Assembly (NCBI GenBank): GCA_043814765.1
Contig: JBDRJQ010000028.1
Span: forward strand, 29,835-93,834
Length of the DNA stretch: 64,000 nt
Source: Nanobdellota archaeon
GTDB taxonomy: Archaea > Aenigmatarchaeota > Aenigmatarchaeia > QMZP01
Direction: 5' to 3'
Shown here one piece after another: positions 1 through 64,000 of the stretch. The translations under genes were made by a program, and so were the position numbers. Under the pieces are notes generated by a model, which did not search any database, was not told the origin of the DNA, and was given only the letters and a program-made list of their open reading frames with translations. How positions within the stretch are numbered: position 1 is the first letter of the stretch; each line of letters starts with the position of its first letter.

Positions 1-513
1 GCTGTCTCAACATTTGGCGTTTCAAAAGAGGTAATAGAAGAGTGGGGCAACATACTTGAAAGTAATAGTCTAATAGAAGTTCACTACCCCATAATAGGCG
101 AGCCAAGTTTGCAGGTTATAAGGGAAAAGAAAGAAAAATTAAAAAAAAGTGAAAAGAAAAAGGATGTCAAGATTAGGCTTCCAGAAAAAGCTCCCAAAGA
201 ATTAGAAAAACAAGAATCTATAAAACCAAAGAAAAAAAAATTCAATAAAAAAATTGGTGCAATTACAACTGCAATTATTGCCATATCTTTAGTTTTATTG
301 GCTCTATACTTTACGGGATACGGCACTTCATTATTCGAATCAATAAGTTACTTCATGAATATCTATTTGCCCCAGCTTGGAGAATATAGCATGCTTGCAA
401 AAACTTACCTACTTTTAATAGTAATCGTACCAATAATTATTATTATAACAGGGTTCTTAACCCTTAAAAAATACAACGTAAATATAAAATCTTTTCGATT
501 GGGTAGAAAATGA
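1..513 (+). CDS. hypothetical protein, 5'-truncated by window edge; Lys-rich linker followed by two predicted TM helices
   Basis: Frame 1 is open from position 1 with no stop and runs into ORF 109..513, which has no ATG and was called with a TTG start. Its stop overlaps the downstream ATPase start (ATGA). Confidence 0.4.
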   Translation, partial: AVSTFGVSKEVIEEWGNILESNSLIEVHYPIIGEPSLQVIREKKEKLKKSEKKKDVKIRLPEKAPKELEKQESIKPKKKKFNKKIGAITTAIIAISLVLLALYFTGYGTSLFESISYFMNIYLPQLGEYSMLAKTYLLLIVIVPIIIIITGFLTLKKYNVNIKSFRLGRK

Positions 514-2099
514 AAAGAACATTAGAAAAATACAGAATGGTAGTTGATGACATACCTGTTAACATTAGGATTTACGAAGACTCCGCCGAATTTGTTCCTA
601 TTTATGAAGTAACTTTTCCACAGCTAGAGGAAGCTACTACTGCTGCTCTTGAAAAGGTTAGAGAAAAACTGATAACAGAAATAATAATAGAGCCAAGTGA
701 AATTATAGATCCAAGAGAGTATAAGCAGCTAAGAGACAAATTCATAAAAAAAGCAGGCGAGTTGATAGAAAAGGAACTTCCAACAGTAGCGCCAAATGAG
801 AGAAAAATACTAATGGGAACGCTTCTGCATCATTCTCTGGGTTTAGGTTACATCGAAATGCTTCTTGACGATCAAAAACTCGAAGAAATTGTTATCAATA
901 GTTCTAAAGAACCGCTCTGGGTTTATCATATCAAACGTGGCTGGTTAAAAACCAATCTTTCTGTTGAATCAGAGGCGAAAATATACAACTACGCATCTTC
1001 CGTAGGAAGGAGAGTCGGTACGCAAATAACTAATCTTAATCCTTTAATGGATGCGTATCTTCCAAGCGGAGACAGGACCAATGCAACGCTTTTTCCAATA
1101 AGCTCTTCTGGTAACACAATGACTATTCGAAAGTTCGCCAGAAGACCATGGACTATTACAGATTTCATAGAGCTCAAAACAATAACATCAGAAGCAGCTG
1201 CTTTCCTATGGCTAGCTATTCAATACGAACTGAATATTCTTATCGCAGGTGGCACTGCATCTGGTAAGACGTCACTGCTTAACTCGCTTACATGCTTCAT
1301 ACCACCAAACCACAGAATTATTTCAATAGAGGACACAAGAGAGATACAGCTGCCAAAATACCTTCACTGGGTACCTCTCACAACAAGACCTCCTAATCCT
1401 GAAGGAAAAGGAGAGATAACAATGCTTAATTTGATGATAAACGCTCTGAGGATGAGGCCTGACAGAGTGATAGTAGGCGAGATGAGGAGAAGAAAGGAAG
1501 CTGAAGTTTTGTTCGAAGCTATACACACAGGCCATTCTGTGTACTCAACAGTGCACGCTAACACTGCTGAAGAAGCTTACAGACGTCTTGTTAATCCTCC
1601 TATAGGAATACCTCCAGCCATGTTAGGCGGTTTGCAGCTTATAGCTGTCATGCATAGAGACAGAAGAAAAAACATAAGAAGGGTGCTCCAGATATCCGAA
1701 TTATCCATGAGTGGTGAGGTTTCAGACACTAATATAGAGCTTAACACAGTTTTTCGCTGGGTCGCTTCTAATGATACTATTATGAAATTTGCAAAGTCTT
1801 ACAGAACCATGAATGATATAAAACTTTATACAGGCATGTCTGATACTGACATAAAAAATGATCTTGAAGATAAAAGATTCATTTTAAACTGGCTCGTTGA
1901 AAAACAGATAAAAGACATACATGAAGTTGGCAGAATTATTTCTGAATACTATATCAATCCAAGCAAGGTGCTGAAAAAAATTAAAAGCGGTGAAATGGAG
2001 TACAGCAAACAGGCTATTAAACCGCCACAACCAACAGAAAAACCAAAGATTAATTACCCATTAAAAGATAAAACAAAGCACATGACAGAACTTAAATAA
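510..2099 (+). CDS. type II/IV secretion-family ATPase, archaeal FlaI/PilB-like (type IV pilus/archaellum assembly)
   Basis: Walker A GGTASGKTSLLNSL, Walker B DRVIVGEMRR, His-box region HTGHSVYSTVHAN. Length of 529 aa is typical of FlaI/TadA-family ATPases. Confidence 0.8.
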   Translation: MKRTLEKYRMVVDDIPVNIRIYEDSAEFVPIYEVTFPQLEEATTAALEKVREKLITEIIIEPSEIIDPREYKQLRDKFIKKAGELIEKELPTVAPNERKILMGTLLHHSLGLGYIEMLLDDQKLEEIVINSSKEPLWVYHIKRGWLKTNLSVESEAKIYNYASSVGRRVGTQITNLNPLMDAYLPSGDRTNATLFPISSSGNTMTIRKFARRPWTITDFIELKTITSEAAAFLWLAIQYELNILIAGGTASGKTSLLNSLTCFIPPNHRIISIEDTREIQLPKYLHWVPLTTRPPNPEGKGEITMLNLMINALRMRPDRVIVGEMRRRKEAEVLFEAIHTGHSVYSTVHANTAEEAYRRLVNPPIGIPPAMLGGLQLIAVMHRDRRKNIRRVLQISELSMSGEVSDTNIELNTVFRWVASNDTIMKFAKSYRTMNDIKLYTGMSDTDIKNDLEDKRFILNWLVEKQIKDIHEVGRIISEYYINPSKVLKKIKSGEMEYSKQAIKPPQPTEKPKINYPLKDKTKHMTELK

Positions 2100-2158
2100 T
2101 AAACAGTTATAAAGCAACCATTTATTACAAGATAATAGAATATTTATAGAGTAATATT

Positions 2159-2443
2159 ATGGCCGAAGATCAACCAATTAGGGTAAGACTTCCTAGGGGC
2201 AAGGAAGTAATGGGATTTGTTGAGGAATTCTTAGGTGCAAGCAGATTTAAAGTTAGATGCAAAGACGGTCACACAAGAATGTGCAGGATACCTGGAAAGT
2301 TCAGGAAGCGCTTCAGAATGACTGTCGGTGATATTGTTATAATTGAACCGTGGGACGTCCAGCCAGAGGAAAAAGGAGATGTTGTATGGATATACAACAA
2401 GACACAAATGTTTTGGCTAAGAAAACATGGTCACGGGGAATAA
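2159..2443 (+). CDS. eif1a: translation initiation factor aIF-1A
   Basis: 94 aa with S1-like OB fold. VRLPRGKEVMGFVEEFLGASRFKVRCKDGHTRMCRIPGKFRKR...GDIVIIEPWD matches the eIF-1A family. Confidence 0.85.
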   Translation: MAEDQPIRVRLPRGKEVMGFVEEFLGASRFKVRCKDGHTRMCRIPGKFRKRFRMTVGDIVIIEPWDVQPEEKGDVVWIYNKTQMFWLRKHGHGE

Positions 2444-2480
2444 ACGGAGGACTGACAATTTAATATTGTCTTAATTTTTT

Positions 2481-2969
2481 ATGGCAGAAGTTGTTTTGAT
2501 TCCCAATGATAGAAGACCTATTTTAATAGGAAAAAACGGCTCTATTAAGAAAAGAATAGAGAAGCTGACTAATACAAAGATAACAGTAAGAGAAGATGTA
2601 GAGATAGAAGGAGATATTTTTGATGTTGCAAAGGCAAAGGATATAATCACTGCAATTGCGAGAGGATTCTCACCTGAACGCGCTTTTATTTTACTGAATG
2701 AAAATTTTGAGCTAAAAATTATCACATTAAAAGGCCAGACAGATAAGACAATAAAACGTTTGATGGCTCGTGTTATAGGCCGTAAAGGATCAACCAGAAG
2801 AATAATAGAGCTTGAAACCGGTGCAAAGATATCCATTTATGGCAAGACTGTTTCTATAATAGGCGAACTAAAAAAATTGGAAGCTGCTCAGGAAGCGGTT
2901 GAAGCCATCCTGGCAGGCAGAAAACACGGTACTGCCTACAAGAGAATGCTGAGAAAAGTTAAGGATTAA
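2481..2969 (+). CDS. KH-domain RNA-binding protein (Dim2/Pno1-like)
   Basis: Two KH-like GxxG motifs (IGKNGSIKKRIEKL; IGRKGSTRRIIELETG). Lies next to eIF-1A, as in the conserved archaeal eIF1A/KH neighbourhood. Confidence 0.65.
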   Translation: MAEVVLIPNDRRPILIGKNGSIKKRIEKLTNTKITVREDVEIEGDIFDVAKAKDIITAIARGFSPERAFILLNENFELKIITLKGQTDKTIKRLMARVIGRKGSTRRIIELETGAKISIYGKTVSIIGELKKLEAAQEAVEAILAGRKHGTAYKRMLRKVKD

Positions 2970-4060
2970 GCTCTTAGTGTTAATTCGCTTATAGATTCTT
3001 CCTTGTTTATTTTATCTATTGCTTTTGCTATAAGCGGTTCAACAGGAATCTCTTCAAGCCAGTCAAAAGTTTTTCCATGTCGAATAGCATTTGAAGCAAA
3101 TACTCCACTCAAGAAACCATCTTCATACAATTCTCCCAAAAGCTCTTCTGCCCTTCCGGTTAACTGTGCATATGTGCATAAACATTGCATGCTTCTTGCT
3201 CCTCTATCACGGCACTCCTTTCCTAATGCTACTATAGTTGATCCGCTGCCTATAATATCATCAACAGCAAGAACATCCCTGCCTTCAACATTTCCTATAA
3301 GCTCTATACTGTCAACTAAATTCTCTTCTTTATGCACACGTTCTTTGTCTCCTATAACAGTTGGCAATGACATTATAGGTTTACCTGGTTTTGGTTGACC
3401 GTATACTAATAAACCAAGACGTGCTGCATATGCTCTTGCTCTTCCAGCTCCTCCTGGATCTGGCGACAATAAAGAAGTGTTTTCAGTAACTAATTCAGGA
3501 TGATTATCTTTAATATAATCTACAGCTACTGGTCTAAAACTCAGGTCTTCAAAACCCATACCAGAATCTGCATAGCCTCGAATCTGTCTGGCATGAAGAC
3601 TCAAAGTCATTATATAGTTTGCTCCTGCTGTTTTCAAAAACTTAGGCACTAGAGAAGCTGTTATGCCTTCTCTCTGATGTTTTTCATCAGGACTCTGTAT
3701 CTTAAATTGAGCGTCTTGCCTTTGATAAGGAAATGGCAACACAACAGCAGTTATGCTTCCTGCTATTGCTCTTGATGCAGCATCAATTGCTGTAAGCATA
3801 TACATGAAGTTGTCATTAACAGTGTAGTATTCATTACCAGCAAATGATTTTACTCTTTTATTTTCAAGATTTTGAAAGCACTGAATGACATAAACATCTC
3901 TGCCTCTGACATTTTCACCTATTACGCATCGGCCTTCAGAATCTTCAAAATCCCTATCTTCTGCATCTATAAGATGTATTCCAAGCTCTCCTGCGACACC
4001 TTCTGCAAAATATCTTCCAGAATTGTTTGCTATTAAAGCAATTTCTCCTCTATATGACAT
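2966..4060 (-). CDS. prs: ribose-phosphate pyrophosphokinase (PRPP synthetase), longer than typical
   Basis: GRDVYVIQ, LSLHARQIRGY, SPDPGGAGRA and the PRPP-binding loop VDDIIGSGSTIVALGKECRDRGA. Confidence 0.6.
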   Translation of the reverse strand: MSYRGEIALIANNSGRYFAEGVAGELGIHLIDAEDRDFEDSEGRCVIGENVRGRDVYVIQCFQNLENKRVKSFAGNEYYTVNDNFMYMLTAIDAASRAIAGSITAVVLPFPYQRQDAQFKIQSPDEKHQREGITASLVPKFLKTAGANYIMTLSLHARQIRGYADSGMGFEDLSFRPVAVDYIKDNHPELVTENTSLLSPDPGGAGRARAYAARLGLLVYGQPKPGKPIMSLPTVIGDKERVHKEENLVDSIELIGNVEGRDVLAVDDIIGSGSTIVALGKECRDRGARSMQCLCTYAQLTGRAEELLGELYEDGFLSGVFASNAIRHGKTFDWLEEIPVEPLIAKAIDKINKEESISELTLRA

Positions 4061-4125
4061 ATCCAGATATTAGTGAACAAGCTTTTTATTGGTATTCAAT
4101 ACAGTGAATATTTAGAATATAGTAA

Positions 4126-4353
4126 CTATTCCTTTTTCTTATCCAATTCTGTGTAACCGCATTTGCCACAATAAGTCCTGTTCTTATGCTGTGATAACCA
4201 TGTTCCAGCTCCACATCGTGGACATGATCTCCTCTTTTTGTTAACAGATGATCCTTGCACTTCATAATAAGTGTTAGGTTTAAGTGATTCGTGTTTTCTG
4301 CCTTTTCTCTGCTTCTTGCCCTTTCTTACAGCTTTTTTTTGTTTTTTACCCAT
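4126..4353 (-). CDS. rps27ae: ribosomal protein S27ae (eS31), C4 zinc ribbon
   Basis: 75 aa, Lys-rich N-terminus, CPRCGAGTW...CGKCGYT zinc ribbon. Adjacent to S24e, as in the conserved archaeal rps24e-rps27ae pair. Confidence 0.8.
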   Translation of the reverse strand: MGKKQKKAVRKGKKQRKGRKHESLKPNTYYEVQGSSVNKKRRSCPRCGAGTWLSQHKNRTYCGKCGYTELDKKKE

Positions 4354-4447
4354 ATATCTAATTACCTGTCCACTCTATTAACATCACAAAGGCGACCATA
4401 TTCAAACAATATTAGCCGTCAACTATTATAACGCGCTATTAGCATTA

Positions 4448-4780
4448 TTAATGCTTTTTATCCTTCTTTTTTGTTTTTGGAGTACTTAAACTTTTCTCTC
4501 TCAGGCCTGCTTCCTTTACTTTTTCAATTGAATAGCCTTTCTTTTCTTCACTTATTTTCATTGGTTTTTTGAAAAAATAGTAAATAATAGCTCCCAGCAT
4601 CATAGCTGCATAGATTATTGCCCATATCACTAGGAAGGCAAATATCAATGCTAGAATCCCTATTGCAAACAAGAGTATGATAGGCCAGAAGAGAAAAAAT
4701 ATTACACCTGTTATCGCTAAAGCTATTATGCCAAACAAGAAAAGTCCTGTTAGTTTGAATATGTATTTTTTTTCTGGCAT
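4448..4780 (-). CDS. small membrane protein (2-3 TM helices)
   Basis: Hydrophobic 110-aa ORF. Start overlaps the stop of the upstream AIM24-like gene. Confidence 0.4.
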   Translation of the reverse strand: MPEKKYIFKLTGLFLFGIIALAITGVIFFLFWPIILLFAIGILALIFAFLVIWAIIYAAMMLGAIIYYFFKKPMKISEEKKGYSIEKVKEAGLREKSLSTPKTKKKDKKH

Positions 4781-5520
4781 TATCTTCTGCCTCCCATCAT
4801 TGAACCGATTATAGCGCCTGCAGCGACTCCTCCGGCTGCACCGCCTGTTTTTGGCAAGTATTCTGCCAATTTACCTGCTAGCTCATTAACTGGCATGCTC
4901 TGAACCCATACGCGCCCAGGACCTGTTATAGTGGCAAGGAATAATCCTTCTCCTCCCCATATTATGTTTTTAACGCCTTTTACGCGCTCTACATCATAAT
5001 CCATGCCTTCATCAAACATGGCCAAATTGCCTGTGTCAACCCTTATTTTTTGTCCAGCTTTTAGCTTCATCTCTGTAACTTCTCCGCCAACATTAAAGAA
5101 GACTTGTCCAGGACCTTTTATTTTAACCAATATAAGCCCCTCTCCACCGAGTAACCCAGCTCCTATTCTCTTTGTGAATGTCGCATCAAAAGTAACGCTT
5201 TCCTCTGAACATAAGAAGGCATCCTTTTGGGCTATTATGGTTTCACCATTCTTCATTTTCATTGGTATTATTTTACCAGGAAACTCAGTGCCAAATCCCA
5301 TTGTGCCAGGACCTGCTTGCGGTGTGAAATGAACAAGAAAGAAAGACTCTCCTGCAAACTTTCTTTTCAGGCCTGCGAAAAGTCCGCCTTTGGCTTTGGT
5401 CTCCATTTTAACATTATCTGACATATAGACGAGTCTTCCAGACTCAGAAACAATAGTTTCATTTTGTGCAAGTTCCACATTCAGCATCTGCATTGTGGTG
5501 CCCTGCAAATCGTATTTCAT
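4780..5520 (-). CDS. AIM24/TIGR00266-family (DUF124) protein
   Basis: Length and the Gly-rich beta-strand pattern (GESFFLVHFT...GFGTEFPGKIIPM...GEGLFLATITGPGRVWVQ) are typical of the AIM24 family. Confidence 0.5.
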   Translation of the reverse strand: MKYDLQGTTMQMLNVELAQNETIVSESGRLVYMSDNVKMETKAKGGLFAGLKRKFAGESFFLVHFTPQAGPGTMGFGTEFPGKIIPMKMKNGETIIAQKDAFLCSEESVTFDATFTKRIGAGLLGGEGLILVKIKGPGQVFFNVGGEVTEMKLKAGQKIRVDTGNLAMFDEGMDYDVERVKGVKNIIWGGEGLFLATITGPGRVWVQSMPVNELAGKLAEYLPKTGGAAGGVAAGAIIGSMMGGRR

Positions 5521-5523
5521 TTG

Positions 5524-6030
5524 CTATCCACCTTCTTCTTTAGGAATTTCAGCTGGTTTTTCTTCTTTGGGTTGAACCTTTTCTAAAGGTTCATTTTCTA
5601 AATGCTGCTTTGGAGCAACTTCAGGTTTTGCCTTGCCCTTGCTTGTGCGTTTTTCTAGCTTATCAAGCTTGAATTTAGGTATGTCTTTTTTGTCTTTGTA
5701 AACAAGAACCCTAACCTTTGATTCTGCTCTGCCACGATCAGAAAATATCTTCTCTATAAGAATTACATCTTCGTTTATTTTCAAAACCTTTACTATTTCT
5801 TTGGTTAAATTAACACGTGTAGGTGTGGACTGTGAATTATGAGCAACTTGAATGATAAATTCTGTCCTCTTCATTAAAGGATTTTTTCTTTCAGAGACTA
5901 TATCAAGTTTGTAACCTAATTTTGGTCTTGGTTTTTCTTTTTTTACTTCTGCCTTTTCTATCTTAGGAGCCTCTTCAGTAGGTTTTTCCTCTTCAGGTGC
6001 TTTCTCTACTTTGGGTTTATCGTCTGGCAT
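5524..6030 (-). CDS. rps24e: ribosomal protein S24e with Lys/Glu/Pro-rich N- and C-terminal extensions
   Basis: Core LDIVSERKNPLMKRTEFIIQVAHNSQSTPTRVNLTKEIVKVL...FSDRGRAESKVRVLVYKD matches eS24. About 35 aa of N-terminal and 45 aa of C-terminal charged low-complexity extension. Confidence 0.65.
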   Translation of the reverse strand: MPDDKPKVEKAPEEEKPTEEAPKIEKAEVKKEKPRPKLGYKLDIVSERKNPLMKRTEFIIQVAHNSQSTPTRVNLTKEIVKVLKINEDVILIEKIFSDRGRAESKVRVLVYKDKKDIPKFKLDKLEKRTSKGKAKPEVAPKQHLENEPLEKVQPKEEKPAEIPKEEGG

Positions 6031-6072
6031 AACAAGAATATTGTATAGTGGGTTTTTAAAGGTTAAATTGAT

Positions 6073-7122
6073 CTATTTTCCCTTTACAATTTTTCTCACA
6101 GGCCATGATATTTCTATCTTTTCCTTATCGAAGCGTTTTTTCAGGGCCTTTATGAATTCGTGCGTAATTAGGTATTTCTTTGTGAATTCTTCTACTCGCA
6201 GAATTACAGAAAAATCTATATTAGAATCTCCAAAATTATTGAATCTTACCATAGGTTCATGGTCTTTTACAGCTCCATCAACTGTTTTTTGCATTTCATT
6301 AGCAACTTCCAAAGTTACTTTCTCTACCTTGTAAAGATCTTCAGTATAAGCAACGCCACATTTTATTATTACAGATGTTGGTTTTGAAGGTAGTGTATTG
6401 TTTATTATTGTACTGTCTGCAAGCTTACCGTTCGGGACTATTATGGAAACATTGCCCATTGTTCTGATTCTGGTGGATCTCCATCCTATCTCTTCAACAA
6501 ATCCCTTTGTGTTAGCATCAAGTTCAATGTAGTCTCCTACATTTATTGGCCTGTCAGACACTATGTGAATGCCTGCAAAGAAGTTTGACAACGTATCCTG
6601 GAGAGCCAAACCAATTGCTATGCCACCAACACCAAGTGCTGCTATTGCTCCTGTGAGATCTGCTCCAAAACGGCCCATTATAACAAACAATGCAACTATG
6701 TAAATTATTAAAATAATCACCTTGTTTAGGATGTTTGGGGTGTTCTGAACTCCTGTCTTTACATGAAGCCCTTTACCTACAAATATTCTTACTATCCTTG
6801 ATACAACTAGAGCAATCAAAAGAATGTAAATTATGTAAAAACTATCAGATATTAATTGCTGGTATGATGAGAAAATACTCAAAATTCCAAGACCCATTTG
6901 AAAACCAAACAGTGTTATAGATATTAATATTGGCTTTCTAACTGCAGCTATTATCTTGTCATCTATGTCTGTTTTGGTTTTTCCTGTGAGCTTGCTTAGT
7001 GTTCTAATAACAGCAAACTGAACTATCTTAGAACCGATAATTGCTGCTATTAAAATTATAATAAAAGTTAGATACTCTTGACCTATCATGGTTTGTAGGT
7101 CTCCTAAGAATTCAAACACCAT
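6073..7122 (-). CDS. small-conductance mechanosensitive channel (MscS family)
   Basis: TM helices followed by the MscS beta-domain signature GIAIGLALQDTLSNFFAGIHIVSDRPINVGDYIELD. Confidence 0.8.
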   Translation of the reverse strand: MVFEFLGDLQTMIGQEYLTFIIILIAAIIGSKIVQFAVIRTLSKLTGKTKTDIDDKIIAAVRKPILISITLFGFQMGLGILSIFSSYQQLISDSFYIIYILLIALVVSRIVRIFVGKGLHVKTGVQNTPNILNKVIILIIYIVALFVIMGRFGADLTGAIAALGVGGIAIGLALQDTLSNFFAGIHIVSDRPINVGDYIELDANTKGFVEEIGWRSTRIRTMGNVSIIVPNGKLADSTIINNTLPSKPTSVIIKCGVAYTEDLYKVEKVTLEVANEMQKTVDGAVKDHEPMVRFNNFGDSNIDFSVILRVEEFTKKYLITHEFIKALKKRFDKEKIEISWPVRKIVKGK

Positions 7123-7126
7123 AATA

Positions 7127-7318
7127 TCACTTCACCCAAATGGAGTATTTTCCTTTATGGGTTATGCCAAGATATTGTGCAACTTCAGAGTTAGCAGGAT
7201 CCTTTATGAAAATTATACCTTTCCAGCTTCTGGAAAAGTTTGCCTGATTGCATGTAGGGCATACAGTACCCTTAACAAATCTTTTGCAGTTTCTGCAAAC
7301 CTTTTCTTTTGTGCTCAT
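7127..7318 (-). CDS. spt4: transcription elongation factor Spt4 (RpoE2)
   Basis: 63 aa, zinc ribbon CRNCKRF...CPTC followed by W-G-IIFIKDP...LGI. Immediately downstream of rpoE, as in archaea. Confidence 0.7.
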   Translation of the reverse strand: MSTKEKVCRNCKRFVKGTVCPTCNQANFSRSWKGIIFIKDPANSEVAQYLGITHKGKYSIWVK

Positions 7319-7319
7319 A

Positions 7320-7934
7320 TTATTTATCCCCTAACTTTCTTTCAGATTTTCGTCCGCTCTTCATTCTTACTGTTTTTTCTTCATGAACTGTTTTTCTGTC
7401 CTTCCAATCAATTCCTCCAAGTCCCTGTTGCCTTGTTGTTAAACCAATCTTGTATTCCTTTCCTGTACTGGAAACTGATATGATTCTGGCTGTTACAGAA
7501 TCCCCTTCTTTTAGTATGTTGTGTGTGTCTCTTCCGATAAAAACAGCTTTTTTTGGATCATATGAAACAAAATCATCCATTAGTTGTGATACGTGTATCA
7601 TGCCGTCAAGAGGTCCTATTCTGACAAAAACACCGAATTCTGTTACATCTATTACAAAACCCTTTACTATTTCATGCATGTCTGGTTCGTAAGACAGTAA
7701 CCTGAAATCCACTGGATAGTGTATTGCTCCGTCTCCTGCTAGTATCTTTCCTTCACCAACCTCTTTTATTGATACTATGGATAATGCTACGCCAATATCC
7801 TTTTCTATTGTGCCTTCCCACTTGTCTTCAAGGCTGCTCTTTACAGCGTTTTCTAAACCAAGGCTAAACTTTACAGGCGGTACCCTGACTTTGTCCTTTA
7901 TAGTTAATATCTTGTACATACAATAAAACCTCAT
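7320..7934 (-). CDS. rpoE: DNA-directed RNA polymerase subunit E' (Rpo7/RpoE) with S1 domain
   Basis: N-terminal Rpb7-like domain plus S1 domain (GFVIDVTEFGVFVRIGPLDGMIHVSQL). rpoE-spt4 gene order. Confidence 0.75.
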   Translation of the reverse strand: MRFYCMYKILTIKDKVRVPPVKFSLGLENAVKSSLEDKWEGTIEKDIGVALSIVSIKEVGEGKILAGDGAIHYPVDFRLLSYEPDMHEIVKGFVIDVTEFGVFVRIGPLDGMIHVSQLMDDFVSYDPKKAVFIGRDTHNILKEGDSVTARIISVSSTGKEYKIGLTTRQQGLGGIDWKDRKTVHEEKTVRMKSGRKSERKLGDK

Positions 7935-8049
7935 CTCTTTATTCTTATAGCTTCTATATAAAGCTATAAAAATTAATATATATAATTTGCTTTATGATAC
8001 TTATAAAATCGCTGTATGATGCTCATTATAAGGCTATGGGGGGGATACT

Positions 8050-8286
8050 ATGGAAGTAACTGTTTATTCAACACAAACCTGTCCGTACTGTCATATGGTC
8101 AAGGATTTCTTGAAAAAACACAACATAAAATTTAATGACGTTGATGTTTCTCAGGATCAGGAAAAAGCAAAAGAAATGATAGAGAAATCTGGTCAAATGG
8201 GAGTACCTGTAACAGAAATTAATGGTAAGATAATAATAGGTTTTAACCAGGATGCACTTAAAGAGGCACTAGGGATCAAAGATTAA
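8050..8286 (+). CDS. glutaredoxin-like protein
   Basis: 78 aa, CPYC active site (TCPYCHMVKDFL), thioredoxin-fold length. GGGGGAT ribosome-binding site upstream. Confidence 0.7.
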   Translation: MEVTVYSTQTCPYCHMVKDFLKKHNIKFNDVDVSQDQEKAKEMIEKSGQMGVPVTEINGKIIIGFNQDALKEALGIKD

Positions 8287-8390
8287 CTTTATAAACTCTC
8301 TAATGCTAAATACAGAAATAACATAGAGAAATAAACCATATTGATAATGAATTTCTTTATGTTGTTAATAAAATAGGAGATAAGAAAAAT

Positions 8391-8561
8391 ATGAGAGATG
8401 GAGACAGAGATAGACGTGGTGAACGAAATTTCGGTGGACCAAGAGAAATGCATAAAGCCACTTGTTCCGAATGCGGAAAGGAATGCGAAGTTCCTTTTAA
8501 GCCAGTAGAAGGAAGACCCGTTTTTTGCAGAGAATGTTTTGCTAAGAAAAGAGGACATTAA
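8391..8561 (+). CDS. small CxxC...CxxC zinc-ribbon protein (56 aa, zf-trcl-like); below the ORF-track length cutoff
   Basis: Own translation gives MRDGDRDRRGERNFGGPREMHKATCSECGKECEVPFKPVEGRPVFCRECFAKKRGH. AGGAGA ribosome-binding site 8 nt upstream. The competing ORF 8289..8558(-) is low-complexity antisense. Confidence 0.5.
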   Translation: MRDGDRDRRGERNFGGPREMHKATCSECGKECEVPFKPVEGRPVFCRECFAKKRGH

Positions 8562-8704
8562 TTTTAAAGACTTACTTTGATTAGTAAATTTTTATTAAAT
8601 ATTTAGTCCTTAGAAGCATTGAGGCAATCTCTTGTAAGACTTCAATTATTTATTTTTTAAACAAAAACAGGCCTAGCGATAATGAAATATATAAAAATAA
8701 ATAA

Positions 8705-8745
8705 GGGAACAAAAAATGGTTCCCAATTATTTTTTCTTTGATTTT
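8705..8745. terminator. hairpin GGGAAC-N8-GTTCCC flanked by T-runs on both strands (bidirectional terminator candidate)
   Basis: Perfect 6-bp stem at 8705..8724. TTTTTTCTTTGATTTTTTTT downstream on the + strand, and a T-rich run downstream on the - strand after the stop of the 8727..8966 gene. Confidence 0.4.
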
Positions 8746-8966
8746 TTTTCACAGTATTTGCATTTTACACCAGTCCATGTTACAGCCAATATGACGATTG
8801 CAAGTATAGCCATAATCCACTGAACTGCTGCCGCACCAACCAAATCTGGTAAGAACGTAAATACAAGAATCAATACTGCGATTATTGTTAATATCCAATT
8901 AGCGCATGTCATAACAATTACTGGTAAAGGATTAATAAAAAGAAAAGCCTCGGGAGGGATTGTCAT
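8727..8966 (-). CDS. small membrane protein; annotated start overlaps the tRNA 3' end, so internal Met (MTCANW...) is the likelier start
   Basis: Two TM helices and a C-terminal CKYC. First 20 codons overlap tRNA 8946..9139. Confidence 0.35.
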   Translation of the reverse strand: MTIPPEAFLFINPLPVIVMTCANWILTIIAVLILVFTFLPDLVGAAAVQWIMAILAIVILAVTWTGVKCKYCEKKSKKK

Positions 8967-9139
8967 AAACCCTTTTCATGCTCTGGAAGCGCGTGCGCTC
9001 CTTTTGGATTAAACCTTTTCTGAAAAAGGTTTATATTGAACCCCCAACCTTCTGATCTCATGAAGTCATAGCCTAAAAAGGCTCTTCAGATCAGTTGACT
9101 TTTACAAGTCAGATGCTCTACCGATTGAGCTACCGAGGC
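8946..9139 (-). tRNA. tRNA-Thr(TGT) interrupted by two introns: canonical 37/38 intron (46 nt) and a T-loop intron (~75 nt)
   Basis: Read on the minus strand. Acceptor GCCTCGG pairs with CCGAGGC; T8 A9; D-arm GCTC-AATCGGTA-GAGC (G18 G19); anticodon stem TCTGA pairs with TCAGA; loop CTTGTAA (T33, anticodon TGT, A37). Variable loop AGGTT; T-stem GGGGG pairs with CCCTC; T-loop TTCAA|AT reconstituted across the insert; discriminator T. Both inserts contain internal hairpins. Confidence 0.5.
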
Positions 9140-9190
9140 ATACACATTTGTTGTTAATTGGTATTTTAATTCTTTTCTATAATAATAAAC

Positions 9191-9574
9191 ATGGTTATTA
9201 GTGAAATAGTGGGTATGTTCACTCAAATTGCACAGCTGAATATAGTACTGCTTTTAGCACTTCTTTTTATATTTGTTTTTGTAGCCTACAAGCTCCTGAA
9301 AGTTTTAATGAAAGCAATGATTTTCGGTGTTTTAGGCGCTGTATTTCCGTTCTTTGCGACTTATGTTGGAATCAGCATTCCGTTAACAATCACAAACATT
9401 ATATGGTTTGCATTGCTAGGAGTAATGGCATACATAATGTACGCTATTCTTATGGGCGGTGTAAAAACATTAAAGCTTGTTACCAGCCCTTTCAGGGGAA
9501 TGTTCAAAACTAAGCATAAAGAGAAAATAATAATACGCGAGCAGGTTCCGGTTGAAAGGAAAAAGAGACGTTAA
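9191..9574 (+). CDS. membrane protein (4 TM helices), Lys/Arg-rich C-terminus
   Basis: Hydrophobicity pattern only. Confidence 0.4.
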   Translation: MVISEIVGMFTQIAQLNIVLLLALLFIFVFVAYKLLKVLMKAMIFGVLGAVFPFFATYVGISIPLTITNIIWFALLGVMAYIMYAILMGGVKTLKLVTSPFRGMFKTKHKEKIIIREQVPVERKKRR

Positions 9575-9575
9575 T

Positions 9576-10232
9576 TTAAACTATAGGACCAAGACCAGAA
9601 CCGCTGTTTGCTCCGGATTGGTTTGCTGGATACGGCTCAATAAGTTCTTCTTTCTTGAAATCTGTTCCTCTTTGCAGTTTTATCAGTGCATAGAGATTGA
9701 ATTTGTTTAAAATCATGTTAGTCATGTTAGTGTCTGTTCCATCAAATATCAGAGTCATGTTGAATGTGAGTGGTGTTGTGCCGTTTGCTATTTCAAATTC
9801 TGCTGACTTGGTTTCATTAAATGTAACATTAATATCTTGTGAAGTCTCGTTTGCTGTTACATTAACAGTGACATTATAGTCCAAAAAGTTGCCTATGCTA
9901 ACATTCAAAGTGTATGTGGCCAGATTTTGATCAAAATCAACATTATCCGTAACAACCCATAGAGTTGAAAAATTTAGAAAATACAGCGATTCATCCAAAT
10001 AACGGGTGAAATTGCTTAGCACCTCAATAGGCCTGCTCTCATTTATTCCAAGATTAAGCGCATATGAGAGTTCGGTTTCTATGTTTTCATGTATATAGCC
10101 CAGATCCCCTGTCTCAGGATAAATAAAAGGCTTCCCAAACTGCAGTCCGATATAAAACATAGTTATGATTATAAACGCTCCCAAAAGGAAGAACTGCCCT
10201 TTCATTTTTTTATTTCGCATCATTTTTACCAA
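9576..10232 (-). CDS. archaeal type IV pilin-like protein (class III signal peptide), N-glycosylation sequon-rich
   Basis: N-terminus MVKMMRNKKMKG|QFFLLGAFIIITMFYIGL fits a prepilin-peptidase site. The remainder is Asn/Thr-rich with many N-x-T/S sequons. Confidence 0.5.
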   Translation of the reverse strand: MVKMMRNKKMKGQFFLLGAFIIITMFYIGLQFGKPFIYPETGDLGYIHENIETELSYALNLGINESRPIEVLSNFTRYLDESLYFLNFSTLWVVTDNVDFDQNLATYTLNVSIGNFLDYNVTVNVTANETSQDINVTFNETKSAEFEIANGTTPLTFNMTLIFDGTDTNMTNMILNKFNLYALIKLQRGTDFKKEELIEPYPANQSGANSGSGLGPIV

Positions 10233-10594
10233 ATAAACAATCTAACTGTATGCGGAGAATATGCTTTATAGCCGCTTATAACATAAGTGCCTACCCACAC
10301 ATTGCTTGCGTTTGGTGTTGAACCAACACAGGTGTTTTCATAGTCGCATATCTGAATGCTGTGATTATATCTGTAAAGGATAACATTGTTGTTAATAGCA
10401 TTGTAATTGCTGTTGACAGCGTTCTCTCTTAGAAGCTCACGATTGTCCAAACTTCTCAAAAGATTGTAAGCTGTTTCATCTAAATCTTCTGGAGCAGTTG
10501 AAAGATCCTGCTGCTGAAAACTTATTACTAAAAGAAACGTGATAATAGTAATTGCTGCTATAAAAACTTCAAGTGTGTAAAGATAACCCCGCAT
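10226..10594 (-). CDS. type IV pilin-like protein (class III signal peptide)
   Basis: N-terminus MRG|YLYTLEVFIAAITIITFLLV. Adjacent to and overlapping the other pilin-like gene. Confidence 0.45.
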   Translation of the reverse strand: MRGYLYTLEVFIAAITIITFLLVISFQQQDLSTAPEDLDETAYNLLRSLDNRELLRENAVNSNYNAINNNVILYRYNHSIQICDYENTCVGSTPNASNVWVGTYVISGYKAYSPHTVRLFIW

Positions 10595-10658
10595 AAATTA
10601 TATTTGGTTGGACCGGAATAAAAATCGAAAGTTATCCATCACTTAAGTGAGGATGTTT

Positions 10659-11675
10659 TTAAACTTTAAATCTGGTAAGTGCTGCAATACCGCCAATGTT
10701 CAATAACTTCTCTCCGCTTTCATGTCCTGACGATATTATCATTATTGTCCCCTTTTGCTGTTCTGCTCTTACCATGAAGTCTTCATACAGTTCCAGTTTT
10801 TCCTGAGAAACAAGCAGCATATCTACAGCTCCTATTACAATTGCTTTTTCAACCTCATTTCTTCCGTAGACTGCGTTGCCATCTGTAGCCATTCTCGTGA
10901 ACAGGTCCTCAACTATCTCTGTTTCTGTTGCTATTCGCGTTTCACGGATTACATTGTTAGCAGAGCGCTGGATAACCTCCTGAACACCCCTCATGCCAGT
11001 TGTTGAACTGCTGTCTAAATGAATCTTCTTTGCAATTTTAGGATTTTTCTCCTTTATGAAATTGAAAAGGTTTTCCCTCTCAAAACCAGGTCCTGCAACA
11101 ATCACATACTCGTATCCTGATTCTATGTACTTTTCCAGAGCATTCATAGTTTCCTTGTAGTAATCTTTGCGTTTTTCATCAGCAAGCCCTTTTTGGGCAT
11201 GAACTGTTCCAAACCACTCTATGCCAGACGACTTCAGAACAGCAAAATTTGCTTCTTCTCTGTCCAGCACGCATATGAGAATAGGTTCTTGCTCCTTCCG
11301 CGCTCTGTTTATTCTGTCAACATGATGCGGTTTGAATCTGGTTTTTTCTAGATTAACTACCATGTCAGGCTCAAGTGTTATCGTGTGATAGGAATGAAGC
11401 TGTATGTCTTCAGGGCCTTTCTCAATCTGCCCTGAAACCCTGAGCAAATGAACACTTGCATCCCTTTCCATTTTTTCAACTTTTATGGTTAAAATAATTT
11501 TTCTTCTTTCTCCCTGGATTATCTCTGATCCTCTTTTAATCACTGTTTTTCTAGTAGTCTGAGCAGTGAGCAAATCTCCAGGCTCTATTATTTGCTGCAT
11601 ATGCCAGAGATCATCTACGGTTTCAATACCAAGCTTAGCAAAATTCGTTTTCAGGTCAAGAGTGAATATTCGCAT
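10659..11675 (-). CDS. pelA: Pelota (Dom34) ribosome-rescue factor
   Basis: 338 aa, eRF1-like three-domain layout without a GGQ motif. VAGPGFERENLF and C-terminal L30e-like domain. Confidence 0.7.
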   Translation of the reverse strand: MRIFTLDLKTNFAKLGIETVDDLWHMQQIIEPGDLLTAQTTRKTVIKRGSEIIQGERRKIILTIKVEKMERDASVHLLRVSGQIEKGPEDIQLHSYHTITLEPDMVVNLEKTRFKPHHVDRINRARKEQEPILICVLDREEANFAVLKSSGIEWFGTVHAQKGLADEKRKDYYKETMNALEKYIESGYEYVIVAGPGFERENLFNFIKEKNPKIAKKIHLDSSSTTGMRGVQEVIQRSANNVIRETRIATETEIVEDLFTRMATDGNAVYGRNEVEKAIVIGAVDMLLVSQEKLELYEDFMVRAEQQKGTIMIISSGHESGEKLLNIGGIAALTRFKV

Positions 11676-11779
11676 AATGATATATTAGATATTTAAAATC
11701 TTAAAAGAAAAGATTGTTATGGAAAGGTCTTTTGTTTTGAGATTCAGACCTTTTGCATAAATTATGGAGAAAGAGCTAA

Positions 11780-12922
11780 ATGGACGATTTTATGTGGGTT
11801 TTAGCAGCCGCATTCCTTATTCTTATAGCAATGTTCTTTGTTTCCTTCATTCCTGGCATTGGTTTGACAGGAGGGGAAGATCTAATAGAAGTGGATACTT
11901 TTAGAGTAGGTGCTGTTGGCCGTGTCTCACAATTTCCTACAAGCACTATAGATCTGGGCTCCTTTACAGTTGGTGAAACCCAGACAGAGCTGCTGAAAGC
12001 TGTTCCTATGATGACTGTTTATTCAGGTTTGGGCGGAGCAGAATCAAAGAAATATGAGATAAACATACCTGAAGGTTTTGGTGATTTAGCAAAAAGGGAA
12101 GCAGTTGCAATAAACTTTGATGTTTCTGAGAGCAATCTTTATGGAGACCTTGTTGTTAAGTGGAATGGAAAGGAATTCATGAGAAAGAGAGCTTCACCAA
12201 GACAGTACACTATAGTTATTCCAAAGGAATTTGTAAAGGCCTCGAACAACATAGAAATCTATCCAGAGGGGCCTGGCTTGATTTTTTGGGCATCAACAAC
12301 ATACACAATAAAGAACTTTGATATTGCATTGAATTATGGACCTTCGAAAATATTCTCATTCCAACTGAATCAGGATGAGATAGAGTCTTGGTTAAAGGGA
12401 AGGGTTGATTTCTTTGCAACCAGCCAGAGCGGTGAAGCAGCAAGCAAACTGATAATAAAGGTTAACGGAGATGAAATATACTCTGTTAAACCAGATGGCA
12501 GCGGTCTTGTAGAGTTTGGATACTCTGATGCTCCTATATTACTAGGCGACAACCTGTTAACATTCGCTGCACAGGATGATACCATAATAATGAACGGTGT
12601 AAAGCTAAAGATGTTCCTAACAACATCAGAGCTTATAAAAACTTTTAACTTCAAAATGGATGATGCTCAAATAAATTTAATCAGTTCTGGAGTATACAAA
12701 CCAAAAGTCAGGTTCTATATAGAACAGATAGCATCAGGCGGAACGCTTGACATAAAAGTTAACGGCAATGCAAGACAGATAAGCGCAATGGTAACAGGGC
12801 CAAACAATTTCTATATCCCAGAATCCTATCTGAGCAATGGAGCCAACATAATAGAGTTCAGTGGCACAGGCAGCTGGTACATAGGCTCAGCAACAATAGA
12901 ACTGGAAAAAGTTGAAGTGTGA
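11780..12922 (+). CDS. N-terminally membrane-anchored extracellular beta-rich protein
   Basis: Single N-terminal TM (VLAAAFLILIAMFFVSFIPGIG) followed by a Gly/Ser/Thr-rich beta-like domain. Confidence 0.4.
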   Translation: MDDFMWVLAAAFLILIAMFFVSFIPGIGLTGGEDLIEVDTFRVGAVGRVSQFPTSTIDLGSFTVGETQTELLKAVPMMTVYSGLGGAESKKYEINIPEGFGDLAKREAVAINFDVSESNLYGDLVVKWNGKEFMRKRASPRQYTIVIPKEFVKASNNIEIYPEGPGLIFWASTTYTIKNFDIALNYGPSKIFSFQLNQDEIESWLKGRVDFFATSQSGEAASKLIIKVNGDEIYSVKPDGSGLVEFGYSDAPILLGDNLLTFAAQDDTIIMNGVKLKMFLTTSELIKTFNFKMDDAQINLISSGVYKPKVRFYIEQIASGGTLDIKVNGNARQISAMVTGPNNFYIPESYLSNGANIIEFSGTGSWYIGSATIELEKVEV

Positions 12923-12969
12923 TTTGCAACAATTTATACGCTGAGAACTAATTATTAATTAAGAATTTT

Positions 12970-15081
12970 ATGGTACCAAAAGAATACAAGGTCTCTGGCA
13001 GAGGTAGGAAACTATCAGAATTTGGAAAAATTGGAAGCAATGAAAGAAAAGATTTAATGAGAATTCTTAAATCTGACATTAATGCATATATTATTTTTAG
13101 GGAAGAATTTTATGGCGGTATACCACAAAGAGACTGGATGAGATTATCAAAGACAGAAAGAATAAAAAAATTAAGAGAAATGAAAAAATACATTAATGAT
13201 TTTGATGCACATTTAGAAAAAGGAGAAGAATTGGCTCACAATATTAATAAAGCTCTTGCAGCAGCAGGCTACACTATAACAGATGCTCTGCAAGGAGTTG
13301 AGTATTTTATTACACAGTTCAGTGTAAGAAAAGAGGGTGAATTGGGAGGAAAATTAAAAGAGAGTAAAGTCAAAAAGTTTAAATCAGAATCCAGACCAAC
13401 TGAAAAATATGATTTATGGGTTTATGTTGACCATCCAAATTTTGGTGAAGTTTCTGTTGAAGCCCCTGATCCAAAACCATCCACAAAAACAAAACAAATC
13501 TATAAGGATATACCAAACAGAACAGGAATAAGATTAGAAGCCACTCCGATGAAAGGGTATGAATTTGATAGGTGGTTTTCAGATTATATTAAAATATCAG
13601 ACTCAACCAATTCTTTACTAAAATTCACTATAAATTCTCATGCAAAAATTAGTGCAATTTTTAAAAAGGGAGAGAATCCTTCATCACCACCTACGCCTCC
13701 TTCTTCAAAAAAAGGCAAGATAAAAATCACGGTCTCTGGTAAGACGACAATAAGGCCTCTAAAATCAGTAAGGCTAAGGGTTAATGTGATGTCTATTGAT
13801 TATCCTTACGATGAAGAAATATGGGTCGTAATAAAAGCCATTAGCCCGCATCTTCGTGCATATATTGTTGGTCCTGACGGCAGAACTCTAGGGGATTATA
13901 TATCAGGCAAACCACCGCTTCATTTGGATTTACTTGTTGTTGCAGGAGAAGACCTACCTAAAGGTGAACATGAAGTAGTTATTGAAGCAACCGACAAGTA
14001 TGCTAAATTGCATTTAGCAGAATCCAGAACTATGCTAGATTTTGAGGGTGGCGGAAGCACTGTTTCAGGTCCTGGTCCAGGTCCAGGCATGGTTGGTCCA
14101 GACGAAAATAAAGAATACTACTTAACAGTTGTTTTCAAAAATACCAGTTCTAAAGATAGGAGTGGCGATAAAAATAGTCGAAGGGTGCTTTACAGTGCTG
14201 AAGGACATAGCACAAAAATTGGTGGCTGGCCACCAATTAAGAGACTGGGACCATATCCGGAAGGTACAATAGTGGGGCTCACTGCCAGACCAGAAGATGA
14301 GTTTGATCATTGGAGCGGAGCTGATGCGCACACTGACGCTCATGCGTCTATTGAATTGAACAAGAACAGAAAAATTACTGCAATTTTTAATGGAAAGGAT
14401 AAAGACGACAATGATAATAAAGCAAAAAAAATAACAGACAAGGTTATTGACAACACATGGATAGAGGGGTGGCGCGGATCAGGTAACCCGATAACCAGAA
14501 TTGTGGGCTTGATAATTTTCTTTGTTGTAGGCGCCACACTATCTGCTATAATGAGCAGTGCATGGTTCTTTGCCGCATTTTCACTCTGGGCGTTTTATCT
14601 GATGATACCAAGCGGTGTAGACGAACTGGATCATGAAATAAATAAAATAGACAGACGTTATGAAAAACGCAGACTGGATTATAAAAAGAAGATAGTATTT
14701 TTAAGAAGAAGGAGAGGCAGACTTGAAGAAAGACTTTCTAGAGCACAAGTTGGACATCAAGCATATCTTTTATCACGAATAAGAGATATTAATCAAGACA
14801 TAGACAATCTGCAGAGAGACATACATAATTTAACACTAAAGAGAAACGCATCTACGCAACAAACCGTTTTAAGCAGAGGCAGAACAGAAGGATCATATGG
14901 AGCACGCAGTGCTGGAATAAGAAGCAGACTTTGGATATCCAGCATTTTGAAGATGGGTGCATTTATATCCACTGTTATGGGATTTTTATCAAGCACTATT
15001 CCATTAGCCCAACCTATAGGTTTGATAATAGGATTTTTCTTGTATATGAGTTTAGGAGGAACCAGGGACATGCCTGAGTAG
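12970..15081 (+). CDS. large protein with two Listeria-Bacteroides (Flg_new/InlB B-repeat-like) repeats, C-terminal TM segments and coiled coil
   Basis: GYEFDRWFSDYIKISDSTNSLLKFTINSHAKISAIF and EDEFDHWSGADAHTDAHASIELNKNRKITAIF fit the G-Y-x-F-x-x-W...A-x-F/W repeat signature. Two TM helices plus heptad-like IDRRYEKRRLDYKKK...NLQRDIHNL. Confidence 0.4.
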   Translation: MVPKEYKVSGRGRKLSEFGKIGSNERKDLMRILKSDINAYIIFREEFYGGIPQRDWMRLSKTERIKKLREMKKYINDFDAHLEKGEELAHNINKALAAAGYTITDALQGVEYFITQFSVRKEGELGGKLKESKVKKFKSESRPTEKYDLWVYVDHPNFGEVSVEAPDPKPSTKTKQIYKDIPNRTGIRLEATPMKGYEFDRWFSDYIKISDSTNSLLKFTINSHAKISAIFKKGENPSSPPTPPSSKKGKIKITVSGKTTIRPLKSVRLRVNVMSIDYPYDEEIWVVIKAISPHLRAYIVGPDGRTLGDYISGKPPLHLDLLVVAGEDLPKGEHEVVIEATDKYAKLHLAESRTMLDFEGGGSTVSGPGPGPGMVGPDENKEYYLTVVFKNTSSKDRSGDKNSRRVLYSAEGHSTKIGGWPPIKRLGPYPEGTIVGLTARPEDEFDHWSGADAHTDAHASIELNKNRKITAIFNGKDKDDNDNKAKKITDKVIDNTWIEGWRGSGNPITRIVGLIIFFVVGATLSAIMSSAWFFAAFSLWAFYLMIPSGVDELDHEINKIDRRYEKRRLDYKKKIVFLRRRRGRLEERLSRAQVGHQAYLLSRIRDINQDIDNLQRDIHNLTLKRNASTQQTVLSRGRTEGSYGARSAGIRSRLWISSILKMGAFISTVMGFLSSTIPLAQPIGLIIGFFLYMSLGGTRDMPE

Positions 15082-15084
15082 AAT

Positions 15085-17295
15085 ATGGCCAGATATAGTT
15101 CACAAGAGCTTTGGAAACAGTGGCAAAAAGCAGTTGGTGGAGCATTATTAGCCCTTGCAGTGATGATTGTTTTCAATCACTTTTTGATGGCGTTAATAGT
15201 GTTTACCTTCCTGTTCTTTATACCTGACCAGGATGAGGGCGCAGAGTTCATGAAGAACACTGTTATTTTTGTAATTTTAATGGTAATTATATGGTTCTTT
15301 GCGTTCTTTGTGGGCGCACAATACGGAGGATTCCAGCTGGATATAGCAGAAGCAGGCGAGTCTGCTAATCCTTTGCTTCCGTGGACATGGACTGACACGT
15401 CTGCAATAATGTTCTTTGTATTCTGGTTATTTGCAGGCATTGTGGGAGCATTCGGTGATCCGGAATCCAGACAGATAGTAGGCATATTCTTCATAATGAT
15501 GAGTTTCTTTGTGTTTGCCAGCAGTGTGGGCGCAGAGAATGTCGGTTCAGCGTTCTTTGGTCAGTGGTGGCCACAGGTTCATGGTGTAATAATGGATGTA
15601 TCCGGACCTCTGGAAGAATCGTTCAGCACATTATTTGGTACAATGCAGCAGATGTTTAAGCTAGTTTCAGATCCTGCCGGGTTCGCGCGTGATATGATAG
15701 AAGGTAACTATGCCGGCAATGATTATGGTCAGACCGGTTCTTACGGTGTTGAAATAAGCTTTGGAGCTCTCGATAAGCTTTTCCTTGGCCAGCCAGCATT
15801 CCTGGATATAACATTAAAAAATGAAGGCTCCTTCATAGCTGAAAACGTTGGCATAGGAATATCAATACCCAAAGAATATACGAATCAAATAACAAGCTCT
15901 CCATCTCTTGGTGAAATTGATAGAGACTACTTCAATCTTGTAGACTATTATGGATTCACTGAAAGTAATAATCCAGGAACAGAAAAATTAGAAATTGCAG
16001 AAGGTTCAGGTGTTTTTGATTGGAATGGCTTGTGGTGGTACAACCCAGGAGAAGTGATACTTTACAGGAATATTGGAGAAATGAAACACCAGGATGTTGT
16101 CAACCAGCCATTTAACGGAGAAATCAACTGTAATCCTATAGATAAATTCAACCTCAGAGAGAAATCGACGCCAATAAAGGCAACAGTTGCATATGATTAC
16201 AAGGTTTTCTCAAACCTTAACATTGAATTTATTAGCGTGGATGAGTGGGACAGAAGAGTGAGAGACAATGTTCTTGTACAGACCAAGATACCTTCAACTA
16301 TTACAAGTGCTCCTATAAAACTTTCAATAAACACAAACAGCCAGCCTGTAAGACCTGATCAGATTTTCTATGTGGGTCTTGAGCTAAAGACAGAAGAGAC
16401 CAACTCTGTCATTGATGATGCTGTAATAAAAATGACTTTCCCAGATGAATTCGGAGCCTCTACTGCCAGGTGCACTGGTGTAGGCGATTACGAGTTTAAC
16501 AGCAATGAACTTATTTGGATGCCAACAAACATAGGAGCTGCACAATCTAAACCAATAGGAAAAGAGCCTGTAACGATAATCTGTACATTTTACGATGCTG
16601 ATGAGAACGCAATACTAGGAACTTCACCAACAAACACATATAACCTAAAGGCAGAAGGAACATACAGATTCTATAAATGGATAACAAGAGTGCCAAAACT
16701 TACAATGGGGGACTTCTGCTGCAAAAATGAGGACTGCTCTTCTGACGGTACAGAAATTTGCAGTAATAGTGCTAGTTATCCTCAACCAGGCTTCTGCGTG
16801 CCAGGAGATCCAAATAGTGCTAATGTTGATAATCCAATACCAGGAGCATGCGGTAACGGCATTATAAATTCTGGTGAAGACTGCGAAAGCGGACAAAACT
16901 TTCAAAATGTTTGTCCGAATGCAGGAGGATGGTTTGATAAAAGCGACCCAACAGGTGCTACAGGACATCCGATAGATACAGATATCATAAAGTTTAAATG
17001 CAATCTTAACGGACCTATAGGCGATATTAAAGCATGTGGATGTTATCACGAACCTTCTGATATTCCTGTTGCAACTGACACTAATGTATGCGGAAATGGG
17101 ATTGTTGATGCAGGAGAAGAATGTGACGGCGGTCCATTAGCTGATTTTACTTCTAATGATAATTGGGTATGGAATGGTTGGGATACAGTAAAAGCAGATA
17201 ATGGTTGTGGTATTCTACAATACTGTAAAATACCAATTGCAGGTGATTACAGTATTGGTAATGATAATTCTGGTTGTAAATGTATTGATTTTTAA
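15085..17295 (+). CDS. polytopic membrane protein with large extracellular domain ending in Cys-rich CGNG...E-x-CD-GG repeats (Myxococcus cysteine-rich-repeat-like)
   Basis: N-terminal ~6 TM helices, then a beta-rich domain. C-terminus has CGNGIINSGEDCESG and CGNGIVDAGEECDGG. Confidence 0.45.
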   Translation: MARYSSQELWKQWQKAVGGALLALAVMIVFNHFLMALIVFTFLFFIPDQDEGAEFMKNTVIFVILMVIIWFFAFFVGAQYGGFQLDIAEAGESANPLLPWTWTDTSAIMFFVFWLFAGIVGAFGDPESRQIVGIFFIMMSFFVFASSVGAENVGSAFFGQWWPQVHGVIMDVSGPLEESFSTLFGTMQQMFKLVSDPAGFARDMIEGNYAGNDYGQTGSYGVEISFGALDKLFLGQPAFLDITLKNEGSFIAENVGIGISIPKEYTNQITSSPSLGEIDRDYFNLVDYYGFTESNNPGTEKLEIAEGSGVFDWNGLWWYNPGEVILYRNIGEMKHQDVVNQPFNGEINCNPIDKFNLREKSTPIKATVAYDYKVFSNLNIEFISVDEWDRRVRDNVLVQTKIPSTITSAPIKLSINTNSQPVRPDQIFYVGLELKTEETNSVIDDAVIKMTFPDEFGASTARCTGVGDYEFNSNELIWMPTNIGAAQSKPIGKEPVTIICTFYDADENAILGTSPTNTYNLKAEGTYRFYKWITRVPKLTMGDFCCKNEDCSSDGTEICSNSASYPQPGFCVPGDPNSANVDNPIPGACGNGIINSGEDCESGQNFQNVCPNAGGWFDKSDPTGATGHPIDTDIIKFKCNLNGPIGDIKACGCYHEPSDIPVATDTNVCGNGIVDAGEECDGGPLADFTSNDNWVWNGWDTVKADNGCGILQYCKIPIAGDYSIGNDNSGCKCIDF

Positions 17296-18167
17296 ACCAT
17301 TACTAGAAGTCTCAAAGCATCTCTCATTCCAGGCGCTAAGCCAAGTATTAGCACCACTATCTTTAGGAAGTTCTTGAAGTCTCCGTCTTCTGCATAGCGG
17401 TCAATTATGTAAAGAACTGGTATAACCACAACCAGTTTCAATAAGAACATAGAAGCTGGTCCCATAAAGTTTATAAGCAGTCTTGGTACGACATGCTGTT
17501 CTAAATAGCCAAACATTGACAGGGCAACAAATGTTGCGCTTGCATCAAGCATATGGGCAGACATTATTCCGGCATTCTGCTTGTTCCAAAACTTCTTGAT
17601 TTTATCTGGTTTTAGCTTGCTGAAATTCCTTTCAAAAAAGCCTGTTCTATAGAATCTATACTTGCCAAAAAACAGCAAAGTCCATAAAAGAGTCAAACTT
17701 ATGACTATAGGAAAGCCTTCAAGGGCCATAATAGGCAAAAGATACACATTAAGCGCGCAGAGGACGACGCCTGCACCAAACATGGCTTTCCAGTAGGGTA
17801 ACTTTGCATGAGAGAGCTTCTGCACGAGCAGAGAGAGCAACAAAACCAACAGAGCCAGCGCAAAGGTTATTATATAGCTTCCTGGAGTCACGAAGAAAGG
17901 TGCTCCGTATATAGCGTTTAATTCTGGCGTCATCAGAGCTCCTGCAGTGGCAGCATCCTTTAGAACCCGGGTGCTGGAACCCCAGAATATGAAAGGCAAT
18001 ATCGCAATGAAGAAGTGCTTGTCTATGTGTATGTTCATTTTCTTGAGCATCTTATAGACTAGGAAAACAGCTACAATCAGTATTAATGAATATGTTATTG
18101 TGTTGATTGGATTGTACCAACCATTTTGCAGCATTGGCTCGACAAACCAATCATAAAAACCAGCCAT
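17292..18167 (-). CDS. DUF63-family archaeal integral membrane protein
   Basis: 7-8 TM helices. SAHMLDASATF motif resembles the conserved H-x-x-DA-x-x-T of COG1967/DUF63. Confidence 0.45.
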   Translation of the reverse strand: MAGFYDWFVEPMLQNGWYNPINTITYSLILIVAVFLVYKMLKKMNIHIDKHFFIAILPFIFWGSSTRVLKDAATAGALMTPELNAIYGAPFFVTPGSYIITFALALLVLLLSLLVQKLSHAKLPYWKAMFGAGVVLCALNVYLLPIMALEGFPIVISLTLLWTLLFFGKYRFYRTGFFERNFSKLKPDKIKKFWNKQNAGIMSAHMLDASATFVALSMFGYLEQHVVPRLLINFMGPASMFLLKLVVVIPVLYIIDRYAEDGDFKNFLKIVVLILGLAPGMRDALRLLVMV

Positions 18168-18278
18168 AGCAACCTTTTCCTTAAAACCTACCTAAAAGTC
18201 TGCACTCAAAAACGCAAACTTTCTATAAAATAACATAGAATAAAGCTATTAATAAATAAACTATGTGAAAAGTATATC

Positions 18279-18818
18279 ATGTCCTTAGATATCATAAACG
18301 AAAAAGAGCTTCAAAGATCTCTTTTCGAGTACGGCCCCAAGAGATATTACTTGCGAGACGAAATTCCTATGCCAAAAATTAGCGATTCTGCTAAAGGTAA
18401 TGAAAGCATAGTCTACAAAGCTTGGAGCAACATACTTGATTTTTGCCAAAGAAACATAGGCTACATACCAGATGGCATAGAAGATGTTGAAATAACATTC
18501 GAACCGCTAAAAAAATACTACACAGAAATGGTTTGGGAACCGCTGATTAGAGGGTATGACAAATGGATTCGCGTACCTGCCATGAGAGTTTTAGGTTTAT
18601 TCAATATTGAGAATGAAGATGTTCACGTGGACCCAAACGCTCCAAACCCAGAAGCAACACTGTTTCACGAGTTCTACCACTGGCTACAGAAGAAAACAGG
18701 AGAAATGGGTTATTTGATGGATAAACTAGGAGATTATGCAAGAGTTCCTATAGAGATGAAAACTGAACTGGCTACGCAGATCTATTATCCCAATCGAAAG
18801 GGATTTTACTTGGATTAA
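18279..18818 (+). CDS. hypothetical protein with HExxH motif (possible small zinc metallopeptidase, SprT/WLM-like)
   Basis: LFHEFYHWLQ is an HExxH motif in a 179-aa soluble protein. No other support. Confidence 0.3.
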   Translation: MSLDIINEKELQRSLFEYGPKRYYLRDEIPMPKISDSAKGNESIVYKAWSNILDFCQRNIGYIPDGIEDVEITFEPLKKYYTEMVWEPLIRGYDKWIRVPAMRVLGLFNIENEDVHVDPNAPNPEATLFHEFYHWLQKKTGEMGYLMDKLGDYARVPIEMKTELATQIYYPNRKGFYLD

Positions 18819-18929
18819 CCATATGCCTAATGCTAAACACTATTTTCAACAACAAGCGCGCCTCTAAAAGCTTTTAGGTAAGCTACACCTATATATTGTA
18901 TATAGATTTGACCCCATAAAAGGTGTTAT

Positions 18930-19811
18930 ATGTACGATATGCTTGTTCGTAAGAAGCTTTTGAAGATACAGGAAAGATTAGGCATGCGTATAGGAATTAT
19001 GCATGGCACAAACAAGACGCCTTCTGTCAGAACAATAAATGAGACGCTAAATGCACTGAATGAGATGTATAAAGTGGGTCTGAAAGCTTTTGTTTTGCCG
19101 AGAGAGATGTTTGGTAACATAACAGACGCATCAGATATTTACAAAGTTCATTATGGAAACCTTCTAAAGATTAAGGATCTTGCAAAAAAATACAATATAG
19201 AACTTTCATTGCACCATCCTGCTCTTACTGATCAGCCTGATGAAAATCTGAAGATATTTTGCAACCTGTCATCTATAATGGACTGTCGAACTTTCATAAT
19301 AAACCCCAATTTTTATTCTCAAATGCCTCATAATCAGGCATTGAAACTCGTTGTTTACAAAATAAACGAAACAATTATTGACCAGCGATCTGACATTAAG
19401 ATTGGAATTGAGAATACAGGAAAATCCCGTGAATTGGGAAATTTTGAAGATTCATTGGACATAGTAAAAAGAACGCAAGGCACAGAACCTGTTATAAACT
19501 GGGGCAATATTCATGCCCGAGGCGCAGGAGCGCTAAGAACACAAGAGGATTTTCGTAGAATTTTAGAAAAGACCAGACAGGAAATAGGACCCCGCTACTT
19601 CAGTGATGCTTACTTCATATTCTCTGGCGTATCATACGGTCCTTCAGGAAAGATAAAGAACATCCCTCTAAGAGAGTCAGATATAAAATTAGAGCAATTG
19701 ATAAAGGAAATCATGTCCTTTAACATAAAAGGAACTATCATATTTGATGATCCTCAGAAAGAAAAATTCATTATAAAAATGATGGAAAGCCTTGCTGACA
19801 TGGTTAGATAA
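18930..19811 (+). CDS. xylose-isomerase-like TIM-barrel protein (sugar-phosphate isomerase/epimerase or endonuclease-IV-like family)
   Basis: Pattern of IELSLHHP..., IGIENTGK... and NWGNIHARGAG resembles the metal-binding strands of AP-endonuclease-2/xylose-isomerase-like barrels. Confidence 0.35.
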   Translation: MYDMLVRKKLLKIQERLGMRIGIMHGTNKTPSVRTINETLNALNEMYKVGLKAFVLPREMFGNITDASDIYKVHYGNLLKIKDLAKKYNIELSLHHPALTDQPDENLKIFCNLSSIMDCRTFIINPNFYSQMPHNQALKLVVYKINETIIDQRSDIKIGIENTGKSRELGNFEDSLDIVKRTQGTEPVINWGNIHARGAGALRTQEDFRRILEKTRQEIGPRYFSDAYFIFSGVSYGPSGKIKNIPLRESDIKLEQLIKEIMSFNIKGTIIFDDPQKEKFIIKMMESLADMVR

Positions 19812-19842
19812 AGATAAATTCTACTTTAAACAATCTATAAGC

Positions 19843-20412
19843 ATGCCTAAAACATTCATAAAGTTTTTAGAGCCTTACGAAAATGGTTTAGTAAAGAAAG
19901 GACCGATAATAGCAGTGTCTGGTTTTATAGGCGTTGGCAAGACTACAGCAGCTAAGATGCTTAAGGATATCTTGGGATACAGATACTACTATCCTCCAAC
20001 ATTCAGAGGAAAAGCCATGCGAAAAAGACAACTGTTAACAGAAACTATAGAAGAAGCAAACACGGAAGAGTTTTATGAAATTGATATAAAGGCTCTGAAA
20101 AATTCCATGAAAGGCAAGATTGTGGTAGATTCCAGACTCAGCGCATGGGCACTGGGCAAGTGGGCTGACATAAGAATCTTTGTAAATTCTGAACCGGACA
20201 TAAGAATCCATAGATTCGCAAAAGGAAACAATTTAACTGTAGAACAGGCTGCAGACGAACTCAGGGAAAGAGAAAAATTTGAATTGTCTGAGTGGAGAAA
20301 ACTGTATAACATAGATTTCATGGATAAAAGAGTCTATACGCATGTTATTGACAACAACGATTCCAAAAATGATTTGAAGAATAAGCTAAGAAAAATAGTT
20401 AAGAAGCTTTAG
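19843..20412 (+). CDS. P-loop nucleotide/nucleoside kinase (cytidylate-kinase-like)
   Basis: Walker A IIAVSGFIGVGKTTAAKML near the N-terminus, ~190 aa. Start set at ATG 19843 to avoid overlap; the ORF track's 19792 start is the alternative. Confidence 0.5.
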   Translation: MPKTFIKFLEPYENGLVKKGPIIAVSGFIGVGKTTAAKMLKDILGYRYYYPPTFRGKAMRKRQLLTETIEEANTEEFYEIDIKALKNSMKGKIVVDSRLSAWALGKWADIRIFVNSEPDIRIHRFAKGNNLTVEQAADELREREKFELSEWRKLYNIDFMDKRVYTHVIDNNDSKNDLKNKLRKIVKKL

Positions 20413-20669
20413 CCTGCAGCTTTCAAAAGAGCCCTTCTTCTTTCCACATCTATTGCTAAGAAGCTCCTGATCTCAGCATCAACCGTATCATCCATGTCAA
20501 TGGCTAGTTTGCTAACATCATCTTCATCATATTTCATAACATTGCCCAGAAGTCTTGAGAGTTCAACACTAGAGTATTCATCCATCGAATCTCTTATTGA
20601 TGATAAATAAGCTATTCTACCATCTTTTGGTAATTCTGAAAAACAACTATAACACATAACTTTTGTCAT
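20409..20669 (-). CDS. hypothetical small acidic protein
   Basis: 86-aa ORF between convergent and tandem neighbours. Composition only. Confidence 0.3.
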   Translation of the reverse strand: MTKVMCYSCFSELPKDGRIAYLSSIRDSMDEYSSVELSRLLGNVMKYDEDDVSKLAIDMDDTVDAEIRSFLAIDVERRRALLKAAG

Positions 20670-20678
20670 AAAACCACC

Positions 20679-21977
20679 TTATTGCGTGTCCAAAAATTTG
20701 TCTTCAGTCTTTATTTTCTTTCTCATTATGCGTCCTGCGTCTTGTATGAATTTTCTTACATACTCCCTGTTCATCATTATTTGCGACTTTGGCAGTTCAA
20801 GAACTTTGCCATCCTTAACCAAATCCTTCATTCTTGTTAGATCATTAAAAACATCAAAGTATTTTTCAGAAATAAGTCCTGTTTTTATGAGATGTTTTTC
20901 AAAGGCCTTTGGAATCATCTCATCTTTTGCAGGCAGTTTATTCATGGCTTTCAAAAGAGTGATAACAGTTTCTGACATAACAAGCTGTGATTTGTTTATC
21001 ATGTTTTCTCTTTTAAGCACTTCAATCTTGACTATGAGTTTTTGCATGCAACTAACGAATTTTTTGGCCTTTTCAATCCACTCGTCAAGAACTACACCTT
21101 CTATCGTGGTTTTTTCACGGTGCTCTATCTCTTTTCTGACGTCCAGTATGTCTTCAAGCATTTTCACATACTCTTCGTCTAGAAGCTTCATTTTAACAAG
21201 TGTTTTGCGCAGAACACTAGGCGCTTCGCTTGGTCTTGGCGGAGTCTTACCTAAGAACATCAGAACAGCCTGTGCTGATTCAAGCATGGCATAATAGCAG
21301 TCTTCAACAACCATGTAAATTTTAGCATTCTCAACGCGCTTGATTCTTTTTGGTCCCCGTTCAATATACTTCTCAACAGCCTCCCTGGATGGTTTTATTT
21401 CACCCATCTGAAGAAGCCGTTTAATAGGCATGAAAATGTCCTTATCGTACACAGGAACGCCTTCCCGTATGAAATTGAAAACAATGGGATGACCTATTCT
21501 AACCATGTTCCAGAACTCAGTTAGCATGTAAGGCTGCTGCACGGAGAGGTTTGGTGATAATTTCTTTGCTGTAGCAACCATCTCATCCTCAAGCTTTGCA
21601 CGCTCTCCTGGCGATATTCGATGGCGCGTATCATCAATTATAACAAAAACATCAATATCAGACTCCTCTTTAAACTCTTCGCGGGCAGTTGAACCGAACA
21701 GAACAATGGAGCGGATAATAGGTCCGTGCTTTTTTATAAGCTCTTTTGTAAAACTTTTTAGAATTTTAATTCTTTCTTTCTTGCCAATTTTTTCAGGTTT
21801 TTTCGGTTTTTTTTCCTCTGCAGGTTCCTTATCAAAAACCTCAGCCAGCTCAAGAAGCCTTTTTTCAGGTTTTTTTGCTGTGTGTTTTTGACGAGTTTTA
21901 TGTAAGGTTTTTGGTTTAGAAGATTTTTTAACGGTGGCTCTCTTCTTCTTTGTTTTCAGAGTTTTTTTCTTAGCCAT
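20679..21977 (-). CDS. nucleotidyltransferase-domain protein (Pol-beta superfamily) with Lys-rich N-terminal tail and alpha-helical C-terminal domain
   Basis: hG[GS]x9-13Dh[DE]h-type motif SIVLFGSTAREEFKEESDIDVFVIIDD. Confidence 0.55.
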   Translation of the reverse strand: MAKKKTLKTKKKRATVKKSSKPKTLHKTRQKHTAKKPEKRLLELAEVFDKEPAEEKKPKKPEKIGKKERIKILKSFTKELIKKHGPIIRSIVLFGSTAREEFKEESDIDVFVIIDDTRHRISPGERAKLEDEMVATAKKLSPNLSVQQPYMLTEFWNMVRIGHPIVFNFIREGVPVYDKDIFMPIKRLLQMGEIKPSREAVEKYIERGPKRIKRVENAKIYMVVEDCYYAMLESAQAVLMFLGKTPPRPSEAPSVLRKTLVKMKLLDEEYVKMLEDILDVRKEIEHREKTTIEGVVLDEWIEKAKKFVSCMQKLIVKIEVLKRENMINKSQLVMSETVITLLKAMNKLPAKDEMIPKAFEKHLIKTGLISEKYFDVFNDLTRMKDLVKDGKVLELPKSQIMMNREYVRKFIQDAGRIMRKKIKTEDKFLDTQ

Positions 21978-22045
21978 AATAAATCAATAGCAAGCCTGTT
22001 TAAAAAGGTTATTTTATTATTATTTTGCCTGTTTAAAAAAAGATT

Positions 22046-23848
22046 TTATCTCATCTCAGCTTTCTTCCAAACTTCTGCACGGCCCTTCTTTCTGGCTTCT
22101 GCAGACAGCAATCCCCATTCCTCTTCAGGCATTTCCAGCAAGTCTTTCATAGGTTCGTATGCATGATCGCGTATTATCTGCATCTGCCTCTGTACCATGC
22201 CTGATATCGGACCTTTCAAGCCAAAGAACTCCAGTGGCAGTTTTTCTGGTTCAACATCTTCTTCTAAATATTTTGCCATCATTCTTAAGGCCTCAACAGA
22301 GCGCTTGAACGGATCTTCTCCGCCACCGCGCTCAAACATTAGGAAAGCTGTTCCCTTTTTACCCAAGCCTGTTTTTCTCCAATGCCACAACAGTTCGTAA
22401 AGTTTTACATCACCCAACTCCACTGGCTCGTGCGGGTGCAAAGGATTTGGATGATTTGAATGCACTGATATGATGTATTCGCCAAAATCCGGTATTTCCT
22501 CTGCTGTTTCTTTTACTTCCAGCCATGCATCAAGTCCCTGTGAAGCTATATGTTCATGGTCTACAATTATAGCCACTTTATCGGTTTTTAGTGTTTTTCT
22601 TATAACTTTAACAGCAGCATAGATTTGCCTCAATCTCCAAAGAATAAACATTCCTGCATGAGAAGGATCCCTGGCATCAGGATTTTCTATTGCTATTACA
22701 AGGTTTTTTGCTATATCCTGCAGTTCTTTGCCATCATCATGTTTTGCAAGCTCGTTTTTAAAATCACCACTCATCCAGTCAAAAAGTTTTTTAATATGGC
22801 CCTCAAGATATTTTGCACCGACAACTGCATAGAAAAACTCTTTAAACTCCTTGTCGTTTTCTGTCTCTGCGCTTCTCCAAGCCCTTTCCAGCCATTCATT
22901 GTCGTTATAATCCAAACCATACCTGTTAAGAACATTCTTGTATAATTTAGCCATTTCTATCCACATAGGATCTTTATTGAAGAATAAATAATGAGCCATT
23001 ATATGGAAACCTTCCATTGTTTCTGTTCCCCTGAAATCTTCTGAATCCCATGCTTCGCCTTTTATTAGTTTATCTCTTACTTCGTTGTCAAGAAGTGTTG
23101 ATATTTCATCTGCTATTCTTTGAGCTTCAATTGACTGTATATTATTCTCTTTTTCTTTCAAATTATTAAACAGCTCTTCAAGCTGAAATCTAGCTTCTCC
23201 TGGTGTAATTTTGTCCTCCATTTGCAGCTGGTTTATTCTTGCCTTTTCGGTTTCTTCTTCCCGGCGAAGATCCCGCTTCATTTGTTCAAGTTCTCTTTCA
23301 AGCAGATTTTGTTTCAAGTTAAGATTCTGTATGTCATCTGAAGACAGTATATTGCGTGTAAACCCGCCTTGTCTGAGTTTGAATTTTATAAACCACTCTC
23401 TAAGAGGTTCAGATTCACTTAATATATTGGAAATGAATTTGCCTTCGTGGTCTACAAAAGATGATGTCAACTTGCGTCCGGCGTAAGTCATCAGCTCCAT
23501 CCATATGTTCAAACAAGCATGGAAGTCTATGTATCCTGCGCCTGCATGAACAGCAGAACGAACTGATTTCTGCATTCTGTCTTGAGCATCTCTCCACTCT
23601 GTTCTTTCTGGTATGCAGAGAGGAACCATGAGATCTCCGTGAAGATTTAAATCCACTTTTTGTTTTTTTGCCATGTGGCGCATTTCTCTTCCATGGGTGT
23701 AAGGAATCTCATAGGCAACATCTGCAGCTATCTCCATTGCAGACACTCCGCGGGTGATAACATAGCCAAGTTTTTTTATAGGTGTGGCTAGCTCTTCAGA
23801 CCTTGCTGCAGTATAAATTCCCGAAGTTACGCCAACCCTTAATGGCAT
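22046..23848 (-). CDS. large TIM-barrel-like (xylose-isomerase-like) protein with ~90-aa coiled-coil insertion
   Basis: N-terminal VGVTSGIY...LNLHGDL and later IIVDHEHIASQGLDAWL...ISVHSNHP His/Asp-rich strands. Heptad-rich segment NLKQNLLERELEQMKRDLRREEETEKARINQLQMED. Confidence 0.35.
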   Translation of the reverse strand: MPLRVGVTSGIYTAARSEELATPIKKLGYVITRGVSAMEIAADVAYEIPYTHGREMRHMAKKQKVDLNLHGDLMVPLCIPERTEWRDAQDRMQKSVRSAVHAGAGYIDFHACLNIWMELMTYAGRKLTSSFVDHEGKFISNILSESEPLREWFIKFKLRQGGFTRNILSSDDIQNLNLKQNLLERELEQMKRDLRREEETEKARINQLQMEDKITPGEARFQLEELFNNLKEKENNIQSIEAQRIADEISTLLDNEVRDKLIKGEAWDSEDFRGTETMEGFHIMAHYLFFNKDPMWIEMAKLYKNVLNRYGLDYNDNEWLERAWRSAETENDKEFKEFFYAVVGAKYLEGHIKKLFDWMSGDFKNELAKHDDGKELQDIAKNLVIAIENPDARDPSHAGMFILWRLRQIYAAVKVIRKTLKTDKVAIIVDHEHIASQGLDAWLEVKETAEEIPDFGEYIISVHSNHPNPLHPHEPVELGDVKLYELLWHWRKTGLGKKGTAFLMFERGGGEDPFKRSVEALRMMAKYLEEDVEPEKLPLEFFGLKGPISGMVQRQMQIIRDHAYEPMKDLLEMPEEEWGLLSAEARKKGRAEVWKKAEMR

Positions 23849-23856
23849 ACAAACAC

Positions 23857-25401
23857 CTAAGTTGCTCCCATCAGACTTTTTATATGACCTAGCATTTCGC
23901 CAAAAGCGGATCCTGAATTGACAAGATACACTTTTGTTATCCTTTCAGCGAAATTGCTTTCATACGGTCCTTTTTTAACAAAAAGGCCGCCGAATTTTTT
24001 CATGCCGCTTCCTGCTCCAGAAAATGGTTTCTTTTTTTCGGTTTTTTTTATTTTTTCCTTGCCTTCATACTCGCTTTCTAATCTTTCCCTTATCTCATCT
24101 TCAAGATTTTTTGATCCAACAAGCTCTTCAACATATCTCTTGAAATGTTCATTGCGTGCATGAAGTTCTATAAGATGGCAAAGCAGAACATTCTGGGAAA
24201 TCACCCAAGTTTCAAGTGGCCAGAACATTATGTTTTCCAGTTCGCCTCCTTCTGGCGGAGGAGTTTTTATTATGGTTCTTGCAATCTTCATGTCAAACAT
24301 CTGGTAATAAAGATACCTCGGATCCATTCTTGTTTGAGACATCTCATATTGTTTTTTATCATGAAGACCTTCTGTTATAGCGTTATTCTTTATGTCTTCT
24401 ACATCCTTATCAGTGATAGGCACTTTGTATTTTTCCGCTATTTTCTTTTTCCAGTATCTGACAAAATCATCATACGGATCTATCAACCACTTGCCCTTTT
24501 TCGGTACAAATTCTGGTTTGCCGGTTTCTTTGAGTTCAAACGGTTTCCATACCCACAAACGGACACCTGTAAAAGCAACAGCCTGAGAAAATCCTGGCGT
24601 CATTAGATAATCCTGACTAAACACTTCTGGACGTGCTTCTGTGGCTTCCCTCATCATCCTGTATCTCGCAACATAAGGCTTCAGCCAGTTTTTGTATTCC
24701 TCAACCGATTTCTCGCGAGATTTAACCATGTTTTCTATTCTGGCAAGCCTTTCCTTGACTGTTGGAAAGAACAGCTCTTTCCACTCAAGGTAAAGTTCAT
24801 TTTTTGTCTTCAGCACAGTAGCCTCTGCCTGGCTCACATCAATCTCTTTTCTTATTTCATCTACAGTCTCTAGCTCCTTTCCTCCAAGCCGTATGAAGTC
24901 TGTTATTATCGTGGGCCATCTCTTTGTCATGGTAACCAATGAAAATCCTTCACCGGTATAAGCGTCAACCCTGTCAATGAAAAGAGAGCGAAGCACATGA
25001 TCATCTTTCTTGCCTTTTTTGAAGTAATCCCAGATTTCTCTGTATCTTCTATGATCATGCTTTAAAAGTTCAAAATCTGCAACAGCCTGAGCAGCTGATG
25101 CTAAACCAGTTTTAATAGCTCCTTCCAGCTTCTGCTTCTGGGCAATTGTGAGATTGTAAGTATCCACATGAGTTGGCGATACTTCCATATACTCATCAAC
25201 CTTTACAACATTGTAATCTTGCTTGGGCAACCAGAAAACCAACCCATAGTAAAGGTTTGATGCGCCACCCATTTTAGTTGTGTAGTCTATTGTTATTCCC
25301 TGATTCTCAGGCCTTATTGACATGGCAGTACCTAGAAGGTCAAAGGGTTTAGTTCTAGTTTTATCATGAAGTTCATCCATCACTGTTTTTTCCCAAACCA
25401 T
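23857..25401 (-). CDS. hypothetical protein (514 aa), co-operonic with the TIM-barrel-like protein
   Basis: No recognisable motif. 8-nt gap to the downstream gene, 4-nt gap to the upstream small membrane ORF. Confidence 0.4.
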   Translation of the reverse strand: MVWEKTVMDELHDKTRTKPFDLLGTAMSIRPENQGITIDYTTKMGGASNLYYGLVFWLPKQDYNVVKVDEYMEVSPTHVDTYNLTIAQKQKLEGAIKTGLASAAQAVADFELLKHDHRRYREIWDYFKKGKKDDHVLRSLFIDRVDAYTGEGFSLVTMTKRWPTIITDFIRLGGKELETVDEIRKEIDVSQAEATVLKTKNELYLEWKELFFPTVKERLARIENMVKSREKSVEEYKNWLKPYVARYRMMREATEARPEVFSQDYLMTPGFSQAVAFTGVRLWVWKPFELKETGKPEFVPKKGKWLIDPYDDFVRYWKKKIAEKYKVPITDKDVEDIKNNAITEGLHDKKQYEMSQTRMDPRYLYYQMFDMKIARTIIKTPPPEGGELENIMFWPLETWVISQNVLLCHLIELHARNEHFKRYVEELVGSKNLEDEIRERLESEYEGKEKIKKTEKKKPFSGAGSGMKKFGGLFVKKGPYESNFAERITKVYLVNSGSAFGEMLGHIKSLMGAT

Positions 25402-25405
25402 GCTA

Positions 25406-25579
25406 TCATCCTATGAATATTAAAATTGCACCCAATATTGCGAATATAAATCCTAAAACAACTCCTACTGTAGCCATTTCCTTTGTTTGGTAATCTAATG
25501 CACCAGGAAAAAAGAAAATCATGTATCCTCCCAAAACCAGTAATATTGCACCTATTAACAAACCAAGCCAACCAAACAT
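25406..25579 (-). CDS. small two-TM membrane protein (57 aa); below the ORF-track cutoff
   Basis: Own translation gives MFGWLGLLIGAILLVLGGYMIFFFPGALDYQTKEMATVGVVLGFIFAILGAILIFIG. Stop TGA is 4 nt before the ATG of the 514-aa gene. Confidence 0.35.
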   Translation of the reverse strand: MFGWLGLLIGAILLVLGGYMIFFFPGALDYQTKEMATVGVVLGFIFAILGAILIFIG

Positions 25580-25637
25580 ATTAATTAATATTATGTCTGC
25601 TTAATTATATAATATATTGATTTAGGAGAATGTTATC

Positions 25638-26153
25638 ATGGTCTTTGCAAGAACCAAACTAATGCTACAAGATAATTGCTTCGATAAGGAGCCTGGAGAA
25701 CTAGAGTTAAATTATGTCGGACCCAATCCGCAAAAACTCTACAAAACTATGTTCGACGTAGCAAAAACCGTTTTTATGGTTCCAGACAGCGATTTGCAAG
25801 AAGAAAGATTCACATGGGGTAAAAAAGAAACAGAAAAATTCAAGTCAAGATTATGGGTTAACAAGGATGTGGATAAATTTACTCATATGTTTGTTAGACT
25901 AGATTTTTCTGGGCAGGGAACAGAAAAAACCGGTAATGCAACAATAAGGATAAAACCTGTCATTAGAACAGAGTATCCGCAAGATACTGTCTGGCAGAGA
26001 TCTATTTTTTATGAACTCATTAGAACGCTTTGGCACAACGTGTTTTATCATCAGAAAAGAGCAGATTACACAGAAGAGTGCAGACACTATACCTTTTTAT
26101 TTCAGAAAAAAATGCAGCAGGCGTTCAAGAAATTAAAAGAGCAGTATGGATAA
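25638..26153 (+). CDS. hypothetical protein, tandem paralog A
   Basis: 171 aa. Shares W-x-x-K...G-x-T-x-R-I...L-W-H-x-x-F-Y-x-x-K-R-x-x-Y-x-x-x-C-R with the next gene. Confidence 0.4.
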   Translation: MVFARTKLMLQDNCFDKEPGELELNYVGPNPQKLYKTMFDVAKTVFMVPDSDLQEERFTWGKKETEKFKSRLWVNKDVDKFTHMFVRLDFSGQGTEKTGNATIRIKPVIRTEYPQDTVWQRSIFYELIRTLWHNVFYHQKRADYTEECRHYTFLFQKKMQQAFKKLKEQYG

Positions 26154-26164
26154 TTGGTGATGTA

Positions 26165-26671
26165 ATGGGAAAGATTGAGATTGTTGATGATTGCCTAGCT
26201 CCTTCCAGATATATCTATATGCAGTACACTGGTACTGATCCATACGGTGTTGCTAAAAAAATAGCTGACTCTTTAACAGAGTTTTATCAAATAAGCGGAG
26301 CAGGCATGTGCCAAACATATTTTATGTGGGATGACTCTTCTGATCCTAGGGGATTTTATTTCAGATGGTGGGTCAAAAAATCTATTGGTGGAAGATTTTC
26401 AACAATGTGGAATTATATCTGGGTTAGGGGTGAAGTATCAAAAGAAGACAACCAGGGTCATTTCACTTTGAGAATCCATGGTGATCTGAGAACTACCTTT
26501 GAAGGGCATGGACCAATTTTAAATACGTTGTGGCATCTTTATAGTTTTTTCTTCTACAATAAAGTGCGCAGGAAATACATAGATTTTTGCAGAAAAACTG
26601 CATTGGATTTTAGAAATGAGATGAGAGAGCACTATAACCTTGAAATAGCTATTGAGCATGGTGAGCGTTAA
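26165..26671 (+). CDS. hypothetical protein, tandem paralog B
   Basis: Start chosen at ATG 26165, 12 nt after the paralog A stop; the ORF-track start 26030 overlaps A out of frame. Aligns with A over FRWWVKK...HFTLRIHGDL...LWHLYSFFFYNKVRRKYIDFCRK. Confidence 0.4.
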   Translation: MGKIEIVDDCLAPSRYIYMQYTGTDPYGVAKKIADSLTEFYQISGAGMCQTYFMWDDSSDPRGFYFRWWVKKSIGGRFSTMWNYIWVRGEVSKEDNQGHFTLRIHGDLRTTFEGHGPILNTLWHLYSFFFYNKVRRKYIDFCRKTALDFRNEMREHYNLEIAIEHGER

Positions 26672-28462
26672 TTAGCCGACATAAAAGTATTGGCCATTTC
26701 TTTTTTGTTCGGTATCTTTTTGTGAATCAGGTTTATTGGCTCGAGGCCTACCGGTTACTGGATCACGCCTATAAGTGATACCAAGATCTTTGAGTAATTG
26801 GTTCATGCCTGAAGCTAGTTTGCATGGTTCATTGCCTGTTCCTTTAACACCTCTATTGCCTTCAAAAACCATTAACCTGTCTGAAACAGCATCAATGAAT
26901 TGCAAATCATGATCGACAATAAAACATGATATTTCTTTATTTTCAGCGTAACTGCGTAGTATTTTTGCTACATTCAATCTCTGTTCTACATCAAGGAAAG
27001 CAGAAGGTTCGTCCAAAAGCAATAGGTCTGCGTCTCGTGAAAGAGCGCATGCTACAAAAACGCTCTGAAGCTCTCCACCAGAAAGCGAGTTTATATTGCG
27101 CTCCATTAGCTTCTCAACACCCAAATCAAAAAGAATTTTTTTGTTTTCCTGTGATAATTTGACTTCTTCGTGTCTTACAAACTCTAAAACAGACATTGTT
27201 TTTTCTTCCTTGGATAAAATTATTCGCTGTGGTTTGTAGGATATTTTTAGTTTTTTAGGAGCTTCACCAATATCAGGTTTAAGTTCTCCAGCCAGCATTT
27301 TAATGAACGTGGTTTTTCCTATGCCGTTTGGACCAACAATGCCTATTATTTCACCAGAATAAAGGTTTCCTTTCCTTGTCTCTAAAGAGAAGCCTGTGAA
27401 CTTTTTCTCAAAAGCAGGATATTCTAAAAATATTTTATTCTTATCCATGCTTTTTGCTCTTTTAGCAAAAACAATCGGCTCTTTTCTGAAGCGCATGTTC
27501 TCTTCTCTGATATACCCTTCAAGATACGTGTTTATGCCAACACGCACACCGTAAGGGTTTGAAACAACGCCGAAAACACCGGGGTTACCATACAGTATGT
27601 GAGTGTAATCTGCCAGATAATCAGCAACAGCAAGATCATGCTCTACAACCATAACAAAGGCTTTTTCTGATAAGGAACGAATCTCTTTTGCTACTAGAAG
27701 TCTTTCGTATGCATCTAGATAGCTTGATGGCTCATCAAAAAAATAAAAATCTGCATCCTTGGATATTGTTGCTATTATAGATAGCAGCTGCAGTTCACCG
27801 CCAGACAACTTGTCTATGTTCTTGTTTATGATGTTTTCTGCGTTTAATCTCTTTAAAATACCAGCCAGTTTTTTCTTATTGTCAATTTTTTCCAATAACT
27901 GCTTTACAGAACCTTTCCACATATTTGGAATCAAATCTATTTTCTGCGGCTTGTAAGCTGCTTTGATTTTTTTCTGCGAGAGTCTTTCCAAGTAATCATG
28001 TAATTCTGTTCCCTTGAATTTATTTATTATATCTTGCCATGGAACTTCTCCCTTGAAAACACCTGTATTGGGCTTGAAGTTTCCAGACAGTATATTCATG
28101 ACAGTGGACTTGCCAACACCATTTGGTCCGACAAGACCAACCACTGCGTTGAGTTTCGGAACAGGTAATCGATAGAGTGTGAACATGTTTTTTCCGTACC
28201 TATGTATTGGCGTCTCTTTTAGCTGTTCTGGCAAGTTGACAATAACAATTGCGTTTTTAGGGCACTTTTTTGTACATATCTGGCAGGCAATGCAAAGATT
28301 CTCGTCAATAAGTGGCTTTTTGTCAGCATCCAAAACAGTTATGCAATCTTCTCCAGACCGGTTTATAGGGCAGACCTTTTGGCACAAGTAGAATCCACAA
28401 GCCTTGGGGCTGCATAAATCTCTGTCCAGAACTGCAATTCTTTTTACTCTTTTATTCACCAT
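26672..28462 (-). CDS. abcE1: ABCE1/RNase L inhibitor (ribosome recycling factor) with N-terminal 4Fe-4S domain and two ABC cassettes
   Basis: CSPKACGFYLCQKVCP...CIACQICTKKCP FeS domain. Two Walker A (GLVGPNGVGKST; GIVGPNGIGKTT) and LSGGELQ signatures. Confidence 0.85.
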   Translation of the reverse strand: MVNKRVKRIAVLDRDLCSPKACGFYLCQKVCPINRSGEDCITVLDADKKPLIDENLCIACQICTKKCPKNAIVIVNLPEQLKETPIHRYGKNMFTLYRLPVPKLNAVVGLVGPNGVGKSTVMNILSGNFKPNTGVFKGEVPWQDIINKFKGTELHDYLERLSQKKIKAAYKPQKIDLIPNMWKGSVKQLLEKIDNKKKLAGILKRLNAENIINKNIDKLSGGELQLLSIIATISKDADFYFFDEPSSYLDAYERLLVAKEIRSLSEKAFVMVVEHDLAVADYLADYTHILYGNPGVFGVVSNPYGVRVGINTYLEGYIREENMRFRKEPIVFAKRAKSMDKNKIFLEYPAFEKKFTGFSLETRKGNLYSGEIIGIVGPNGIGKTTFIKMLAGELKPDIGEAPKKLKISYKPQRIILSKEEKTMSVLEFVRHEEVKLSQENKKILFDLGVEKLMERNINSLSGGELQSVFVACALSRDADLLLLDEPSAFLDVEQRLNVAKILRSYAENKEISCFIVDHDLQFIDAVSDRLMVFEGNRGVKGTGNEPCKLASGMNQLLKDLGITYRRDPVTGRPRANKPDSQKDTEQKRNGQYFYVG

Positions 28463-28783
28463 AATAAAGTTATTGTATTGTTTGTTTTTAAGCTCTATAT
28501 ATCCCTATAGATTGACATAAACAAAAACAATGTGTCAGGAGTTTTTTCTGGTGTCGGTTCAGAAGTAGTTGTTTTGGATTCTGTTTCTGTCATTTTCGTT
28601 TTTTCCTTTATTTTCTAATGAAATGATATTGTGTTCTAATCCACTAACAATGTTACGCTATATTAAGCATAAAACGCAACTCATTGTAATATTCTATCAG
28701 TATGAAACTATTCGTTAATACCTGTTATGCTAATGTTTAAAAGCTTATCTTTATAAGGAAATTGAGACAAATATCTAAGTAGT

Positions 28784-29587
28784 ATGAAAACAGATCACGG
28801 CAAGTTACTAAAGGATTCATTAAAATTTGCAGTAAAACCAGAGAGATGGCTACCTTTTTTTATAACAGATTTCTTGGCTTGCACAGTAGCTCTATTTTAC
28901 ATCCTGTTCAATGCTCCTGCAATCGTAAGCTTGATGAATTCAACAAATGGAATGGCAGTGCTTGGAGGACTAGTGCAGTCTGGTTTGGTTTTATTCACGG
29001 TTTTCATTGTATGGATTTTAATAAGATTATGGTTGCAAACATCAGTAGTTCATCAAAGCTACAAAGAAAAACAATATAATCAAAGCTTCAAAATTGGTTA
29101 CAAAAAACTGCCTTCTGTGTTGGCAGCAGTAATAATTATAGGGTTTATAGGAACACTGGTCAGCGTTATACCTTTCTTTGGCGTCATACTGGCTATATTG
29201 GTAGGGATAATGTTTTTCTTTGCAATGCAAGCAATTGTTGTTGGAAACTATGGATTTTATGACGCAATGATGAAGTCATATAAAATATTCAGAAAGAAGC
29301 CGTTTGAAGTTATAGTTGCATGGTTTATAATAAGTCTGGTAAGCTTCTTTATTACAACAGCATTTGCTATACCAATTTCAACACTTTTCATCAATGTGCT
29401 TATTTCAATGGTTTCCCAGTCAGGCTCTATGGTATCCGGTGCTCTATTGTCTTCATATGTAGTTAATCTGGTACAGGCGTACCTTCCTGTTGTAATAATA
29501 ACAGGCATAGTAGCTCTAATAGGTTTTGCCATAGCAAACGTTTTCTCATTAAAAGCCCAAACAGAGTATTATCTTAAAATGAAATAA
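28784..29587 (+). CDS. polytopic membrane protein (6+ TM)
   Basis: Hydrophobicity pattern only. Confidence 0.4.
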   Translation: MKTDHGKLLKDSLKFAVKPERWLPFFITDFLACTVALFYILFNAPAIVSLMNSTNGMAVLGGLVQSGLVLFTVFIVWILIRLWLQTSVVHQSYKEKQYNQSFKIGYKKLPSVLAAVIIIGFIGTLVSVIPFFGVILAILVGIMFFFAMQAIVVGNYGFYDAMMKSYKIFRKKPFEVIVAWFIISLVSFFITTAFAIPISTLFINVLISMVSQSGSMVSGALLSSYVVNLVQAYLPVVIITGIVALIGFAIANVFSLKAQTEYYLKMK

Positions 29588-29644
29588 AATCTCGGCCAGG
29601 ATGCTGAACATTAATTATATTAACCTGTTTTACAAGTTTTAACC

Positions 29645-30832
29645 ATGTTAATCGGTATAGTCGGTAAGTCAAACACAGGAAAAACGACTTTCTTTAGCGC
29701 TGCTACGCTAGTTGATGCAGAAATAAGCAACAGGATATTCACAACTATAAAGCCAAACAGGGGTGTTAGCTATGCAAGAATCGATTGCGTGTGCAAGAAT
29801 TTGGGAGTTACTTGCGATGCAAAAAACTCTAAGTGCATAGATAATGTGCGCTTCATACCAATAAAAATGGTTGACATTGCTGGTCTTGTACCAGGTGCTC
29901 ATGAAGGAAAGGGTCTTGGAAACCAGTTTTTATCTGACATAATGGAAGCAGACGCTTTAATACATGTTGTAGACATATCAGGCAGCACAGACAAAGAAGG
30001 CAATCCAATAGAACCTGGAAGCTTTGATCCTTTGGATGACATTAGATTTTTACCGAAAGAAATATGTTACTGGATTCTTGGCATACTAAAAAAGAACTGG
30101 GACACCATATGCAAAAGAGTCAAGGCAACAAAAGAGAATTTACATGAAGCTATATACAACCAGTTTTCAGGATTAAAAATTAATCCAGAAGATGTAAAGA
30201 ATATTGTTAAAAAAACCGGTTTAAGTGCAATATCGTCTGATGAAAAAATAATAGAGTTTATTACTGAGTTATTAGATAAAAGCAAACCCATAGCGATAGC
30301 AGCCAACAAGATAGATATTGAAACGGCTGAAAAAAACATAGAAAGAGCCAAGAGTGAGGGATTTGATGTTATTCCATGCTCAGCAGAAACTGAATTAACA
30401 CTCAGACGAGCAGAAAAAAAAGGGTTAATAAAATACAAACCCGGCGCAAATTATTTTGATATAATTTCTGATGACATGGATGAAAAACAAAAGGAAGCTT
30501 TGGATTTCCTGCGCAACAGAGTTATTAGAAAGTATGGTTCAACTGGCGTGCAGAAAACAATAAACAAAACAGTTTTTGATGTTCTGAATTACATAGTAGT
30601 TTATCCAGTAAGCAATATTAACAGCTTAACTGACAAATCTGGTAATGTTTTGCCTGATGTGCATCTAGTTCCCAAAGGAACAAAGCTAAAGGATTTTGCT
30701 GGCATGATACATACTGACATAAAAGAAAAATTCATAGGCGGATTAAAACATGACGGCGATAAAACGCCACGCATAGGTGCTGACTATGAACTGCAAAACA
30801 ATGATATTGTTGAAATTCTAACTGGTAAATAA
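29645..30832 (+). CDS. Obg-family GTPase (YchF/Ygr210-like) with C-terminal TGS-like domain
   Basis: G1 GIVGKSNTGKTTFF, G3 DIAGLV, NKID G4 motif. About 395 aa. Confidence 0.65.
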   Translation: MLIGIVGKSNTGKTTFFSAATLVDAEISNRIFTTIKPNRGVSYARIDCVCKNLGVTCDAKNSKCIDNVRFIPIKMVDIAGLVPGAHEGKGLGNQFLSDIMEADALIHVVDISGSTDKEGNPIEPGSFDPLDDIRFLPKEICYWILGILKKNWDTICKRVKATKENLHEAIYNQFSGLKINPEDVKNIVKKTGLSAISSDEKIIEFITELLDKSKPIAIAANKIDIETAEKNIERAKSEGFDVIPCSAETELTLRRAEKKGLIKYKPGANYFDIISDDMDEKQKEALDFLRNRVIRKYGSTGVQKTINKTVFDVLNYIVVYPVSNINSLTDKSGNVLPDVHLVPKGTKLKDFAGMIHTDIKEKFIGGLKHDGDKTPRIGADYELQNNDIVEILTGK

Positions 30833-30864
30833 ATGCTTATAAGTTAGTTCTTCAAAGGTAATGT

Positions 30865-31596
30865 ATGCTCTACTTAATAGGTATTGGGCTTTGGAACGAG
30901 AAAGATATCTCATTGAGGGGTGTTGATGCTTGCAAAAAATGCGAGTATGTTTATGCAGAGCTATACACTGCAAAATGGGGCGGAAACATTGAAATACTAG
31001 GGAAGATTGTAGGGAAAAATATCACAATTATTAACAGACGAGATTTGGAAGAAAAATCTAAGGACATAATAGAAAAGGCCAGGGAAAGGGATATTGCTGT
31101 CCTTATGCCTGGTGATCCGCTTTTTGCAACAACTCATATAAAATTATTACAAGAAGCAAAAGAAAAAAATATAAAAACGGAAGTTATTCACTCTTCATCA
31201 ATTTATACTGCTGTAGCAGAATCGGGTTTGAATGTATACAATTTTGGAAAAACGGTTAGCATTCCTTCTCCTGAAGAAAATTTCCAACCGATTTCTTATT
31301 ATGAAGAAATTGCTAAAAACAAAGCTGCAGGACTGCACACTCTTATACTTCTTGACATAGAAATGACTGTACAAGACGCTATGAAGATTCTTTTTGAGAT
31401 AGAGGATGAGAAAAAGAAAAAGGTTATCAAAGAAGACAATAAAATAGTTGTTGTTTCGAGACTTGGTTCAAAAAACAGAATAATAAAATACGATACGGCT
31501 AGTGCCATATCAAAAGAGAGCATACCAGCTCCTGCTGCCATAATAATACCAAGCAAATTGCATTTTATAGAAGAAGAGTTCCTGGAAAAGCTTTAG
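30865..31596 (+). CDS. dph5: diphthine synthase (Dph5)
   Basis: MLYLIGIGLWNEKDISLRG... tetrapyrrole-methylase fold, 243 aa, typical archaeal DphB. Confidence 0.75.
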   Translation: MLYLIGIGLWNEKDISLRGVDACKKCEYVYAELYTAKWGGNIEILGKIVGKNITIINRRDLEEKSKDIIEKARERDIAVLMPGDPLFATTHIKLLQEAKEKNIKTEVIHSSSIYTAVAESGLNVYNFGKTVSIPSPEENFQPISYYEEIAKNKAAGLHTLILLDIEMTVQDAMKILFEIEDEKKKKVIKEDNKIVVVSRLGSKNRIIKYDTASAISKESIPAPAAIIIPSKLHFIEEEFLEKL

Positions 31597-31607
31597 CTTT
31601 GTTTTAA

Positions 31608-31793
31608 CTATTCTTTGCTTCTTCCGGTTTCCTTTCTGTATGTTTCTGTCCATTTTATGTGTTTGCCTTGTCTGCCTTTAGTCCAGTTTTTTTCGCATTT
31701 TGATCCGCAAAAATAGAAAATCTTGCCATCGTTCTTTACGAACATTTTTCCTTTACCTTCAGGAGTTTGTTCTCCACAAAAATTACATTTCAT
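31608..31793 (-). CDS. rpl24e: ribosomal protein L24e
   Basis: MKCNFCGEQTPEGKGKMFVKNDGKIFYFCGSKC zinc-binding fold, 61 aa. Confidence 0.8.
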   Translation of the reverse strand: MKCNFCGEQTPEGKGKMFVKNDGKIFYFCGSKCEKNWTKGRQGKHIKWTETYRKETGRSKE

Positions 31794-31802
31794 AAAATAC
31801 CT

Positions 31803-32003
31803 TTACCTGTTCTGGAATCTGCCCTCAGCATCCATCGTGGTGTCCTTTAACAGCAGTATGTCGCCGACTCTTATAGGGCCCATAACATTTCTTGTCACTA
31901 TCTTGCCTTTATCATAACCGTCAAGAACGCGACACCTAACTCTGCTAACTCCTTTAACACCCATTCTTCCCATGATTTCTGTGACCTCTGCTGATGTAGT
32001 CAT
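31803..32003 (-). CDS. rps28e: ribosomal protein S28e
   Basis: [25 protein letters not shown]...[20 protein letters not shown], 66 aa. Confidence 0.8.
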
Positions 32004-32009
32004 ATTATA

Positions 32010-32372
32010 TCACTTCTTCAGTGCCTTTATTTTTGAAGCAATGTCAGCAACGATTTTTTTTGCGTCACCTTCTTCAACAACTGCTATTGAAGATGTTGGC
32101 ACGTCAATACCAGCGGATTTTCCCAGTTCAATTTTTGAAGGCACAAATGCGTATGGAACTTGCTTCTCTTCACAAAGTACAGGAATGTGCATCAAAACCT
32201 CTTCAGGCGTGACATCCTCTGCCATTACAACTAGTTTAGCTGTTCCTCTTTCTATTGCTTTTGTAGCCTCGTTTACTCCCTTTCTTATTTTGCCGCTAGC
32301 CTTTGCTACGCTTATTGCTTCATAAACCTTACTAACAAGGTCCTTTGGCATCTCGAATTTTGCTATCGCCAT
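32010..32372 (-). CDS. rpl7ae: ribosomal protein L7Ae (also a C/D and H/ACA snoRNP/RNase P subunit)
   Basis: KASGKIRKGVNEATKAIERGTAKLVVMAEDVTPEE K-turn-binding core. Conserved L7Ae-S28e-L24e cluster. Confidence 0.85.
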   Translation of the reverse strand: MAIAKFEMPKDLVSKVYEAISVAKASGKIRKGVNEATKAIERGTAKLVVMAEDVTPEEVLMHIPVLCEEKQVPYAFVPSKIELGKSAGIDVPTSSIAVVEEGDAKKIVADIASKIKALKK

Positions 32373-32391
32373 ATCATCCCTCCGTTAACAT

Positions 32392-32718
32392 TTAGATTGA
32401 TTTTTTATTTATTGAGTTCTTATTTAAATGCTTGACTAGGTTTTTATAGAAATCTATAGCCTCACTAAGCATTTTTTCACCCTTTTCAGTAATATGGTAT
32501 ATTTTCTTTCTGCCATATTCTTCTTTTCTAACAAGACCTGATTTCCCTAAAAGATACAAAACTTTATAGGCAGTCATAGTACCTGGCTTGAATCCGAATC
32601 TTTTTTCTATTTCTTTGCGCAGAGTGTATGCGTGTGACGGTTCATCTTTAAGTATATGCAATATATATATCCACAAACATTCCCTAGTATTCAGTAACTT
32701 AAGACGTCTAAGAGGCAT
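32392..32718 (-). CDS. PadR-family transcriptional regulator
   Basis: 108 aa winged helix with LWIYILHILKDEPSHAYTLRKEIEKRFGFKPGTMTAYKVLYLLGKSGLV. Confidence 0.7.
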   Translation of the reverse strand: MPLRRLKLLNTRECLWIYILHILKDEPSHAYTLRKEIEKRFGFKPGTMTAYKVLYLLGKSGLVRKEEYGRKKIYHITEKGEKMLSEAIDFYKNLVKHLNKNSINKKSI

Positions 32719-32752
32719 ATTATCTAATTCCTTGATTATCTTTGTCTATTAG

Positions 32753-32786
32753 TTCAAAGACGACTAAAGTCGTCAAACTATATAAT
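32753..32786 (-). promoter_or_regulatory. TATA box ATTATATAG plus palindromic operator TTTGACGAC-TTTA-GTCGTCTTTGAA immediately upstream of the PadR gene
   Basis: Perfect inverted repeat GACGAC/GTCGTC, spacer 4, abutting the TATA element, ~35-65 nt upstream of the PadR ATG (minus strand). Confidence 0.55.
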
Positions 32787-32805
32787 ATTTTACATTTGTA
32801 TAATA

Positions 32806-32910
32806 TAACCTTTACAAAACAATGTCTTTCGTAGTGTCTTGCGTTCGGTTTTGAACGCAGAAAAACAAAACCTTTATATATACATTGTTACTAGGTAATA
32901 GTAACATAGC
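32806..32910 (+). promoter_or_regulatory. promoter block X: TGTCTTTCGTA + GTGTCTTGCGT motifs, TATA (CCTTTATATATA), TAATAGTAACA at predicted TSS; followed by a ~180-nt leader
   Basis: Same motif order recurs at 37080..37200 (block Y). Confidence 0.45.
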
Positions 32911-33086
32911 TCTTTTGAACGGTAAAAGGTTCGCTGAGTTATCTTACACACGGAAAAAAAACTAGTTATTGGGTCTTAATGATCTGATAGCTTTCAACCA
33001 TAATTGGTACACTGGAACTATTTTTCAGCCTTAGGGCTCAATAATGAACGTGTGAATAAAACAAAAAAAATAAGGAGAAAACAGAA

Positions 33087-33839
33087 ATGAAGCTGTTAAA
33101 AACTACTGCCGTTCTTCTGTCGATTTTCTTTGTTCTCTGCATGGCCACTGTTTGCTATGCTGGCCCAGAAAACGGCAACGGCGCAGTTGACATTCTGACA
33201 AAGTCAGATTTGACTGATCTTCATAACACCATAATTATTGGAATTGTGGTGTTCGCATTAATCATGGTTGCGGTTATTCTTATTTTAATGTTTAGACCGC
33301 GACAAACACTTCCAGCAGTTGTTGAACTGGAACCGGAACCTGATAATCCTGAACCCAGCCCTGATTGGATGAGGTCCGGAGCAAAAAGAATAGCCAAAGA
33401 AGCGGTAGCTGGCATCGAAGAGGATCTCTCGATTGATATTGCCGGTGAATTGACAGATTTGGTAATAGGAGCAAGAACTGCTTCTGAAAACGCACGAAGA
33501 GAATTCATGCGTGTTTTCCGTCAAAGATTGAACGGTGGCAGCGATATCGATGCTCTTATAGATGAAGCCATCCGGCTAAGAGTGCGAGAACGGGGAGCTG
33601 AGCTTCCTCCGGAAGTTCTGGAACATGCAACAGATCCAACAGTTACTCAGGAAGAAGTGGATGCTCTTAACGCTGCTGTTAACACTGAAATGGCTCCGGA
33701 CCCGATTCTGACATTACTTGAGCGATTAGTGGATGGTCAGGCTGCTGCAACAGAAGCTATTCGAAATTTGACAGCTGCTGTAACACCTCCCCCTGACGAA
33801 ACATCGCATGCTCCAGACAGTAGCGGCGATGCAGGTTAA
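33087..33839 (+). CDS. secreted/membrane-anchored acidic protein (signal peptide, one TM, Pro/Glu-rich)
   Basis: N-terminal signal MKLLKTTAVLLSIFFVLCMATVCYA, TM IIIGIVVFALIMVAVILILMF. Higher GC than neighbours. AAGGAGA ribosome-binding site. Confidence 0.5.
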   Translation: MKLLKTTAVLLSIFFVLCMATVCYAGPENGNGAVDILTKSDLTDLHNTIIIGIVVFALIMVAVILILMFRPRQTLPAVVELEPEPDNPEPSPDWMRSGAKRIAKEAVAGIEEDLSIDIAGELTDLVIGARTASENARREFMRVFRQRLNGGSDIDALIDEAIRLRVRERGAELPPEVLEHATDPTVTQEEVDALNAAVNTEMAPDPILTLLERLVDGQAAATEAIRNLTAAVTPPPDETSHAPDSSGDAG

Positions 33840-33925
33840 CCCCCAACTGCCCAATAAACATGGGAGGAGAGTCTGTTCAATCAGGCCTCCTCCCAAAAAT
33901 CTCTGAACATTAAACAAGGAGGATT

Positions 33926-34405
33926 ATGATGAGAATCCTAAACATAATCTCATCTTTTTTTATTGCTTTCTGGGGACTGGTTAAGGGATTCTTCACCATT
34001 CTCCTGAAGTGCATTTGGATAGCAATCAAGTGGTTTTTCATAGCCCTTTGGAAACTGCTTAATTGGATCTGGAATAAAATCATTCTTGTCCAGAATTGGT
34101 TCAAAAGGACCAAACTTGGACGGGATTTGCGAAGAGGAAAGCGATGGCCGCGCATCACAGTGATGAGCCTAATGCTTTTCATTCTTTTTTCCGTCTTATG
34201 TTTTTCACTTCTTTTCTCCGGTCATAAAATGACTGGATTAATAATATCATTGTTTATTCTTTTTGGTCTTGTGCCTTTCTTTGGCACATGGGCCAGAAAT
34301 ATGTATCAAGCAGAGAATGCCGAACCAAAAAAGCGGCACTCAATGATTGACCATATTCCCTGGCCGTGGCTGAAAAATCATCCCTGGCGCAGAATTACAG
34401 CATAG
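33926..34405 (+). CDS. Trp-rich polytopic membrane protein
   Basis: 4 TM segments. AGGAGG ribosome-binding site 6 nt upstream. GC-rich island. Confidence 0.45.
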   Translation: MMRILNIISSFFIAFWGLVKGFFTILLKCIWIAIKWFFIALWKLLNWIWNKIILVQNWFKRTKLGRDLRRGKRWPRITVMSLMLFILFSVLCFSLLFSGHKMTGLIISLFILFGLVPFFGTWARNMYQAENAEPKKRHSMIDHIPWPWLKNHPWRRITA

Positions 34406-34459
34406 ATATCCTGATGAGGATGATTCCTGGGTGGAAAAAAAGGAAGAGAGGAGATCATC

Positions 34460-34795
34460 ATGGATGCAATTACCATCTCGGTTGGGCATCTGACATGCCT
34501 GCTATATCTCGCTTATATGGTGGGTTGGGTGCTAACCGAATTTGTCGCATATGCGACAAAAAACTTGAAGAGAAGAGGGGTAATCGTTCTGTTCTTGATT
34601 ATCCTGCTGTGCACCGCTGTTCTGTTGCATAATTTCAACAAATGGGATGCATATGGATCGTTTTTCATGGCGACTCTGTTTGTCTTCCCTCCGGCCGCTT
34701 TGGTGTTGCTTTCTCGAGAGGTAAGAGGAGGCAACAAATCAATTAGGGAGAGGATGAGAATCTTTGGTGGTGGCACTAAAGGAGATTCATCATGA
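34460..34795 (+). CDS. membrane protein (3 TM)
   Basis: GAGAGGAGA ribosome-binding site upstream. Overlaps the next gene by 4 nt (ATGA). Confidence 0.45.
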   Translation: MDAITISVGHLTCLLYLAYMVGWVLTEFVAYATKNLKRRGVIVLFLIILLCTAVLLHNFNKWDAYGSFFMATLFVFPPAALVLLSREVRGGNKSIRERMRIFGGGTKGDSS

Positions 34796-35091
34796 ACAAT
34801 TTTAATTTTATTATCGGAATCCTGGTAATCTCGACGCTTCTTTGTCTGGTTTTTGCTGTATGGAATTATCTGAAGCTCAAACGTTATCAGAACACTTATG
34901 TTTGGGCAAGTGGCAAAACTCAGAAAGGTGAGGACTTTCTCATTCTTTCAATTGAGGGTAAAGATGAGGATGCCACTCAGTATGAGTGCCATCGAGATGA
35001 AGAGGGCAAGATAACAATTATCGGACCTGCTGGTGAAAACCTTAAAGGCATTCAACACACGTTCGGTAACGGATATCGTCCTCGGATTTAG
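34792..35091 (+). CDS. small N-terminally anchored protein
   Basis: One TM then soluble domain. Translationally coupled to the upstream gene. Confidence 0.4.
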   Translation: MNNFNFIIGILVISTLLCLVFAVWNYLKLKRYQNTYVWASGKTQKGEDFLILSIEGKDEDATQYECHRDEEGKITIIGPAGENLKGIQHTFGNGYRPRI

Positions 35092-35176
35092 TTCAGGTAG
35101 AGGATGAGACCTCGTGGAACTTTAGGGTTTGATGGTGAGATACGATCAAAAATCCAAAGACCTAAGGAGGTCAACA

Positions 35177-35764
35177 ATGCAGATCGATTTGAATTACGTA
35201 GTAAACGCCATTCTGACCAACCTGGCATATGCAGTTGCGCTTGGGCTGGTTATGTGGGGAATTTGCAGGCTTCTGATAAAAGAACCTGAGGGCAATTACT
35301 GGGCACCAAGGGTCATGATGGTAATATTCCTGATCTCTGCGCTTGTCTTCACATTTTCTGTTGGAAGAATAACATTCCCAGCAGTTGACAATGCTGTAGA
35401 AAACATTTTCTCAGGTGTTTCAACATCGATAGCAAGTGCAACACCACATCCTGTGGTAAACATTCAGGTTGACACACCTCCTCCTACTGTAGTAATACAG
35501 AAGGAGACGAGTCAGCCAGTGGTCCGCGAAAGCGAACCGGTTCCAGAAACAACAGAAGGGGATACCTCAAATGAGAAATTTTCTGTAGACGGTCAGTTTG
35601 AAGATGGTACACCATACCATCTTTACACGATTGTCAGGGGCAATACCATATACAGCTTGTCCCGCAGATTTGGTGTCACCCAGGATGAACTTATGAGGCG
35701 GAACGATCTTAGGATTGGAACGCCTCTCCGTATCGGGAGGGATCTCAGGATTCCTATCAAATGA
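35177..35764 (+). CDS. membrane-anchored LysM-domain protein
   Basis: C-terminal LysM: YTIVRGNTIYSLSRRFGVTQDELMRRNDLRIGTPLRIGRDLRIP. Start placed at ATG 35177 with AAGGAGG 7 nt upstream; the ORF-track start 35129 is the alternative. Confidence 0.55.
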   Translation: MQIDLNYVVNAILTNLAYAVALGLVMWGICRLLIKEPEGNYWAPRVMMVIFLISALVFTFSVGRITFPAVDNAVENIFSGVSTSIASATPHPVVNIQVDTPPPTVVIQKETSQPVVRESEPVPETTEGDTSNEKFSVDGQFEDGTPYHLYTIVRGNTIYSLSRRFGVTQDELMRRNDLRIGTPLRIGRDLRIPIK

Positions 35765-35903
35765 AGCACAAACAATTGAATAGGTAACTTGGGAGGGGAG
35801 AAAAATCCTCCCTTTCCCTTTTCATATGTCTATCTATAGGGATATATAAATATATTTTACACTAGTAAAGTATTTAAATTTGCAAATACAATTATTTTAC
35901 AGG

Positions 35904-35935
35904 TATAAAATAGTTGACGACTTTATGTCGTCTTT
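35904..35935 (+). promoter_or_regulatory. TATA box TATAAAAT plus palindromic operator TTGACGAC-TTTAT-GTCGTCTTT immediately upstream of the inositol-phosphate synthase gene
   Basis: Near-identical to the PadR-gene operator (32753..32786) but inverted. Overlaps the predicted TSS, 13 nt before the ATG. Confidence 0.5.
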
Positions 35936-35947
35936 AGATATCAGGTG

Positions 35948-37054
35948 ATGTTTTTGAAGGAAATTAAAGTTGCTATCGCAGGAATTGGGAACTGTTGCAG
36001 TTCTCTTATACAGGGAATTCATTATTATAAGAATGTTGACTCAAATGGAGAAAGCATTCCTGGGCTGATGAACAATGTTATTGGGGGTTATAAGATAAGC
36101 GACATAAAACCTGTAGCTGCTTTTGATATTGATATTAGAAAGGTTGGCAGAGATCTGTCTGAAGCTATATTCGCTGAACCAAACTGTACTATAATATTCC
36201 ATAAGGATGTTCCTCATCAGGATGTTGAAGTAAAGATGGCTCCTGTTCTTGATGGTGTAGCTCCTCATATGAAGGAGTTTCCAGACCATCAAACATTCAA
36301 GATTTCTAATGAAAAACCAGTAGATGTAACAAAGGTTCTTAAAGAAAGCGGAGCAGAGATGCTCATCAACTACCTTCCTGTAGGTTCTGAGGACGCTGTA
36401 AGGTATTATGCTCAGGCTGCTTTAGATGCAGGATGTGCTTTTGTTAATTGTATGCCTGTTTTCATTGCGTCCACTGATGAGTGGGCAAAGAAGTTCGAGG
36501 ATAAAGGGCTTCCTATAGTCGGTGATGACATCAAGGCACAGATAGGTGCAACTATAACTCATAGAACACTCGTAAAGTTATTTTCTGATAGAGGTGTAAA
36601 GATAGAAAGAACATATCAGCTTAATACCGGTGGAAACACCGACTTCCTTAACATGATAGAGCGCTCAAGACTCAAAAGCAAGAAGATAAGCAAAACTTCT
36701 TCTGTGCAATCACAGCTACCAACTCCTTTGCATCCTGATAACATACACATAGGACCAAGTGATTATATCCCATGGCAGAAAGACAACAAGATATGTTTCT
36801 TGAGGATAGAAGGAAGGAAGTTTGGAAACGTTCCTACCCATATAGAAGCTCGTCTTTCAGTAGAAGATTCACCCAACAGCGCAGGATGCGTAATAGACGC
36901 AGTGCGCTGCGCAAAGCTAGCATTGGATCGTGGCGTAGGAGGAAGGCTGCTGTCAATTTCAGCATACACAATGAAGCATCCGCCAACACAATATCCTGAT
37001 ACTTTGGCAAAGCAGATGGTTGAAGAGTTCATCAAAGGGGAAAGGGAACGTTAA
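35948..37054 (+). CDS. myo-inositol-1-phosphate (inositol-3-phosphate) synthase
   Basis: N-terminal Rossmann KVAIAGIGNCCSSL. GDDIKAQIGATITHRTLVKLFSDRGVKIERTYQLNTGGNTDFLN resembles the MIPS catalytic region (GxDxKxGxT...NxxGN/D). Start at ATG 35948; GTG 35945 is the alternative. Confidence 0.6.
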   Translation: MFLKEIKVAIAGIGNCCSSLIQGIHYYKNVDSNGESIPGLMNNVIGGYKISDIKPVAAFDIDIRKVGRDLSEAIFAEPNCTIIFHKDVPHQDVEVKMAPVLDGVAPHMKEFPDHQTFKISNEKPVDVTKVLKESGAEMLINYLPVGSEDAVRYYAQAALDAGCAFVNCMPVFIASTDEWAKKFEDKGLPIVGDDIKAQIGATITHRTLVKLFSDRGVKIERTYQLNTGGNTDFLNMIERSRLKSKKISKTSSVQSQLPTPLHPDNIHIGPSDYIPWQKDNKICFLRIEGRKFGNVPTHIEARLSVEDSPNSAGCVIDAVRCAKLALDRGVGGRLLSISAYTMKHPPTQYPDTLAKQMVEEFIKGERER

Positions 37055-37079
37055 AATTTATATAGTATCTTGTTATTTC

Positions 37080-37200
37080 TTTATTGTCTTGCGCAAGACA
37101 AGATTTGTCTTTCGTAATGAAAACAGCACAAATCGAGCTCAAAAAGTGTCTTGCGTACCGATAGCTTTATAAAGCCTTTGTCACTATTTAATAGTAACAA
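37080..37200 (+). promoter_or_regulatory. promoter block Y: palindrome TTGTCTTGCGCAAGACAA, TGTCTTTCGTA, GTGTCTTGCGT, TATA (GCTTTATAAAG), TAATAGTAACA
   Basis: Homologous to block X (32806..32910) with insertions. Lies 36 nt upstream of the ATG of the first gene of the HerA-like operon. Confidence 0.45.
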
Positions 37201-37235
37201 TATGATAAAAACATCGAATAGGTGTGGAGGTCAAT

Positions 37236-37910
37236 ATGAGTAATATATATGTTTCGGAAAATGTTGCAAAACATTTTATACAAGGTGTGACTGATCACGC
37301 CATGGAAGGACAATTGTTAGACATAGAAGGAGAAAAAGAGTTTGTTGTAACATACAGACATGAAGGAAATTTAATTCAAAACACTTTAGTTTTTCCTGTA
37401 AGTGGAAGTATTGAAATTTCAGTAGATTCTTTAAGAAAAAAATATCCAAACATTTACAAAACATTAACAAAAAATAATGATATTGGAGATGCAGATAATG
37501 TTCTTTTATACGAAACAGATTTTACAAAACACAGAGAATTAGTTATTAGCAAAAACGCTAATAATGAAAATTTAGCAAAATATATTGATTTTAATGATAA
37601 TCGTATCCCGTCATATGCAAATAGTGAGTTTGAGCCTGTAGAGGATAATTCTTTAGATAACTTGAAAGAGTCTGCAAATTCAGACTTAGAGTATAAAAGA
37701 GTAAATGGAGTTGTAAGAAACTCACTAACATTCAACTATGGTGAAGAAGAAGCCCAGAGAATGCTAGAAAACTACGGAGAACTTTGGTTTGCTGAAAATG
37801 GTCAATTCGCAGGAGCTAGAGAATGGAATCAATTAGGTGAAGAAAAAGGTTGGGATTTCATGAAAAGGTACACTGAAGATGCAAAAAGGTTTGCACCTAC
37901 AAAAGTTTAG
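37236..37910 (+). CDS. hypothetical protein, paralog 1 of operon (N-terminal YVSEN domain)
   Basis: Start at ATG 37236 with GGAGG 6 nt upstream; the ORF-track start was GTG 37224. MSNIYVSENVAKHF...QNTLVFPVSGSIEISVDSL parallels the next gene. Confidence 0.5.
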   Translation: MSNIYVSENVAKHFIQGVTDHAMEGQLLDIEGEKEFVVTYRHEGNLIQNTLVFPVSGSIEISVDSLRKKYPNIYKTLTKNNDIGDADNVLLYETDFTKHRELVISKNANNENLAKYIDFNDNRIPSYANSEFEPVEDNSLDNLKESANSDLEYKRVNGVVRNSLTFNYGEEEAQRMLENYGELWFAENGQFAGAREWNQLGEEKGWDFMKRYTEDAKRFAPTKV

Positions 37911-37930
37911 AATTAGATTAGAGGTAAAAT

Positions 37931-38485
37931 ATGGACAATAAATATGTTTCAGAGAATATAGCATTGCTTAAGGATGTTTTGGTTAGCTATTGTATTCTAG
38001 AAGGGACATTGATAGAAGGATTGAATGAAAATGAAAGCGGTATCCCAATGTCACCAATGTTCATCAATTCGTATGATGATGAAGATGGAGAATATGTACA
38101 TTTACTTAAATCTGGTTGCGATGTTAAATCTAGAAATACACTTGTATTTGATGTTGTTGATTATGTTGAAATCGATAAAGAAACTTTCGATATAATAAGT
38201 GATACTATGGGCAGAAACAGGCACGTATATACTTCTTCTGAAAAAATAGAAGAAATGAAAAGTATTTACGATCAAGGTAAAAAAGTGCTTTTCCCATTGC
38301 TTCCGGGAAGAACCGATAATTGGATTTACAAAAAATATAGATCAATTGTGGCTAAAGAAAGAATGAAAATATTTAAAGATGTTCCTATAGTTGAAGCCAT
38401 TAGATCTGATTCCGGTAGCAGAAAACATAACAGTTATCCAGCAGGAACAGATTCTGAAAAATTGTTTGAGGGGATATTAGATTAG
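37931..38485 (+). CDS. hypothetical protein, paralog 2 of operon (N-terminal YVSEN domain)
   Basis: MDNKYVSENIALLKDV...RNTLVFDVVDYVEIDKETF. Preceded by the 23-nt element ATTAGATTAGAGGTAAAATATGG. Confidence 0.5.
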   Translation: MDNKYVSENIALLKDVLVSYCILEGTLIEGLNENESGIPMSPMFINSYDDEDGEYVHLLKSGCDVKSRNTLVFDVVDYVEIDKETFDIISDTMGRNRHVYTSSEKIEEMKSIYDQGKKVLFPLLPGRTDNWIYKKYRSIVAKERMKIFKDVPIVEAIRSDSGSRKHNSYPAGTDSEKLFEGILD

Positions 38486-38494
38486 AGGTAAAAT

Positions 38495-39100
38495 ATGGCT
38501 GAAAAGAAAGGAAGAAAATATTTCGATGCAGAAGAACTAGAGGACATCTATTCATCTGGCATAGGTGAGGAACGCAGACATGAATTCTTAGACACACCTA
38601 CATCTTGGGATGACATAGACAAAGAGCCACGTGAAAGAGTGGAAAAGGTTCGCATCAAGACAGTTCAGACAATGCCTCGTCTTGAAGAAGAAGAGATGGA
38701 CAAACTTAAGATAATCAGCCCAAAAATAATTGGCAGTCTTTTTGATAGAGTAAAATTTTTGAAAGAAAGAATAGAAGAAACACAAAACACAATGAAAATG
38801 CGTACTGATATTCATAATGACATGTTAGCAGAGATAACTGAGGATATTAAGGAAAGACAGGGAATGTTGGGAAAGGCCATGAGCCTTGACGAGCAAAGAA
38901 GCATAAAACTTGACATGTCTGTTCTTAGAAAGGAAAAAAGAAAGGAAATAATTCAGTTATGGAGAGATATGTTTGATCTAAGAACTGAACTAAAGGAATT
39001 ACTAGAACAGTTCCAAAATGAACAAAAGCTTGCAGATCTTTTCTCTGAAATAAAACCTGAGAATAATAAGAAGGGAGGCATCGGAGAATCCGATATCTAG
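38495..39100 (+). CDS. highly charged coiled-coil protein
   Basis: Glu/Lys/Arg-rich heptad pattern throughout. Preceded by a second identical copy of the 23-nt element. Confidence 0.5.
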   Translation: MAEKKGRKYFDAEELEDIYSSGIGEERRHEFLDTPTSWDDIDKEPRERVEKVRIKTVQTMPRLEEEEMDKLKIISPKIIGSLFDRVKFLKERIEETQNTMKMRTDIHNDMLAEITEDIKERQGMLGKAMSLDEQRSIKLDMSVLRKEKRKEIIQLWRDMFDLRTELKELLEQFQNEQKLADLFSEIKPENNKKGGIGESDI

Positions 39101-39113
39101 GCAGGTTATAATT

Positions 39114-41351
39114 ATGATAGACATAAAAGAAAGATTATTCACTAGCGAAGTTAAGAAACTTATTCCAATCCTAGGCAGGGTTAATGTTGAAAGACTTAGC
39201 AAGGCATACTTGCTTGGTGATGAAGATACCAGATTAAGAATCTTCGAATTAATAGACGTAGCTAAGGCTGCTGTTTTCAGCGAAAACGAGCTTGGCGAAA
39301 GCATATTAATGGAGCCGCCTGAAAAAGAAGCTGTAGCTAAAGGAGAATTGACTCTTGGCAGTGTTCTTTATGGAAAGAAAAAAATGTATCCATTGAGATT
39401 CGAAAAGCAAAGGCTTTTGATGCACATGGGTATATTCGGTTCGTCTGGTTATGGTAAAACAAACCTTGCTCACAAAATGATACTAGAAATGGCAAACGAG
39501 GAATTGCCTATATTGATATTTGATTTCTCAAAGAGAAATTACAGAAAGCTATTAAGAACACCACTAAAGGACAGAATAGATATTTACACCGTGGGCAGAA
39601 ACACATCACCATTCAAATTCAATCCGCTTGTTCCTCCTGAAGGCATTCAAATGTCTCAGTGGATGAAGGAGTTCTCATCTGTATTCGATCATGCTTATTT
39701 CCTTATGGGCGGTGGTAGGCACATAATTATGAAGGCTTTTGACGGAGCTTTCGATGAGTCTGAAAAAACACCAAGATTGAGGGACCTTAAGGATTGGATA
39801 AACGAATACGCAGAACTCAAACTGCCAATGAGAGAGAAGAACTGGATAGCAACAGCTGCAAGGCCGTTGGATTCTCTAGTCTTCAGGGAAATTGGAGAGA
39901 TATTTGATTGTGATGTTGGTGTAAGGCCGTCTGATTTTTTCAAGAAAGGCAAGATAACTATTCTTGAACTGGATGCTCTTGACACTAATGACAAGACATT
40001 TTTCATAGAAATACTGTTACAGTGGATAAGAGATTGGCTTTTGGTAAACGATAAAAGAGAAGAGCTTATAGGAGCCATTATTTTAGAGGAAGCGCACCAT
40101 GTTCTGAACCGTGAAAAATCTATAAGAACTGGTTCAGAAACTGTTATGGATCTTTTGTTCAGAGAGATTAGAGAGCTAGGTCTAGGCATTATTTACTTGG
40201 ATCAGCACCCATCTTTAGTTTCTTATCCGGCTCTGGGTAATACATCTACTCATATTTATATGAATCTGGGACTTGATACAAAGCAGTCTTCAGATATACT
40301 AGATGCAACTCACATGCTTGGATTAGATTATGAAGAGGAAGGCAGCTATCTCAGAAGGCTTCCTGTAGGACAAGGCTTTATGCTTTGCAGAAACTTCGAA
40401 TTCCCAAGACCATTCCTTGTAAACTTCGATGAAGTGAAATTCACTGAAAAGGTAATAAAGGATGAAGAAGTAGCAGAACTGATGAAAACATACGACAAGA
40501 TTGTATCCAAACCAGTAGAACATAAAGTTGCAGAAAACATACCCAAAGAAGTAGTTAAGAAAACAAATGAAATAACAAGCGATATACAAAAAGCTGCTAA
40601 TGATCTTTTACGGGAAATAAAGCTGCTTACAGAAGAGTCTAGGGAATATGCTAAAGAAGAGTATATGGAAGACGCTAAAGAAGATGTAGTTGAGGAACCT
40701 GAAGAAAGAACAGAAATTATAGAACCTAAAATAGAAACACCAAAATTAGAAGACGTTAGCACAGTGGATATGCCCTTAGATAAGATAGACAAACAGGCAT
40801 GGAAAATAATTGATGTTGTTGGTAACGGTCATGGTGCATTTGCATCACAGATATACAAAAACGCCAGAGTATCTGGCACTGTTTTCAATGAAAAAATAGA
40901 GACACTTTTAGACCTGGGCTTAATTAAGCGTGTTGGTGGCAAAAGTGGCAAGAACAAGCTTCATTTTTATTACTTGACTGAAAAGGGAGAAAGGACATTT
41001 GATAGCAACTTCAGAAGATATGAAGGTGCTGTGGATGCTGACCTTTCAGGATTGCTAGAGCTGTTCTCTTTAGTCGGATGGAAAGCTACTCGTAAAGTAG
41101 ACATTCTGGAAATAACCAAAGAGGATGAGATACTTCCAGTTGCAATTATAGATTACACAGACAAAAATAAAATGTACGAAAGACTAAAGATAAACAAACA
41201 TTTTGTATGCGCAAACGAGACGCTAAAAAACATATTGGTGCAACAGGCAGCCAAGCGTTCATTAAAGAAACCAGGATTAACAATATTCGTTTCTACATTC
41301 AAGGATTTTGAAGATAACACAAAATTCGACAAAATAGAGTTCGATATTTGA
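39114..41351 (+). CDS. HerA/FtsK-superfamily (DUF87/AAA_10-like) ATPase fused to an acidic linker, a winged-helix domain and a C-terminal domain
   Basis: Walker A MGIFGSSGYGKTNLAHKM, Walker B DEAH-like IILEEAHHV, IYLDQHPS sensor-like motif. wHTH IYKNARVSGTVFNEKIETLLDLGLIKRV...YYLTEKGERTF. Confidence 0.6.
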   Translation: MIDIKERLFTSEVKKLIPILGRVNVERLSKAYLLGDEDTRLRIFELIDVAKAAVFSENELGESILMEPPEKEAVAKGELTLGSVLYGKKKMYPLRFEKQRLLMHMGIFGSSGYGKTNLAHKMILEMANEELPILIFDFSKRNYRKLLRTPLKDRIDIYTVGRNTSPFKFNPLVPPEGIQMSQWMKEFSSVFDHAYFLMGGGRHIIMKAFDGAFDESEKTPRLRDLKDWINEYAELKLPMREKNWIATAARPLDSLVFREIGEIFDCDVGVRPSDFFKKGKITILELDALDTNDKTFFIEILLQWIRDWLLVNDKREELIGAIILEEAHHVLNREKSIRTGSETVMDLLFREIRELGLGIIYLDQHPSLVSYPALGNTSTHIYMNLGLDTKQSSDILDATHMLGLDYEEEGSYLRRLPVGQGFMLCRNFEFPRPFLVNFDEVKFTEKVIKDEEVAELMKTYDKIVSKPVEHKVAENIPKEVVKKTNEITSDIQKAANDLLREIKLLTEESREYAKEEYMEDAKEDVVEEPEERTEIIEPKIETPKLEDVSTVDMPLDKIDKQAWKIIDVVGNGHGAFASQIYKNARVSGTVFNEKIETLLDLGLIKRVGGKSGKNKLHFYYLTEKGERTFDSNFRRYEGAVDADLSGLLELFSLVGWKATRKVDILEITKEDEILPVAIIDYTDKNKMYERLKINKHFVCANETLKNILVQQAAKRSLKKPGLTIFVSTFKDFEDNTKFDKIEFDI

Positions 41352-41598
41352 GCTCAAACACAACATGTTGTGGATTAATTTTAAATAAGTTAGTGGATAA
41401 AGTATAACTATCACAATAAGTATCATAATCTCAATTCACTAATTTGACTTGCAAAGTCCTTCGCATTAGCTCAACACTAACGCGTCGAATTTAAAAAGAA
41501 TGTTTTCCCATTAGCATCTCGCTAGTGGATAGGATATGCAACATTTCATAAGTGTTGGGTATCCTTTTTCTTGACGACTTCTCAGCGTTAAGCTGATC

Positions 41599-41626
41599 AG
41601 CAGCTAGAAATAGCTGCTATTTTTTT
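41599..41626 (+). terminator. hairpin AGCAGCTA-GAAA-TAGCTGCT followed by ATTTTTTT
   Basis: Perfect 8-bp stem, GAAA loop, T7 run. About 250 nt downstream of the HerA-like gene stop. Confidence 0.45.
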
Positions 41627-42494
41627 GACGACTACCGATTTCTAGAAGACCGTCCAACATGAATTCTACGCACAGCACTCTACAAATTCAGGGTGCAGGT
41701 GTATGAGAGACAGTCTATATGACTAGGCTTGAAATAGGTCTCTCGCTGAATGCAACTCTTTGATGGTAATTCTAGATAACCTGATAGGAGGAGAGACCTG
41801 TTTTTGAAAGTAAGCGTCAGTTTCTGTAACGGATTCTGACGATGGTTATAAAAACAGGGCTTTCACTTCGGTGTTAGCCCTACGAAAACAATCAGCAGCT
41901 TGTCTGCGCTTTCATTTAGCGGTTTCAAGTTCGGAAATCAACATCCGAACCGTTAAGATGTCACAGGTGCGCTTACATATTAGCGCGCCTGTTTTTTGAG
42001 AATACGGAACTTGGGGAAACCCTGGATCCTTTTCTACCAAGAGGAAGAGAGCCACAATTGAAGATTCGGCCTTACTAAAAGCTGGGCCAACCCCTTCATA
42101 AAGGATTGAACCTCTTGGTTTTTTGAAAACAATGCAAAGCCGGATCATAAAAACTGTCCAATGATCCGGCAGCTTAAATAATGGACAGGCAAGATCCACA
42201 ATACATTCGAATCGCGGTTCAAACCACAATTTCGGTTTCGGGCGCTTGTAATCACAGCACGACAGAAGAGTTCTTATTTAATGAACTCACATCGTTTCTC
42301 CACTCATCTGCAAGTAATTCTTCGTCCTGCAGCAGTCTCCTTCCACCTTTCCTTCCGTAACGCCTCCACCGATTCTAGTTTACGGCACAATATCTTCTGG
42401 CACAGTATCTTCTGGGATTGTATAAAACGAAGTAACAATTTCCCAGATTGATACAAATTTAAACGCGTCTCTCTTCCCCCCGTAAAAAGGGAAA

Positions 42495-42531
42495 GTGCCC
42501 GACTCCTTCCGCGACTCGGGCACTTTTTTTT
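42495..42531 (+). terminator. GC-rich hairpin GTGCCCGA-N13-TCGGGCAC followed by TTTTTTTT (intrinsic-terminator-like)
   Basis: 8-bp G/C stem plus T8. Would end a + strand transcript arising in the ORF-free region. Confidence 0.45.
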
Positions 42532-42910
42532 GTCCAGCTCATGACTACCGAAAGCAAGGATCGATGATTTAAACATTTACCTGAAACAGCGTGTAATCGG
42601 CACGCATACTCCAGGAATCAACAGATAGATGAGGAGGCCCGAAAAACAAATTAATAATCGCACGAAAGTTGTATTGGTTTTTCAAAAACCTATTCGGTAA
42701 AATCATTGCACAGCCAACAAGCGGTGCAAAATTAACTCAAAAAAGAGAACGGCACTTTGAGGTAAATGAGACATTATTGAATTTAAGCGACACCGAAAAG
42801 AGCCAATCTTAAACGCAGAAGCGATGATCAAACCATCCTTCTGCTTCTTTACATATATCTACTAAAAGGGATATAAGCAATAATCTGCAAACATGCTTCA
42901 AACAAAAAAA

Positions 42911-43216
42911 TTACTTCTTTTTGATGTACTTCTTGAACCATTTAAGAATTGTCCAGCGAGAAACCTTGATCCCGTGCCTGTGTTTCATCTCCTGCTGCAC
43001 CTCGGACAGAGAGAGGCCTTTACTGTAGAGAGCTACAGCTTTCATTATTGTATCTTTTTTGAACCTCATCCGCAGGAAATTGTCGTTTGGGGTATACTTG
43101 CGTCCGCACTTTTTACAGAGCCGAAGGTGCTTTTTAGTTGACTCGTTATACCTAAAACCTCTCCACACAGTGTTTGTGCTCTGGCAATGCGCACATCTCT
43201 CAATTTTATCTTTCAT
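42911..43216 (-). CDS. zinc-ribbon + HTH transposase-like protein (IS1 InsA-like/ISNCY-like helper); possible IS remnant
   Basis: CAHCQS...C-x-x-C (CKKCGRKY) N-terminal zinc ribbon then HTH GLSLSEVQQEMKHRHGIKVSRWTILKWFKKY. No catalytic transposase ORF nearby. Confidence 0.4.
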   Translation of the reverse strand: MKDKIERCAHCQSTNTVWRGFRYNESTKKHLRLCKKCGRKYTPNDNFLRMRFKKDTIMKAVALYSKGLSLSEVQQEMKHRHGIKVSRWTILKWFKKYIKKK

Positions 43217-43254
43217 ACTTAATTAAACTTATAGGGATATATAAAGCTTTCTCT

Positions 43255-44961
43255 CTACATCTTCTCAGGTGCCTCTATACCCAACAGAAATAAAGCGTTC
43301 TTAATGGTAATTTTTGCTGCTTTGACCAGAGCCAAACGCACTTCAGCAGTATTTTTGTCAGCTTTCAGTACGGGAAGCGCCTGATAAAACTCGTTAAAGG
43401 CTGATGCCAGCTCATAGACATAGTTCACTATGTAATGGGGTCTGTAGTCCCTTGCAGAATTCTCAATTGTCTGGGAAAAGTTAGAAATTATTTTTATAAG
43501 CCTTTTTTCCTTGTCGTCAACTAATAGGGATGCATCAAATTCTATTGGTTTTGTTTTTGCCTTTCTCAAAATAGAAGATGCCCTGGCATAAGTGTACTGC
43601 ACATAAGGCGCACTGTTGCCCTGAAAATCCAGTGCCTGATCCCAGTCAAATATTATAACCTTTTCAGGTGACTGCATTATCATGCTGTACTTTATTGCGC
43701 CCATTGCAACCTGCTCAGCTATTTTCTTGTGTTCTGCTGCAGAAAGAGCTGGGTTCTTTTCTTTAGTTGCTTGCAGCGCTATAGCGTACAGCTTTGACTT
43801 AAGCTCATGGTAAAGTATAACTTTTCCTTCTCTGGACTTCATCTTGCCTGTAGGAAGGTTAACCAGTTCGTAGGATAAATGGCATTCTTTTTTAGCAATC
43901 GGATCGCTAATAATCTCCAGTGTTTTAAAAAACTGCTGAAAGTAAAGTTTTTGCTCAGAACCGACGACATGAATTATCAAATCTGGATTGTATTCTTTGT
44001 TTTGAAGCCTTGCCAGAGCAAATTCTTTTGTTGAATAAAGGGCTATTCCATCCTTTCTCAGCACTAAGAATATGCCCAGACCGTATTCTTTAAGATCTAT
44101 TATCAAAGCACCATCGCTTATTTTGAATACCCCCTTTTTATGCAAATCCTCTACTATTTTTCTTCCTGGTGCTTCAACTTCTGATTCCATGTAAAGCCTG
44201 TCAAACTTTGCTCCAAAATCCTTGTAAATATCATCAAAATAATCAAGGCTCCATTTCCTTCCTGTTTTCCATATAGAAACCAGTTCTTTATCGCCAGCGT
44301 ACAGTTTTTTATTTATCTCATCAATCTCTTCAGTGACTTTTTGATTTAGGCTTGCCTTTTCACTGGATTCTTTGTAAACATCGCCAAGCCACAAACCTTT
44401 ATGAACATTTTTTGGTGGTTTCTTTTTATAGATATTTATCAAACCCCACAGAGCTTTTGCTACATGCGGGCCTATATCACCTTGATAATTTGCCCTCACT
44501 GTTTTATGGCCTGAAAACTCCAGGACACGCGACAGGGATTCACCAAGGGCTATGTTTCTAACATGACCTATATGAAATCCTTTGAATGGGTTTGGATGGG
44601 CATACTCCACCATTATTGTCTTTCCTTTACCGTCAACAGAACTTCCATATTCTTTTCCTTCCCTTAACACATCTTTCAGAACCATATCGCTGAATTTTTC
44701 TGAGTCAGCATAGAAGTTTATGTAAGGGCCAACAGCTCTTACCTCGCGCAACAGACCTTTTGGTTTTACTTTGGATGCGATCTGTCTTGCTATGTCTGCT
44801 GGACTTTTCTTGAATTTTTTTGCAAAAGCAAAACATGGTAACGCAAAGTCTGCACCGATGTTTTCAGGTGGCTTTTCTAAAAATTCTTCTATCTGTTTTT
44901 TTGGAAGATGTTTTTTCAAAAGCATTGTAACTTCGTCACGGATTTTTTTGTTAACATCCAT
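43255..44961 (-). CDS. argS: arginyl-tRNA synthetase
   Basis: HIGH motif FHIGHVRN, KMSKS-like GKMKSREGK, C-terminal DALR anticodon-binding region, 568 aa. Confidence 0.8.
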   Translation of the reverse strand: MDVNKKIRDEVTMLLKKHLPKKQIEEFLEKPPENIGADFALPCFAFAKKFKKSPADIARQIASKVKPKGLLREVRAVGPYINFYADSEKFSDMVLKDVLREGKEYGSSVDGKGKTIMVEYAHPNPFKGFHIGHVRNIALGESLSRVLEFSGHKTVRANYQGDIGPHVAKALWGLINIYKKKPPKNVHKGLWLGDVYKESSEKASLNQKVTEEIDEINKKLYAGDKELVSIWKTGRKWSLDYFDDIYKDFGAKFDRLYMESEVEAPGRKIVEDLHKKGVFKISDGALIIDLKEYGLGIFLVLRKDGIALYSTKEFALARLQNKEYNPDLIIHVVGSEQKLYFQQFFKTLEIISDPIAKKECHLSYELVNLPTGKMKSREGKVILYHELKSKLYAIALQATKEKNPALSAAEHKKIAEQVAMGAIKYSMIMQSPEKVIIFDWDQALDFQGNSAPYVQYTYARASSILRKAKTKPIEFDASLLVDDKEKRLIKIISNFSQTIENSARDYRPHYIVNYVYELASAFNEFYQALPVLKADKNTAEVRLALVKAAKITIKNALFLLGIEAPEKM

Positions 44962-45197
44962 AATATTATTTTGTTTGTATATCTATAAGTTTCAACTCCC
45001 TTGCTTGTGCACGGCATACAATTCTGCGAGAACATCTGGAAACTCCCCTGTCTTACTCCAGGAATCGACGAACTTCATGTTGACAGGATTGTGCATGATT
45101 TCCCCAGGCTCCGTTTCGCCACTCAACACGAATATTTCATTTATGTTCTTTTAGAATCCCCTTGAAATAGATTCAATCATATTAATCCAGAAGATTC

Positions 45198-48100
45198 TCA
45201 CAACCCCGACAGGTCCGCCTTCCAGACGCCGTATTCTGTGAGACCGAAAATTAAATATTTATTGTCTGGGGTGAGTGCCAGGTTGTCTGCGACATTGTCC
45301 CTTACCTGGTTGTCTACTATCAGCTCTTTGCCTGGCAGGCCACTGTTTATGATTTTCCAGCTGGCTCCGGCGTCCCTGCTTATGTAAACACCCACGTTGG
45401 TGCTTAAAAACAGTATGTTATGGTTTGGCGGATAAATCAGAAGCGTGTAGAATTCGCTTCCGCTATAAAGGCCGTTCATAATCCTGAACCAGTTCTCTCC
45501 GCCGTCTATTGTTTTCATCACAATACCGCAAAAAGTGTCTTTGTTTCTCTCACAGAAGCCCATGTTCTGCCCGTTCTTAGTTGAGGTATACATTATGCTT
45601 GGATTGTCGCTGTCGATTGCGATTGTGTAAGGCCACTGCTCAGGAGGCATGCCATTGCTTATCATCTCCCACGTTCTTCCTTTATTCAGTGATTTCACAA
45701 CCCCGTTGTATGTTCCTGCAAATAATATGCTGTGATTATGGGGGTGCATGCTCAAAGAAAACATGCCATCATTTCCCAGTTTCAGGCTTGAATCCTCCCA
45801 TGTATGCCCATTGTCCTCGCTTATGAAAAACCCGCTTGGGAAATGACCATAATAAATCTTTCCAGGGACATCAGGGTCAAACAGTATTGAGCTGAACTGA
45901 TACATCCTTCTTTCCCACGGGCTCCACCATCCGCCGCCAAATATGCCCTTTCCAAGACTCTGCCAGCTTTTGCTTGCAGAATTGAATTTATATATCCCGT
46001 ATCCAGCAGTTCCTGCGTAAATATCAGCACCTGTTAAGCCTATTGTTATGACAATATCATCCACATGAATCTCCCCTTCTAGTGATTCAAAAGCAATCCC
46101 TCCGTTCAATAGCGACTCGGTATCAGTATAATCTATCTTCAAATCATCATCAACATAAACCTTAACGTTGTTTCCATTGCCGACAATTTTAATGTCATAC
46201 CACCTGTCTCTGCTAAATGCCATGTCTTTATTTATCAGGTTCGTATGAACGCTATTATAAGTTCGCATCAGGTATAAGCTCCCACTGTTTAGACCTATAG
46301 CATACCTATCACTACCACTAACGCGGTAATTAATATGAACCGAGCCTTTGATTAACTTTACCCTACTCTCGAAAGTGTAATCAGTCCAGCTCTCTGAACC
46401 ACCACTAATCCAGTTATGGTCAATGCCCTGCAAGACATAGTTGCCGCCTTCCTGGATGACAGACCATCCAGTGTCTGACTTCCATCCGTCTGCGTTCCCG
46501 TCCTCAAAATCATCTCCAAGGGGCGGTCCTTCTATGTTTACAACCTTTAGCGATCTTATATCAAGGGTTTTTAGTCCGTCATTCATTTCAGTCCAACTTT
46601 CTCCATCATCACGGGTCACGAACACGCCTTCTTGAGTTCCTACATAAACTGTTTCCGAGTCTTTAGGATCAACAACAACAGCAGTTATAGGTTTCCTGAG
46701 CAACTCATTCTCATTTCCGTTGGCAAACATGCTCACACTCATATACTCGTGAGATCTGTACATTCCCTTTCCGTATGCGCCCATCCAAACGTCTGCCGGA
46801 TTGTTTGGGTCTATAGCAAAACTGTAGTATCCCTGTGTAATTGGATCATCCACAATAATGCTCGGCTGAGCGGTGTTTCTCTCATACCAAGTTTCTCCTC
46901 TATCATCACTTCGGAACATCCCTCCTGGATAAGCAGTTGCATAAATTCGATTAGAATTTGTTGGATCAATTTCAACCTGAATTCTGGAAATGTATGTTTT
47001 TGGTTTGTTGCTTCTGGAATTGTCCCAAGTAATTGAATAATCGTCATTGACAATCCCTGCATAAACCCCGCTTGCCCCTACAGCTGCGTAAACATAACCA
47101 TCTTCAGCTATAAGCGCAGCTGTGCCCAAACTTGGCAAACCCTCATTCTCCTGTTTCCAAGTTTCGCCACCATCACTGCTAACAAAAATACCCTGAGTGC
47201 TTGAGGCTACATACAAAAGATTCGGGTTCTGCGGATCAATCTCAACTGCCATAGTCGCGTGTTCGGTTTCGAGCATACGGGTCCAGGTTTCTCCGCCGTC
47301 TGTTGATTTGTAGGCTCCGCATGCATCCTGCTCTATGTTTTTAGGCAGTCCGGTAGGTTCAATTATATACTCAGGCAGCAATTCGCACAACCCTGCAGCA
47401 TACAGGGTGTTGCTATTGGAATAATCCACATCAATATCGTAGTACCCAAGCCTTGGAAGGCCTCCTTCCTTGTCATCCAGTCTCTCCCAGGTTTCTCCGC
47501 CATCAACACTCTTGAAAACTCCATATCCGTGCTTTGAAACATAAATTGTATTTGGATTGTTTGGATCAACCTCCATTTCAACCGTAGATTCAGCTACGCC
47601 TTCATCATTACCTGGCAGGTTTTCGTTCAGATCTGCTACCATCTCACCATTTATAATCTTTAGTAGTGAACCAGCCGCAACACAGAACGGACGCCCGAAA
47701 GTAGCTGCATAAATCGTATCTGGGTTGTTTGGATCAATTGCTACAGCGCTTGTCAGGACATTAGTTCTATCAAATTCATAATATTCTTCCCAAGTAAGCC
47801 CGCTGTCTTCGGATTTGTGTATAACTGGTTTAAGTCTGTCACATGCGTAAATAATGTCTGGATTTTTTTCAGAAATCGCCAAGCATGTCGGAGACTCAGG
47901 TGCGTTATCAAGCTTCACCCAATTACTTCCTCCGTCAATAGTCTTATAAGTCCCTCCGCCCCAGGTGCCTGCATAAACTATGTCTTTATCCCTTGGATCA
48001 ATCTGAAGCTGTGAATGACGCATAATGGTTGCAAATGTTAGCTCATCGTTAAGTTTACTCCAGGTTTCTCCTTTATTATTGCTCACATAGATGGTTCCTT

Positions 48101-49970
48101 CCTCTCCGATTACTCCTGCGTACATTCTGTCCGGGTTTAGCGGGTCAAACCTGAGCGATGTTATTCCTCTGGAATTCTCAACCCTGAATATCTCGCTCCA
48201 GACGTTTTGGTTTTTGGAATATCTCCAAATAGATGAATGGTTCTCAAATATCTTTGGCGAATACGTGGCATAGATAAAATTGCTGTTCTCTGGATCGATC
48301 TCAATATCATAAGTATAATCAGGGGAATATGTGAGATACCGCCAGCCCCCTTGCGAAGAGGCCTCTGAAATGCCGACACCTATATTGGACGCGTAGATTG
48401 TGCCGGAGTCTTTTGCTATCTCAAAATCAAAAATCTTTGCAGATGAAAAATCCTGAGCGATTTGTGTGAAAGTTCTCCCTCCATCATATGATTCGTATAA
48501 GTCGGTCAGTTCATCAGCCAGCAGGATGTGGTCTGAGTTGTGCGGGTCAATCTTTACATCGTCTCCGGCAGCGACTGGCGTGAATGGTTCCCAAGTATTT
48601 CCAAAATCCCTTGTGACATATGATTCCTGAATAACATTTCCTGAGGTGAACACAACATTCGGGTCTGTTGGGTGGGTCATGACAATGGTGGGGGATGTCC
48701 CTATAATATCACTGTCCATCTTTTTCCATGTTTTCATGCCATCCTCTGACTTAACCATTCCCAGAGCCCATATAGAGCCGGTCTTGCCGTAAGCTATGTT
48801 TGGGTTTTCATAATCAATCAAGAGTGCATCCAAGTTAAAGCCCACTTTTTCAAATACCTTGAGTCTTGGTTCATTGATTCGTTCATAACTAGAGCCATCT
48901 ATCTTAAGTATTGGAATGCCACCATAAGGATTCAGAAGATAATAAGCTGAGCCTGAAATAACAACATCTTCTACTCCATTGGATTCTAAAGTCAGATCTG
49001 TCACAGGGTTCCATGTTTTTCCTCCGTCATAGGATTCTCTTAAGAGCTCAGATATCGGGGAAAACCCCTCATGCACGATGTTGTATCTGAATGGTATCAC
49101 TATGTGTTGAGGATTGTCTGGGTTCTGAACAATCTTTGAAATAATAACACCGTCAGGTGTGTCAAAATCAATCGTGGACCATGTCCCACCAAGGTCTTCT
49201 GAAACGTACAAATAATTTTTTGAGAGTTCCCCTCTGCCACCTTTCATTACATTGATAGCTACCAAGATTCTATTTCCAAGCGCAATAATATTTCGAATTC
49301 CTATATCCTTATCATTTGTCGACAGTACTAAATCTTTCCAGTCAAAATTTCCCGAGGCCTCCCAAGAAGCTAGGTCAGCATACGATATTTCACCACCACC
49401 CATCTTTCCGTCACCAGAAATTATGAAAAGTTTATTGTCACTAACAAAGGGCTTTCCAAAATACCTGTCTGATATTTTTACAGGGTTTCTATTATTGTCA
49501 TAGTAATAAAGACCATCATCACAAATAAAAAATAATTTATCCTTGAAAAGTGCCATTGAATGAACACTGCCTATGATATCCTGTCCCTGCATTAGCTGCC
49601 AGCTTTCGCCTTTATCTACAGACTTCCGTATACCTTCAATAGTTATTACATACAATTCATGCGGCGGGAGGGGATTTTGTATCAATTGTTTTATACGCCC
49701 TCCTGGCGGGCCATTCATGGATACCCATGAAATGCTTGAATCAGCTTCCGGGTGGTACTGGACTTCTTCTCCCCCAAGTTTTTCCTGGACGCATGCATTA
49801 TTTTTGCACGCATAACCAACAGGGCAGATTTTAGTTTGATACTGTTTATCATCAACACAGCATTCGTATGGGCAGTATCCATCCACAAGTGGACTTTCTT
49901 CTGTAACGCATCCGCTGATAAGAACAATTCCTATAATCAATAATCCAATCAAAATTTTTGATTTCATCAT
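45198..49970 (-). CDS. 1590-aa secreted multi-propeller protein with 15 or more BNR/Asp-box (S-x-D-x-G-x-T-W) repeats, N-terminal Cys-rich module and an internal concanavalin/LamG-like (DUF1080-like) domain
   Basis: Signal MMKSKILIGLLIIGIVLISGC. Repeats SYDGGKTW, SEDLGGTW, SNNKGETW, TIDGGSNW, SEDSGLTW, SVDGGETW, STDGGETW, SSDGGETW, SDDRGETW, TRDDGESW, SEDNGHTW, SLNKGRTW, TIDGGENW, SRDAGASW. LamG-like block DDFEDGNADGWKSDTGW...YDIKIVGNGNNVKVYVDD. Confidence 0.6.
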   Translation of the reverse strand: MMKSKILIGLLIIGIVLISGCVTEESPLVDGYCPYECCVDDKQYQTKICPVGYACKNNACVQEKLGGEEVQYHPEADSSISWVSMNGPPGGRIKQLIQNPLPPHELYVITIEGIRKSVDKGESWQLMQGQDIIGSVHSMALFKDKLFFICDDGLYYYDNNRNPVKISDRYFGKPFVSDNKLFIISGDGKMGGGEISYADLASWEASGNFDWKDLVLSTNDKDIGIRNIIALGNRILVAINVMKGGRGELSKNYLYVSEDLGGTWSTIDFDTPDGVIISKIVQNPDNPQHIVIPFRYNIVHEGFSPISELLRESYDGGKTWNPVTDLTLESNGVEDVVISGSAYYLLNPYGGIPILKIDGSSYERINEPRLKVFEKVGFNLDALLIDYENPNIAYGKTGSIWALGMVKSEDGMKTWKKMDSDIIGTSPTIVMTHPTDPNVVFTSGNVIQESYVTRDFGNTWEPFTPVAAGDDVKIDPHNSDHILLADELTDLYESYDGGRTFTQIAQDFSSAKIFDFEIAKDSGTIYASNIGVGISEASSQGGWRYLTYSPDYTYDIEIDPENSNFIYATYSPKIFENHSSIWRYSKNQNVWSEIFRVENSRGITSLRFDPLNPDRMYAGVIGEEGTIYVSNNKGETWSKLNDELTFATIMRHSQLQIDPRDKDIVYAGTWGGGTYKTIDGGSNWVKLDNAPESPTCLAISEKNPDIIYACDRLKPVIHKSEDSGLTWEEYYEFDRTNVLTSAVAIDPNNPDTIYAATFGRPFCVAAGSLLKIINGEMVADLNENLPGNDEGVAESTVEMEVDPNNPNTIYVSKHGYGVFKSVDGGETWERLDDKEGGLPRLGYYDIDVDYSNSNTLYAAGLCELLPEYIIEPTGLPKNIEQDACGAYKSTDGGETWTRMLETEHATMAVEIDPQNPNLLYVASSTQGIFVSSDGGETWKQENEGLPSLGTAALIAEDGYVYAAVGASGVYAGIVNDDYSITWDNSRSNKPKTYISRIQVEIDPTNSNRIYATAYPGGMFRSDDRGETWYERNTAQPSIIVDDPITQGYYSFAIDPNNPADVWMGAYGKGMYRSHEYMSVSMFANGNENELLRKPITAVVVDPKDSETVYVGTQEGVFVTRDDGESWTEMNDGLKTLDIRSLKVVNIEGPPLGDDFEDGNADGWKSDTGWSVIQEGGNYVLQGIDHNWISGGSESWTDYTFESRVKLIKGSVHINYRVSGSDRYAIGLNSGSLYLMRTYNSVHTNLINKDMAFSRDRWYDIKIVGNGNNVKVYVDDDLKIDYTDTESLLNGGIAFESLEGEIHVDDIVITIGLTGADIYAGTAGYGIYKFNSASKSWQSLGKGIFGGGWWSPWERRMYQFSSILFDPDVPGKIYYGHFPSGFFISEDNGHTWEDSSLKLGNDGMFSLSMHPHNHSILFAGTYNGVVKSLNKGRTWEMISNGMPPEQWPYTIAIDSDNPSIMYTSTKNGQNMGFCERNKDTFCGIVMKTIDGGENWFRIMNGLYSGSEFYTLLIYPPNHNILFLSTNVGVYISRDAGASWKIINSGLPGKELIVDNQVRDNVADNLALTPDNKYLIFGLTEYGVWKADLSGL

Positions 49971-49991
49971 AATTCATCCACAAATATAAGA

Positions 49992-51914
49992 TTATTCTTC
50001 CAAATGCATTTCACCCTGAATTATTATGTAGTCGCCTTCCTTTCGTATATCCAGTGTTTGGTCAAAAGATATCCTCAAGTAAGACGGACAGATTTCATAG
50101 TAACCGTCGCTTTTTGGTTCAAATATTGTCTCTCCTTTTTCATTTACGAATTTAATGTATTTGAAATCCTCTTGAGCTTGAGCCGTTTCAAATTCAAAAA
50201 CTACCCCGTTTATTTCTTCAAAACCGCCTATAAGCGGCTTATACTTGTATCCTTCCTCGGTTATAGTCCCTACAGCCATAATAAGAGTATTATAATCAAC
50301 AGCAGGCAGTGAAAAATCCGTTTCAGGTAATTCGCCTTCTTCAATACTTTTAAAGGTTTCTACAAACTGAGCCAACACGCTACTTAAATCACTGTCTTGT
50401 TTAAAATCATCATAAGTTTTAGACAATTGGATTATATCTTTAGAATCGAATAGTACGGCTTCACTAAAATCATCTTTAATTACTATAAAGTCGATTTTTT
50501 TGTTTTCATTTAATTCCAACAATTGTCTGAAGAAACTTGCGGTACTTTTCATTTTATTATGGCCTTCTAATCCAACAATCGCTATTTCGTTTTCAGGGAA
50601 CAAATTAGCTTTGTTTTGCTCATTAACGGATGTTACTCCAAAAGGAAGATCCACATCAAGCCAAGCATAAACCGCTTTCTCCTCTCCCAATATGGCTGCA
50701 ACAGAATTTTCAAAAGCCATTCTCCCAAATTCTTCTCTTTCTCCCCACTCCTTTGATGCCTTCCACCTTGAAACGTAATCCAATGCAGTGTCTTTGAATT
50801 CGTTCTCTTCAGCCAAAGCCAACAAGGCTTCACTAAACTCATCGGTATATTTGTAGTCAATAAAGGTTCTGGGCACCATTGCAAGGGCAACGCAATCAAG
50901 AAACTTTGTTTTGCTCAAATCAAAGGCAATTACAGTATCCAATGCAGGGTATTCCTGCAAATCAATTATCCTGTCATCATCACTGTCCAATACCCCAGTT
51001 GATGGAATGGGAATCCATTGCCCATCATGGTAAATTTCAATCCAGTCGTGAGGCTTTATGCCTACTAGGCGTGACTCAATTATTCTTGCTGGAATTCCAG
51101 CAGCCCTCAATAAAGCCGTTATCAAATAAGTGTGTTCCGCACACATCCCTGTTTTATGCTGCCAAATTAGTTCAACATCGTCATATAGGGACTTGGGCCA
51201 ACTATATTTAGTGATTCTTTCCCTTCCTGTGATATACTCCTTTACAAAATCATAAATATTCCCTGCAGTGGTTAAATCATCCTCTCCCTCTAAACTCAAT
51301 GCCTTTTCCCGCAATGTAGTGGAAAAAAAGTTAAAGTCGTAATAAGTGTCGGTTCCAGAGTTCCAGGACGCGAAAAAATACAGCACCTCTTTTGGGTAAT
51401 CCTGCAGGTTTTGCTTCTCTTTATAGATTTCCAAGAACAGTTTCATAAATTCTATTTCTTCTTCAGAAAAAAACCCTTTCCGGCATTCTGAATAGTCGAA
51501 TCCTACCATTGGCGCGTATTTGTACGGCACATACAGATCAATGAAAACCTCCTCGAGCTCAGGATAGTCTTTTATCTCAGGGATATTTTCTTCTAGCACA
51601 ACTTTTGGTGTTTTTGGACAATCCTGCGGACAGGTTAAATATGTCTCTACAATTATATACGTTTCTTCAGTTTCACATATGCCATCTCCACAGCAGGGAA
51701 TTGTTTGAAAATAATAACAACTATTAGCAATACAATTCTTAGCAAAACAGGTCCTATCCGGACAATCTTCTTTAACTTCACATTCCTTTTCTTCTGCAGG
51801 CAGAGCCCCCTCTTGGACAGTTCCTGAATTAGTAAAAATAACTTCCATCGTCGACAATCCGATTAAAATTCCTATTATCAACAATCCGAATAAAATAATG
51901 TATCCGGGGTTCAT
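49992..51914 (-). CDS. secreted transglutaminase-like cysteine protease-fold protein (paralog 1) with N-terminal Cys-rich module
   Basis: Core GMCAEHTYLITALLRAAGIPARII...HDWIEIYHDGQWIPIPSTGVLD (Cys-His-Asp). N-terminal C-x-x-DCPDRTCF-x-x-C-x-x-NSC...CCGDGICETEE. Confidence 0.55.
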   Translation of the reverse strand: MNPGYIILFGLLIIGILIGLSTMEVIFTNSGTVQEGALPAEEKECEVKEDCPDRTCFAKNCIANSCYYFQTIPCCGDGICETEETYIIVETYLTCPQDCPKTPKVVLEENIPEIKDYPELEEVFIDLYVPYKYAPMVGFDYSECRKGFFSEEEIEFMKLFLEIYKEKQNLQDYPKEVLYFFASWNSGTDTYYDFNFFSTTLREKALSLEGEDDLTTAGNIYDFVKEYITGRERITKYSWPKSLYDDVELIWQHKTGMCAEHTYLITALLRAAGIPARIIESRLVGIKPHDWIEIYHDGQWIPIPSTGVLDSDDDRIIDLQEYPALDTVIAFDLSKTKFLDCVALAMVPRTFIDYKYTDEFSEALLALAEENEFKDTALDYVSRWKASKEWGEREEFGRMAFENSVAAILGEEKAVYAWLDVDLPFGVTSVNEQNKANLFPENEIAIVGLEGHNKMKSTASFFRQLLELNENKKIDFIVIKDDFSEAVLFDSKDIIQLSKTYDDFKQDSDLSSVLAQFVETFKSIEEGELPETDFSLPAVDYNTLIMAVGTITEEGYKYKPLIGGFEEINGVVFEFETAQAQEDFKYIKFVNEKGETIFEPKSDGYYEICPSYLRISFDQTLDIRKEGDYIIIQGEMHLEE

Positions 51915-51936
51915 GTTTTATATTGGGTTTGGGGTA

Positions 51937-52968
51937 CTATAAAAGCTCTGTAAACCATCTCCTGATCACTTCTTCTGTTTTTGAGGACTCTTCAGGACCA
52001 TGCAATCCTGGTATATCTTCTCCAAGAAAACTTAATTCAAGAAAATCTAAAACAAAAAACCCAGCAACCGTGTCCTTTCCTTTTTCAAGGACTATTTCAT
52101 GGGCTCTTGCATCTAATTCTTCACTCCATCCCAATTCCCTCAGCGATGTACCATAAAATTCAGTAATAATGACTCCTTTACAATTGTCTCTTTCTGCAAA
52201 ACCGAGAAATGTGCTCAATGTATAGTCAATAAATGGAGAAAACTCTTCTAGCGTCGTACCAAGACCTCGGCTGATAGTAACTCCAATGTAATCGTATCCC
52301 GAATAGTTCGTCGGGGCGGGTTCCGTCATAGGATAGGGTTGTATACCGCCGATAGACCCCCCTTTCCAAATAACCTCACCATGATAAACCTCTTTTATTC
52401 TGGGGAGGATCTCTTGCCCCCAAGTTGCAGATGCAGACGGGCCAAACAACACTTCTGGTTCATTCATGGGGGCGAAGAATTCAACATCATATTCTTCTGC
52501 TAATCTGGCATATTCAATAACCTTGGAATTCCAAGCCTCTAAATCTATCCAATCCTCTAAACCCATCCCACCTGAGCACTTTGCCATGGTTAATGCAACT
52601 CTCAAACCATTTCTGTGAGCAGCTTGGATGTTGGCAATCATAAGCTCTTCTTGAATCGGAATAATTTTTTTCATTTTTTTAACCAATTCAGAATCGGAAG
52701 GAAGCCCTTCAAGGCAGTGCTCAACCTGAGGGGGAGCACCCTGAAAGAAAACCGTATTCATCCCAATATCCTTCAACTTCTGCATATCAGAAGCCAGCTT
52801 ATACGGATCATCACTTAATAGCGTGGGCGTCCAAGTGCCTTTGTAAACATCAACCTCAGCGGGTATTTTTATCTGCGAGTCCTGAACGCAACCACTGATA
52901 AAAACAATTCCCACTACCAGCAATAAAATCCCCAAAATTAGTTTTTTATTTTTCATCATATTCATCAC
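51937..52968 (-). CDS. glycoside hydrolase family 5-like (cellulase/mannanase superfamily) lipoprotein/secreted enzyme
   Basis: Signal plus ISGC lipobox-like. FAPMNEPEV (NEP acid/base) and VIITEFYG (TE nucleophile) in GH5-like spacing. Confidence 0.45.
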   Translation of the reverse strand: MMNMMKNKKLILGILLLVVGIVFISGCVQDSQIKIPAEVDVYKGTWTPTLLSDDPYKLASDMQKLKDIGMNTVFFQGAPPQVEHCLEGLPSDSELVKKMKKIIPIQEELMIANIQAAHRNGLRVALTMAKCSGGMGLEDWIDLEAWNSKVIEYARLAEEYDVEFFAPMNEPEVLFGPSASATWGQEILPRIKEVYHGEVIWKGGSIGGIQPYPMTEPAPTNYSGYDYIGVTISRGLGTTLEEFSPFIDYTLSTFLGFAERDNCKGVIITEFYGTSLRELGWSEELDARAHEIVLEKGKDTVAGFFVLDFLELSFLGEDIPGLHGPEESSKTEEVIRRWFTELL

Positions 52969-52979
52969 ATTTGGGGGTC

Positions 52980-55079
52980 TTACTCCACAACGATTTGTTC
53001 AGTAGTCATATCACCTTTAATAACCACTATATCATCTTCTCTGTAGATCTCCAGCGTTTGATCTGGGGTAATAAAACCATATGGAGCATCATCTAAGTTG
53101 TATGGGGGTCCTATAACAACTGTTGGATCCGGCCGCGGGTTTCTATATATTTCCGGGTCTGCGTAAACTTCGCCTTCTTCATTTATGAGTTTAAGATTAT
53201 CAAAGTGGCTCCAGTTCATATACTTGAGCGCATCAGGGTCATAAACATCAATATTTATCATTATTGTTGTTTGGTCTGCACTAAATATAATCATAATATC
53301 TTTAACTATAACCATGCTTTGTATGTCAAATTTTATGTTGAATGCTGTGTTTTCCCTATCGAAACCACCACCAATGACAATTGAATACTCTGCTCCCTCT
53401 TGAATATATTCAGGCAAATGGAAGGTTGTGTAATTTTTTTCTTTGCTTACCACGCTAACGATTTCAATTACAAAATCCTTTATGAGTTCAGGCGTTCCCG
53501 TAACCAAGTCTTGGTATGCCGTTTCAAGGGCACCTACGTCTTCCGGGTCAAATAAATTAATAGCAACTGCATCACTCAGGGAACCGCAACCAGCTTCATA
53601 ATGAGCGAAAAAGGAGTATATTTCCCCCTGGAAAAGTTGTTTAATCTCTGGTATAAGCGTGCTGATCTTTTCAAGTGGGAACTCTCCTGCACCAGACGAC
53701 ATGTATTGGATTCCGCCGTGTGATGTAATGTCATAAATTGAAATTGCTTTTGCTTTATCGAGTTCGCTAAGAAAAGCTTCCTCTGTTTTTAACTTATTCC
53801 AATCCCATAAATCCAATACTTTGATGTCTTTTGATTCATACCCTTCCTGTTTCGCTATAATTTCACTAATGCATGTCTCCATGATATCCTGCGCATAGGC
53901 ATATTTGTTAACAAGGTCACTCTCTTTTTTGTATTGGGCAAAAAGCTCTTCTGCTTGTCCAGTAGCACTGGTTTCACCGACCGCTTCTTTTGTGTGCTCT
54001 ATAATCAAATCTAATATATCCGTGTTGTAAGACAGGGAAACATCCATCAATGTATCACTAAGCGGGTCATAAGCGTATACGGAATACAACCACTGTTTTT
54101 CTTCAGGGTATAATTCCATCACTCCGGTTGAATCCACCATGATCCATTCCCCATTTACATAAGCTTCTGTCCAGGCATGTCCTTCTGGTGGCGAAGCAAA
54201 ACGACCTTCCACCTCTCTTGCCGGTATCCCAGATGCCCTACAGAAAGCAGTAATTAAAGTAGCCCAATAGTCACAATGTGCCCAAACTTCTCTGTTTTCT
54301 AATATTGCTTTTGGTGTGTCACCTTCTAGTTCGTAAGCAGCAGTCCAAGTGACATTGATATTTCCCCTAACCCATGAAACAATTTTCTCAATCGATTCCA
54401 TCTCCCCGGAACTTCCCTCTGTTATATCATTAGCCAGAGGGATAAGCTCTTCTACAAAGTACTCCATATCCATGGCACGACTCTTGCCGAAAAATATATC
54501 TGGTTCGATTATATTGGTCACCAGATAAGCTAAAACTTCTTCATCAGCCTGATGCAGACTGGTTTTCAATTTGAAAATATCAAAAAGTGATTTCATATAT
54601 TTCATTTCCGAATCACTAAATTCAACATCAGCATACAAATCGATGAAAACCTGCTCAAGTTTTGGGTATTCTTTTATCTCAGGAATATTTTCCTCTAATG
54701 CGTCTTTGGGGTTTGGACAATCCTGCGAACAGGTTAAATGTGTTTCTCCGATAAATTCAATAGCTGTAGTACCGTTAATAAGCACTATTATAGTATCGTT
54801 AAAAATAAATACATGAGTATCGGTTTCGCATTCTTCAGTTCGACAGCTTAAGTATCTTTCTTCGGTTTCGCATTCTCCATTTCCGCAGCAGGGAATTTTT
54901 TCACAGCAGGGAATCATTTGAGAATAAGAACAACTATTATCAATACAATCCTTCATAAAACAAGTCCTATCCGGGCAATCTTCTTTGAATCTGCATGCAT
55001 CCTTTTGAGCATCCCAAACAAAGAAACTAATCAAAACAAGAATAATTAATCCGAACAAAATGAAGTATTTAACCTTCAT
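52980..55079 (-). CDS. secreted transglutaminase-like protein (paralog 2) with the same N-terminal Cys-rich module
   Basis: VWAHCDYWATLITAFCRASGIPAREVE...HAWTEAYVNGEWIMVDSTGV. Shares N-terminal DCPDRTCF..C..NSC..CC and a C-terminal QTLEIYREDDIVVIKGDM tail with 49992..51914. Confidence 0.55.
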   Translation of the reverse strand: MKVKYFILFGLIILVLISFFVWDAQKDACRFKEDCPDRTCFMKDCIDNSCSYSQMIPCCEKIPCCGNGECETEERYLSCRTEECETDTHVFIFNDTIIVLINGTTAIEFIGETHLTCSQDCPNPKDALEENIPEIKEYPKLEQVFIDLYADVEFSDSEMKYMKSLFDIFKLKTSLHQADEEVLAYLVTNIIEPDIFFGKSRAMDMEYFVEELIPLANDITEGSSGEMESIEKIVSWVRGNINVTWTAAYELEGDTPKAILENREVWAHCDYWATLITAFCRASGIPAREVEGRFASPPEGHAWTEAYVNGEWIMVDSTGVMELYPEEKQWLYSVYAYDPLSDTLMDVSLSYNTDILDLIIEHTKEAVGETSATGQAEELFAQYKKESDLVNKYAYAQDIMETCISEIIAKQEGYESKDIKVLDLWDWNKLKTEEAFLSELDKAKAISIYDITSHGGIQYMSSGAGEFPLEKISTLIPEIKQLFQGEIYSFFAHYEAGCGSLSDAVAINLFDPEDVGALETAYQDLVTGTPELIKDFVIEIVSVVSKEKNYTTFHLPEYIQEGAEYSIVIGGGFDRENTAFNIKFDIQSMVIVKDIMIIFSADQTTIMINIDVYDPDALKYMNWSHFDNLKLINEEGEVYADPEIYRNPRPDPTVVIGPPYNLDDAPYGFITPDQTLEIYREDDIVVIKGDMTTEQIVVE

Positions 55080-55178
55080 GTTTTATATTAGGAGTGGGGG
55101 GGTTATTAAAATTCTTGTTGAGATGGGTAAGAATTTTCAGTTTGATGGGTTTAATGAAATAAGATTGATGGAAGGATA

Positions 55179-55970
55179 TTATTTTGTTGCCTTATCTATA
55201 AGTTTGAACCTATTTTTGCGCTTTCCGTTTTTAGACTTTTTCTTTCTGAACATTCTTGCGATTTTCGGTCCCTCTATCACTATCCCTGACAAAATGAATC
55301 CCGTAATGAATATTCCAATGGATAGATAGCTGATGACTGCGCTGTCTTCTTCCCCTTTAACCTCGAACAGGCTTTCAGACTCTGCTTCCTTGTTTTCGCC
55401 GTAGGATATCTTAGCGCGTACAGTATAGACGCCTGCCTCTATGCCATCAGGCAGGTCAAACTCCTTTATTATGTTGGTCTGGGTTTCCACTGCGACAGTC
55501 TCCCTATCTGTCAGTATAATCCTGTCATTCACGTCGGTTATTCTGTACTGCATCAGGACGTCAATCCTGCCAGGCTCTCCGAAGTTTACAAGACTTACAG
55601 ACAATAAAAAATTATCTCCCATTTTTATCTCATTGTAACCTTCAGGTATGCTCAGCAGGACGTCAAAAAGCGGCCCGGTTGATTCTGGTTGCTCAGGCTC
55701 TTCAGGAACAGGTGATATGTATTCGCATTCCTGGGTCTCAGAAGGCTTGAACTTCTCCTCACTGCATGTTCCGCTGTATGTGCATTCTATGGCCTGCATG
55801 CCGTCAGGCTGGCATTCGCCCCACTTCGTGCAGCTCCATGCGTGATAGCAGTCCTCTTCCTGAGCAGAAGCGCTGTGGAAGAGAAGCGGAAGGGTTAAAA
55901 TTCCTGCGATGATTATTACTGCTGGCACAGCAGCAAGATTCATTCCAAAAACGAAACTCCGGTTTGCCAT
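55179..55970 (-). CDS. secreted Cys-rich protein with C-terminal TM anchor and Lys-rich tail
   Basis: Signal peptide, Cys-rich N-terminal module (CYHAWSCTKWGECQPDGMQAIECTYSGTCSEE), C-terminal TM plus RKKKSKNGKRK. Confidence 0.45.
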   Translation of the reverse strand: MANRSFVFGMNLAAVPAVIIIAGILTLPLLFHSASAQEEDCYHAWSCTKWGECQPDGMQAIECTYSGTCSEEKFKPSETQECEYISPVPEEPEQPESTGPLFDVLLSIPEGYNEIKMGDNFLLSVSLVNFGEPGRIDVLMQYRITDVNDRIILTDRETVAVETQTNIIKEFDLPDGIEAGVYTVRAKISYGENKEAESESLFEVKGEEDSAVISYLSIGIFITGFILSGIVIEGPKIARMFRKKKSKNGKRKNRFKLIDKATK

Positions 55971-56079
55971 TGATTAATTATTCGTTGAGCTGTTATAATA
56001 ATTAAGAGCTGCTTCCTTATCTGATAAGACGCCATTAAGCAAGAGTAATAAATATCTCCGACACTATAATAATTTATAT

Positions 56080-58404
56080 ATGGGTTTTACTATCGCGAAT
56101 AAGAAAATCACAATAAGTATTTCAGTAACATTTGTCTTGTTCTTTTTAACAGTGACGCTGGTCCAATCAGCGGACAGCAGGTGGACCTCAGAGCTGCTTA
56201 CTGTGTGGGATGAAAGCAACAATGCATTCAATGTTACAGATATACGTGACAGTTCAAACCTGCCTCCTGATTTTTCCGGAGGAACCGCGACAAAATTCTC
56301 TGTGAAAATCGATGTGACAGCTAGCAATAAAGTCGATCCAGGGGATGGGATACAATGCAGTCATTGTGAAGCTTATGACTGTGCTGATATGGTTATTATT
56401 GGCACGCTCGATAATCCCGTAATTGGTTTGTACTACCTGAACTCCACTGACCCGGCTCTTCTGGCGCGGATAGAAGGTGATGGTGTTGACATTGAGTGGC
56501 TTAACTGCTCAAAAGTTGGGGATATACCTGTTAACGAACAACTAATAGCCAATATCTATGTTGATTTCAATTACTCGGCAGCAGTAGACGAAACAGATCC
56601 CTACTGGAACTGGGCGTACGACAACATAACAGGCAGCACAATTTTGAGCGGCAACTCGTTTGTGGCCGGCACTGAATGGGCTGATGCGGGCGATGGTTTG
56701 GATGTTGCATGGTTCAGGACCAATGCCACAGGAAGCTGGCTAAACACGACATACCAGGAAATGGGATCAGCAGCCACTTACATATTCAACACTACACTGA
56801 CTACAAACGGAAACGACTATGGGGGAGACACTATATGCTGGACACAGATAGCGAATGACACCGCGGCTGCGAACAACTGGAATGATACAATGCTTGAAAC
56901 CGAAAACTGCATAGATGTTTTGTACAATTTTGTGCCGTCCATAAGCATCAATGATTCAACAATCAATACCGGTGATGCTGCCATTGTTACAGCTACCTGT
57001 GGCAATCCTGGAGAAGATATATTATTAGAAACCTATATTACAATATTAGACAACCAGACTGGTTCTGATATAGTTACTCCAGTCACAAAGGGCTCTAACA
57101 AAATCTATGCAAACGATAGCACTTATTATTTGGGTACATGGTCATCAGCTTCAGTTATAAGAGACTTTAAAATAATGGCTGTGAATAAGGGCTCATATAA
57201 TATAACAATCCGCTGCAACTCCAGTGAGGTCACTGAGAGCGTTTCCACCAAACTGGAGATAGCAGACACTGACGCACCGACTGTAACCAACGCGCGCTAC
57301 AATGATTTAGATTCTCTGATAGAAGTCTTTAGTGAAATAAAGGTAAATGCTACTGTCATAGAGGTTGGAGGAGGAACTATAAGCACGGTTCTCATACAAA
57401 TGACAAAGCCCGACGGAAGCATACAAAATTATACAACATCTTCAAGCGGTTCAGAATATTTTAATACCAGCATAAACTTGACCGTAATAGGAAATTATTC
57501 CTTCTTGTTTTATGCCAACGATACCGCAAACAACATAAATTTCACTGTGAACGCCAGCAAGGAAGGAGGCGGCGCAACAACATCGCTTACCTCCAGAGAT
57601 ACTACAGACCCTACTGGAGACCTAGGTAGTTGGGACGATACAGATACGACTACAGGTTCTACTGTTTGCATAAATGTCACTGGCGTTGCAGACAATTACG
57701 CCATAGATACTGTTAATGTGACTATCATGTATCCGAATGAGACTGTGGTGGCTGTTTATCTGGATGATGACACATCAAGTTGCAGCGGCAGCGCTGGTGA
57801 TGGAGATTGGGGCATCGACGTGAATGTTGGTTCTACTGTTGGAACTTTATGGGCAAATGTTAGTGCTGTTAATGACACATCAGGCAACGTGTTTACTTCA
57901 ATTCCCACACCTGGTGAAGAGCCTAAAGTGACAGTTGTTACAGGTGCTGTGGATACGAGCTTCAGGATAACAATGCCTGGTTCCAATGTCAAGCACATCA
58001 ATTCGACAGATCCCATGCTGCCAAACGCTACACTCAGCATGAACTTTACAATGAGCTCAACAGGCACAGCCGGCACCCAGGCAAACGTTGCGCCATGTGT
58101 TGGCGCGACAAGCGATTGCCAATCAGATGGAACAGCGTTCTTCGTATTCGAAAATGTTGGCGGCGTAACCATTAACATAACAATGCAATTAAACGTAACT
58201 ATGCCATCTAATATCGCACTGGTTTGCGACAAGGACAATAGCCCGGCCGGAGCTACAGCAATTACTACAGAGAATTATAACGTATCGAATGACCTTGAAA
58301 CCAGCTCTGCAATAAGCATCTGGTGCTGGGCATCGTTCACAAACACGCGAACTACTGACATAACAGAAAGGAAGTTAATACACAACGCAACAGAATCAGC
58401 CTAA
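56080..58404 (+). CDS. large Thr/Asn-rich surface glycoprotein-like protein (S-layer/adhesin-like)
   Basis: Signal/anchor MGFTIANKKITISISVTFVLFFLTVTLVQSA. Dozens of N-x-T/S sequons, beta-rich, no enzyme motifs. Confidence 0.45.
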   Translation: MGFTIANKKITISISVTFVLFFLTVTLVQSADSRWTSELLTVWDESNNAFNVTDIRDSSNLPPDFSGGTATKFSVKIDVTASNKVDPGDGIQCSHCEAYDCADMVIIGTLDNPVIGLYYLNSTDPALLARIEGDGVDIEWLNCSKVGDIPVNEQLIANIYVDFNYSAAVDETDPYWNWAYDNITGSTILSGNSFVAGTEWADAGDGLDVAWFRTNATGSWLNTTYQEMGSAATYIFNTTLTTNGNDYGGDTICWTQIANDTAAANNWNDTMLETENCIDVLYNFVPSISINDSTINTGDAAIVTATCGNPGEDILLETYITILDNQTGSDIVTPVTKGSNKIYANDSTYYLGTWSSASVIRDFKIMAVNKGSYNITIRCNSSEVTESVSTKLEIADTDAPTVTNARYNDLDSLIEVFSEIKVNATVIEVGGGTISTVLIQMTKPDGSIQNYTTSSSGSEYFNTSINLTVIGNYSFLFYANDTANNINFTVNASKEGGGATTSLTSRDTTDPTGDLGSWDDTDTTTGSTVCINVTGVADNYAIDTVNVTIMYPNETVVAVYLDDDTSSCSGSAGDGDWGIDVNVGSTVGTLWANVSAVNDTSGNVFTSIPTPGEEPKVTVVTGAVDTSFRITMPGSNVKHINSTDPMLPNATLSMNFTMSSTGTAGTQANVAPCVGATSDCQSDGTAFFVFENVGGVTINITMQLNVTMPSNIALVCDKDNSPAGATAITTENYNVSNDLETSSAISIWCWASFTNTRTTDITERKLIHNATESA

Positions 58405-58469
58405 TTATGAAAATTTCTAAATAGATAACTTTTATAAGTGTGCTTAACGATATTATAATACAGAGTAAA

Positions 58470-59087
58470 ATGTCTGATAGAAAAATTTTAATAATGTGTT
58501 TAACTTTTGCGTTATTTTCAAGCTTTTTGATATCGCAGACTGCACAGGCAGCTAATTATGGTTATACCACCGCATACTTTTATATTCCAACTGACACCAG
58601 CTTTAGCGTAACTATTTTAGGTCAGAGTGATACTAACATAACATCTGAACAATCAGGTACCCCGAATCAGACGAGTTCTTGGATAGCGTTCAACGCCACC
58701 ACTTTAACTCAAGACGATGTTAATGCACAAGCAAAACCAGGAGATGACAGCAACCTGCAAACAGGTCTTGGCAAGCCTATATTTGTCTTCGCCAACACAG
58801 GAACTATAGGCATCAACATAAGCCTGTCTTGGTCAGGATCTGGAAATGCAGGTCCCGATAGCTGTGTAACTGTCAGGATGAATTCGACATGTTTCCCTTC
58901 TGGCGGCTGCGTAGGAGCTTATGAGCTTGAGCAAGAAGAACAAATCAGTACAACAGCAAAAGTTATGGTAGCCAATCTGAGTGTAGGAAGTAAACTGAAC
59001 GCGACTTTAATAGCAAACCTTAGTAGCTGTGAATTAGGAACATTTGACAGTATTGCTGACCTAAGCTATGAGTCTGGTCAAGAATAG
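58470..59087 (+). CDS. secreted Thr/Ser/Asn-rich protein
   Basis: Start at ATG 58470 (MSDRKILIMCLTFALFSSFLISQTAQA signal); the ORF-track start was GTG 58440. Confidence 0.4.
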   Translation: MSDRKILIMCLTFALFSSFLISQTAQAANYGYTTAYFYIPTDTSFSVTILGQSDTNITSEQSGTPNQTSSWIAFNATTLTQDDVNAQAKPGDDSNLQTGLGKPIFVFANTGTIGINISLSWSGSGNAGPDSCVTVRMNSTCFPSGGCVGAYELEQEEQISTTAKVMVANLSVGSKLNATLIANLSSCELGTFDSIADLSYESGQE

Positions 59088-59146
59088 AATAAAAATATAC
59101 AACAAATCTTTTTAAGATATTGATACAACTATAATAAAGTGTTCAT

Positions 59147-60058
59147 ATGGAAAGAAAAAATAAAAGAAAACAAAATTTCAGCGAGAAAATTGAAAAAAAA
59201 CATGTTTATGCCGGCGTTTTGATTCTGATTGTTGCGGCCGCTTTTGTGGTATTCGGCTCCTCCACGGGTTTCATGATCCTTGGCTTTCAGCCAAGCACTT
59301 CCGTATATATTTCACAGGAACAGGAACAGCTCTATAGGACATACTTTGATACAGACAGGCCCCTGCACTGTCAGGAAGGAAGGTGCATAAACCCGCTAGT
59401 GTATGAAGATCTGCCTGAATGGCCAGATGATGCAGAGTTCGAAGCAATAACAATCCTGGTAAAGGACAGTAAAATAAACCCAGCGGATATAGAAGAAGAA
59501 TTTTACAAACAGCCTGAGTTTTTCCCTTCCCATATAAAAGGCATATCTTATGAAGCGTACCTGTATCCTGGAGGCAGGCCGTCAATATGCTGCGAAGGCG
59601 CCTACCCAGGAAAAGTTATTATATCGCATGCAAGCCGTGGTGACTCGTTTGAATCAGTTACTTTCTTCTTATCACCGCCAGGAAGCCCATACTTTAGGGG
59701 GGCGCAATTCATTCCTGTCTTTCCTCAAACATTTGGCGCCCAAGGAAAATTCTACACGCAGAACGCAGAAGAGGTCAAGAAATATTTTGATATAGAAATA
59801 ACACCGAACATCTTCAAGTTCGAACCAACCTATCCAAAATATCGGTATGACTGGAATGCAAGAGTGAAAGTAAATGTTAAAATAGACGAAAATACACCGC
59901 AAGGGTATTATGCAATCGGCATAACAACTATAGCACCGCCGGAAGAGATTAACTATAAATGGCAATTAGAACATAAAATGGCTTACACCCCAACACTCAC
60001 AGGTGGCATGTTTAGCACAGGAAATCCTCCTTACACAATAGTGCTGAATGTTGTTTAA
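59147..60058 (+). CDS. N-terminally anchored extracellular protein
   Basis: Lys-rich N-terminus, then TM VYAGVLILIVAAAFVVFG, then Pro/Tyr-rich domain. Confidence 0.4.
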   Translation: MERKNKRKQNFSEKIEKKHVYAGVLILIVAAAFVVFGSSTGFMILGFQPSTSVYISQEQEQLYRTYFDTDRPLHCQEGRCINPLVYEDLPEWPDDAEFEAITILVKDSKINPADIEEEFYKQPEFFPSHIKGISYEAYLYPGGRPSICCEGAYPGKVIISHASRGDSFESVTFFLSPPGSPYFRGAQFIPVFPQTFGAQGKFYTQNAEEVKKYFDIEITPNIFKFEPTYPKYRYDWNARVKVNVKIDENTPQGYYAIGITTIAPPEEINYKWQLEHKMAYTPTLTGGMFSTGNPPYTIVLNVV

Positions 60059-60098
60059 TTTCGAATAATTCTTATAGCAGAAAACTAATAATAAATAT

Positions 60099-62048
60099 AT
60101 GAGAATTAACATAGCACTTTTATTCGCATTTTTTATGTTATATCTATTATTTTTGGCTGTTCCTGCTGCCAATTCAAGTGGATATGGCGGAAGTGAATTA
60201 TATTTTGAACTTGACACGTACGGAATCAGGAGTTTTATTCTGCAGGCGCCGGAAGTTTATATAAACACAAGCTTCTGGGCAAAGGCAACTGCCGTATCCA
60301 ATGACACGTATAATGCCGGTACATTCAATATGACAGTGGACAGGCCGTCAACATTCAGCATAATTGAAAATGATGCTTCGCAGCCAAATCCTGCGCTCGC
60401 AGGAGACGGCAGTCAGTGGATAGCAAACTGGACATTTAATGCAACTGCTGTTGCGGCAGCCTACACAATAAACGTCTCCCTGCCGTTTTTCGATTCCAAT
60501 AAAACTGCAAATGTAACACTGGTAAATAAACCCACCAATTGGAGCAATGGGACCGTTGTGATAAGTGCCGGAGGTCCGTACAATAATTCAGAAACTGGGA
60601 TAATATATGCAGCTGTAAAGGACAGTAATGATAATTATGTCAACATCATAGGAGAATGCAACATAGCAATCTATTGGCCCAATGGGACAGAATGGAAGAG
60701 CAACAAAACCATGAGTTATCTCAACGGAACAAACGGCCAGTACTATTACAATTTTGTGGCGCATGCATCGGTTAACGGAACATATGATGCCCATGCAAAC
60801 TGCACCATATCAATAGCAAACAACGTGTCCAGCTTCAACGTTACAGGCACGAACGAAGACTCTGGTGGCGGAGGAAGCGGAACAGGAGGCGGAGCACCTG
60901 TTAGTGGAGGTGGCGGAGGAAGCTATAACAAAGAAAAAAAGGCTGAGGAGGCAACATACATGTGGAAAATTATACCCGCAGGCGGAACAGGTATTGTAAA
61001 AATAAATAAACCAGAAATTGATTTAAAATACATAATTATTTACGCAAAAGAAGAACTAATTGCGTCCAAAATAACTATTAGGCAATTTTTTGAAAAGCCA
61101 CCTGAACTGCCTGACATAGACGAGAACGTTTACAGATACCTTGAGTTTAAACCCGCAAACATGGAAGAAGATTATATACATGGAGCAAAAATAAGCTTCA
61201 AGGTGAGCAGGGAGTGGCTCACTGCCAACAACATTGATGAGGACAGCATAATGCTCAACCGATTAAAAGATGGCATATGGGTCAAGCTGCCCACAAAAAA
61301 GCTTGAATCAAACGATTCTAATGCTGACGGGGTGAATGCATTTGAAGAAAGATGCGACATTCCATGCATGCTGTCTGACGGGTCCGGGTCTCTTATTGGT
61401 TTTTCACCTGACCCTAGCTACATCTACTATGAAGCCGTTACTCCAGGATTCAGCTACTTCATCATAGCAGGAAAGGCTTTACCAGTGGTGAGTGAGTGGA
61501 TAGATATCATGGAGTATCCAATATCTATCAGAATTGAGCAGGGTGCAGTGGAATACAAACATGTAAAGATCAAAAACATTGGAGACGAGAGATTAACCAA
61601 TGTTTATTTAACTCTGGAAGGAATTGATGAACGTTGGTACACAATAGACCCTGCAAAGACTGAAATAAGTCCGGATAAAGAAGAGATTTTCATAGTAAAG
61701 TTCATGATACCCGAGTATGCAGAAAAGAAGGCTTATAGTGCATTCATTCATGTTGTTTCTGACCAGGCAGAAACAATAGATGAAATTGAATTGGAAGTTA
61801 TAGAACCAAGTGAATTGTATGCATATGTACATCTGACACAGTTATTAGGAGTAATTGTTTTGGTAGTAATAATTGTTATGGCAACATTAATTGTTATTTT
61901 ATACCACATGCAAAGGAGTATGAACAGAATCGCAATGGAAAGGAGAATGATAGTGTACAAGGAAATCAAGGATATTAAAGAAAAGTTATTAAAAAAACGC
62001 AGGAGCCGCAAAAAAACTTACAAATATAAACAAAAGAAAGCATCATAA
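60099..62048 (+). CDS. surface glycoprotein-like protein with Gly-rich linker, C-terminal TM anchor and Lys/Arg-rich cytoplasmic tail
   Basis: Signal peptide, many N-x-T/S sequons, SGGGGSGTGGGAPVSGGGGGS linker, C-terminal TM LLGVIVLVVIIVMATLIVIL plus KKRRSRKKTYKYKQKK. Confidence 0.5.
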   Translation: MRINIALLFAFFMLYLLFLAVPAANSSGYGGSELYFELDTYGIRSFILQAPEVYINTSFWAKATAVSNDTYNAGTFNMTVDRPSTFSIIENDASQPNPALAGDGSQWIANWTFNATAVAAAYTINVSLPFFDSNKTANVTLVNKPTNWSNGTVVISAGGPYNNSETGIIYAAVKDSNDNYVNIIGECNIAIYWPNGTEWKSNKTMSYLNGTNGQYYYNFVAHASVNGTYDAHANCTISIANNVSSFNVTGTNEDSGGGGSGTGGGAPVSGGGGGSYNKEKKAEEATYMWKIIPAGGTGIVKINKPEIDLKYIIIYAKEELIASKITIRQFFEKPPELPDIDENVYRYLEFKPANMEEDYIHGAKISFKVSREWLTANNIDEDSIMLNRLKDGIWVKLPTKKLESNDSNADGVNAFEERCDIPCMLSDGSGSLIGFSPDPSYIYYEAVTPGFSYFIIAGKALPVVSEWIDIMEYPISIRIEQGAVEYKHVKIKNIGDERLTNVYLTLEGIDERWYTIDPAKTEISPDKEEIFIVKFMIPEYAEKKAYSAFIHVVSDQAETIDEIELEVIEPSELYAYVHLTQLLGVIVLVVIIVMATLIVILYHMQRSMNRIAMERRMIVYKEIKDIKEKLLKKRRSRKKTYKYKQKKAS

Positions 62049-62086
62049 ATAATCATTTCAAATAATTTCTTATTTGTTAATTGATT

Positions 62087-62137
62087 AATTGCCACTTAGG
62101 TAACTAAATTTTATTGCCACTTAGGTAACTAAATTTT
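62087..62137 (+). repeat. tandem direct repeat, 2 x ~25 bp (ATTGCCACTTAGGTAACTAAATTTT) in the promoter region of the downstream gene
   Basis: Two adjacent near-identical copies seen directly in sequence, 27 nt upstream of ATG 62164. Confidence 0.7.
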
Positions 62138-62163
62138 TATACTATATAACTATATAATATTAT

Positions 62164-64000
62164 ATGAATTTTAAGCCATTTTTAGTTGTTTCAATATTGA
62201 TGTCCTTGCTACTGATTCCTGCAATTTCTGCATTTCCGGCTTACATAACTCAGCAAGGAAGGCTTGTAAACTCTACCACTGGCAATTCTGTAAATGGAAC
62301 ATATAACATGACTTTTAGATTTTACACGGCAGAAACTGGCGGTACTGATGTATGGGATGAGGGACAAGAAAACGTTTCTGTAACAAACGGCATCTGGCAT
62401 CTTACTCTCGGAACAAACACCACACTGGACTTGAACTTTACCCAGGATTATTGGATGAGCATACAAATTAACGGCAATTCTGAAATGAGCCCTAGAAGAA
62501 GAATCACATCGTCTGCTTATACATTTTATGCAAACAACACAGATTTGCTGGATGGAAAGGATTCCACTGAATTCTTATCAATTAACGGAAGCAACATAAC
62601 TGTTCTTGATGCTAATGAAACATACTGGATAGGTTCTGATTCCAACTGGTGGGGTAAAATTTTAAGCAATACTTTCCGCGGTGTTGCAGGAATATTTGAT
62701 TCTATAAACGTTCTTGGCAGTTTCTTTGTTTACAGCAACAACACGATAAACATGGATGCAAACGTTTCTGTATCCAGCGGTGCTGTTGTTATCTGGTCCA
62801 ACGGCACAGTTGAAGCAACAGACAGCGATACAATCTACACAGGTGTAGATGATGTTTGGGTCAACGTTACCGGTGACACAATGACTGGTGAGTTAAACGT
62901 GTCTAATAAAATATACCTATACCCTAACGGTACAATTTTTTTAGACGGTAATTTAAAGGTTCCAACAACTGTTGTTATTTGGTCTAACGGTACAGTTGAG
63001 GTAGCAGATAGTGATACAATCTATACTGGTGTAGCAGACAATTGGGTAAACGCTACTGGCGATTACATGACTGGTGAGTTGAATATCTCTGGTAAGATAT
63101 TCCTTTATCCAAACGGAACCGTGGAAGTTAATGGTAATTACAGAGTACCTAGCGGTGTTATTATATGGAGTAACGGTACTGTTGAAATTGGCTCTCAAGC
63201 AACATACGATGGTGTAGCTGATAACTGGGTAAATGAAACAGGCGACACTATGACTGGTAATCTATCCATGAGCAGTAAGTGGTTACTAGATTTCAGAGCA
63301 AGACTAGGTTGGGGAAACATAACAGAGTTCCCTGCTAACTGCACAGCCGGTTACTATGTTCATGGTATCAGCGAACTTGGTTTAACCTGCGTTCCTGATG
63401 ATGATAACGATACAATATATGCTGGGGTAGCAGATGACTGGGTTAATGTTACTGGGGATGTAATGACTGGTGATCTAAACATCACAGATGGTACTAATGA
63501 AGTTAACATCAGTGCAGGTGGTGTAATCAGTATTAACACAAGTGGTGATAGTCCTTTTGTTATTTACAACAGGACTGAGTTGTTATTTGAATTAAATGGC
63601 ACTGGTGGTTTGGATCTTAACTGGTTTAGAAGCTGTACACTGAAAACAGACGCTAACGGTAACATGGTTTGCGGTACGGACAACAATGATAATACTGTTT
63701 ATGTCGGTGTAGCAGACAATTGGGTCAATGAATCGGGTGATTTAATGACTGGTGACTTGAACATGACAGACGGAGCATCATGGACTAACATAAGCTCGAC
63801 GGGATTCATACGAATGAATACCAGTGGTGAGAGTCCGTTCATTGTTTATAACAGAACAGAATTGTTGTTCGAGTTTAACAACACAGGCGGTTTGGATCTT
63901 AATTGGTTCAGAAGCTGTAATTTGAAAACAGATGCTAACGGTAATGTTATCTGCGGTGTTGATGATGATACTAACACTCATTATGCTGGGGTAGCTGATA
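62164..64000 (+). CDS. secreted protein with tandem phage-tail-fibre-like repeats (TG-D-x-MTG-x-L), 3'-truncated by window edge
   Basis: Signal MNFKPFLVVSILMSLLLIPAISA. Repeats of the form D-S-D-T-I-Y-T-G-V-A-D-N-W-V-N-x-T-G-D-x-M-T-G-E-L-N (six or more copies) plus ~100-aa higher-order repeats (LDLNWFRSC-x-LKTDANGN). No stop before 64000. Confidence 0.5.
   Translation, partial: MNFKPFLVVSILMSLLLIPAISAFPAYITQQGRLVNSTTGNSVNGTYNMTFRFYTAETGGTDVWDEGQENVSVTNGIWHLTLGTNTTLDLNFTQDYWMSIQINGNSEMSPRRRITSSAYTFYANNTDLLDGKDSTEFLSINGSNITVLDANETYWIGSDSNWWGKILSNTFRGVAGIFDSINVLGSFFVYSNNTINMDANVSVSSGAVVIWSNGTVEATDSDTIYTGVDDVWVNVTGDTMTGELNVSNKIYLYPNGTIFLDGNLKVPTTVVIWSNGTVEVADSDTIYTGVADNWVNATGDYMTGELNISGKIFLYPNGTVEVNGNYRVPSGVIIWSNGTVEIGSQATYDGVADNWVNETGDTMTGNLSMSSKWLLDFRARLGWGNITEFPANCTAGYYVHGISELGLTCVPDDDNDTIYAGVADDWVNVTGDVMTGDLNITDGTNEVNISAGGVISINTSGDSPFVIYNRTELLFELNGTGGLDLNWFRSCTLKTDANGNMVCGTDNNDNTVYVGVADNWVNESGDLMTGDLNMTDGASWTNISSTGFIRMNTSGESPFIVYNRTELLFEFNNTGGLDLNWFRSCNLKTDANGNVICGVDDDTNTHYAGVAD

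Follow-up and report, generated by a model that had tools for sequence, protein, structure and literature searches.

The minus strand of the 64-kb stretch of DNA analyzed here (the window) carries, at positions 9139-8946, a tRNA-Thr(UGU) gene of three exons and two introns with a precursor span of 194 nt. In minus-strand order it reads GCCTCGGTAGCTCAATCGGTAGAGCATCTGACTTGTA, 46 nt of intron 1, ATCAGAAGGTTGGGGGTTCAAT, 75 nt of intron 2, and TCCCTCCCGAGGCT. Exon 1 (9103-9139; tRNA positions 1 to 37) holds the 5′ strand of the acceptor stem, the D-arm, the 5′ strand of the anticodon stem, the anticodon UGU, and A37; exon 2 (9035-9056; positions 38 to 59) holds A38, the 3′ strand of the anticodon stem, the variable loop (AGGUU), the 5′ strand of the T-stem (GGGGG), and part of the T-loop (UUCAAU); and exon 3 (8946-8959; positions 60 to 73) holds U60, the 3′ strand of the T-stem (CCCUC), the 3′ strand of the acceptor stem (CCGAGGC), and the discriminator U. 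CCA is absent from the gene sequence. When both inserts are deleted in silico, ARAGORN calls a perfect 73-nt tRNA-Thr(tgt), and energy folding of the spliced 73-nt sequence gives the cloverleaf as its minimum free energy (MFE) structure. The spliced tRNA has a 7-bp acceptor stem, U8, G18G19, U33, A37, a 5-bp T-stem (GGGGG/CCCUC, one G·U pair), and discriminator U.

Two flanking signals can be read from the sequence. An AT-rich box (ATTAAAAT; 9163-9170, minus strand) lies at −31 to −24 from the tRNA 5′ end, a position that suits the usual archaeal TATA location, and is a candidate TATA box. Directly after the discriminator comes a T-rich run (TTTCTTTTTATT; 8934-8945, minus strand), in which the sequence following the discriminator reads TTTCTTTTT; since oligo-T is a known archaeal termination signal, this run is a likely transcription stop. 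On the opposite side of the gene, 51 nt (9140-9190) separate the tRNA 5′ end (9139, minus strand) from the ATG (9191, plus strand) of a divergent 127-aa membrane ORF, and the single AT-rich box at 9163-9170 stands about 24 to 28 nt from both. It may serve as a shared bidirectional TATA box for two leaderless transcripts, the tRNA and ORF 9191-9574.

Judged from its proteins, the host is a DPANN archaeon nearest to genomes labeled Aenigmatarchaeota. The window encodes Rpo7/RpoE′, a Pelota/aRF1-type protein, and Spt4, which identify the host as archaeal; its Rpo7 is 100% identical to a protein of an NCBI MAG labeled Nanoarchaeota, and the next Rpo7 relatives (55 to 73% identity) are mostly labeled Aenigmatarchaeota.

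Standard tools pass over the gene. ARAGORN reported no tRNA in the whole 64-kb window and none in the region with its intron options, and Rfam gave no tRNA, intron, or ribozyme match in the window, whether gathering cutoffs or E ≤ 1 were applied. Loosening ARAGORN to a very permissive threshold yielded only a false tRNA-Leu. The gene had been proposed by an earlier sequence-only reading as a tRNA-Thr(TGT) with two introns, one of them a 46-nt insert at 37/38. ARAGORN with intron search made no call on the unspliced DNA and recovered the same gene model after intron removal, and once intron 2 was gone it called intron 1 (9102-9057) by itself. The conserved positions that the reading had listed (T8, G18G19, T33, A37, GGGGG/CCCTC, and discriminator T) hold on the spliced sequence, and its two-intron model as a whole is borne out by the cloverleaf that ARAGORN finds after splicing, by bulge-helix-bulge (BHB) motifs at both junctions, and by an ortholog.

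We scanned for BHB motifs with the layout outer helix h, 3-nt bulge, 4-bp helix H, 3-nt bulge, and outer helix h′, setting the cut sites after the second base of each bulge; the scanner agrees with the published geometry, in which the first two anticodon bases lie within the 4-bp helix (PMC4090602). In an unbiased scan of 8930-9160, the best two motifs coincide exactly with both intron junctions. Intron 1 (9057-9102, minus strand; 46 nt), located by the BHB scan and ARAGORN, occupies the canonical 37/38 position. Its h is the 5-bp anticodon stem, its H is CUUG/CAUG (3 of 4 pairs, one U·U mismatch), its bulges are UA↓A and AG↓A (arrows, predicted cut sites), and its h′ is AAGUCA/UGACUU (6 bp). 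Intron 2 (8960-9034, minus strand; 75 nt) interrupts the T-loop at 59/60 and has the top-scoring BHB of the region. There h is the native 5-bp T-stem and H is UUCA/UGAC (3 of 4 pairs, one U·C mismatch), in which U54 to A57 of the T-loop pair with the intron's 3′ UGAC; the bulges are AU↓A and AA↓U, and h′ is UAAACCUUUUUCA/UGAAAAGGGUUUA, 13 bp (the scanner, at its cap, counts at least 8). Half of the splicing helix at intron 2 is thus supplied by the T-loop itself. Both motifs are full hBHBh′ structures whose sole defect is one mismatch in each central helix, and neither intron has the missing or disrupted bulge or outer helix that defines a relaxed BHB. The earlier suggestion that splicing here needs an endonuclease tolerant of relaxed motifs is weakened: because both bulges and outer helices are intact and each H has a single mismatch, a broad-specificity endonuclease is not clearly required.

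The BHB motifs that the sequence-only reading expected at both junctions were found, the T-loop one in the 59/60 register. That reading had correctly placed an intron of ∼75 nt in the T-loop but put its junction at 58/59 (TTCAA↓...↓AT), where the BHB favors TTCAAT↓...↓T at 59/60, a position on the published list of noncanonical intron sites (PMC4090602). A 58/59 junction would leave the gene otherwise the same and give a spliced T-loop of UUCAAAU in place of UUCAAUU. The two choices differ at base 59 only, either one restores a 7-nt T-loop with U54, U55, C56, A57, and A58, and ARAGORN accepts the 58/59 product as well. The central helix of that register would be GUUC/AUGA, however, with 1 pair in the window, whereas the 59/60 register has 3 of 4 pairs in the window and in the closest related genome (L001), 4 of 4 in homologous T-loop introns, and first rank in the scan. 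We therefore consider 58/59 improbable and use 59/60 throughout.

The closest other genome (L001; Rpo7 81% identical) has the same tRNA with both introns, upstream of glutaredoxin and Rpo7. This locus is base-for-base identical in eight separate assemblies (L001, L081 to L086, and L101), so the ortholog is not an assembly artifact; it counts as the one independent ortholog carrying both introns. Between the window and L001, 4 of 73 exon bases differ, all of them within two compensatory acceptor pairs (5-68, C-G to U-A; 6-67, G-C to C-G) that join exon 1 to exon 3 across ∼180 nt, and exon 2 is identical at 22 of 22 bases. Over the same comparison the introns show 12 substitutions and 19 gap columns; among these differences is one of 16 nt in a hairpin of intron 2. 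Exons and BHB motifs are conserved, and the constraint is specific to the exons; compensatory-only exon changes set against drifting introns argue for a functional, spliced tRNA rather than a pseudogene. A dead gene, in which a repeat inserted into the T-loop stays unspliced, would account for the silence of the standard tRNA finders and for the presence, as intron 2, of a dispersed repeat whose copies are also found outside tRNA genes (see below). It would not account for the pattern of exon and intron divergence, the complete BHB at the insertion, the recurrence, in many tRNAs of related genomes, of an insertion with a BHB at this same site, or the intact promoter-like and T-run signals on the flanks, and we regard it as very unlikely.

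We also weighed the idea that unrelated pieces of DNA assemble into a cloverleaf by chance once two arbitrary deletions are allowed. BHB-like motifs are indeed frequent by themselves: at the (3,5,6) threshold the window has 154, against ∼97 in shuffled sequence. Because such motifs are common window-wide, their counts alone are no evidence, and BHB motifs were used only jointly with cloverleaf restoration and shuffles. From the shuffle counts, the chance of a BHB this good is about 3e-6 per given junction pair. When all 15,343 BHB candidates in the window were spliced out and the products scanned with ARAGORN, the yield was the tRNA-Thr plus one spurious tRNA-Leu, whereas the identical pipeline on 8 block-shuffled windows (∼13,000 candidates each) gave 0 tRNAs. 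Together with a syntenic ortholog that shows compensatory changes, these results leave chance assembly a negligible probability, and we count it as already refuted. The spurious tRNA-Leu(taa) at 63530-63735 was rejected for its G·U-rich acceptor stem, its 205-nt "intron," and its location inside a repetitive coding region (the coding sequence near 63400-63900 is internally repetitive), and a tRNA-Thr call in L014 was rejected because it lies within coding sequence. No other tRNA gene was detected in the window (1-64000) by ARAGORN, Rfam, or the BHB-splice pipeline.

Group I or II self-splicing introns, or a split or permuted tRNA, are extremely improbable: group I introns are known in archaea (PMC6125680), but the inserts here are merely 46 and 75 nt, far from a catalytic core of hundreds of bases matching known models, and match no Rfam intron or ribozyme family even at E ≤ 1, and the three exons lie in linear order on a single strand, in a span of 194 nt, with BHB motifs present. 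The locus is thus very probably a real two-intron tRNA-Thr(UGU) gene of a DPANN archaeon whose introns are of the BHB type and spliced by protein enzymes.

On this gene model, transcription would run from the AT-rich box, ∼27 nt upstream, to the T-run that follows the discriminator, both transcript ends being predicted, and would give a 194-nt precursor in which the acceptor, D, and T stems are retained. Exon bases would pair with intron bases at each intron to form a helix, a 3-nt bulge, a 4-bp helix, a 3-nt bulge, and a second helix; the 4-bp helix would use bases 32 to 35 in the anticodon loop, and in the T-loop it would be U54-A57/UGAC stacked on the native T-stem. An archaeal splicing endonuclease would presumably cut after the second bulge base, at 37↓38 and 59↓60 in an order we leave as predicted, an RtcB-type ligase would probably join the three exons, and CCA would then be added by a presumed further enzyme. 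Pfam and NCBIfam searches found no splicing endonuclease, ligase, or CCA-adding enzyme gene among the window ORFs, and tblastn with an approximate EndA query, a weak test, found no match in the fetched loci. A 432-aa ORF (20679-21977, minus strand) with an NTP_transf_2 nucleotidyltransferase domain was considered as a CCA-adding enzyme; a PDB search gave no relative at E < 1e-3, and no NCBIfam equivalog matched.

Folding of the precursor gives a mixed picture. The plain MFE fold has a 3×2 internal loop at the T-loop in place of a BHB, and a one-base register shift gives the full BHB; forcing it costs 3.8 kcal/mol above the MFE. Forcing the intron 1 BHB costs 12 kcal/mol above the MFE, and likewise in the ortholog of L001. 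This cost arises because intron 1 pairs with the 3′ strand of the anticodon stem, which is sequestered by an alternative helix, UGAUCUGAAG/CUUCAUGAGAUCA (9057-9102 with 9051-9056). The energy model leaves out the enzyme and the tRNA body, and we therefore treat the competing fold as a caveat rather than a refutation.

Related genomes carry a range of tRNA intron arrangements. Their tRNA-Thr(UGU) genes have introns at 32/33 and 37/38 (L004), a 37/38 intron only (L010), or a 37/38 intron plus a T-loop intron of ∼250 nt (L035), and in L036 the 5′ part is disrupted. The tRNA-Pro of L010 and several L090 tRNAs have T-loop introns at 59/60 with the same BHB and a central helix of 4 of 4 pairs, and the T-loop intron BHB architecture of the window is shared by L001, L010, and L090; some homologous T-loop introns in L090 and L091, on a partly manual reading, have no h′. 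The metagenome contig L090 (1380-1612, 5354-6800) holds a cluster of tRNAs, at least five of which (Gly, Val, Val, Leu, and one more) carry a 59/60 intron; these introns are 16 nt to ∼260 nt long, and the long ones contain tandem copies of the repeat described below plus an inverted copy at the 3′ end. A tRNA-Ser(GGA) in L048 (11905-12165, plus strand), missed by ARAGORN, has a D-loop insertion and, in the anticodon loop, an intron of ∼170 nt whose 3′ part is a full inverted copy of that repeat ending exactly at the 3′ exon. In our sample, multi-intron tRNAs are common in the Aenigmatarchaeota-labeled group. The earlier remark that such introns are known in Thermoproteales and some DPANN but uncommon is therefore right in its first part (PMC4090602, PMC5829648) and does not fit this clade, as sampled here, in its second.

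Intron 2 contains the core of a dispersed repeat family (8995-9036, minus strand; covariance model R1, 60.5 bits, E = 6e-12). The core comprises hairpin P1 (9033-9024/9019-9010), a linker (AUCCAAAA, 9009-9002), and the base of hairpin P2 (9001-8986); the repeat unit can be written as the hairpin TAAACCUUUU/AAAAGGUUUA, the same linker, and then GGAG...CUUC CA. The part that recurs covers the initial 42 nt of intron 2 together with the base of the second hairpin, and three pairs of P1 show compensatory changes across the family. Our census drew on fetched loci totaling ∼1.1 Mb and on a single metagenome scan with an exact pattern. The 64-kb window contains no copy besides intron 2, Rfam has no family for the module, and no copy was found in IMG/VR viral contigs.

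Copies in tRNA introns have the orientation of the host tRNA. The stronger copies score 45 to 64 bits with the core model, which matches introns in the window, L001, L004, L090, L091, and L092, along with L010 at 37.6 bits (E = 2.8e-6). These matches span Thr, Pro, Ser, Val, Gly, and Leu genes and make this a family of introns with shared sequence. By position, they occur at 59/60 of tRNA-Thr (window, L001), 32/33 of tRNA-Thr (L004), and 59/60 of tRNA-Pro (L010), in a T-loop intron of L091, in a D-loop insertion of tRNA-Ser (L092, BHB not resolved), and in at least five tRNAs of L090, some with tandem and inverted copies.

Copies outside introns are inverted relative to the neighboring gene and mostly end 0 to 17 nt before its start codon or RNA 5′ end. 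They lie upstream of Spt4 and S24e (L048), an L2-like ORF (L049), and ORFs in L092, L094, L096, L099, and L102; copies of the same type precede a tRNA in L093 and the 3′ exon of tRNA-Ser in L048. Outside the window, the listed copies of the family are at L048, 10656-10696, 11006-11046, and 12075-12116; L049, 8352-8386; L092, 95-137 and 1178-1222; L093, 421-464; L094, 562-603; L096, 1376-1416 and 1779-1820; L099, 73-114; and L102, 489-530. Exceptions to the upstream, inverted pattern are L096 1376-1416 and L098 2588-2628. No consistent BHB was found around the nonintronic copies. The gap between Rpo7 and Spt4 is 1 nt in the window (7318-7320), 4 to 8 nt in close relatives, and 89 nt in L048 (10604-10692), where it is filled by the repeat module; a gap of 89 nt against 1 to 8 nt elsewhere looks like an insertion into a tight operon. 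At the nonintronic copies, ATTAAA stands 20 to 29 nt before the start in gene orientation, and because it resembles the ATTAAAAT box upstream of the window tRNA, a promoter-type role is possible. In its orientation upstream of genes, the module may act as a promoter or terminator-promoter cassette for leaderless transcripts.

A tentative and, in our judgment, somewhat doubtful reading of the family is that a module of ∼75 to 110 nt spreads within and between these DPANN genomes and that the clade's tRNA introns were born from an intergenic mobile element. Copies inserted in tRNA orientation would persist since the UUCR of the T-loop would pair with the 3′ end of the element and build a BHB, and the insertion would be spliced out. 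With a repeat that recurs in many tRNAs and, inverted, before genes, it might become possible to test how archaeal tRNA introns arose.

The two-intron gene structure is already known and is not new in kind. Multi-intron tRNA genes with noncanonical BHB introns have been described from Crenarchaeota/Thermoproteales (Sugahara et al. 2007, 2008; reviewed in PMC4090602), and the gene described here resembles them in combining a canonical 37/38 intron with a second intron elsewhere in the gene, both presumably removed by endonuclease at BHB motifs. It differs in that its host is a low-GC DPANN archaeon and not a hyperthermophilic crenarchaeote, in that its introns, at 46 and 75 nt, are long compared with the published median of 12 to 25 nt (PMC4090602), and in that both motifs are full hBHBh′ and not relaxed. 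For DPANN lineages, raised numbers of noncanonical and multiple tRNA introns are reported, as are predicted tRNA sets that are incomplete (Kaneta et al. 2018, PMC5829648; Fujishima et al. 2011, PMC3239211), and such introns are reported to co-occur with endonuclease variants (PMC5829648, PMC4090602, PMC4033280). The window fits this picture of incomplete tRNA sets, because the standard finders see no tRNA in 64 kb. The survey in PMC5829648 sampled Pacearchaeota, Woesearchaeota, Nanohaloarchaea, and Micrarchaeota, whereas the Aenigmatarchaeota-like host of this gene lies outside those groups, and we found no published description of tRNA introns in the Aenigmatarchaeota-like group.

Intron sequences shared across tRNAs have likewise been reported in Thermoproteales, in 2010 work summarized in PMC4090602 and PMC4033280, and as there, near-identical sequences occur here in different tRNA species and at different positions. 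Unlike the Thermoproteales introns, the present family also occurs outside tRNA genes, inverted and ending at the start codon or 5′ end of a neighbor; those two reviews (PMC4090602, PMC4033280) make no mention of non-tRNA copies for Thermoproteales. Intron 2 may also be compared with a tRNA-Trp intron that carries a box C/D small RNA (cited in PMC4090602): both are long archaeal tRNA introns with a conserved structured module that goes beyond the needs of the BHB. No box C/D or H/ACA motif was found by eye in intron 1 or intron 2; unlike the tRNA-Trp intron, intron 2 lacks C/D boxes and matches nothing in Rfam, and no guide function is evident.

With this gene model, an essential tRNA gene overlooked by both ARAGORN and Rfam is recovered, which illustrates concretely how DPANN genomes come to look short of tRNAs. 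The model also adds an Aenigmatarchaeota-like lineage to those with multi-intron tRNAs that have a T-loop (59/60) intron, and it clears up a false overlap with a small ORF next to the tRNA. The longest mechanical ORF there (8727-8966, 79 aa) reaches into the tRNA 3′ end, and the sequence-only reading took this as an overlap with an annotated ORF start. There is no such overlap in the public annotation, because the NCBI protein MFH1445287.1 starts at Met 8912; the 79-aa form is not on record at NCBI. The same reading's guess that the true start is the internal Met was sound, as the public protein is exactly the 61-aa form from 8912 (8727-8912, minus strand). This small membrane ORF matched no Pfam family and is absent at the orthologous locus. 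Many ORFs of the window are likewise without a Pfam family. Farther along, a 1590-aa ORF (45198-49970) adjoins two transglutaminase-core proteins.

Follow-up and report, generated by a model that had tools for sequence, protein, structure and literature searches.

The 64-kb stretch of DNA analysed here (the window) carries a gene for a small PadR-type regulator and one for myo-inositol-1-phosphate synthase (MIPS), and comparison with related loci gives good support to a regulon in which the two are joined through a conserved 20-bp palindrome, TATTTTACA-NN-TGTAAAATA, the proposed operator. A preliminary description of this DNA had postulated a two-promoter PadR regulon operating through a different palindrome (GACGAC...GTCGTC), which is duplicated upstream of both genes. 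The PadR–MIPS link and the presence of palindromes in both promoters stand, but GACGAC as the operator does not; it appears to be a copied leader hairpin, most likely a 5'-proximal RNA stem-loop. Taken as a whole, this account is judged slightly more probable than not. The features concerned are the following.

32392–32718, minus strand: gene for a PadR subfamily-2 regulator of 108 aa (PF03551).
32719–32779, minus strand: putative 5' leader of PadR, about 60 nt, with the hairpin and a conserved AATTAGATAAT box just before the ATG (alignment A2).
32756–32776, minus strand: GACGAC hairpin element, copy 1, TTGACGACTTTAGTCGTCTTT, in the putative PadR leader.
32786–32805, no strand: palC (TATTTTACATTTGTATAATA), proposed PadR operator over the PadR TATA box (13/14 match).
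35853–35872, no strand: palA (TATTTTACACTAGTAAAGTA), conserved palindrome (13/14 match).
35871–35879, plus strand: TATTTAAAT, likely MIPS TATA box, placed centrally with palA on one side and palB on the other, as in relatives.
35893–35912, no strand: palB (TATTTTACAGGTATAAAATA), proposed PadR operator between the MIPS TATA box and transcription start (13/14 match).
35914–35935, plus strand: copy 2 of the GACGAC hairpin element, TTGACGACTTTATGTCGTCTTT, within some 31 nt inserted into the MIPS leader in the window only.
35945–37054, plus strand: MIPS gene (PF01658 at 5e-35).

The regulator matches PF03551 with 48.6 bits (cut-off 27; E = 8e-13) over profile positions 1–74 of 75, and the source annotation of its gene reads 'PadR family transcriptional regulator [Nanoarchaeota archaeon]'. 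In the AlphaFold model (pLDDT 81) it forms a winged helix followed by a long C-terminal helix (helices 2–12, 15–25, 30–41 and 50–59; wing 63–76; helix 78–106), and the best Foldseek matches are LmrR, TA0346, Rv3488 and a Brachyspira PadR, with TM-scores of 0.64–0.77. The modelled single domain, a winged helix-turn-helix plus C-terminal helix, corresponds to PadR subfamily 2, the members of which are single-domain proteins of 11–13 kDa with a winged helix-turn-helix and one C-terminal dimerisation helix (PMC5728393). DNA contacts in B. subtilis PadR involve Tyr20, Tyr42 and the basic wing residue Lys67 (PMC5728393). In an alignment of the present clade Y18, Y51 and Y55 are invariant and R70 nearly so, and these residues fall in helix 1, the recognition helix and the wing of the model. 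An L7Ae gene adjoins PadR.

A PadR homologue adjoins MIPS in 22 related loci, mostly divergently and 70–180 bp apart, and the intergenic promoters have a palindrome in common, so the connection with inositol phosphate suggested previously is supported. The consensus of this palindrome was built from 46 sites, and its occurrence was counted as ATTTTAC-N4-GTAAAAT matched at no fewer than 12 of 14 positions within 160 nt upstream of MIPS; by this count it is present in 18 of the 22 loci with an adjacent PadR versus 5 of the 63 without. Across 1.19 Mb of related loci, 32 of 42 ATTTTAC-N4-GTAAAAT sites fall within 160 nt upstream of MIPS. The window itself has four sites matching at 13 or more of the 14 positions, against 0.16 expected, and three of these lie in the PadR and MIPS promoters. 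The fourth, at 17212, has a 6-nt spacer, is inside a 736-aa ORF, and was taken as chance. As would be expected of an operator, the palindrome co-occurs with the regulator, is found in both promoters, and exceeds chance. Among relatives, palC is conserved before the PadR orthologues of L086, L085, L115 and L116, the position of palA is conserved in L084, L003, L001 and L006, and many columns of palB are invariant across five lineages. A bacterial contig with PadR and MIPS also carries an ATTTTAC-type palindrome, between TTGACA and TAAAAT. From these comparisons PadR is predicted to bind the TATTTTAC palindrome.

The MIPS protein is 64–78% identical to those of 80 loci. Translation probably starts at the TTG at 35954, preceded by AGGTGA at 35942–35947, a choice based on the N-termini of relatives. 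Downstream of MIPS, members of this clade often have a gene for a CDP-alcohol phosphatidyltransferase, an arrangement suggestive of an inositol lipid head group. The likely TATA box, TATTTAAAT, was assigned from alignment A3 and the intergenic regions of L004, L012, L014 and L033. The sequences earlier described as TATA boxes, TATATAG and GGTATAAAATAG, turned out to be the outer ends of the conserved palindrome (TATTTTAC-N4-GTAAAATA, at 32786–32805 and 35893–35912), the supposed MIPS box being the right half of palB. A sigma-70 promoter scan of the window is not informative for an archaeon.

The duplication of the GACGAC palindrome is real. Within the 64-kb window GACGAC-N3..6-GTCGTC has exactly two matches, compared with 0.00 expected (100 shuffles), and no further match appeared there when the spacer was widened to 2–30 nt. 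Copy 1 reads AAAGACGACTAAAGTCGTCAA on the plus strand (32756–32776). The inverted orientation reported previously was confirmed, since the asymmetric parts common to both copies (TAGTT(T) before, TTTA(T) in the centre and TTT after) are themselves inverted, and the copies consequently have the same polarity, each toward its own downstream gene. The PadR copy has 7-nt arms with a 2-nt spacer and the MIPS copy 6-nt arms with a 5-nt spacer. Folded as RNA, the former gives a stem-loop of -8.2 kcal/mol (z-score -2.5) and the latter one of -9.2 kcal/mol (z-score -3.4), with none of 200 shuffles folding as well as the MIPS copy. Scans for the exact palindrome gave five single matches in metagenomes, in unrelated contexts and none near PadR or MIPS, and 17 unrelated matches in viral contigs, indicating that the element is not a widespread repeat. 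Rfam gave no match at gathering score anywhere in the window.

Comparison of orthologous leaders (alignment A2) suggests how the element may have arisen. In L115, L116 and L086 the ATG of PadR directly follows palC or lies at most 8 nt further on; in L115 and L116 the distance to it from the first T of TTATATTATA is 29 nt. In the window, L114 and L085 a leader insertion of 60–75 nt begins instead where the ATG of the leaderless L115 and L116 stands. Copy 1 is inside this insertion, downstream of the ATTTTAC-type operator, and is absent from L086, L115 and L116. The putative transcription start of PadR was placed solely by the TATA-to-start spacing in the leaderless L115 and L116; that of MIPS is likewise predicted from sequence. 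The MIPS-leader insertion is specific to the window (alignment A3). The arms are GACGACT/AGTCGTC in the window and L114 and GATGACT/AGTCATC in L085, so that all 24 of 24 stem cells are paired and one pair has changed on both sides. With four hairpins and a single compensatory pair, 116 of 500 shuffles scored as well, a covariation result that fits pairing and is statistically weak. A symmetric DNA site would give the same compensatory change as an RNA stem. Taken together, however, the conserved arms, the compensatory change and spacers of 2, 9 and 16 nt (window, L114 and L085) fit a hairpin and not a dimer site of fixed spacing.

Two RNA-level roles were considered and set aside. Neither GACGAC hairpin was among the terminator-like hairpins on its sense strand (G+C-rich stem followed by at least five T), and its tail is TTT in the window, TTC in L114 and CTC in L085; as the U-run is not conserved, a terminator or attenuator is unlikely. 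A K-turn was considered on account of the neighbouring L7Ae gene, and on inspection GA after a 3-nt bulge was seen only in the PadR copy of the window, not in the MIPS copy, L114 or L085.

The preliminary description had GACGAC serve as the PadR operator between TATA box and start, for autoregulation and for repression of MIPS. The two copies cannot be put down to chance, and they have the same polarity before a regulator and before a gene that it might well control; each follows an AT-rich stretch resembling a TATA box, at a distance that would put the start just behind the palindrome, and PadR proteins bind palindromes as dimers (PMC5728393). If TATATAG and TATAAAATAG were the TATA boxes in use, the hairpins would fall between TATA and start. 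This is the classic position of an archaeal repressor site. The distribution of the element nevertheless makes such a role very unlikely. No GACGAC...GTCGTC was found near MIPS or PadR in L001–L091, the site upstream of MIPS is present in no related locus, the nearest relative included (the MIPS leaders of L084, L003, L001 and L006 are examples), and three orthologous PadR leaders or promoters (L086, L115, L116) are also without it. Yet close relatives devoid of the site at MIPS have recognition helix and wing just as in the window, the helix also being identical in the three cases where the PadR site is missing, and the nearest relative, with a PadR 82% identical, has the same recognition helix, KPGTMTAYKVLYLL. 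The palindrome is therefore not kept in orthologous promoters despite an identical recognition helix, the spacing between 7-nt arms varies among orthologous leaders as given above, the half-site TTGACGAC is unlike the ATTTTAC of the clade palindrome, and in L085 a TATA directly before the hairpin would put the start inside it. Recognition by a second, lineage-specific protein acting on PadR and MIPS together, perhaps as a roadblock just downstream of the start, would agree with the perfect arms kept in three lineages, their symmetric compensatory change, and the promoter-proximal position in both genes. Spacers of 2, 5 (with 6-nt arms), 9 or 16 nt would, however, put the half-sites out of phase on the helix; within the 64 kb neither a candidate regulator nor another site was seen, and the MIPS promoter of the nearest relative has no such site, so this too must be considered quite improbable. 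Another alternative, a functionless by-product, has hairpin and leader copied from PadR to MIPS by gene conversion or template switching primed by palC and palB. The copy does abut palB as the original lies near palC, the likeness spans the operator end, the hairpin and the TTAGATA(A)T box, and the element is young and restricted to a single lineage. In the PadR leader, on the other hand, the arms remain conserved and paired even though the loop and the remaining leader diverge. For the PadR copy at least, this suggests that pairing is under selection, and a purely neutral origin is judged unlikely.

The two GACGAC sites also bracket, as was reported, a G+C-rich island: composition between them reaches 44–51% G+C over a background of about 30–38%. 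The region between PadR and MIPS includes the following features.

32823–32909, plus strand: variable-cassette promoter module (TATA at 32872–32881, GTTACTA-N5-TAGTAAC at 32887–32905).
33087–35764, plus strand: G+C-richer island of five ORFs in the PadR–MIPS gap, encoding membrane-type orphan proteins, the last with LysM.
35791–35822, plus strand: terminator-like hairpin and T-run at the end of the island operon.

No homologue of the island proteins was found in any related locus, and the product of the first ORF matches only itself among 5.8 billion proteins. The LysM domain of the last (PF01476 at 2.7e-10) gave the only PHROG match, to part of an endolysin family. The cassette promoter module is conserved in L082, L086 and L091, has a second copy at 37106–37199, and is not part of the PadR sites. 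It had been suggested as an alternative that the GACGAC sites are the terminal inverted repeats of an inserted element. On this view, or if they were recombination sites, a 3.1-kb segment with the island would have been inserted or could invert, and the copies are indeed inverted and stand on either side of the island. Either is highly improbable, because the repeats do not mark the border between inserted and ancestral sequence. They lie on the gene side of palC, palA, palB and the TATA elements, all of which belong to the ancestral state of the pair, as seen in island-free genomes, so that an element bounded by them must contain the native promoters of both flanking genes. Searches of Pfam and PHROG gave no transposase, integrase, invertase or other recombinase domain in the island ORFs, the window has no tRNA gene that could have served as an integration site, and there was no sign of a target duplication. 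Where the PadR–MIPS gap of a relative contains a different cassette, there is one hairpin (L082) or none (L086), never the pair; further copies are lacking in the window, and the metagenome and viral matches are single and unrelated.

The reading preferred here is one in which a PadR subfamily-2 repressor and MIPS form an old divergent gene pair of a DPANN archaeon, controlled by the 20-bp palindrome, with palC over the PadR TATA box and palA and palB flanking that of MIPS. In the lineage of the window, a variable gene cassette, the G+C-rich island, would have split the intergenic region. The GACGAC copies would be a short, hairpin-forming leader element between transcription start and start codon, which originated at PadR in a sub-lineage, giving a formerly leaderless mRNA a leader, and which was then copied, in the lineage of the window, to the MIPS leader together with the TTAGATA(A)T box and in the same polarity. 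Its most likely role would be that of a 5'-proximal RNA stem-loop common to the two PadR-controlled transcripts and affecting mRNA stability or translation, although the hairpin may have little function. Extending this further is speculative, and we would give it rather less than even credence: PadR repressor, 20-bp operator and MIPS could be a portable cassette common to DPANN archaea and CPR bacteria, and in one archaeal lineage a copy of the PadR leader (TTAGATAAT box plus stem-loop) would have been added to the target gene, placing both mRNAs under a common control at the RNA level. In archaea the operator would then be part of a promoter of the TATA/start-site type; in bacteria it would lie between the -35 box and the -10 box.

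DPANN archaea and CPR bacteria have small genomes and are mostly uncultured, and to our knowledge hardly any relationships between transcription factor, operator and target have been established for them. The present case is a concrete one, with a small PadR repressor, a defined 20-bp predicted site, and a target that stands at the beginning of inositol lipid or solute synthesis; its conservation extends over many lineages and, it seems, over two domains. No paper describing this relationship was found in the literature searched. Taking GACGAC for the operator would direct binding experiments to the wrong DNA site, and the corrected picture names the duplexes for a binding assay. As a case of the untranslated leader of a regulator possibly passing to its target gene, the copied hairpin is a small one, and by itself is a modest curiosity.

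Stem-loops at the 5' end stabilise bacterial mRNAs, as in the ompA leader. The short, stable hairpins described here may be comparable, the PadR copy lying within a few nt of the putative mRNA 5' end and the MIPS copy at a distance of 14 nt. Bacterial PadR operators are typically of the ATGT-N8-ACAT type, from which TATTTTACA-NN-TGTAAAATA would differ. The Pyrococcus furiosus heat-shock repressor Phr is autoregulated and binds close to where transcription begins. Its solved structure, which we take to be entry 2p4w, was not among the 13 single-sequence matches of PadR or the 60 listed of its 98 profile matches to solved structures. The regulon of Phr (PF1790) includes the MIPS gene PF1616 (bioRxiv 10.1101/2025.05.02.651969), and the proposed target of PadR is likewise an inositol-1-phosphate synthase. 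Phr, however, is concerned with heat-induced compatible solute synthesis, while the neighbour of MIPS in the PadR clade points to an inositol lipid head group. IpsA of Corynebacterium and Mycobacterium, of the LacI type, is reportedly a dedicated regulator of the MIPS gene ino1 and of inositol-derived lipids, and is said to be an activator responding to inositol; unlike the PadR of the window, it belongs to another protein family and another domain of life. LmrR of Lactococcus lactis, a PadR of subfamily 2, is autoregulated and controls the adjacent lmrCD operon. Like it, the PadR of the window is a single-domain winged helix of about 100 aa with a modelled C-terminal dimerisation helix, its gene is beside the presumed target, and a palindrome occurs in its own and in the target promoter. 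It differs from LmrR in that the presumed target is inositol-1-phosphate synthase rather than an efflux pump or detoxifying enzyme, and in that the host is a DPANN archaeon with TATA-type promoters.

Direct reading of the sequence confirmed the duplicated, inverted palindrome that had been described before the genes for a PadR-family regulator and for myo-inositol-1-phosphate synthase (MIPS). The pattern GACGAC-N3..6-GTCGTC has two matches in the 64 kb and none in 100 dinucleotide-preserving shuffles, and widening the spacer to 2–30 nt yielded no additional match in the window. TAGTT(T) in front, TTTA(T) at the centre and TTT behind are common to both copies only after one of them is reverse-complemented, so each copy has the same polarity toward its downstream gene. 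As was also described, the two sites bracket G+C-rich sequence, an island of five ORFs with 44–51% G+C against a background of about 30–38%. The main features are:

32392–32718, minus strand: PadR-family regulator gene (PF03551, 8e-13)
32756–32776: GACGAC copy 1, PadR side, AAAGACGACTAAAGTCGTCAA as given, TTGACGACTTTAGTCGTCTTT on the minus strand
32787–32804: ATTTTAC-type palindrome, PadR side (palC)
33087–35764: island ORFs
35854–35871: ATTTTAC-type palindrome, MIPS side (palA)
35894–35911: ATTTTAC-type palindrome, MIPS side (palB)
35914–35935: GACGAC copy 2, MIPS side, TTGACGACTTTATGTCGTCTTT
35945/35954–37054, plus strand: MIPS gene (PF01658, 5e-35)

NCBI has an identical PadR protein, from a 'Nanoarchaeota archaeon' MAG, and the nearest MIPS loci belong to Aenigmatarchaeota, Nanoarchaeota and other DPANN MAGs. 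A PadR homolog adjoins MIPS in 22 related loci, mostly divergently and just 70–180 bp away, and the synteny PadR-L7Ae-S28e-L24e-diphthine synthase-GTPase is also preserved in the closest relatives. Since the genes in the PadR–MIPS gap differ by lineage (the window has five orphan ORFs, the related loci L081–L084 have two others, L087 has an MFS transporter and L088 a HAD hydrolase), the island is one filling of a variable slot within an old divergent gene pair. Its ORFs have strong Shine-Dalgarno sequences and predicted membrane segments, but no homologs among the relatives, and the first remained an orphan in a search of 5.8 billion proteins. The last carries a C-terminal LysM domain, and might be a surface protein with which an episymbiotic archaeon binds the wall of its host. 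A CDP-alcohol phosphatidyltransferase gene, likely encoding an inositol-phospholipid synthase, lies directly behind MIPS in many relatives (L002, L008, L012–L014, L022, L023 and L088), which suggests that the product of the MIPS pathway goes into an inositol lipid head group; the window has no gene of this kind, and L082 lacks one near MIPS. In L087 (2008–4515) an intein that includes a LAGLIDADG endonuclease domain splits the MIPS gene. The window PadR is extended at its C terminus by 9 residues (NKNSINKKSI, 32392–32430) that are missing in every relative; this extension overlaps a TTTAAATA box before the L7Ae gene and thereby leaves a PadR–L7Ae gap of only 19 nt.

Among the related loci L001–L091, no GACGAC palindrome was found near MIPS or PadR. 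In its place their intergenic regions have TATTTTACA-NN-TGTAAAATA, often in two copies around a TATTTAAATA box, one toward each gene. When ATTTTAC-N4-GTAAAAT was scored across these loci, a site matching at least 12 of 14 positions was present no more than 160 nt upstream of MIPS in 18 of the 22 loci with an adjacent PadR, but in only 5 of the 63 without one. In total the 1.19 Mb contain 42 such sites, of which 32 fall within this distance upstream of MIPS, and L088–L090 have an additional site between MIPS and the HAD-PadR unit. The symmetrised consensus of 46 sites is T-A-T-T-T-T-A-C-a-n-n-t-G-T-A-A-A-A-T-A. The window has four sites matching at least 13 of 14 positions (0.16 expected), comprising palC, palA, palB and a fourth with a different spacer, located within an ORF. 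The stretches that the preliminary description took for TATA boxes (TATATAG, GGTATAAAATAG) form the outermost parts of these palindromes.

PadR, MIPS and the ATTTTAC-type palindrome also occur together in contigs labelled Paceibacterota (L044, L015). The first of these is clearly bacterial, since it encodes a type IV pilin motif as well as an EF-P complete with its C-terminal domain. In its module (2927–5049) the palindrome is placed between TTGACA and TAAAAT, a position that would be expected of a repressor site and not of a basal archaeal promoter element. The presence of the module in a bacterial contig, with the palindrome so placed, suggests that the whole PadR-operator-MIPS cassette has been transferred between DPANN archaea and CPR bacteria.

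The 108-residue PadR protein itself agrees with its family in those tests that could be run. Its model, of good confidence (pLDDT 81), has a winged helix-turn-helix followed by a single long C-terminal helix, which is the architecture of PadR subfamily 2 (PMC5728393); in structure it comes closest to LmrR, TA0346, Rv3488 and further small members of the PadR family, and a profile search of solved structures is in agreement. An alignment of the clade shows no change in the recognition helix KPGTMTAYKVLYLL or the wing between the window PadR and its nearest relatives, even where overall identity falls to about 65%, and the DNA specificity of these proteins should therefore be the same.

The origin of the GACGAC element can be followed in an alignment of six orthologous PadR upstream regions (window, L114, L085, L086, L115 and L116). 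In L115 and L116 the ATG lies immediately behind palC, 29 nt from the initial T of TTATATTATA. In archaea the centre of the TATA box stands about 26 nt upstream of the transcription start; because the ATG distance matches this spacing, the PadR mRNAs of L115 and L116 are predicted to be leaderless, with the left half of palC as the TATA box. L086 has 8 extra nucleotides ahead of the ATG, and the window, L114 and L085 have an insertion of 60–75 nt that begins exactly where the ATG stands in L115 and L116. This insertion consists of a hairpin, a poorly conserved stretch and a conserved AATTAGATAAT box ahead of the ATG. The hairpin arms are GACGACT/AGTCGTC in the window (spacer 2 nt) and in L114 (9 nt), and GATGACT/AGTCATC in L085 (16 nt). 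All 24 stem cells are paired and one pair is altered on both sides, which with four sequences is statistically weak. Its arms are conserved, its loop is free to vary in length and it stands close to the start, so that the element fits a hairpin in transcript or DNA and not a dimer site of fixed geometry.

Ahead of MIPS, five aligned lineages all conserve palA, the TATA box and palB, and only the window has an insertion of ~31 nt behind palB, in which the hairpin precedes TTAGATAT and a Shine-Dalgarno-like AGGTGA. Because palB directly abuts the ATG in the nearest relative, L084 (PadR 82%, MIPS 79% identical), the MIPS copy is evidently recent; with its hairpin and TTAGATA(A)T box it resembles a PadR leader copied in shortened form. 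If the TATA boxes are placed as in the relatives, the hairpin would begin after about 5 nt of the PadR transcript and after about 14 nt of the MIPS transcript; RNA folding gives −8.2 and −9.2 kcal/mol, respectively.

A separate promoter module precedes both orphan-gene cassettes flanking MIPS, in two direct copies (32823–32909 and 37106–37199) of the pattern TGTCTTTCGTA .. GTGTCTTGCG .. CTTTATA(T/A)A .. TTGT(T/C)ACTA-N5-TAGTAACA, which share a 35-nt core at 80% identity and a 14-nt block at 93%. Immediately behind its TATA box, in the place expected of a repressor site, is a palindrome, GTTACTA-N5-TAGTAAC. Behind the cassette promoter, ~75 nt of non-coding sequence are kept in four lineages (window 32870–32960; L082 7790–7880, minus; L086 190–275, minus; L091) ahead of unrelated genes. 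This stretch contains a CTTTT-N7-AAAAG hairpin and ACTGGGYTATC, has no Rfam match, and could be a small RNA or the shared leader of a variable gene slot. Around the cassette promoters (32822–32870 and 37085–37160) there are repeated short hairpins of the form GTCTTGCG..CGCAAGAC or GTCTTGCGTTC..GAACGCA, which L086 has at a different position (150–190, minus).

The data show directly two copies not attributable to chance, the conserved PadR–MIPS pair, a TATTTTAC palindrome conserved in both promoters, an unchanged recognition helix, and a GACGAC hairpin that is patchy and lineage-specific in occurrence and variable in loop length. The account that we favour by a modest degree goes further. PadR would bind the TATTTTAC palindromes, covering its own TATA box at palC and, at MIPS, blocking the TATA-to-start stretch at palB, while palA is situated beyond the TATA box on its other side, until released by some ligand. 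The GACGAC element would be transcribed as a 5' stem-loop of both mRNAs, and may modulate their stability or translation or be nearly neutral. The two-promoter PadR regulon that had been proposed was right in outline but tied to the wrong sequence, GACGAC being missing at MIPS in the relatives. That this palindrome is not the operator of PadR is in our view quite probable; the contrary is improbable, contradicted as it is by the other conserved palindrome, the unchanged recognition helix and the variable loop.

A site for another DNA-binding protein would agree with a position near the promoter and with the symmetric compensation, but the spacing varies and the window has no other sites, making this rather unlikely. 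It is unlikely, too, that the hairpin is a neutral by-product of conversion between similar operators; this is plausible for the MIPS copy but less so for the PadR copy, the arms of which are maintained in three lineages. That the two sites are the terminal repeats of an element, inserted or invertible, is scarcely credible and was rejected: the ancestral promoters are situated between them, relatives carrying other cassettes show one hairpin or none, a search of the island for a recombinase found none, and there are no further copies in the window, while metagenome and viral contigs gave only unrelated single hits.

The literature library that was searched yielded no paper on a PadR–MIPS pair, which is not proof of absence. 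The leader hairpin is a small and probably young feature, copied from regulator to target. In kind the system is ordinary, with a repressor, a palindromic operator and a divergent target, and it is the group of organisms that is unusual. It works in the manner of the LmrR type, in which a small PadR repressor has a neighbouring target. The nearest case in terms of function is Phr of Pyrococcus furiosus, a negative regulator that binds a palindrome (PMC10746257) and has the MIPS gene PF1616 in its regulon (bioRxiv 10.1101/2025.05.02.651969).

Follow-up and report, generated by a model that had tools for sequence, protein, structure and literature searches.

Does the 10.5 kb between the L7Ae-S28e-L24e ribosomal cluster and argS (positions 32753-43216 of the window, by which we mean the whole 64-kb stretch of DNA that was analysed) represent one integrated or accessory block, as a first-pass annotation of this DNA proposed? 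We think that it is probably an old part of the chromosome of a DPANN (Nanoarchaeota-type) archaeon, passed on by vertical descent, and not an integrated element. The structural part of this explanation is well supported, and we hold it with high confidence.

A conserved backbone with three variable slots

The backbone consists, in order, of a GTPase, a TP-methylase, L24e-S28e-L7Ae-PadR, IPS, p201, a HerA-like ATPase, a small Zn-ribbon/HTH gene (zn101), and ArgS, and this order recurs in several distantly related DPANN contigs. In the window, the part from PadR onwards is:

32392-32718, minus strand: PadR-family regulator (Pfam PadR, 48.6 bits; cut-off 27)
35945-37054, plus strand: IPS, myo-inositol-1-phosphate synthase (Pfam Inos-1-P_synth, E = 5e-35)
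38495-39100, plus strand: p201, conserved partner of the ATPase
39114-41351, plus strand: HerA/FtsK-superfamily ATPase (Pfam DUF87, 48.6 bits; cut-off 23.2)
42911-43216, minus strand: zn101, a stand-alone Zn-ribbon and HTH protein of 101 aa that resembles the N-terminus of IS6/IS1 transposases, with no DDE domain
43255-44961, minus strand: ArgS, arginyl-tRNA synthetase, the right-hand anchor of the backbone (orthologues 3' of HerA in L001, L004, L007, L048, and L053)

Our set of related loci numbers 87 (L numbers). The order L24e-S28e-L7Ae-PadR, IPS, p201-HerA is kept in L004, L007, L009, L010/L011, L021/L023, L048, and L063. ArgS lies beyond this L7Ae-to-HerA backbone in L001/L003, L004, L007, and L048, and beyond HerA in the short contig L053. 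Because the same backbone, with the same housekeeping flanks, is found in deeply diverged genomes, the single-block reading is not supported. The first-pass annotation had asked whether L7Ae is directly followed by argS elsewhere, and no locus has the two adjoining. Conserved gene order in relatives, which the annotation itself had set against its proposal, is what the backbone displays across deeply diverged genomes. Identity to the syntenic relatives is 48-69% for HerA, 39-74% for ArgS, and 70-89% for L7Ae, and IPS orthologues at the same position are 66-79% identical. HerA identity roughly parallels that of L7Ae, IPS, and ArgS, as expected under vertical descent. PadR orthologues that adjoin L7Ae and IPS (L004, L007, L009, L010, L021, L048, and L063) are 55-82% identical. 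In the relatives, PadR is always the divergent neighbour of IPS, at a spacing of 50-160 bp in L004, L010, L020, L021, L023, L039, L048, L063, and L067.

The fixed skeleton comprises two units: PadR divergent from IPS, and a two-gene core operon of p201 and HerA. Lineage-specific material occupies three slots: slot A separates PadR from IPS, slot B the HerA promoter from p201, and slot C HerA from zn101-ArgS. Accessory content was correctly noticed, as lineage-specific sequence makes up about 5.8 of the 10.5 kb, but it is split over these three independent slots instead of forming one block:

33087-35764, plus strand: slot-A cargo, five genes led by Shine-Dalgarno (SD) sequences, GC-richer and lineage-specific
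33087-33839, plus strand: p250, 2 TM segments
33926-34405, plus strand: p159, 3 TM segments
34460-34795, plus strand: p111, 3 TM segments
34792-35091, plus strand: p99, 1 TM segment
35129 or 35177 to 35764, plus strand: TM and LysM protein of the slot-A cargo
35791-35817, plus strand: hairpin and T-run at the cassette end; an equivalent hairpin and the sequence on its right are conserved in L009
37224-37910, plus strand: p228 of slot B, an extra gene at the head of the operon, with very low GC3
37931-38485, plus strand: p184 of slot B, bracketed by an exact 23-nt repeat, with very low GC3
41352-42910, plus strand: slot C, a hairpin-rich, ORF-free stretch of 1.56 kb, lineage-specific

Slot A spans 2.9 kb between PadR and IPS, and the TM segments of its proteins are predicted. 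The cassette is missing from most relatives, and tblastn of its cargo against the 87 related loci gave no match. Searches with p250 and the LysM protein of libraries of 1.84e9 representative and 5.8e9 protein sequences returned only the queries themselves. Conservation with L009, the closest relative, extends on the left to about 32945 and resumes on the right at about 35810; the cargo between these flanks is unrelated. Because the promoter, the start of the leader, and the terminator flank are kept while the cargo is entirely different, slot A looks like a replacement cassette. The cargo would be swapped by homologous recombination via the conserved flanks; we infer this mechanism and its timing from one close relative, the single species (L001/L003/L008/L009) that the cassette-level comparison covers.

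The internal repeats that had been reported for the HerA-like operon are present: two exact copies of a 23-nt repeat occupy 37912-37934 and 38476-38498, and the acidic linker of HerA contains a 24-nt tandem repeat. The slot-B proteins p228 and p184 show weak N-terminal paralogy to each other and have no match in the 87 related loci.

Slot C corresponds to the structured noncoding stretch of the first-pass annotation. It is ORF-free, its two halves fold on the plus strand with z = -9.0 and -5.3, more strongly than on the minus strand, and it contains several hairpin and T-run units, all on the plus strand. The bacterial-style terminators are also in excess, with 16 terminator-like hairpins in the region (7.0 +/- 2.5 expected). 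Furthermore, the ORF-poor gaps that follow HerA in five other lineages are more strongly folded than coding controls, with a mean plus-strand z of -1.6 to -2.2 versus about -0.3. These features would suit a functional cluster of structured non-coding RNAs at 41352-42910 rather than decayed cargo. On the other hand, slot C matches no Rfam family, and its sequence is not conserved even in the equivalent gap of the closest relative. The protein-coding cargo of slot A shows a similar excess of folding, so the signal may be a property of imported DNA. We consider an RNA cluster to be possible but somewhat doubtful.

Mobility markers and composition

Could the whole of 32.7-43.2 kb be one decayed mobile element (the remnant of a plasmid, virus, or ICE)? 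Conjugative elements and viruses employ HerA/FtsK ATPases, there are weak, sub-threshold matches to the TrwB, VirB4, and CedD profiles, the composition is patchy, hairpin terminators are in excess, and zn101 is similar to IS6/IS1 N-termini. But the skeleton is flanked by the same housekeeping genes in deeply diverged genomes, and IPS and PadR are interleaved with the block. As the first-pass annotation noted, there is no integrase domain in the ORFs scanned. Nor did we find a tRNA in the 64-kb window, att-like flanking repeats (the repeats that are present are conserved operators or promoters), or, at the DNA level, any match in collections of plasmids and phages. Neither a single query nor a profile detected the HerA family in IMG/VR, and zn101 is a conserved single-copy gene. 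A decayed element is scarcely credible, in our judgement already refuted by synteny, and it is just as hard to credit its corollaries that HerA is a transfer/packaging ATPase and zn101 a transposase remnant.

The gene that was called transposase-like encodes a conserved DNA-binding protein of 101 aa that lacks a catalytic domain. As in the N-terminal module of IS6/IS1 transposases, a Zn-ribbon is followed by an HTH. Both profile matches are below threshold: HTH residues 47-98 match only positions 1-52 of 202 in the IS6 profile (39.9 bits; cut-off 125), and residues 8-99 match positions 1-81 of the IS1 profile. Unlike these transposases, zn101 lacks both a DDE catalytic domain and terminal inverted repeats, is present in a single copy, and has conserved orthologues (49-81% identity), often near ArgS. 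Orthologues are found in L001, L004, L005, L007, L034, L048, L053, L063, and L079; the one in L053 adjoins ArgS, and L001/L009 carry the gene in inverted orientation. The behaviour of zn101 is that of a host gene, which may have been domesticated.

The GC-rich island is real: GC is 0.42-0.44 at 33-36 kb versus 0.35-0.36 on the left side. GC3 is 0.44-0.49 for three slot-A genes versus about 0.30-0.37 for the backbone, and slot B (0.20-0.24) and zn101 (0.57) also fall outside the backbone range. So the claim of unusual composition stands for local GC and GC3, but not for tetranucleotide distance, by which the region does not stand out from the rest of the window (z at most about 1.0). More extreme tetranucleotide values are found elsewhere in the window, at 46-48, 55.5-59, and 62-64 kb, and the slot-A signature is not clearly foreign. 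Nor do the translation signals of the island stand out as foreign: the AGGAG(G) SD sequence precedes all five cassette genes, and about 13 of 48 other genes have it as well, native ones such as L7Ae and those of the HerA operon among them.

Operators and shared promoters

The regulatory elements of the locus are as follows:

32759-32806, no strand assigned: PadR promoter region, with a GACGACTAAAGTCGTC hairpin at 32759-32774 and a TATTTTACA-N4-TAWA operator at 32786-32802
32808-32945, plus strand: slot-A promoter and start of the leader, with GTCTT[T/G]CG boxes at 32824 and 32836, a TATA box at 32873-32882, and the palindrome TGTTACTAGGTAATAGTAACA at 32886-32906
35838-35932, plus strand: IPS promoter, with TATTTTACA-N4-TAWA operators at 35853-35869 and 35893-35909 and a GACGACTTTATGTCGTC hairpin at 35916-35932
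37086-37199, plus strand: HerA-operon promoter, with four boxes (37086, 37092 on the minus strand, 37107, and 37148), a TATA box at 37166-37175, and the palindrome TGTCACTATTTAATAGTAACA at 37179-37199
43231-43246, minus strand: leaderless-type promoter of zn101, TTTATATATCCCTAT

Two kinds of operator are apparent. The TATTTTACA-N4-TAWA class has three sites in the window (32786, 35853, and 35893; 0.01 expected), and in 15 related loci it is confined to the PadR-IPS intergenic region. PadR would bind these operators, which are common to PadR and IPS. Both promoters also carry a GACGAC..GTCGTC hairpin.

The other kind is the 21-bp inverted palindrome TGTYACTA-N5-TAGTWACA, which the first-pass annotation had picked out correctly, together with the direct-repeat promoter blocks around it. 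The palindrome occurs only at its two listed sites in 64 kb (0 expected by chance). The blocks (32820-32906 and 37080-37200) share the boxes, a TATA box, and the palindrome, and they hold 6 of the 8 boxes in the window (2.0 +/- 1.5 expected). We considered the palindromes and repeat blocks as ends of an element and rejected this, as they are conserved promoter and operator elements across relatives. Within 400 bp upstream of p201 homologues (72 loci), the boxes are 18-fold enriched, and in most relatives a box promoter lies directly 5' of p201. The palindrome of the HerA promoter is kept in L001/L009. The slot-A promoter and leader start share about 83% identity with the corresponding stretch of L009, except for a 42-bp insert that bears the boxes; the L009 promoter has the palindrome but not the boxes.

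The HerA operon would be driven by the repeated boxes upstream of its TATA box, and in this lineage the palindrome directly after the TATA box is where we would expect a repressor's operator. A link between the cassette and the HerA operon had been suspected, and their promoter architecture is indeed common to both. Since they carry the same palindrome and boxes, slot A and the HerA operon are probably co-regulated; shared promoter elements point to likely co-regulation, not to physical or functional interaction. L010, L056, L057, and L079 have a second box promoter 3' of HerA, together with a membrane-protein operon, and these operons of other lineages are equally variable and encode small membrane or secreted proteins. 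Given the shared promoter elements and these recurrent operons, it is probable that the ATPase and the fast-evolving envelope proteins are regulated together, and they may cooperate, perhaps in membrane-associated translocation or in a cell-surface or host-contact function.

The p201-HerA pair and comparison with known systems

We rejected the HerA-like gene as a marker of mobility: p201 lies immediately 5' of it in nearly all of the 87 loci, and it is absent from the viral contigs searched. In p201, a long hairpin of two helices (residues 82-185; AF2 pLDDT above 90 in the hairpin) follows a disordered N-terminus. The ATPase has a disordered acidic linker, a C-terminal winged helix, a C-terminal alpha/beta domain, and a weak, sub-threshold match to HTH_45. 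It has more than 400 homologues, with invariant Walker motifs.

Many HerA ATPases serve in defence, those of SIR2-HerA and DUF4297-HerA among them. Both of these are among the structural matches of the ATPase, there are weak PADLOC matches to mad8 and HerA models, and the neighbourhood is variable. If p201-HerA were an anti-virus system, the variable slots would hold the usual cargo of a defence island, functionally unconnected with the membrane cassette. However, no match exceeds a curated threshold, and no effector-like partner such as a nuclease or NADase is present; what accompanies the ATPase universally is a helical hairpin protein. The family also shows unusual conservation (45-70% identity), and its synteny with ribosomal and tRNA-synthetase genes extends across DPANN lineages, a pattern atypical of patchy, mobile defence genes. 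A defence role seems quite improbable.

Alternatively, p201-HerA could be a chromosomal DNA-maintenance machine (for repair, segregation, or resolution). Among solved structures, the HerA and HerA-NurA DNA translocases come closest, the ATPase has a C-terminal winged helix, and HerA-clade CedB/CedD genes of Sulfolobales are inducible by DNA damage (PMC11868833). Several relatives have no membrane-protein operon beside HerA within the available sequence. In L002, the operon lies directly 3' of RPA and RadA instead, which would fit a role in DNA repair. Yet none of the loci examined has NurA, Mre11, or Rad50 as a neighbour, and genes for membrane or secreted proteins under a second box promoter turn up beside HerA in several lineages, more than random passengers would lead us to expect. 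We view a DNA-maintenance machine as rather unlikely, and we are equally reserved about the accompanying idea that the promoter elements in common belong to a general stress or DNA-damage regulon in which slot A is a co-regulated passenger. Functional coupling of the ATPase with the envelope-protein cassette is our own tentative preference, although we would put it at somewhat less than even.

Like the hexameric HerA/FtsK translocases (HerA-NurA, SIR2-HerA, VirB4, and CedB/CedD), this ATPase has a DUF87/HerA domain above the Pfam threshold and Walker motifs that are invariant in its family. Its best structural matches are HerA, HerA-NurA, DndH, SIR2-HerA, and VirB4 (the top Foldseek match in the PDB is Sulfolobus HerA, 4d2i, E = 1e-11), but identity to the listed solved chains is only 11-17% (12-17% for the HerA-NurA, SIR2-HerA, VirB4, and CedB/CedD families), and NCBIfam scores are far below their cut-offs (51 versus 600 for CedD and 27 versus 800 for HerA_antiphage). 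It differs from the known translocases in having no NurA, SIR2, or DUF4297 partner and no TM segment, and in its C-terminal winged helix and extra alpha/beta domain; its partner is always a helical-hairpin protein of 170-205 aa.

In crenarchaeal Ced DNA import, HerA-clade CedB/CedD are co-induced with the small membrane proteins CedA/A1/A2 (PMC11868833, PMC9905601). By analogy only, this locus has a HerA-clade ATPase and small multi-TM proteins under a common promoter signature. But the cassette proteins have no detectable homology to CedA, the ATPase lacks a TM domain, and the phylum is different.

PadR and IPS resemble autoregulated divergent pairs of the PadR family, with PadR divergent from its likely target and palindromic operators in the shared intergenic region that are kept across lineages. 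Here, however, the slot-A insertion splits the pair, and one copy of the putative operators remains on the PadR side.

Finally, replacement-type flexible genomic islands or islets have different cargo, usually cell-envelope genes, at the same site between conserved flanks. Slot A is very small for such an island, and its exchange is inferred from sequence and one close relative. Also, its promoter is conserved, putatively operator-controlled, and common to a neighbouring conserved operon. Nevertheless, slot A shares the main features of these islands: conserved flanks (the promoter and leader on the left, the terminator and IPS promoter on the right), cargo that is unrelated in the closest relative and absent from most others, no integrase, and genes for predicted membrane or surface proteins.

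Synteny of the flagged interval

The 10.5 kb between the L7Ae cluster and argS (32.7-43.2 kb) had been proposed in the first-pass annotation to be one integrated or accessory element, with the caveat that conservation of its gene order among relatives would speak against this. The same gene order does occur in diverged relatives, so the interval is not a single element. Rather, it is a conserved syntenic block around a HerA-type operon, with small replacement cassettes within it, and it adds one more example to a phenomenon that is already known. The window is archaeal, with a GC content of about 38%, and our gene map is based on an ORF listing and on scans with Pfam, NCBIfam, PHROGs, and PADLOC.

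Genes and other features of the flagged interval and its flanks (window coordinates, strand, description)
29645-30832, +, Obg-like GTPase
30865-31596, +, TP-methylase, diphthine-synthase-like
31608-32372, -, ribosomal proteins L24e, S28e, and L7Ae
32392-32718, -, PadR, with a PadR winged-helix domain (PF03551, 48.6 bits against a cut-off of 27)
33087-35764, +, slot-A cassette of five small genes, with a family match for the last gene only (LysM)
35945-37054, +, IPS (myo-inositol-1-phosphate synthase)
37224-37910, +, p228
37931-38485, +, p184
38495-39100, +, p201
39114-41351, +, DUF87/HerA ATPase, 745 aa, with a C-terminal winged helix
41352-42910, no strand, stretch of 1.56 kb without credible ORFs
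42911-43216, -, zn101 (Zn-ribbon/HTH protein, 101 aa)
43255-44961, -, ArgS

There are no tRNAs across the 64-kb window, and nothing in it matches Rfam at the gathering thresholds.

The HerA-like protein has over 400 homologues in DPANN metagenomes, at about 45-70% identity; the named examples are from MAGs of Nanoarchaeota and Aenigmarchaeota. We gathered 87 related loci from contig look-ups, a genome scan, and a profile-based metagenome scan, and compared all of the window's proteins to them with tblastn. (The genome scan, which used a single protein, gave just one locus, from the same species as L001.) The shared order is (GTPase, TP-methylase), then L24e-S28e-L7Ae-PadR, then IPS, then 0.2-3 kb, and then p201-HerA. 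This backbone is present in L004, L007, L009, L010/L011, L021/L023, L048, and L063 and is partly visible in L017, L020, L039, and L067, and ArgS lies beyond HerA in L001/L003, L004, L007, L048, and L053. The skeleton PadR-IPS-p201-HerA-(zn101)-ArgS, flanked as it is in the window, is shared by L004, L007, L009/L001, and L048 and by further loci. HerA is immediately preceded by p201 in nearly every locus, and these two genes are the conserved core of the operon. Across the genomes with the backbone, identity to the window is 35-74% for ArgS, 70-89% for L7Ae, and 48-69% for HerA, which indicates that these genomes are deeply diverged from the window's. In none of the 87 loci does L7Ae adjoin ArgS, as it would at an empty site. 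We take this synteny test to be decisive: taken whole, the block belongs to the ancestral chromosome, and its core genes include both HerA and the "transposase-like" gene.

The other signs of mobility were weighed in the same way. The first-pass annotation reported no integrase, and this holds: our searches with Pfam, NCBIfam, and PHROGs of ORFs of at least 99 aa, from 32.4 to 45 kb, found no catalytic integrase, recombinase, or transposase. PHROGs and PADLOC gave only weak matches to the ATPase, LysM, or Zn-ribbon proteins. Neither a single sequence nor a profile recovered the HerA family from IMG/VR, and searches of IMG/VR with the LysM protein and with p250, another window protein, were also negative. 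By blastn, neither the slot-A cassette nor the noncoding stretch matched anything in plasmid and phage collections. We also considered whether the direct repeats in the window (D2, D3, D5, and D8) could be att-type flanking repeats, but they are promoter or operator motifs that occur at the same places in relatives.

Composition gives a mixed picture. GC rises to 0.42-0.44 at 33-36 kb, as against 0.35-0.36 to the left, and GC3 is 0.44-0.49 in three of the slot-A genes versus roughly 0.30-0.37 for the backbone; it is unusually low in p228 and p184 (0.20-0.24) and unusually high in zn101 (0.57). By tetranucleotide distance, 32.7-43.2 kb does not stand out, as it deviates from the mean of the window by no more than 1 SD (maximum z about 1.0), and the outliers are at 46-48, 55.5-59, and 62-64 kb. 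The GC-rich island was correctly noticed, but its translation signals are not foreign. Strong AGGAG(G) Shine-Dalgarno sites precede each of the five cassette genes, and because L7Ae, the genes of the HerA operon, and roughly one in four of the window's remaining genes carry them too, these signals are native.

Variable slots and their cargo

Three segments of the block are lineage-specific: slot A, between PadR and IPS; slot B, between the HerA promoter and p201; and slot C, between HerA and zn101/ArgS. The claim of an accessory nature stands for these slots, about 5.8 kb in all, and not for the block as one unit.

In most relatives the PadR-IPS gap is just 50-160 bp. In the window, slot A is 3.2 kb and includes the five-gene cassette, whose proteins all have predicted transmembrane (TM) segments. 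The slot-A proteins have no tblastn match in the 87 loci, and p250 and the LysM protein have no match but themselves in searches of protein libraries with 1.84e9 representatives and 5.8e9 sequences. The most informative comparison is with L009, from the closest relative (the same species as L001 and L003; ArgS is 74% identical and L7Ae 89%), where the insert is 1.34 kb. What is kept between the two is the palindrome-containing promoter with the first ~40 nt of the leader (window 32770-32945, about 83% identity) and the flank with the terminator and the IPS promoter (from about 35810); overall, the flanks are 75-83% identical. The cargo in L009 is a 140-aa protein and a 165-aa TM protein, without similarity to the window's cargo, and the window's promoter has an extra 42-bp insert with two boxes relative to L009. 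Judged from this pairwise alignment, slot A looks as a flexible islet should: its flanks are conserved, and the cassette between them has been replaced.

The conserved start of the leader (window 32906-32945, L009 4700-4740) includes a small stem, which reads GAAC...GTTC in the window and AAAC...GTTT in L009; a single compensatory pair like this is not enough to call a structure. Separately, the protein-coding cargo of slot A folds much more stably than shuffled sequences: the mean z for the + strand is -5.8 in L009 (4880-5730) and -1.7 in the window (33087-35764), versus about -0.3 for backbone genes.

Slot B holds p228 and p184, which in the window separate the promoter of the HerA operon from p201. 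L001 has a single ORF of 60-83 aa there, and the slot is empty in L002, L004, L005, and L007, where the promoter directly abuts p201. An exact 23-nt repeat, ATTAGATTAGAGGTAAAATATGG, which comprises the stop context, a Shine-Dalgarno site, and ATG, flanks p184 (37912-37934 and 38476-38498), and it suggests that the gene was gained at a junction sequence, through either recombination or duplication.

Slot C is the 1.56-kb stretch without credible ORFs. We found no sequence similar to it, and this includes the equally ORF-free stretch of 1.29 kb at the same place in L001/L009. In other lineages the slot contains genes, often for large secreted proteins. The window's stretch is not recognizable as a pseudogene of these, as the best tblastn E value against it was 9.3, and its small ORFs do not look like protein-coding ones. 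It had been described as structured and noncoding with terminators, and this is borne out: relative to shuffles, the folding z values of its two halves are -9.0 and -5.3 on the + strand versus -4.9 and -3.9 on the - strand, and it includes several units of a hairpin followed by a T-run. Across the flagged region there are 16 terminator-like sites where 7.0 +/- 2.5 are expected. Rfam gave no match for 41352-42910 at the gathering thresholds (best sub-threshold E = 0.13).

Next to slot C lies zn101, the gene that had been called transposase-like. That description does not survive: the similarity of zn101 to the IS6 and IS1 profiles is confined to their N-terminal, DNA-binding part and lies below the cut-off (39.9 bits versus 125, covering positions 1-52 of the 202 in the IS6 profile). 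Nor is it an IS6/IS1 insertion sequence, as there is no full-length DDE transposase and the gene is single-copy with conserved orthologues. These orthologues (49-81% identity) are scattered through the loci, and in L053 the gene is directly beside ArgS in the same orientation. We also observed that zn101 with its promoter (window 42911-43250) is inverted in L001/L003/L009 (L001 8720-9057). In L004, L048, and L053 the gene is oriented as in the window, so it is the closest relative that has the derived state.

A better candidate for an accessory region than the flagged interval lies just beyond it. The 17.1 kb at 44962-62113, with nine large genes, is missing from the closest relative, in which ArgS is directly followed by a homologue of window 62114-62706. 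Among these genes are one for a BNR/sortilin protein of 1590 aa, two for transglutaminase-like proteins, and several without an assignment. The GC content of this block is 0.42-0.45, and if the repeats near the window's end are set aside, the strongest tetranucleotide outliers of the window lie in it (46-48 and 55.5-59 kb). Those repeats, at 62700-64000, account for the highest deviation in the window. They are units of about 300-500 bp that are also present in many copies in L003 (11300-17200), and they probably encode a repeat-domain surface protein.

Shared regulatory DNA

The inverted palindromes and the ~100-bp repeated promoter blocks that had been noticed are real and far above chance. 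A 21-bp palindrome, TGTYACTA-N5-TAGTWACA, occurs exactly twice in the window (32886 and 37179) and never in shuffles. Boxes of the form GTCTT[T/G]CG occur 8 times, versus 2.0 +/- 1.5 expected, and six of the eight are in two promoter blocks of about 100 bp (32820-32906 and 37080-37200), which have boxes, a TATA box, and the palindrome in common. Because these elements are common to both, the cassette and the HerA operon are probably linked by shared regulation. In this sense the earlier view that the two belong together is probably right, but they are not parts of a shared mobile element.

Relatives have the same kind of promoter. The window and L001, L002, L004, L005, and L007 all have box clusters upstream of p201; the BRE/TATA element that comes next is of the CGAAAGCTTTATAAA type in L001, L005, and L007 and a variant of it in the window, L002, and L004. 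An exact match to the box is found upstream of p201 in 39 of 72 loci, and box density in the 400 bp upstream of p201 is 3.0 per kb, as compared to 0.17 per kb over 1.01 Mb of loci. Some loci have a second box cluster just downstream of HerA.

Second box clusters (locus coordinates)
L010 (likewise in L011), 6961-6994
L056, 12267-12344
L057, 10713-10790
L079, 12233-12244

In each of these, the second cluster precedes an operon of small proteins that are led by Shine-Dalgarno sites and mostly have TM helices or signal peptides, and these operons are not conserved between lineages. (A cluster in L055, at 12952-12993, is about 4.9 kb downstream of HerA, with no clear membrane-protein operon after it.) The window's counterpart of this second box module is the slot-A cassette, with its boxes, its TATA box, and the palindrome that it has in common with the HerA operon.

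A different operator is associated with PadR. The sequence TATTTTACA-N4-TAWA occurs at three sites near PadR and IPS (32786-32802, 35853-35869, and 35893-35909), versus 0.01 expected. In 15 related loci it is found only in the PadR-IPS intergenic region, usually as two copies just upstream of IPS. We infer that it is a putative PadR operator for IPS and for PadR itself, and its conservation across DPANN lineages points to PadR control of inositol-phosphate synthesis. In the lineage of the window and L009, the slot-A insertion split this region and left one copy of the operator (32786) on the PadR side.

The motif A(A/T)AGGGATATA(TAAA) is intergenic in the window (35838, 42867, 43233, and also 28500) and in many related loci, and it is probably a BRE/TATA-like promoter element that is typical of the lineage. 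The D2/D8 repeats (35818, 42847, and 43216), tried as att sites, are explained by this recurrent promoter-like AGGGATATA motif. A scan for sigma-70 promoters was uninformative (30 sites versus 30.3 expected).

The irregularities that had been listed are largely real. Their co-localization looked like an island, but it is native regulatory DNA and three small independent variable slots. In fast-evolving and poorly sampled genomes such as those of DPANN, composition and repeats alone are not sufficient to call mobile elements.

The HerA operon and known HerA systems

The ATPase is clearly of the HerA type. It matches DUF87 at 48.6 bits (the cut-off is 23.2), and the Walker A and B motifs, GSSGYGKT and EEAHH, are invariant in our HerA alignment (A2). 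In an AF2 model (pLDDT 72), the core is of the HerA type, residues 508-552 form an acidic linker that is disordered, and the winged helix is modelled with confidence; an alpha/beta domain lies at the C-terminus. The sequence has no match in PDB, but with Foldseek the first match in PDB is HerA from Sulfolobus (4d2i, E = 1e-11), followed by HerA-NurA, DndH, SIR2-HerA, and VirB4, at 12-17% sequence identity. No TM segment is predicted. For its partner p201, AF2 leaves the N-terminus disordered and folds residues 82-185 into a long hairpin of two helices (pLDDT >90). A fold search with p201 gave only insignificant coiled-coil matches, including hairpins of the YscO/CdsO type, which bind secretion ATPases; the modelled likeness is a lead only.

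What might this operon do? A role in DNA maintenance for p201-HerA is a serious alternative to a function at the envelope, and in L002, RPA and RadA are directly upstream of the operon. NurA complexes usually occur with Mre11/Rad50. Unlike HerA-NurA systems, the window's operon and the annotated neighbourhoods of L001, L002, L004, L005, and L007 have no NurA, Mre11, or Rad50 domain.

Alternatively, p201/HerA, the box promoter, and the co-regulated, rapidly swapped small membrane or secreted proteins (in the window, one of them a glycan-binding LysM protein) might form an undescribed, DPANN-wide apparatus for envelope translocation or host contact, analogous to Ced or type-IV-like, with p201 as a stalk or adaptor for the hexameric motor and the cassette as the part that fits it to different hosts. 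We consider this full scheme to be rather unlikely. We found nothing relevant in the literature on a described HerA/DUF87 system in DPANN. Either way, an unusually well-conserved operon of a HerA-type ATPase and a hairpin protein, on hundreds of DPANN metagenomic contigs, is a testable candidate for a function in the DPANN lifestyle, and the conserved promoter signature and its recurrent link to hypervariable membrane-protein operons are further leads.

The known defence systems with HerA (SIR2-HerA, DUF4297-HerA, and MADS) do not accommodate this ATPase. It has only weak PADLOC matches (mad8 at 3e-14, and HerA models at 1e-7 or weaker), its operon partners have none, and it scores 27 against NCBIfam's HerA_antiphage model, for which the cut-off is 800. 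In Ced, HerA-clade ATPases and small membrane proteins are under common inducible control (PMC11868833), which resembles the arrangement that we see. The window's ATPase differs in that it scores just 51 against the CedD model (the NCBIfam cut-off is 600) and lacks a TM segment; also, no CedA-type channel was found, and the cassette proteins have no family match, aside from the LysM domain. We use Ced as a working analogy for the window's operon and not as a homologous system: the operon is a branch of the HerA/FtsK superfamily that lies outside HerA-NurA, Ced, and the known defence families.
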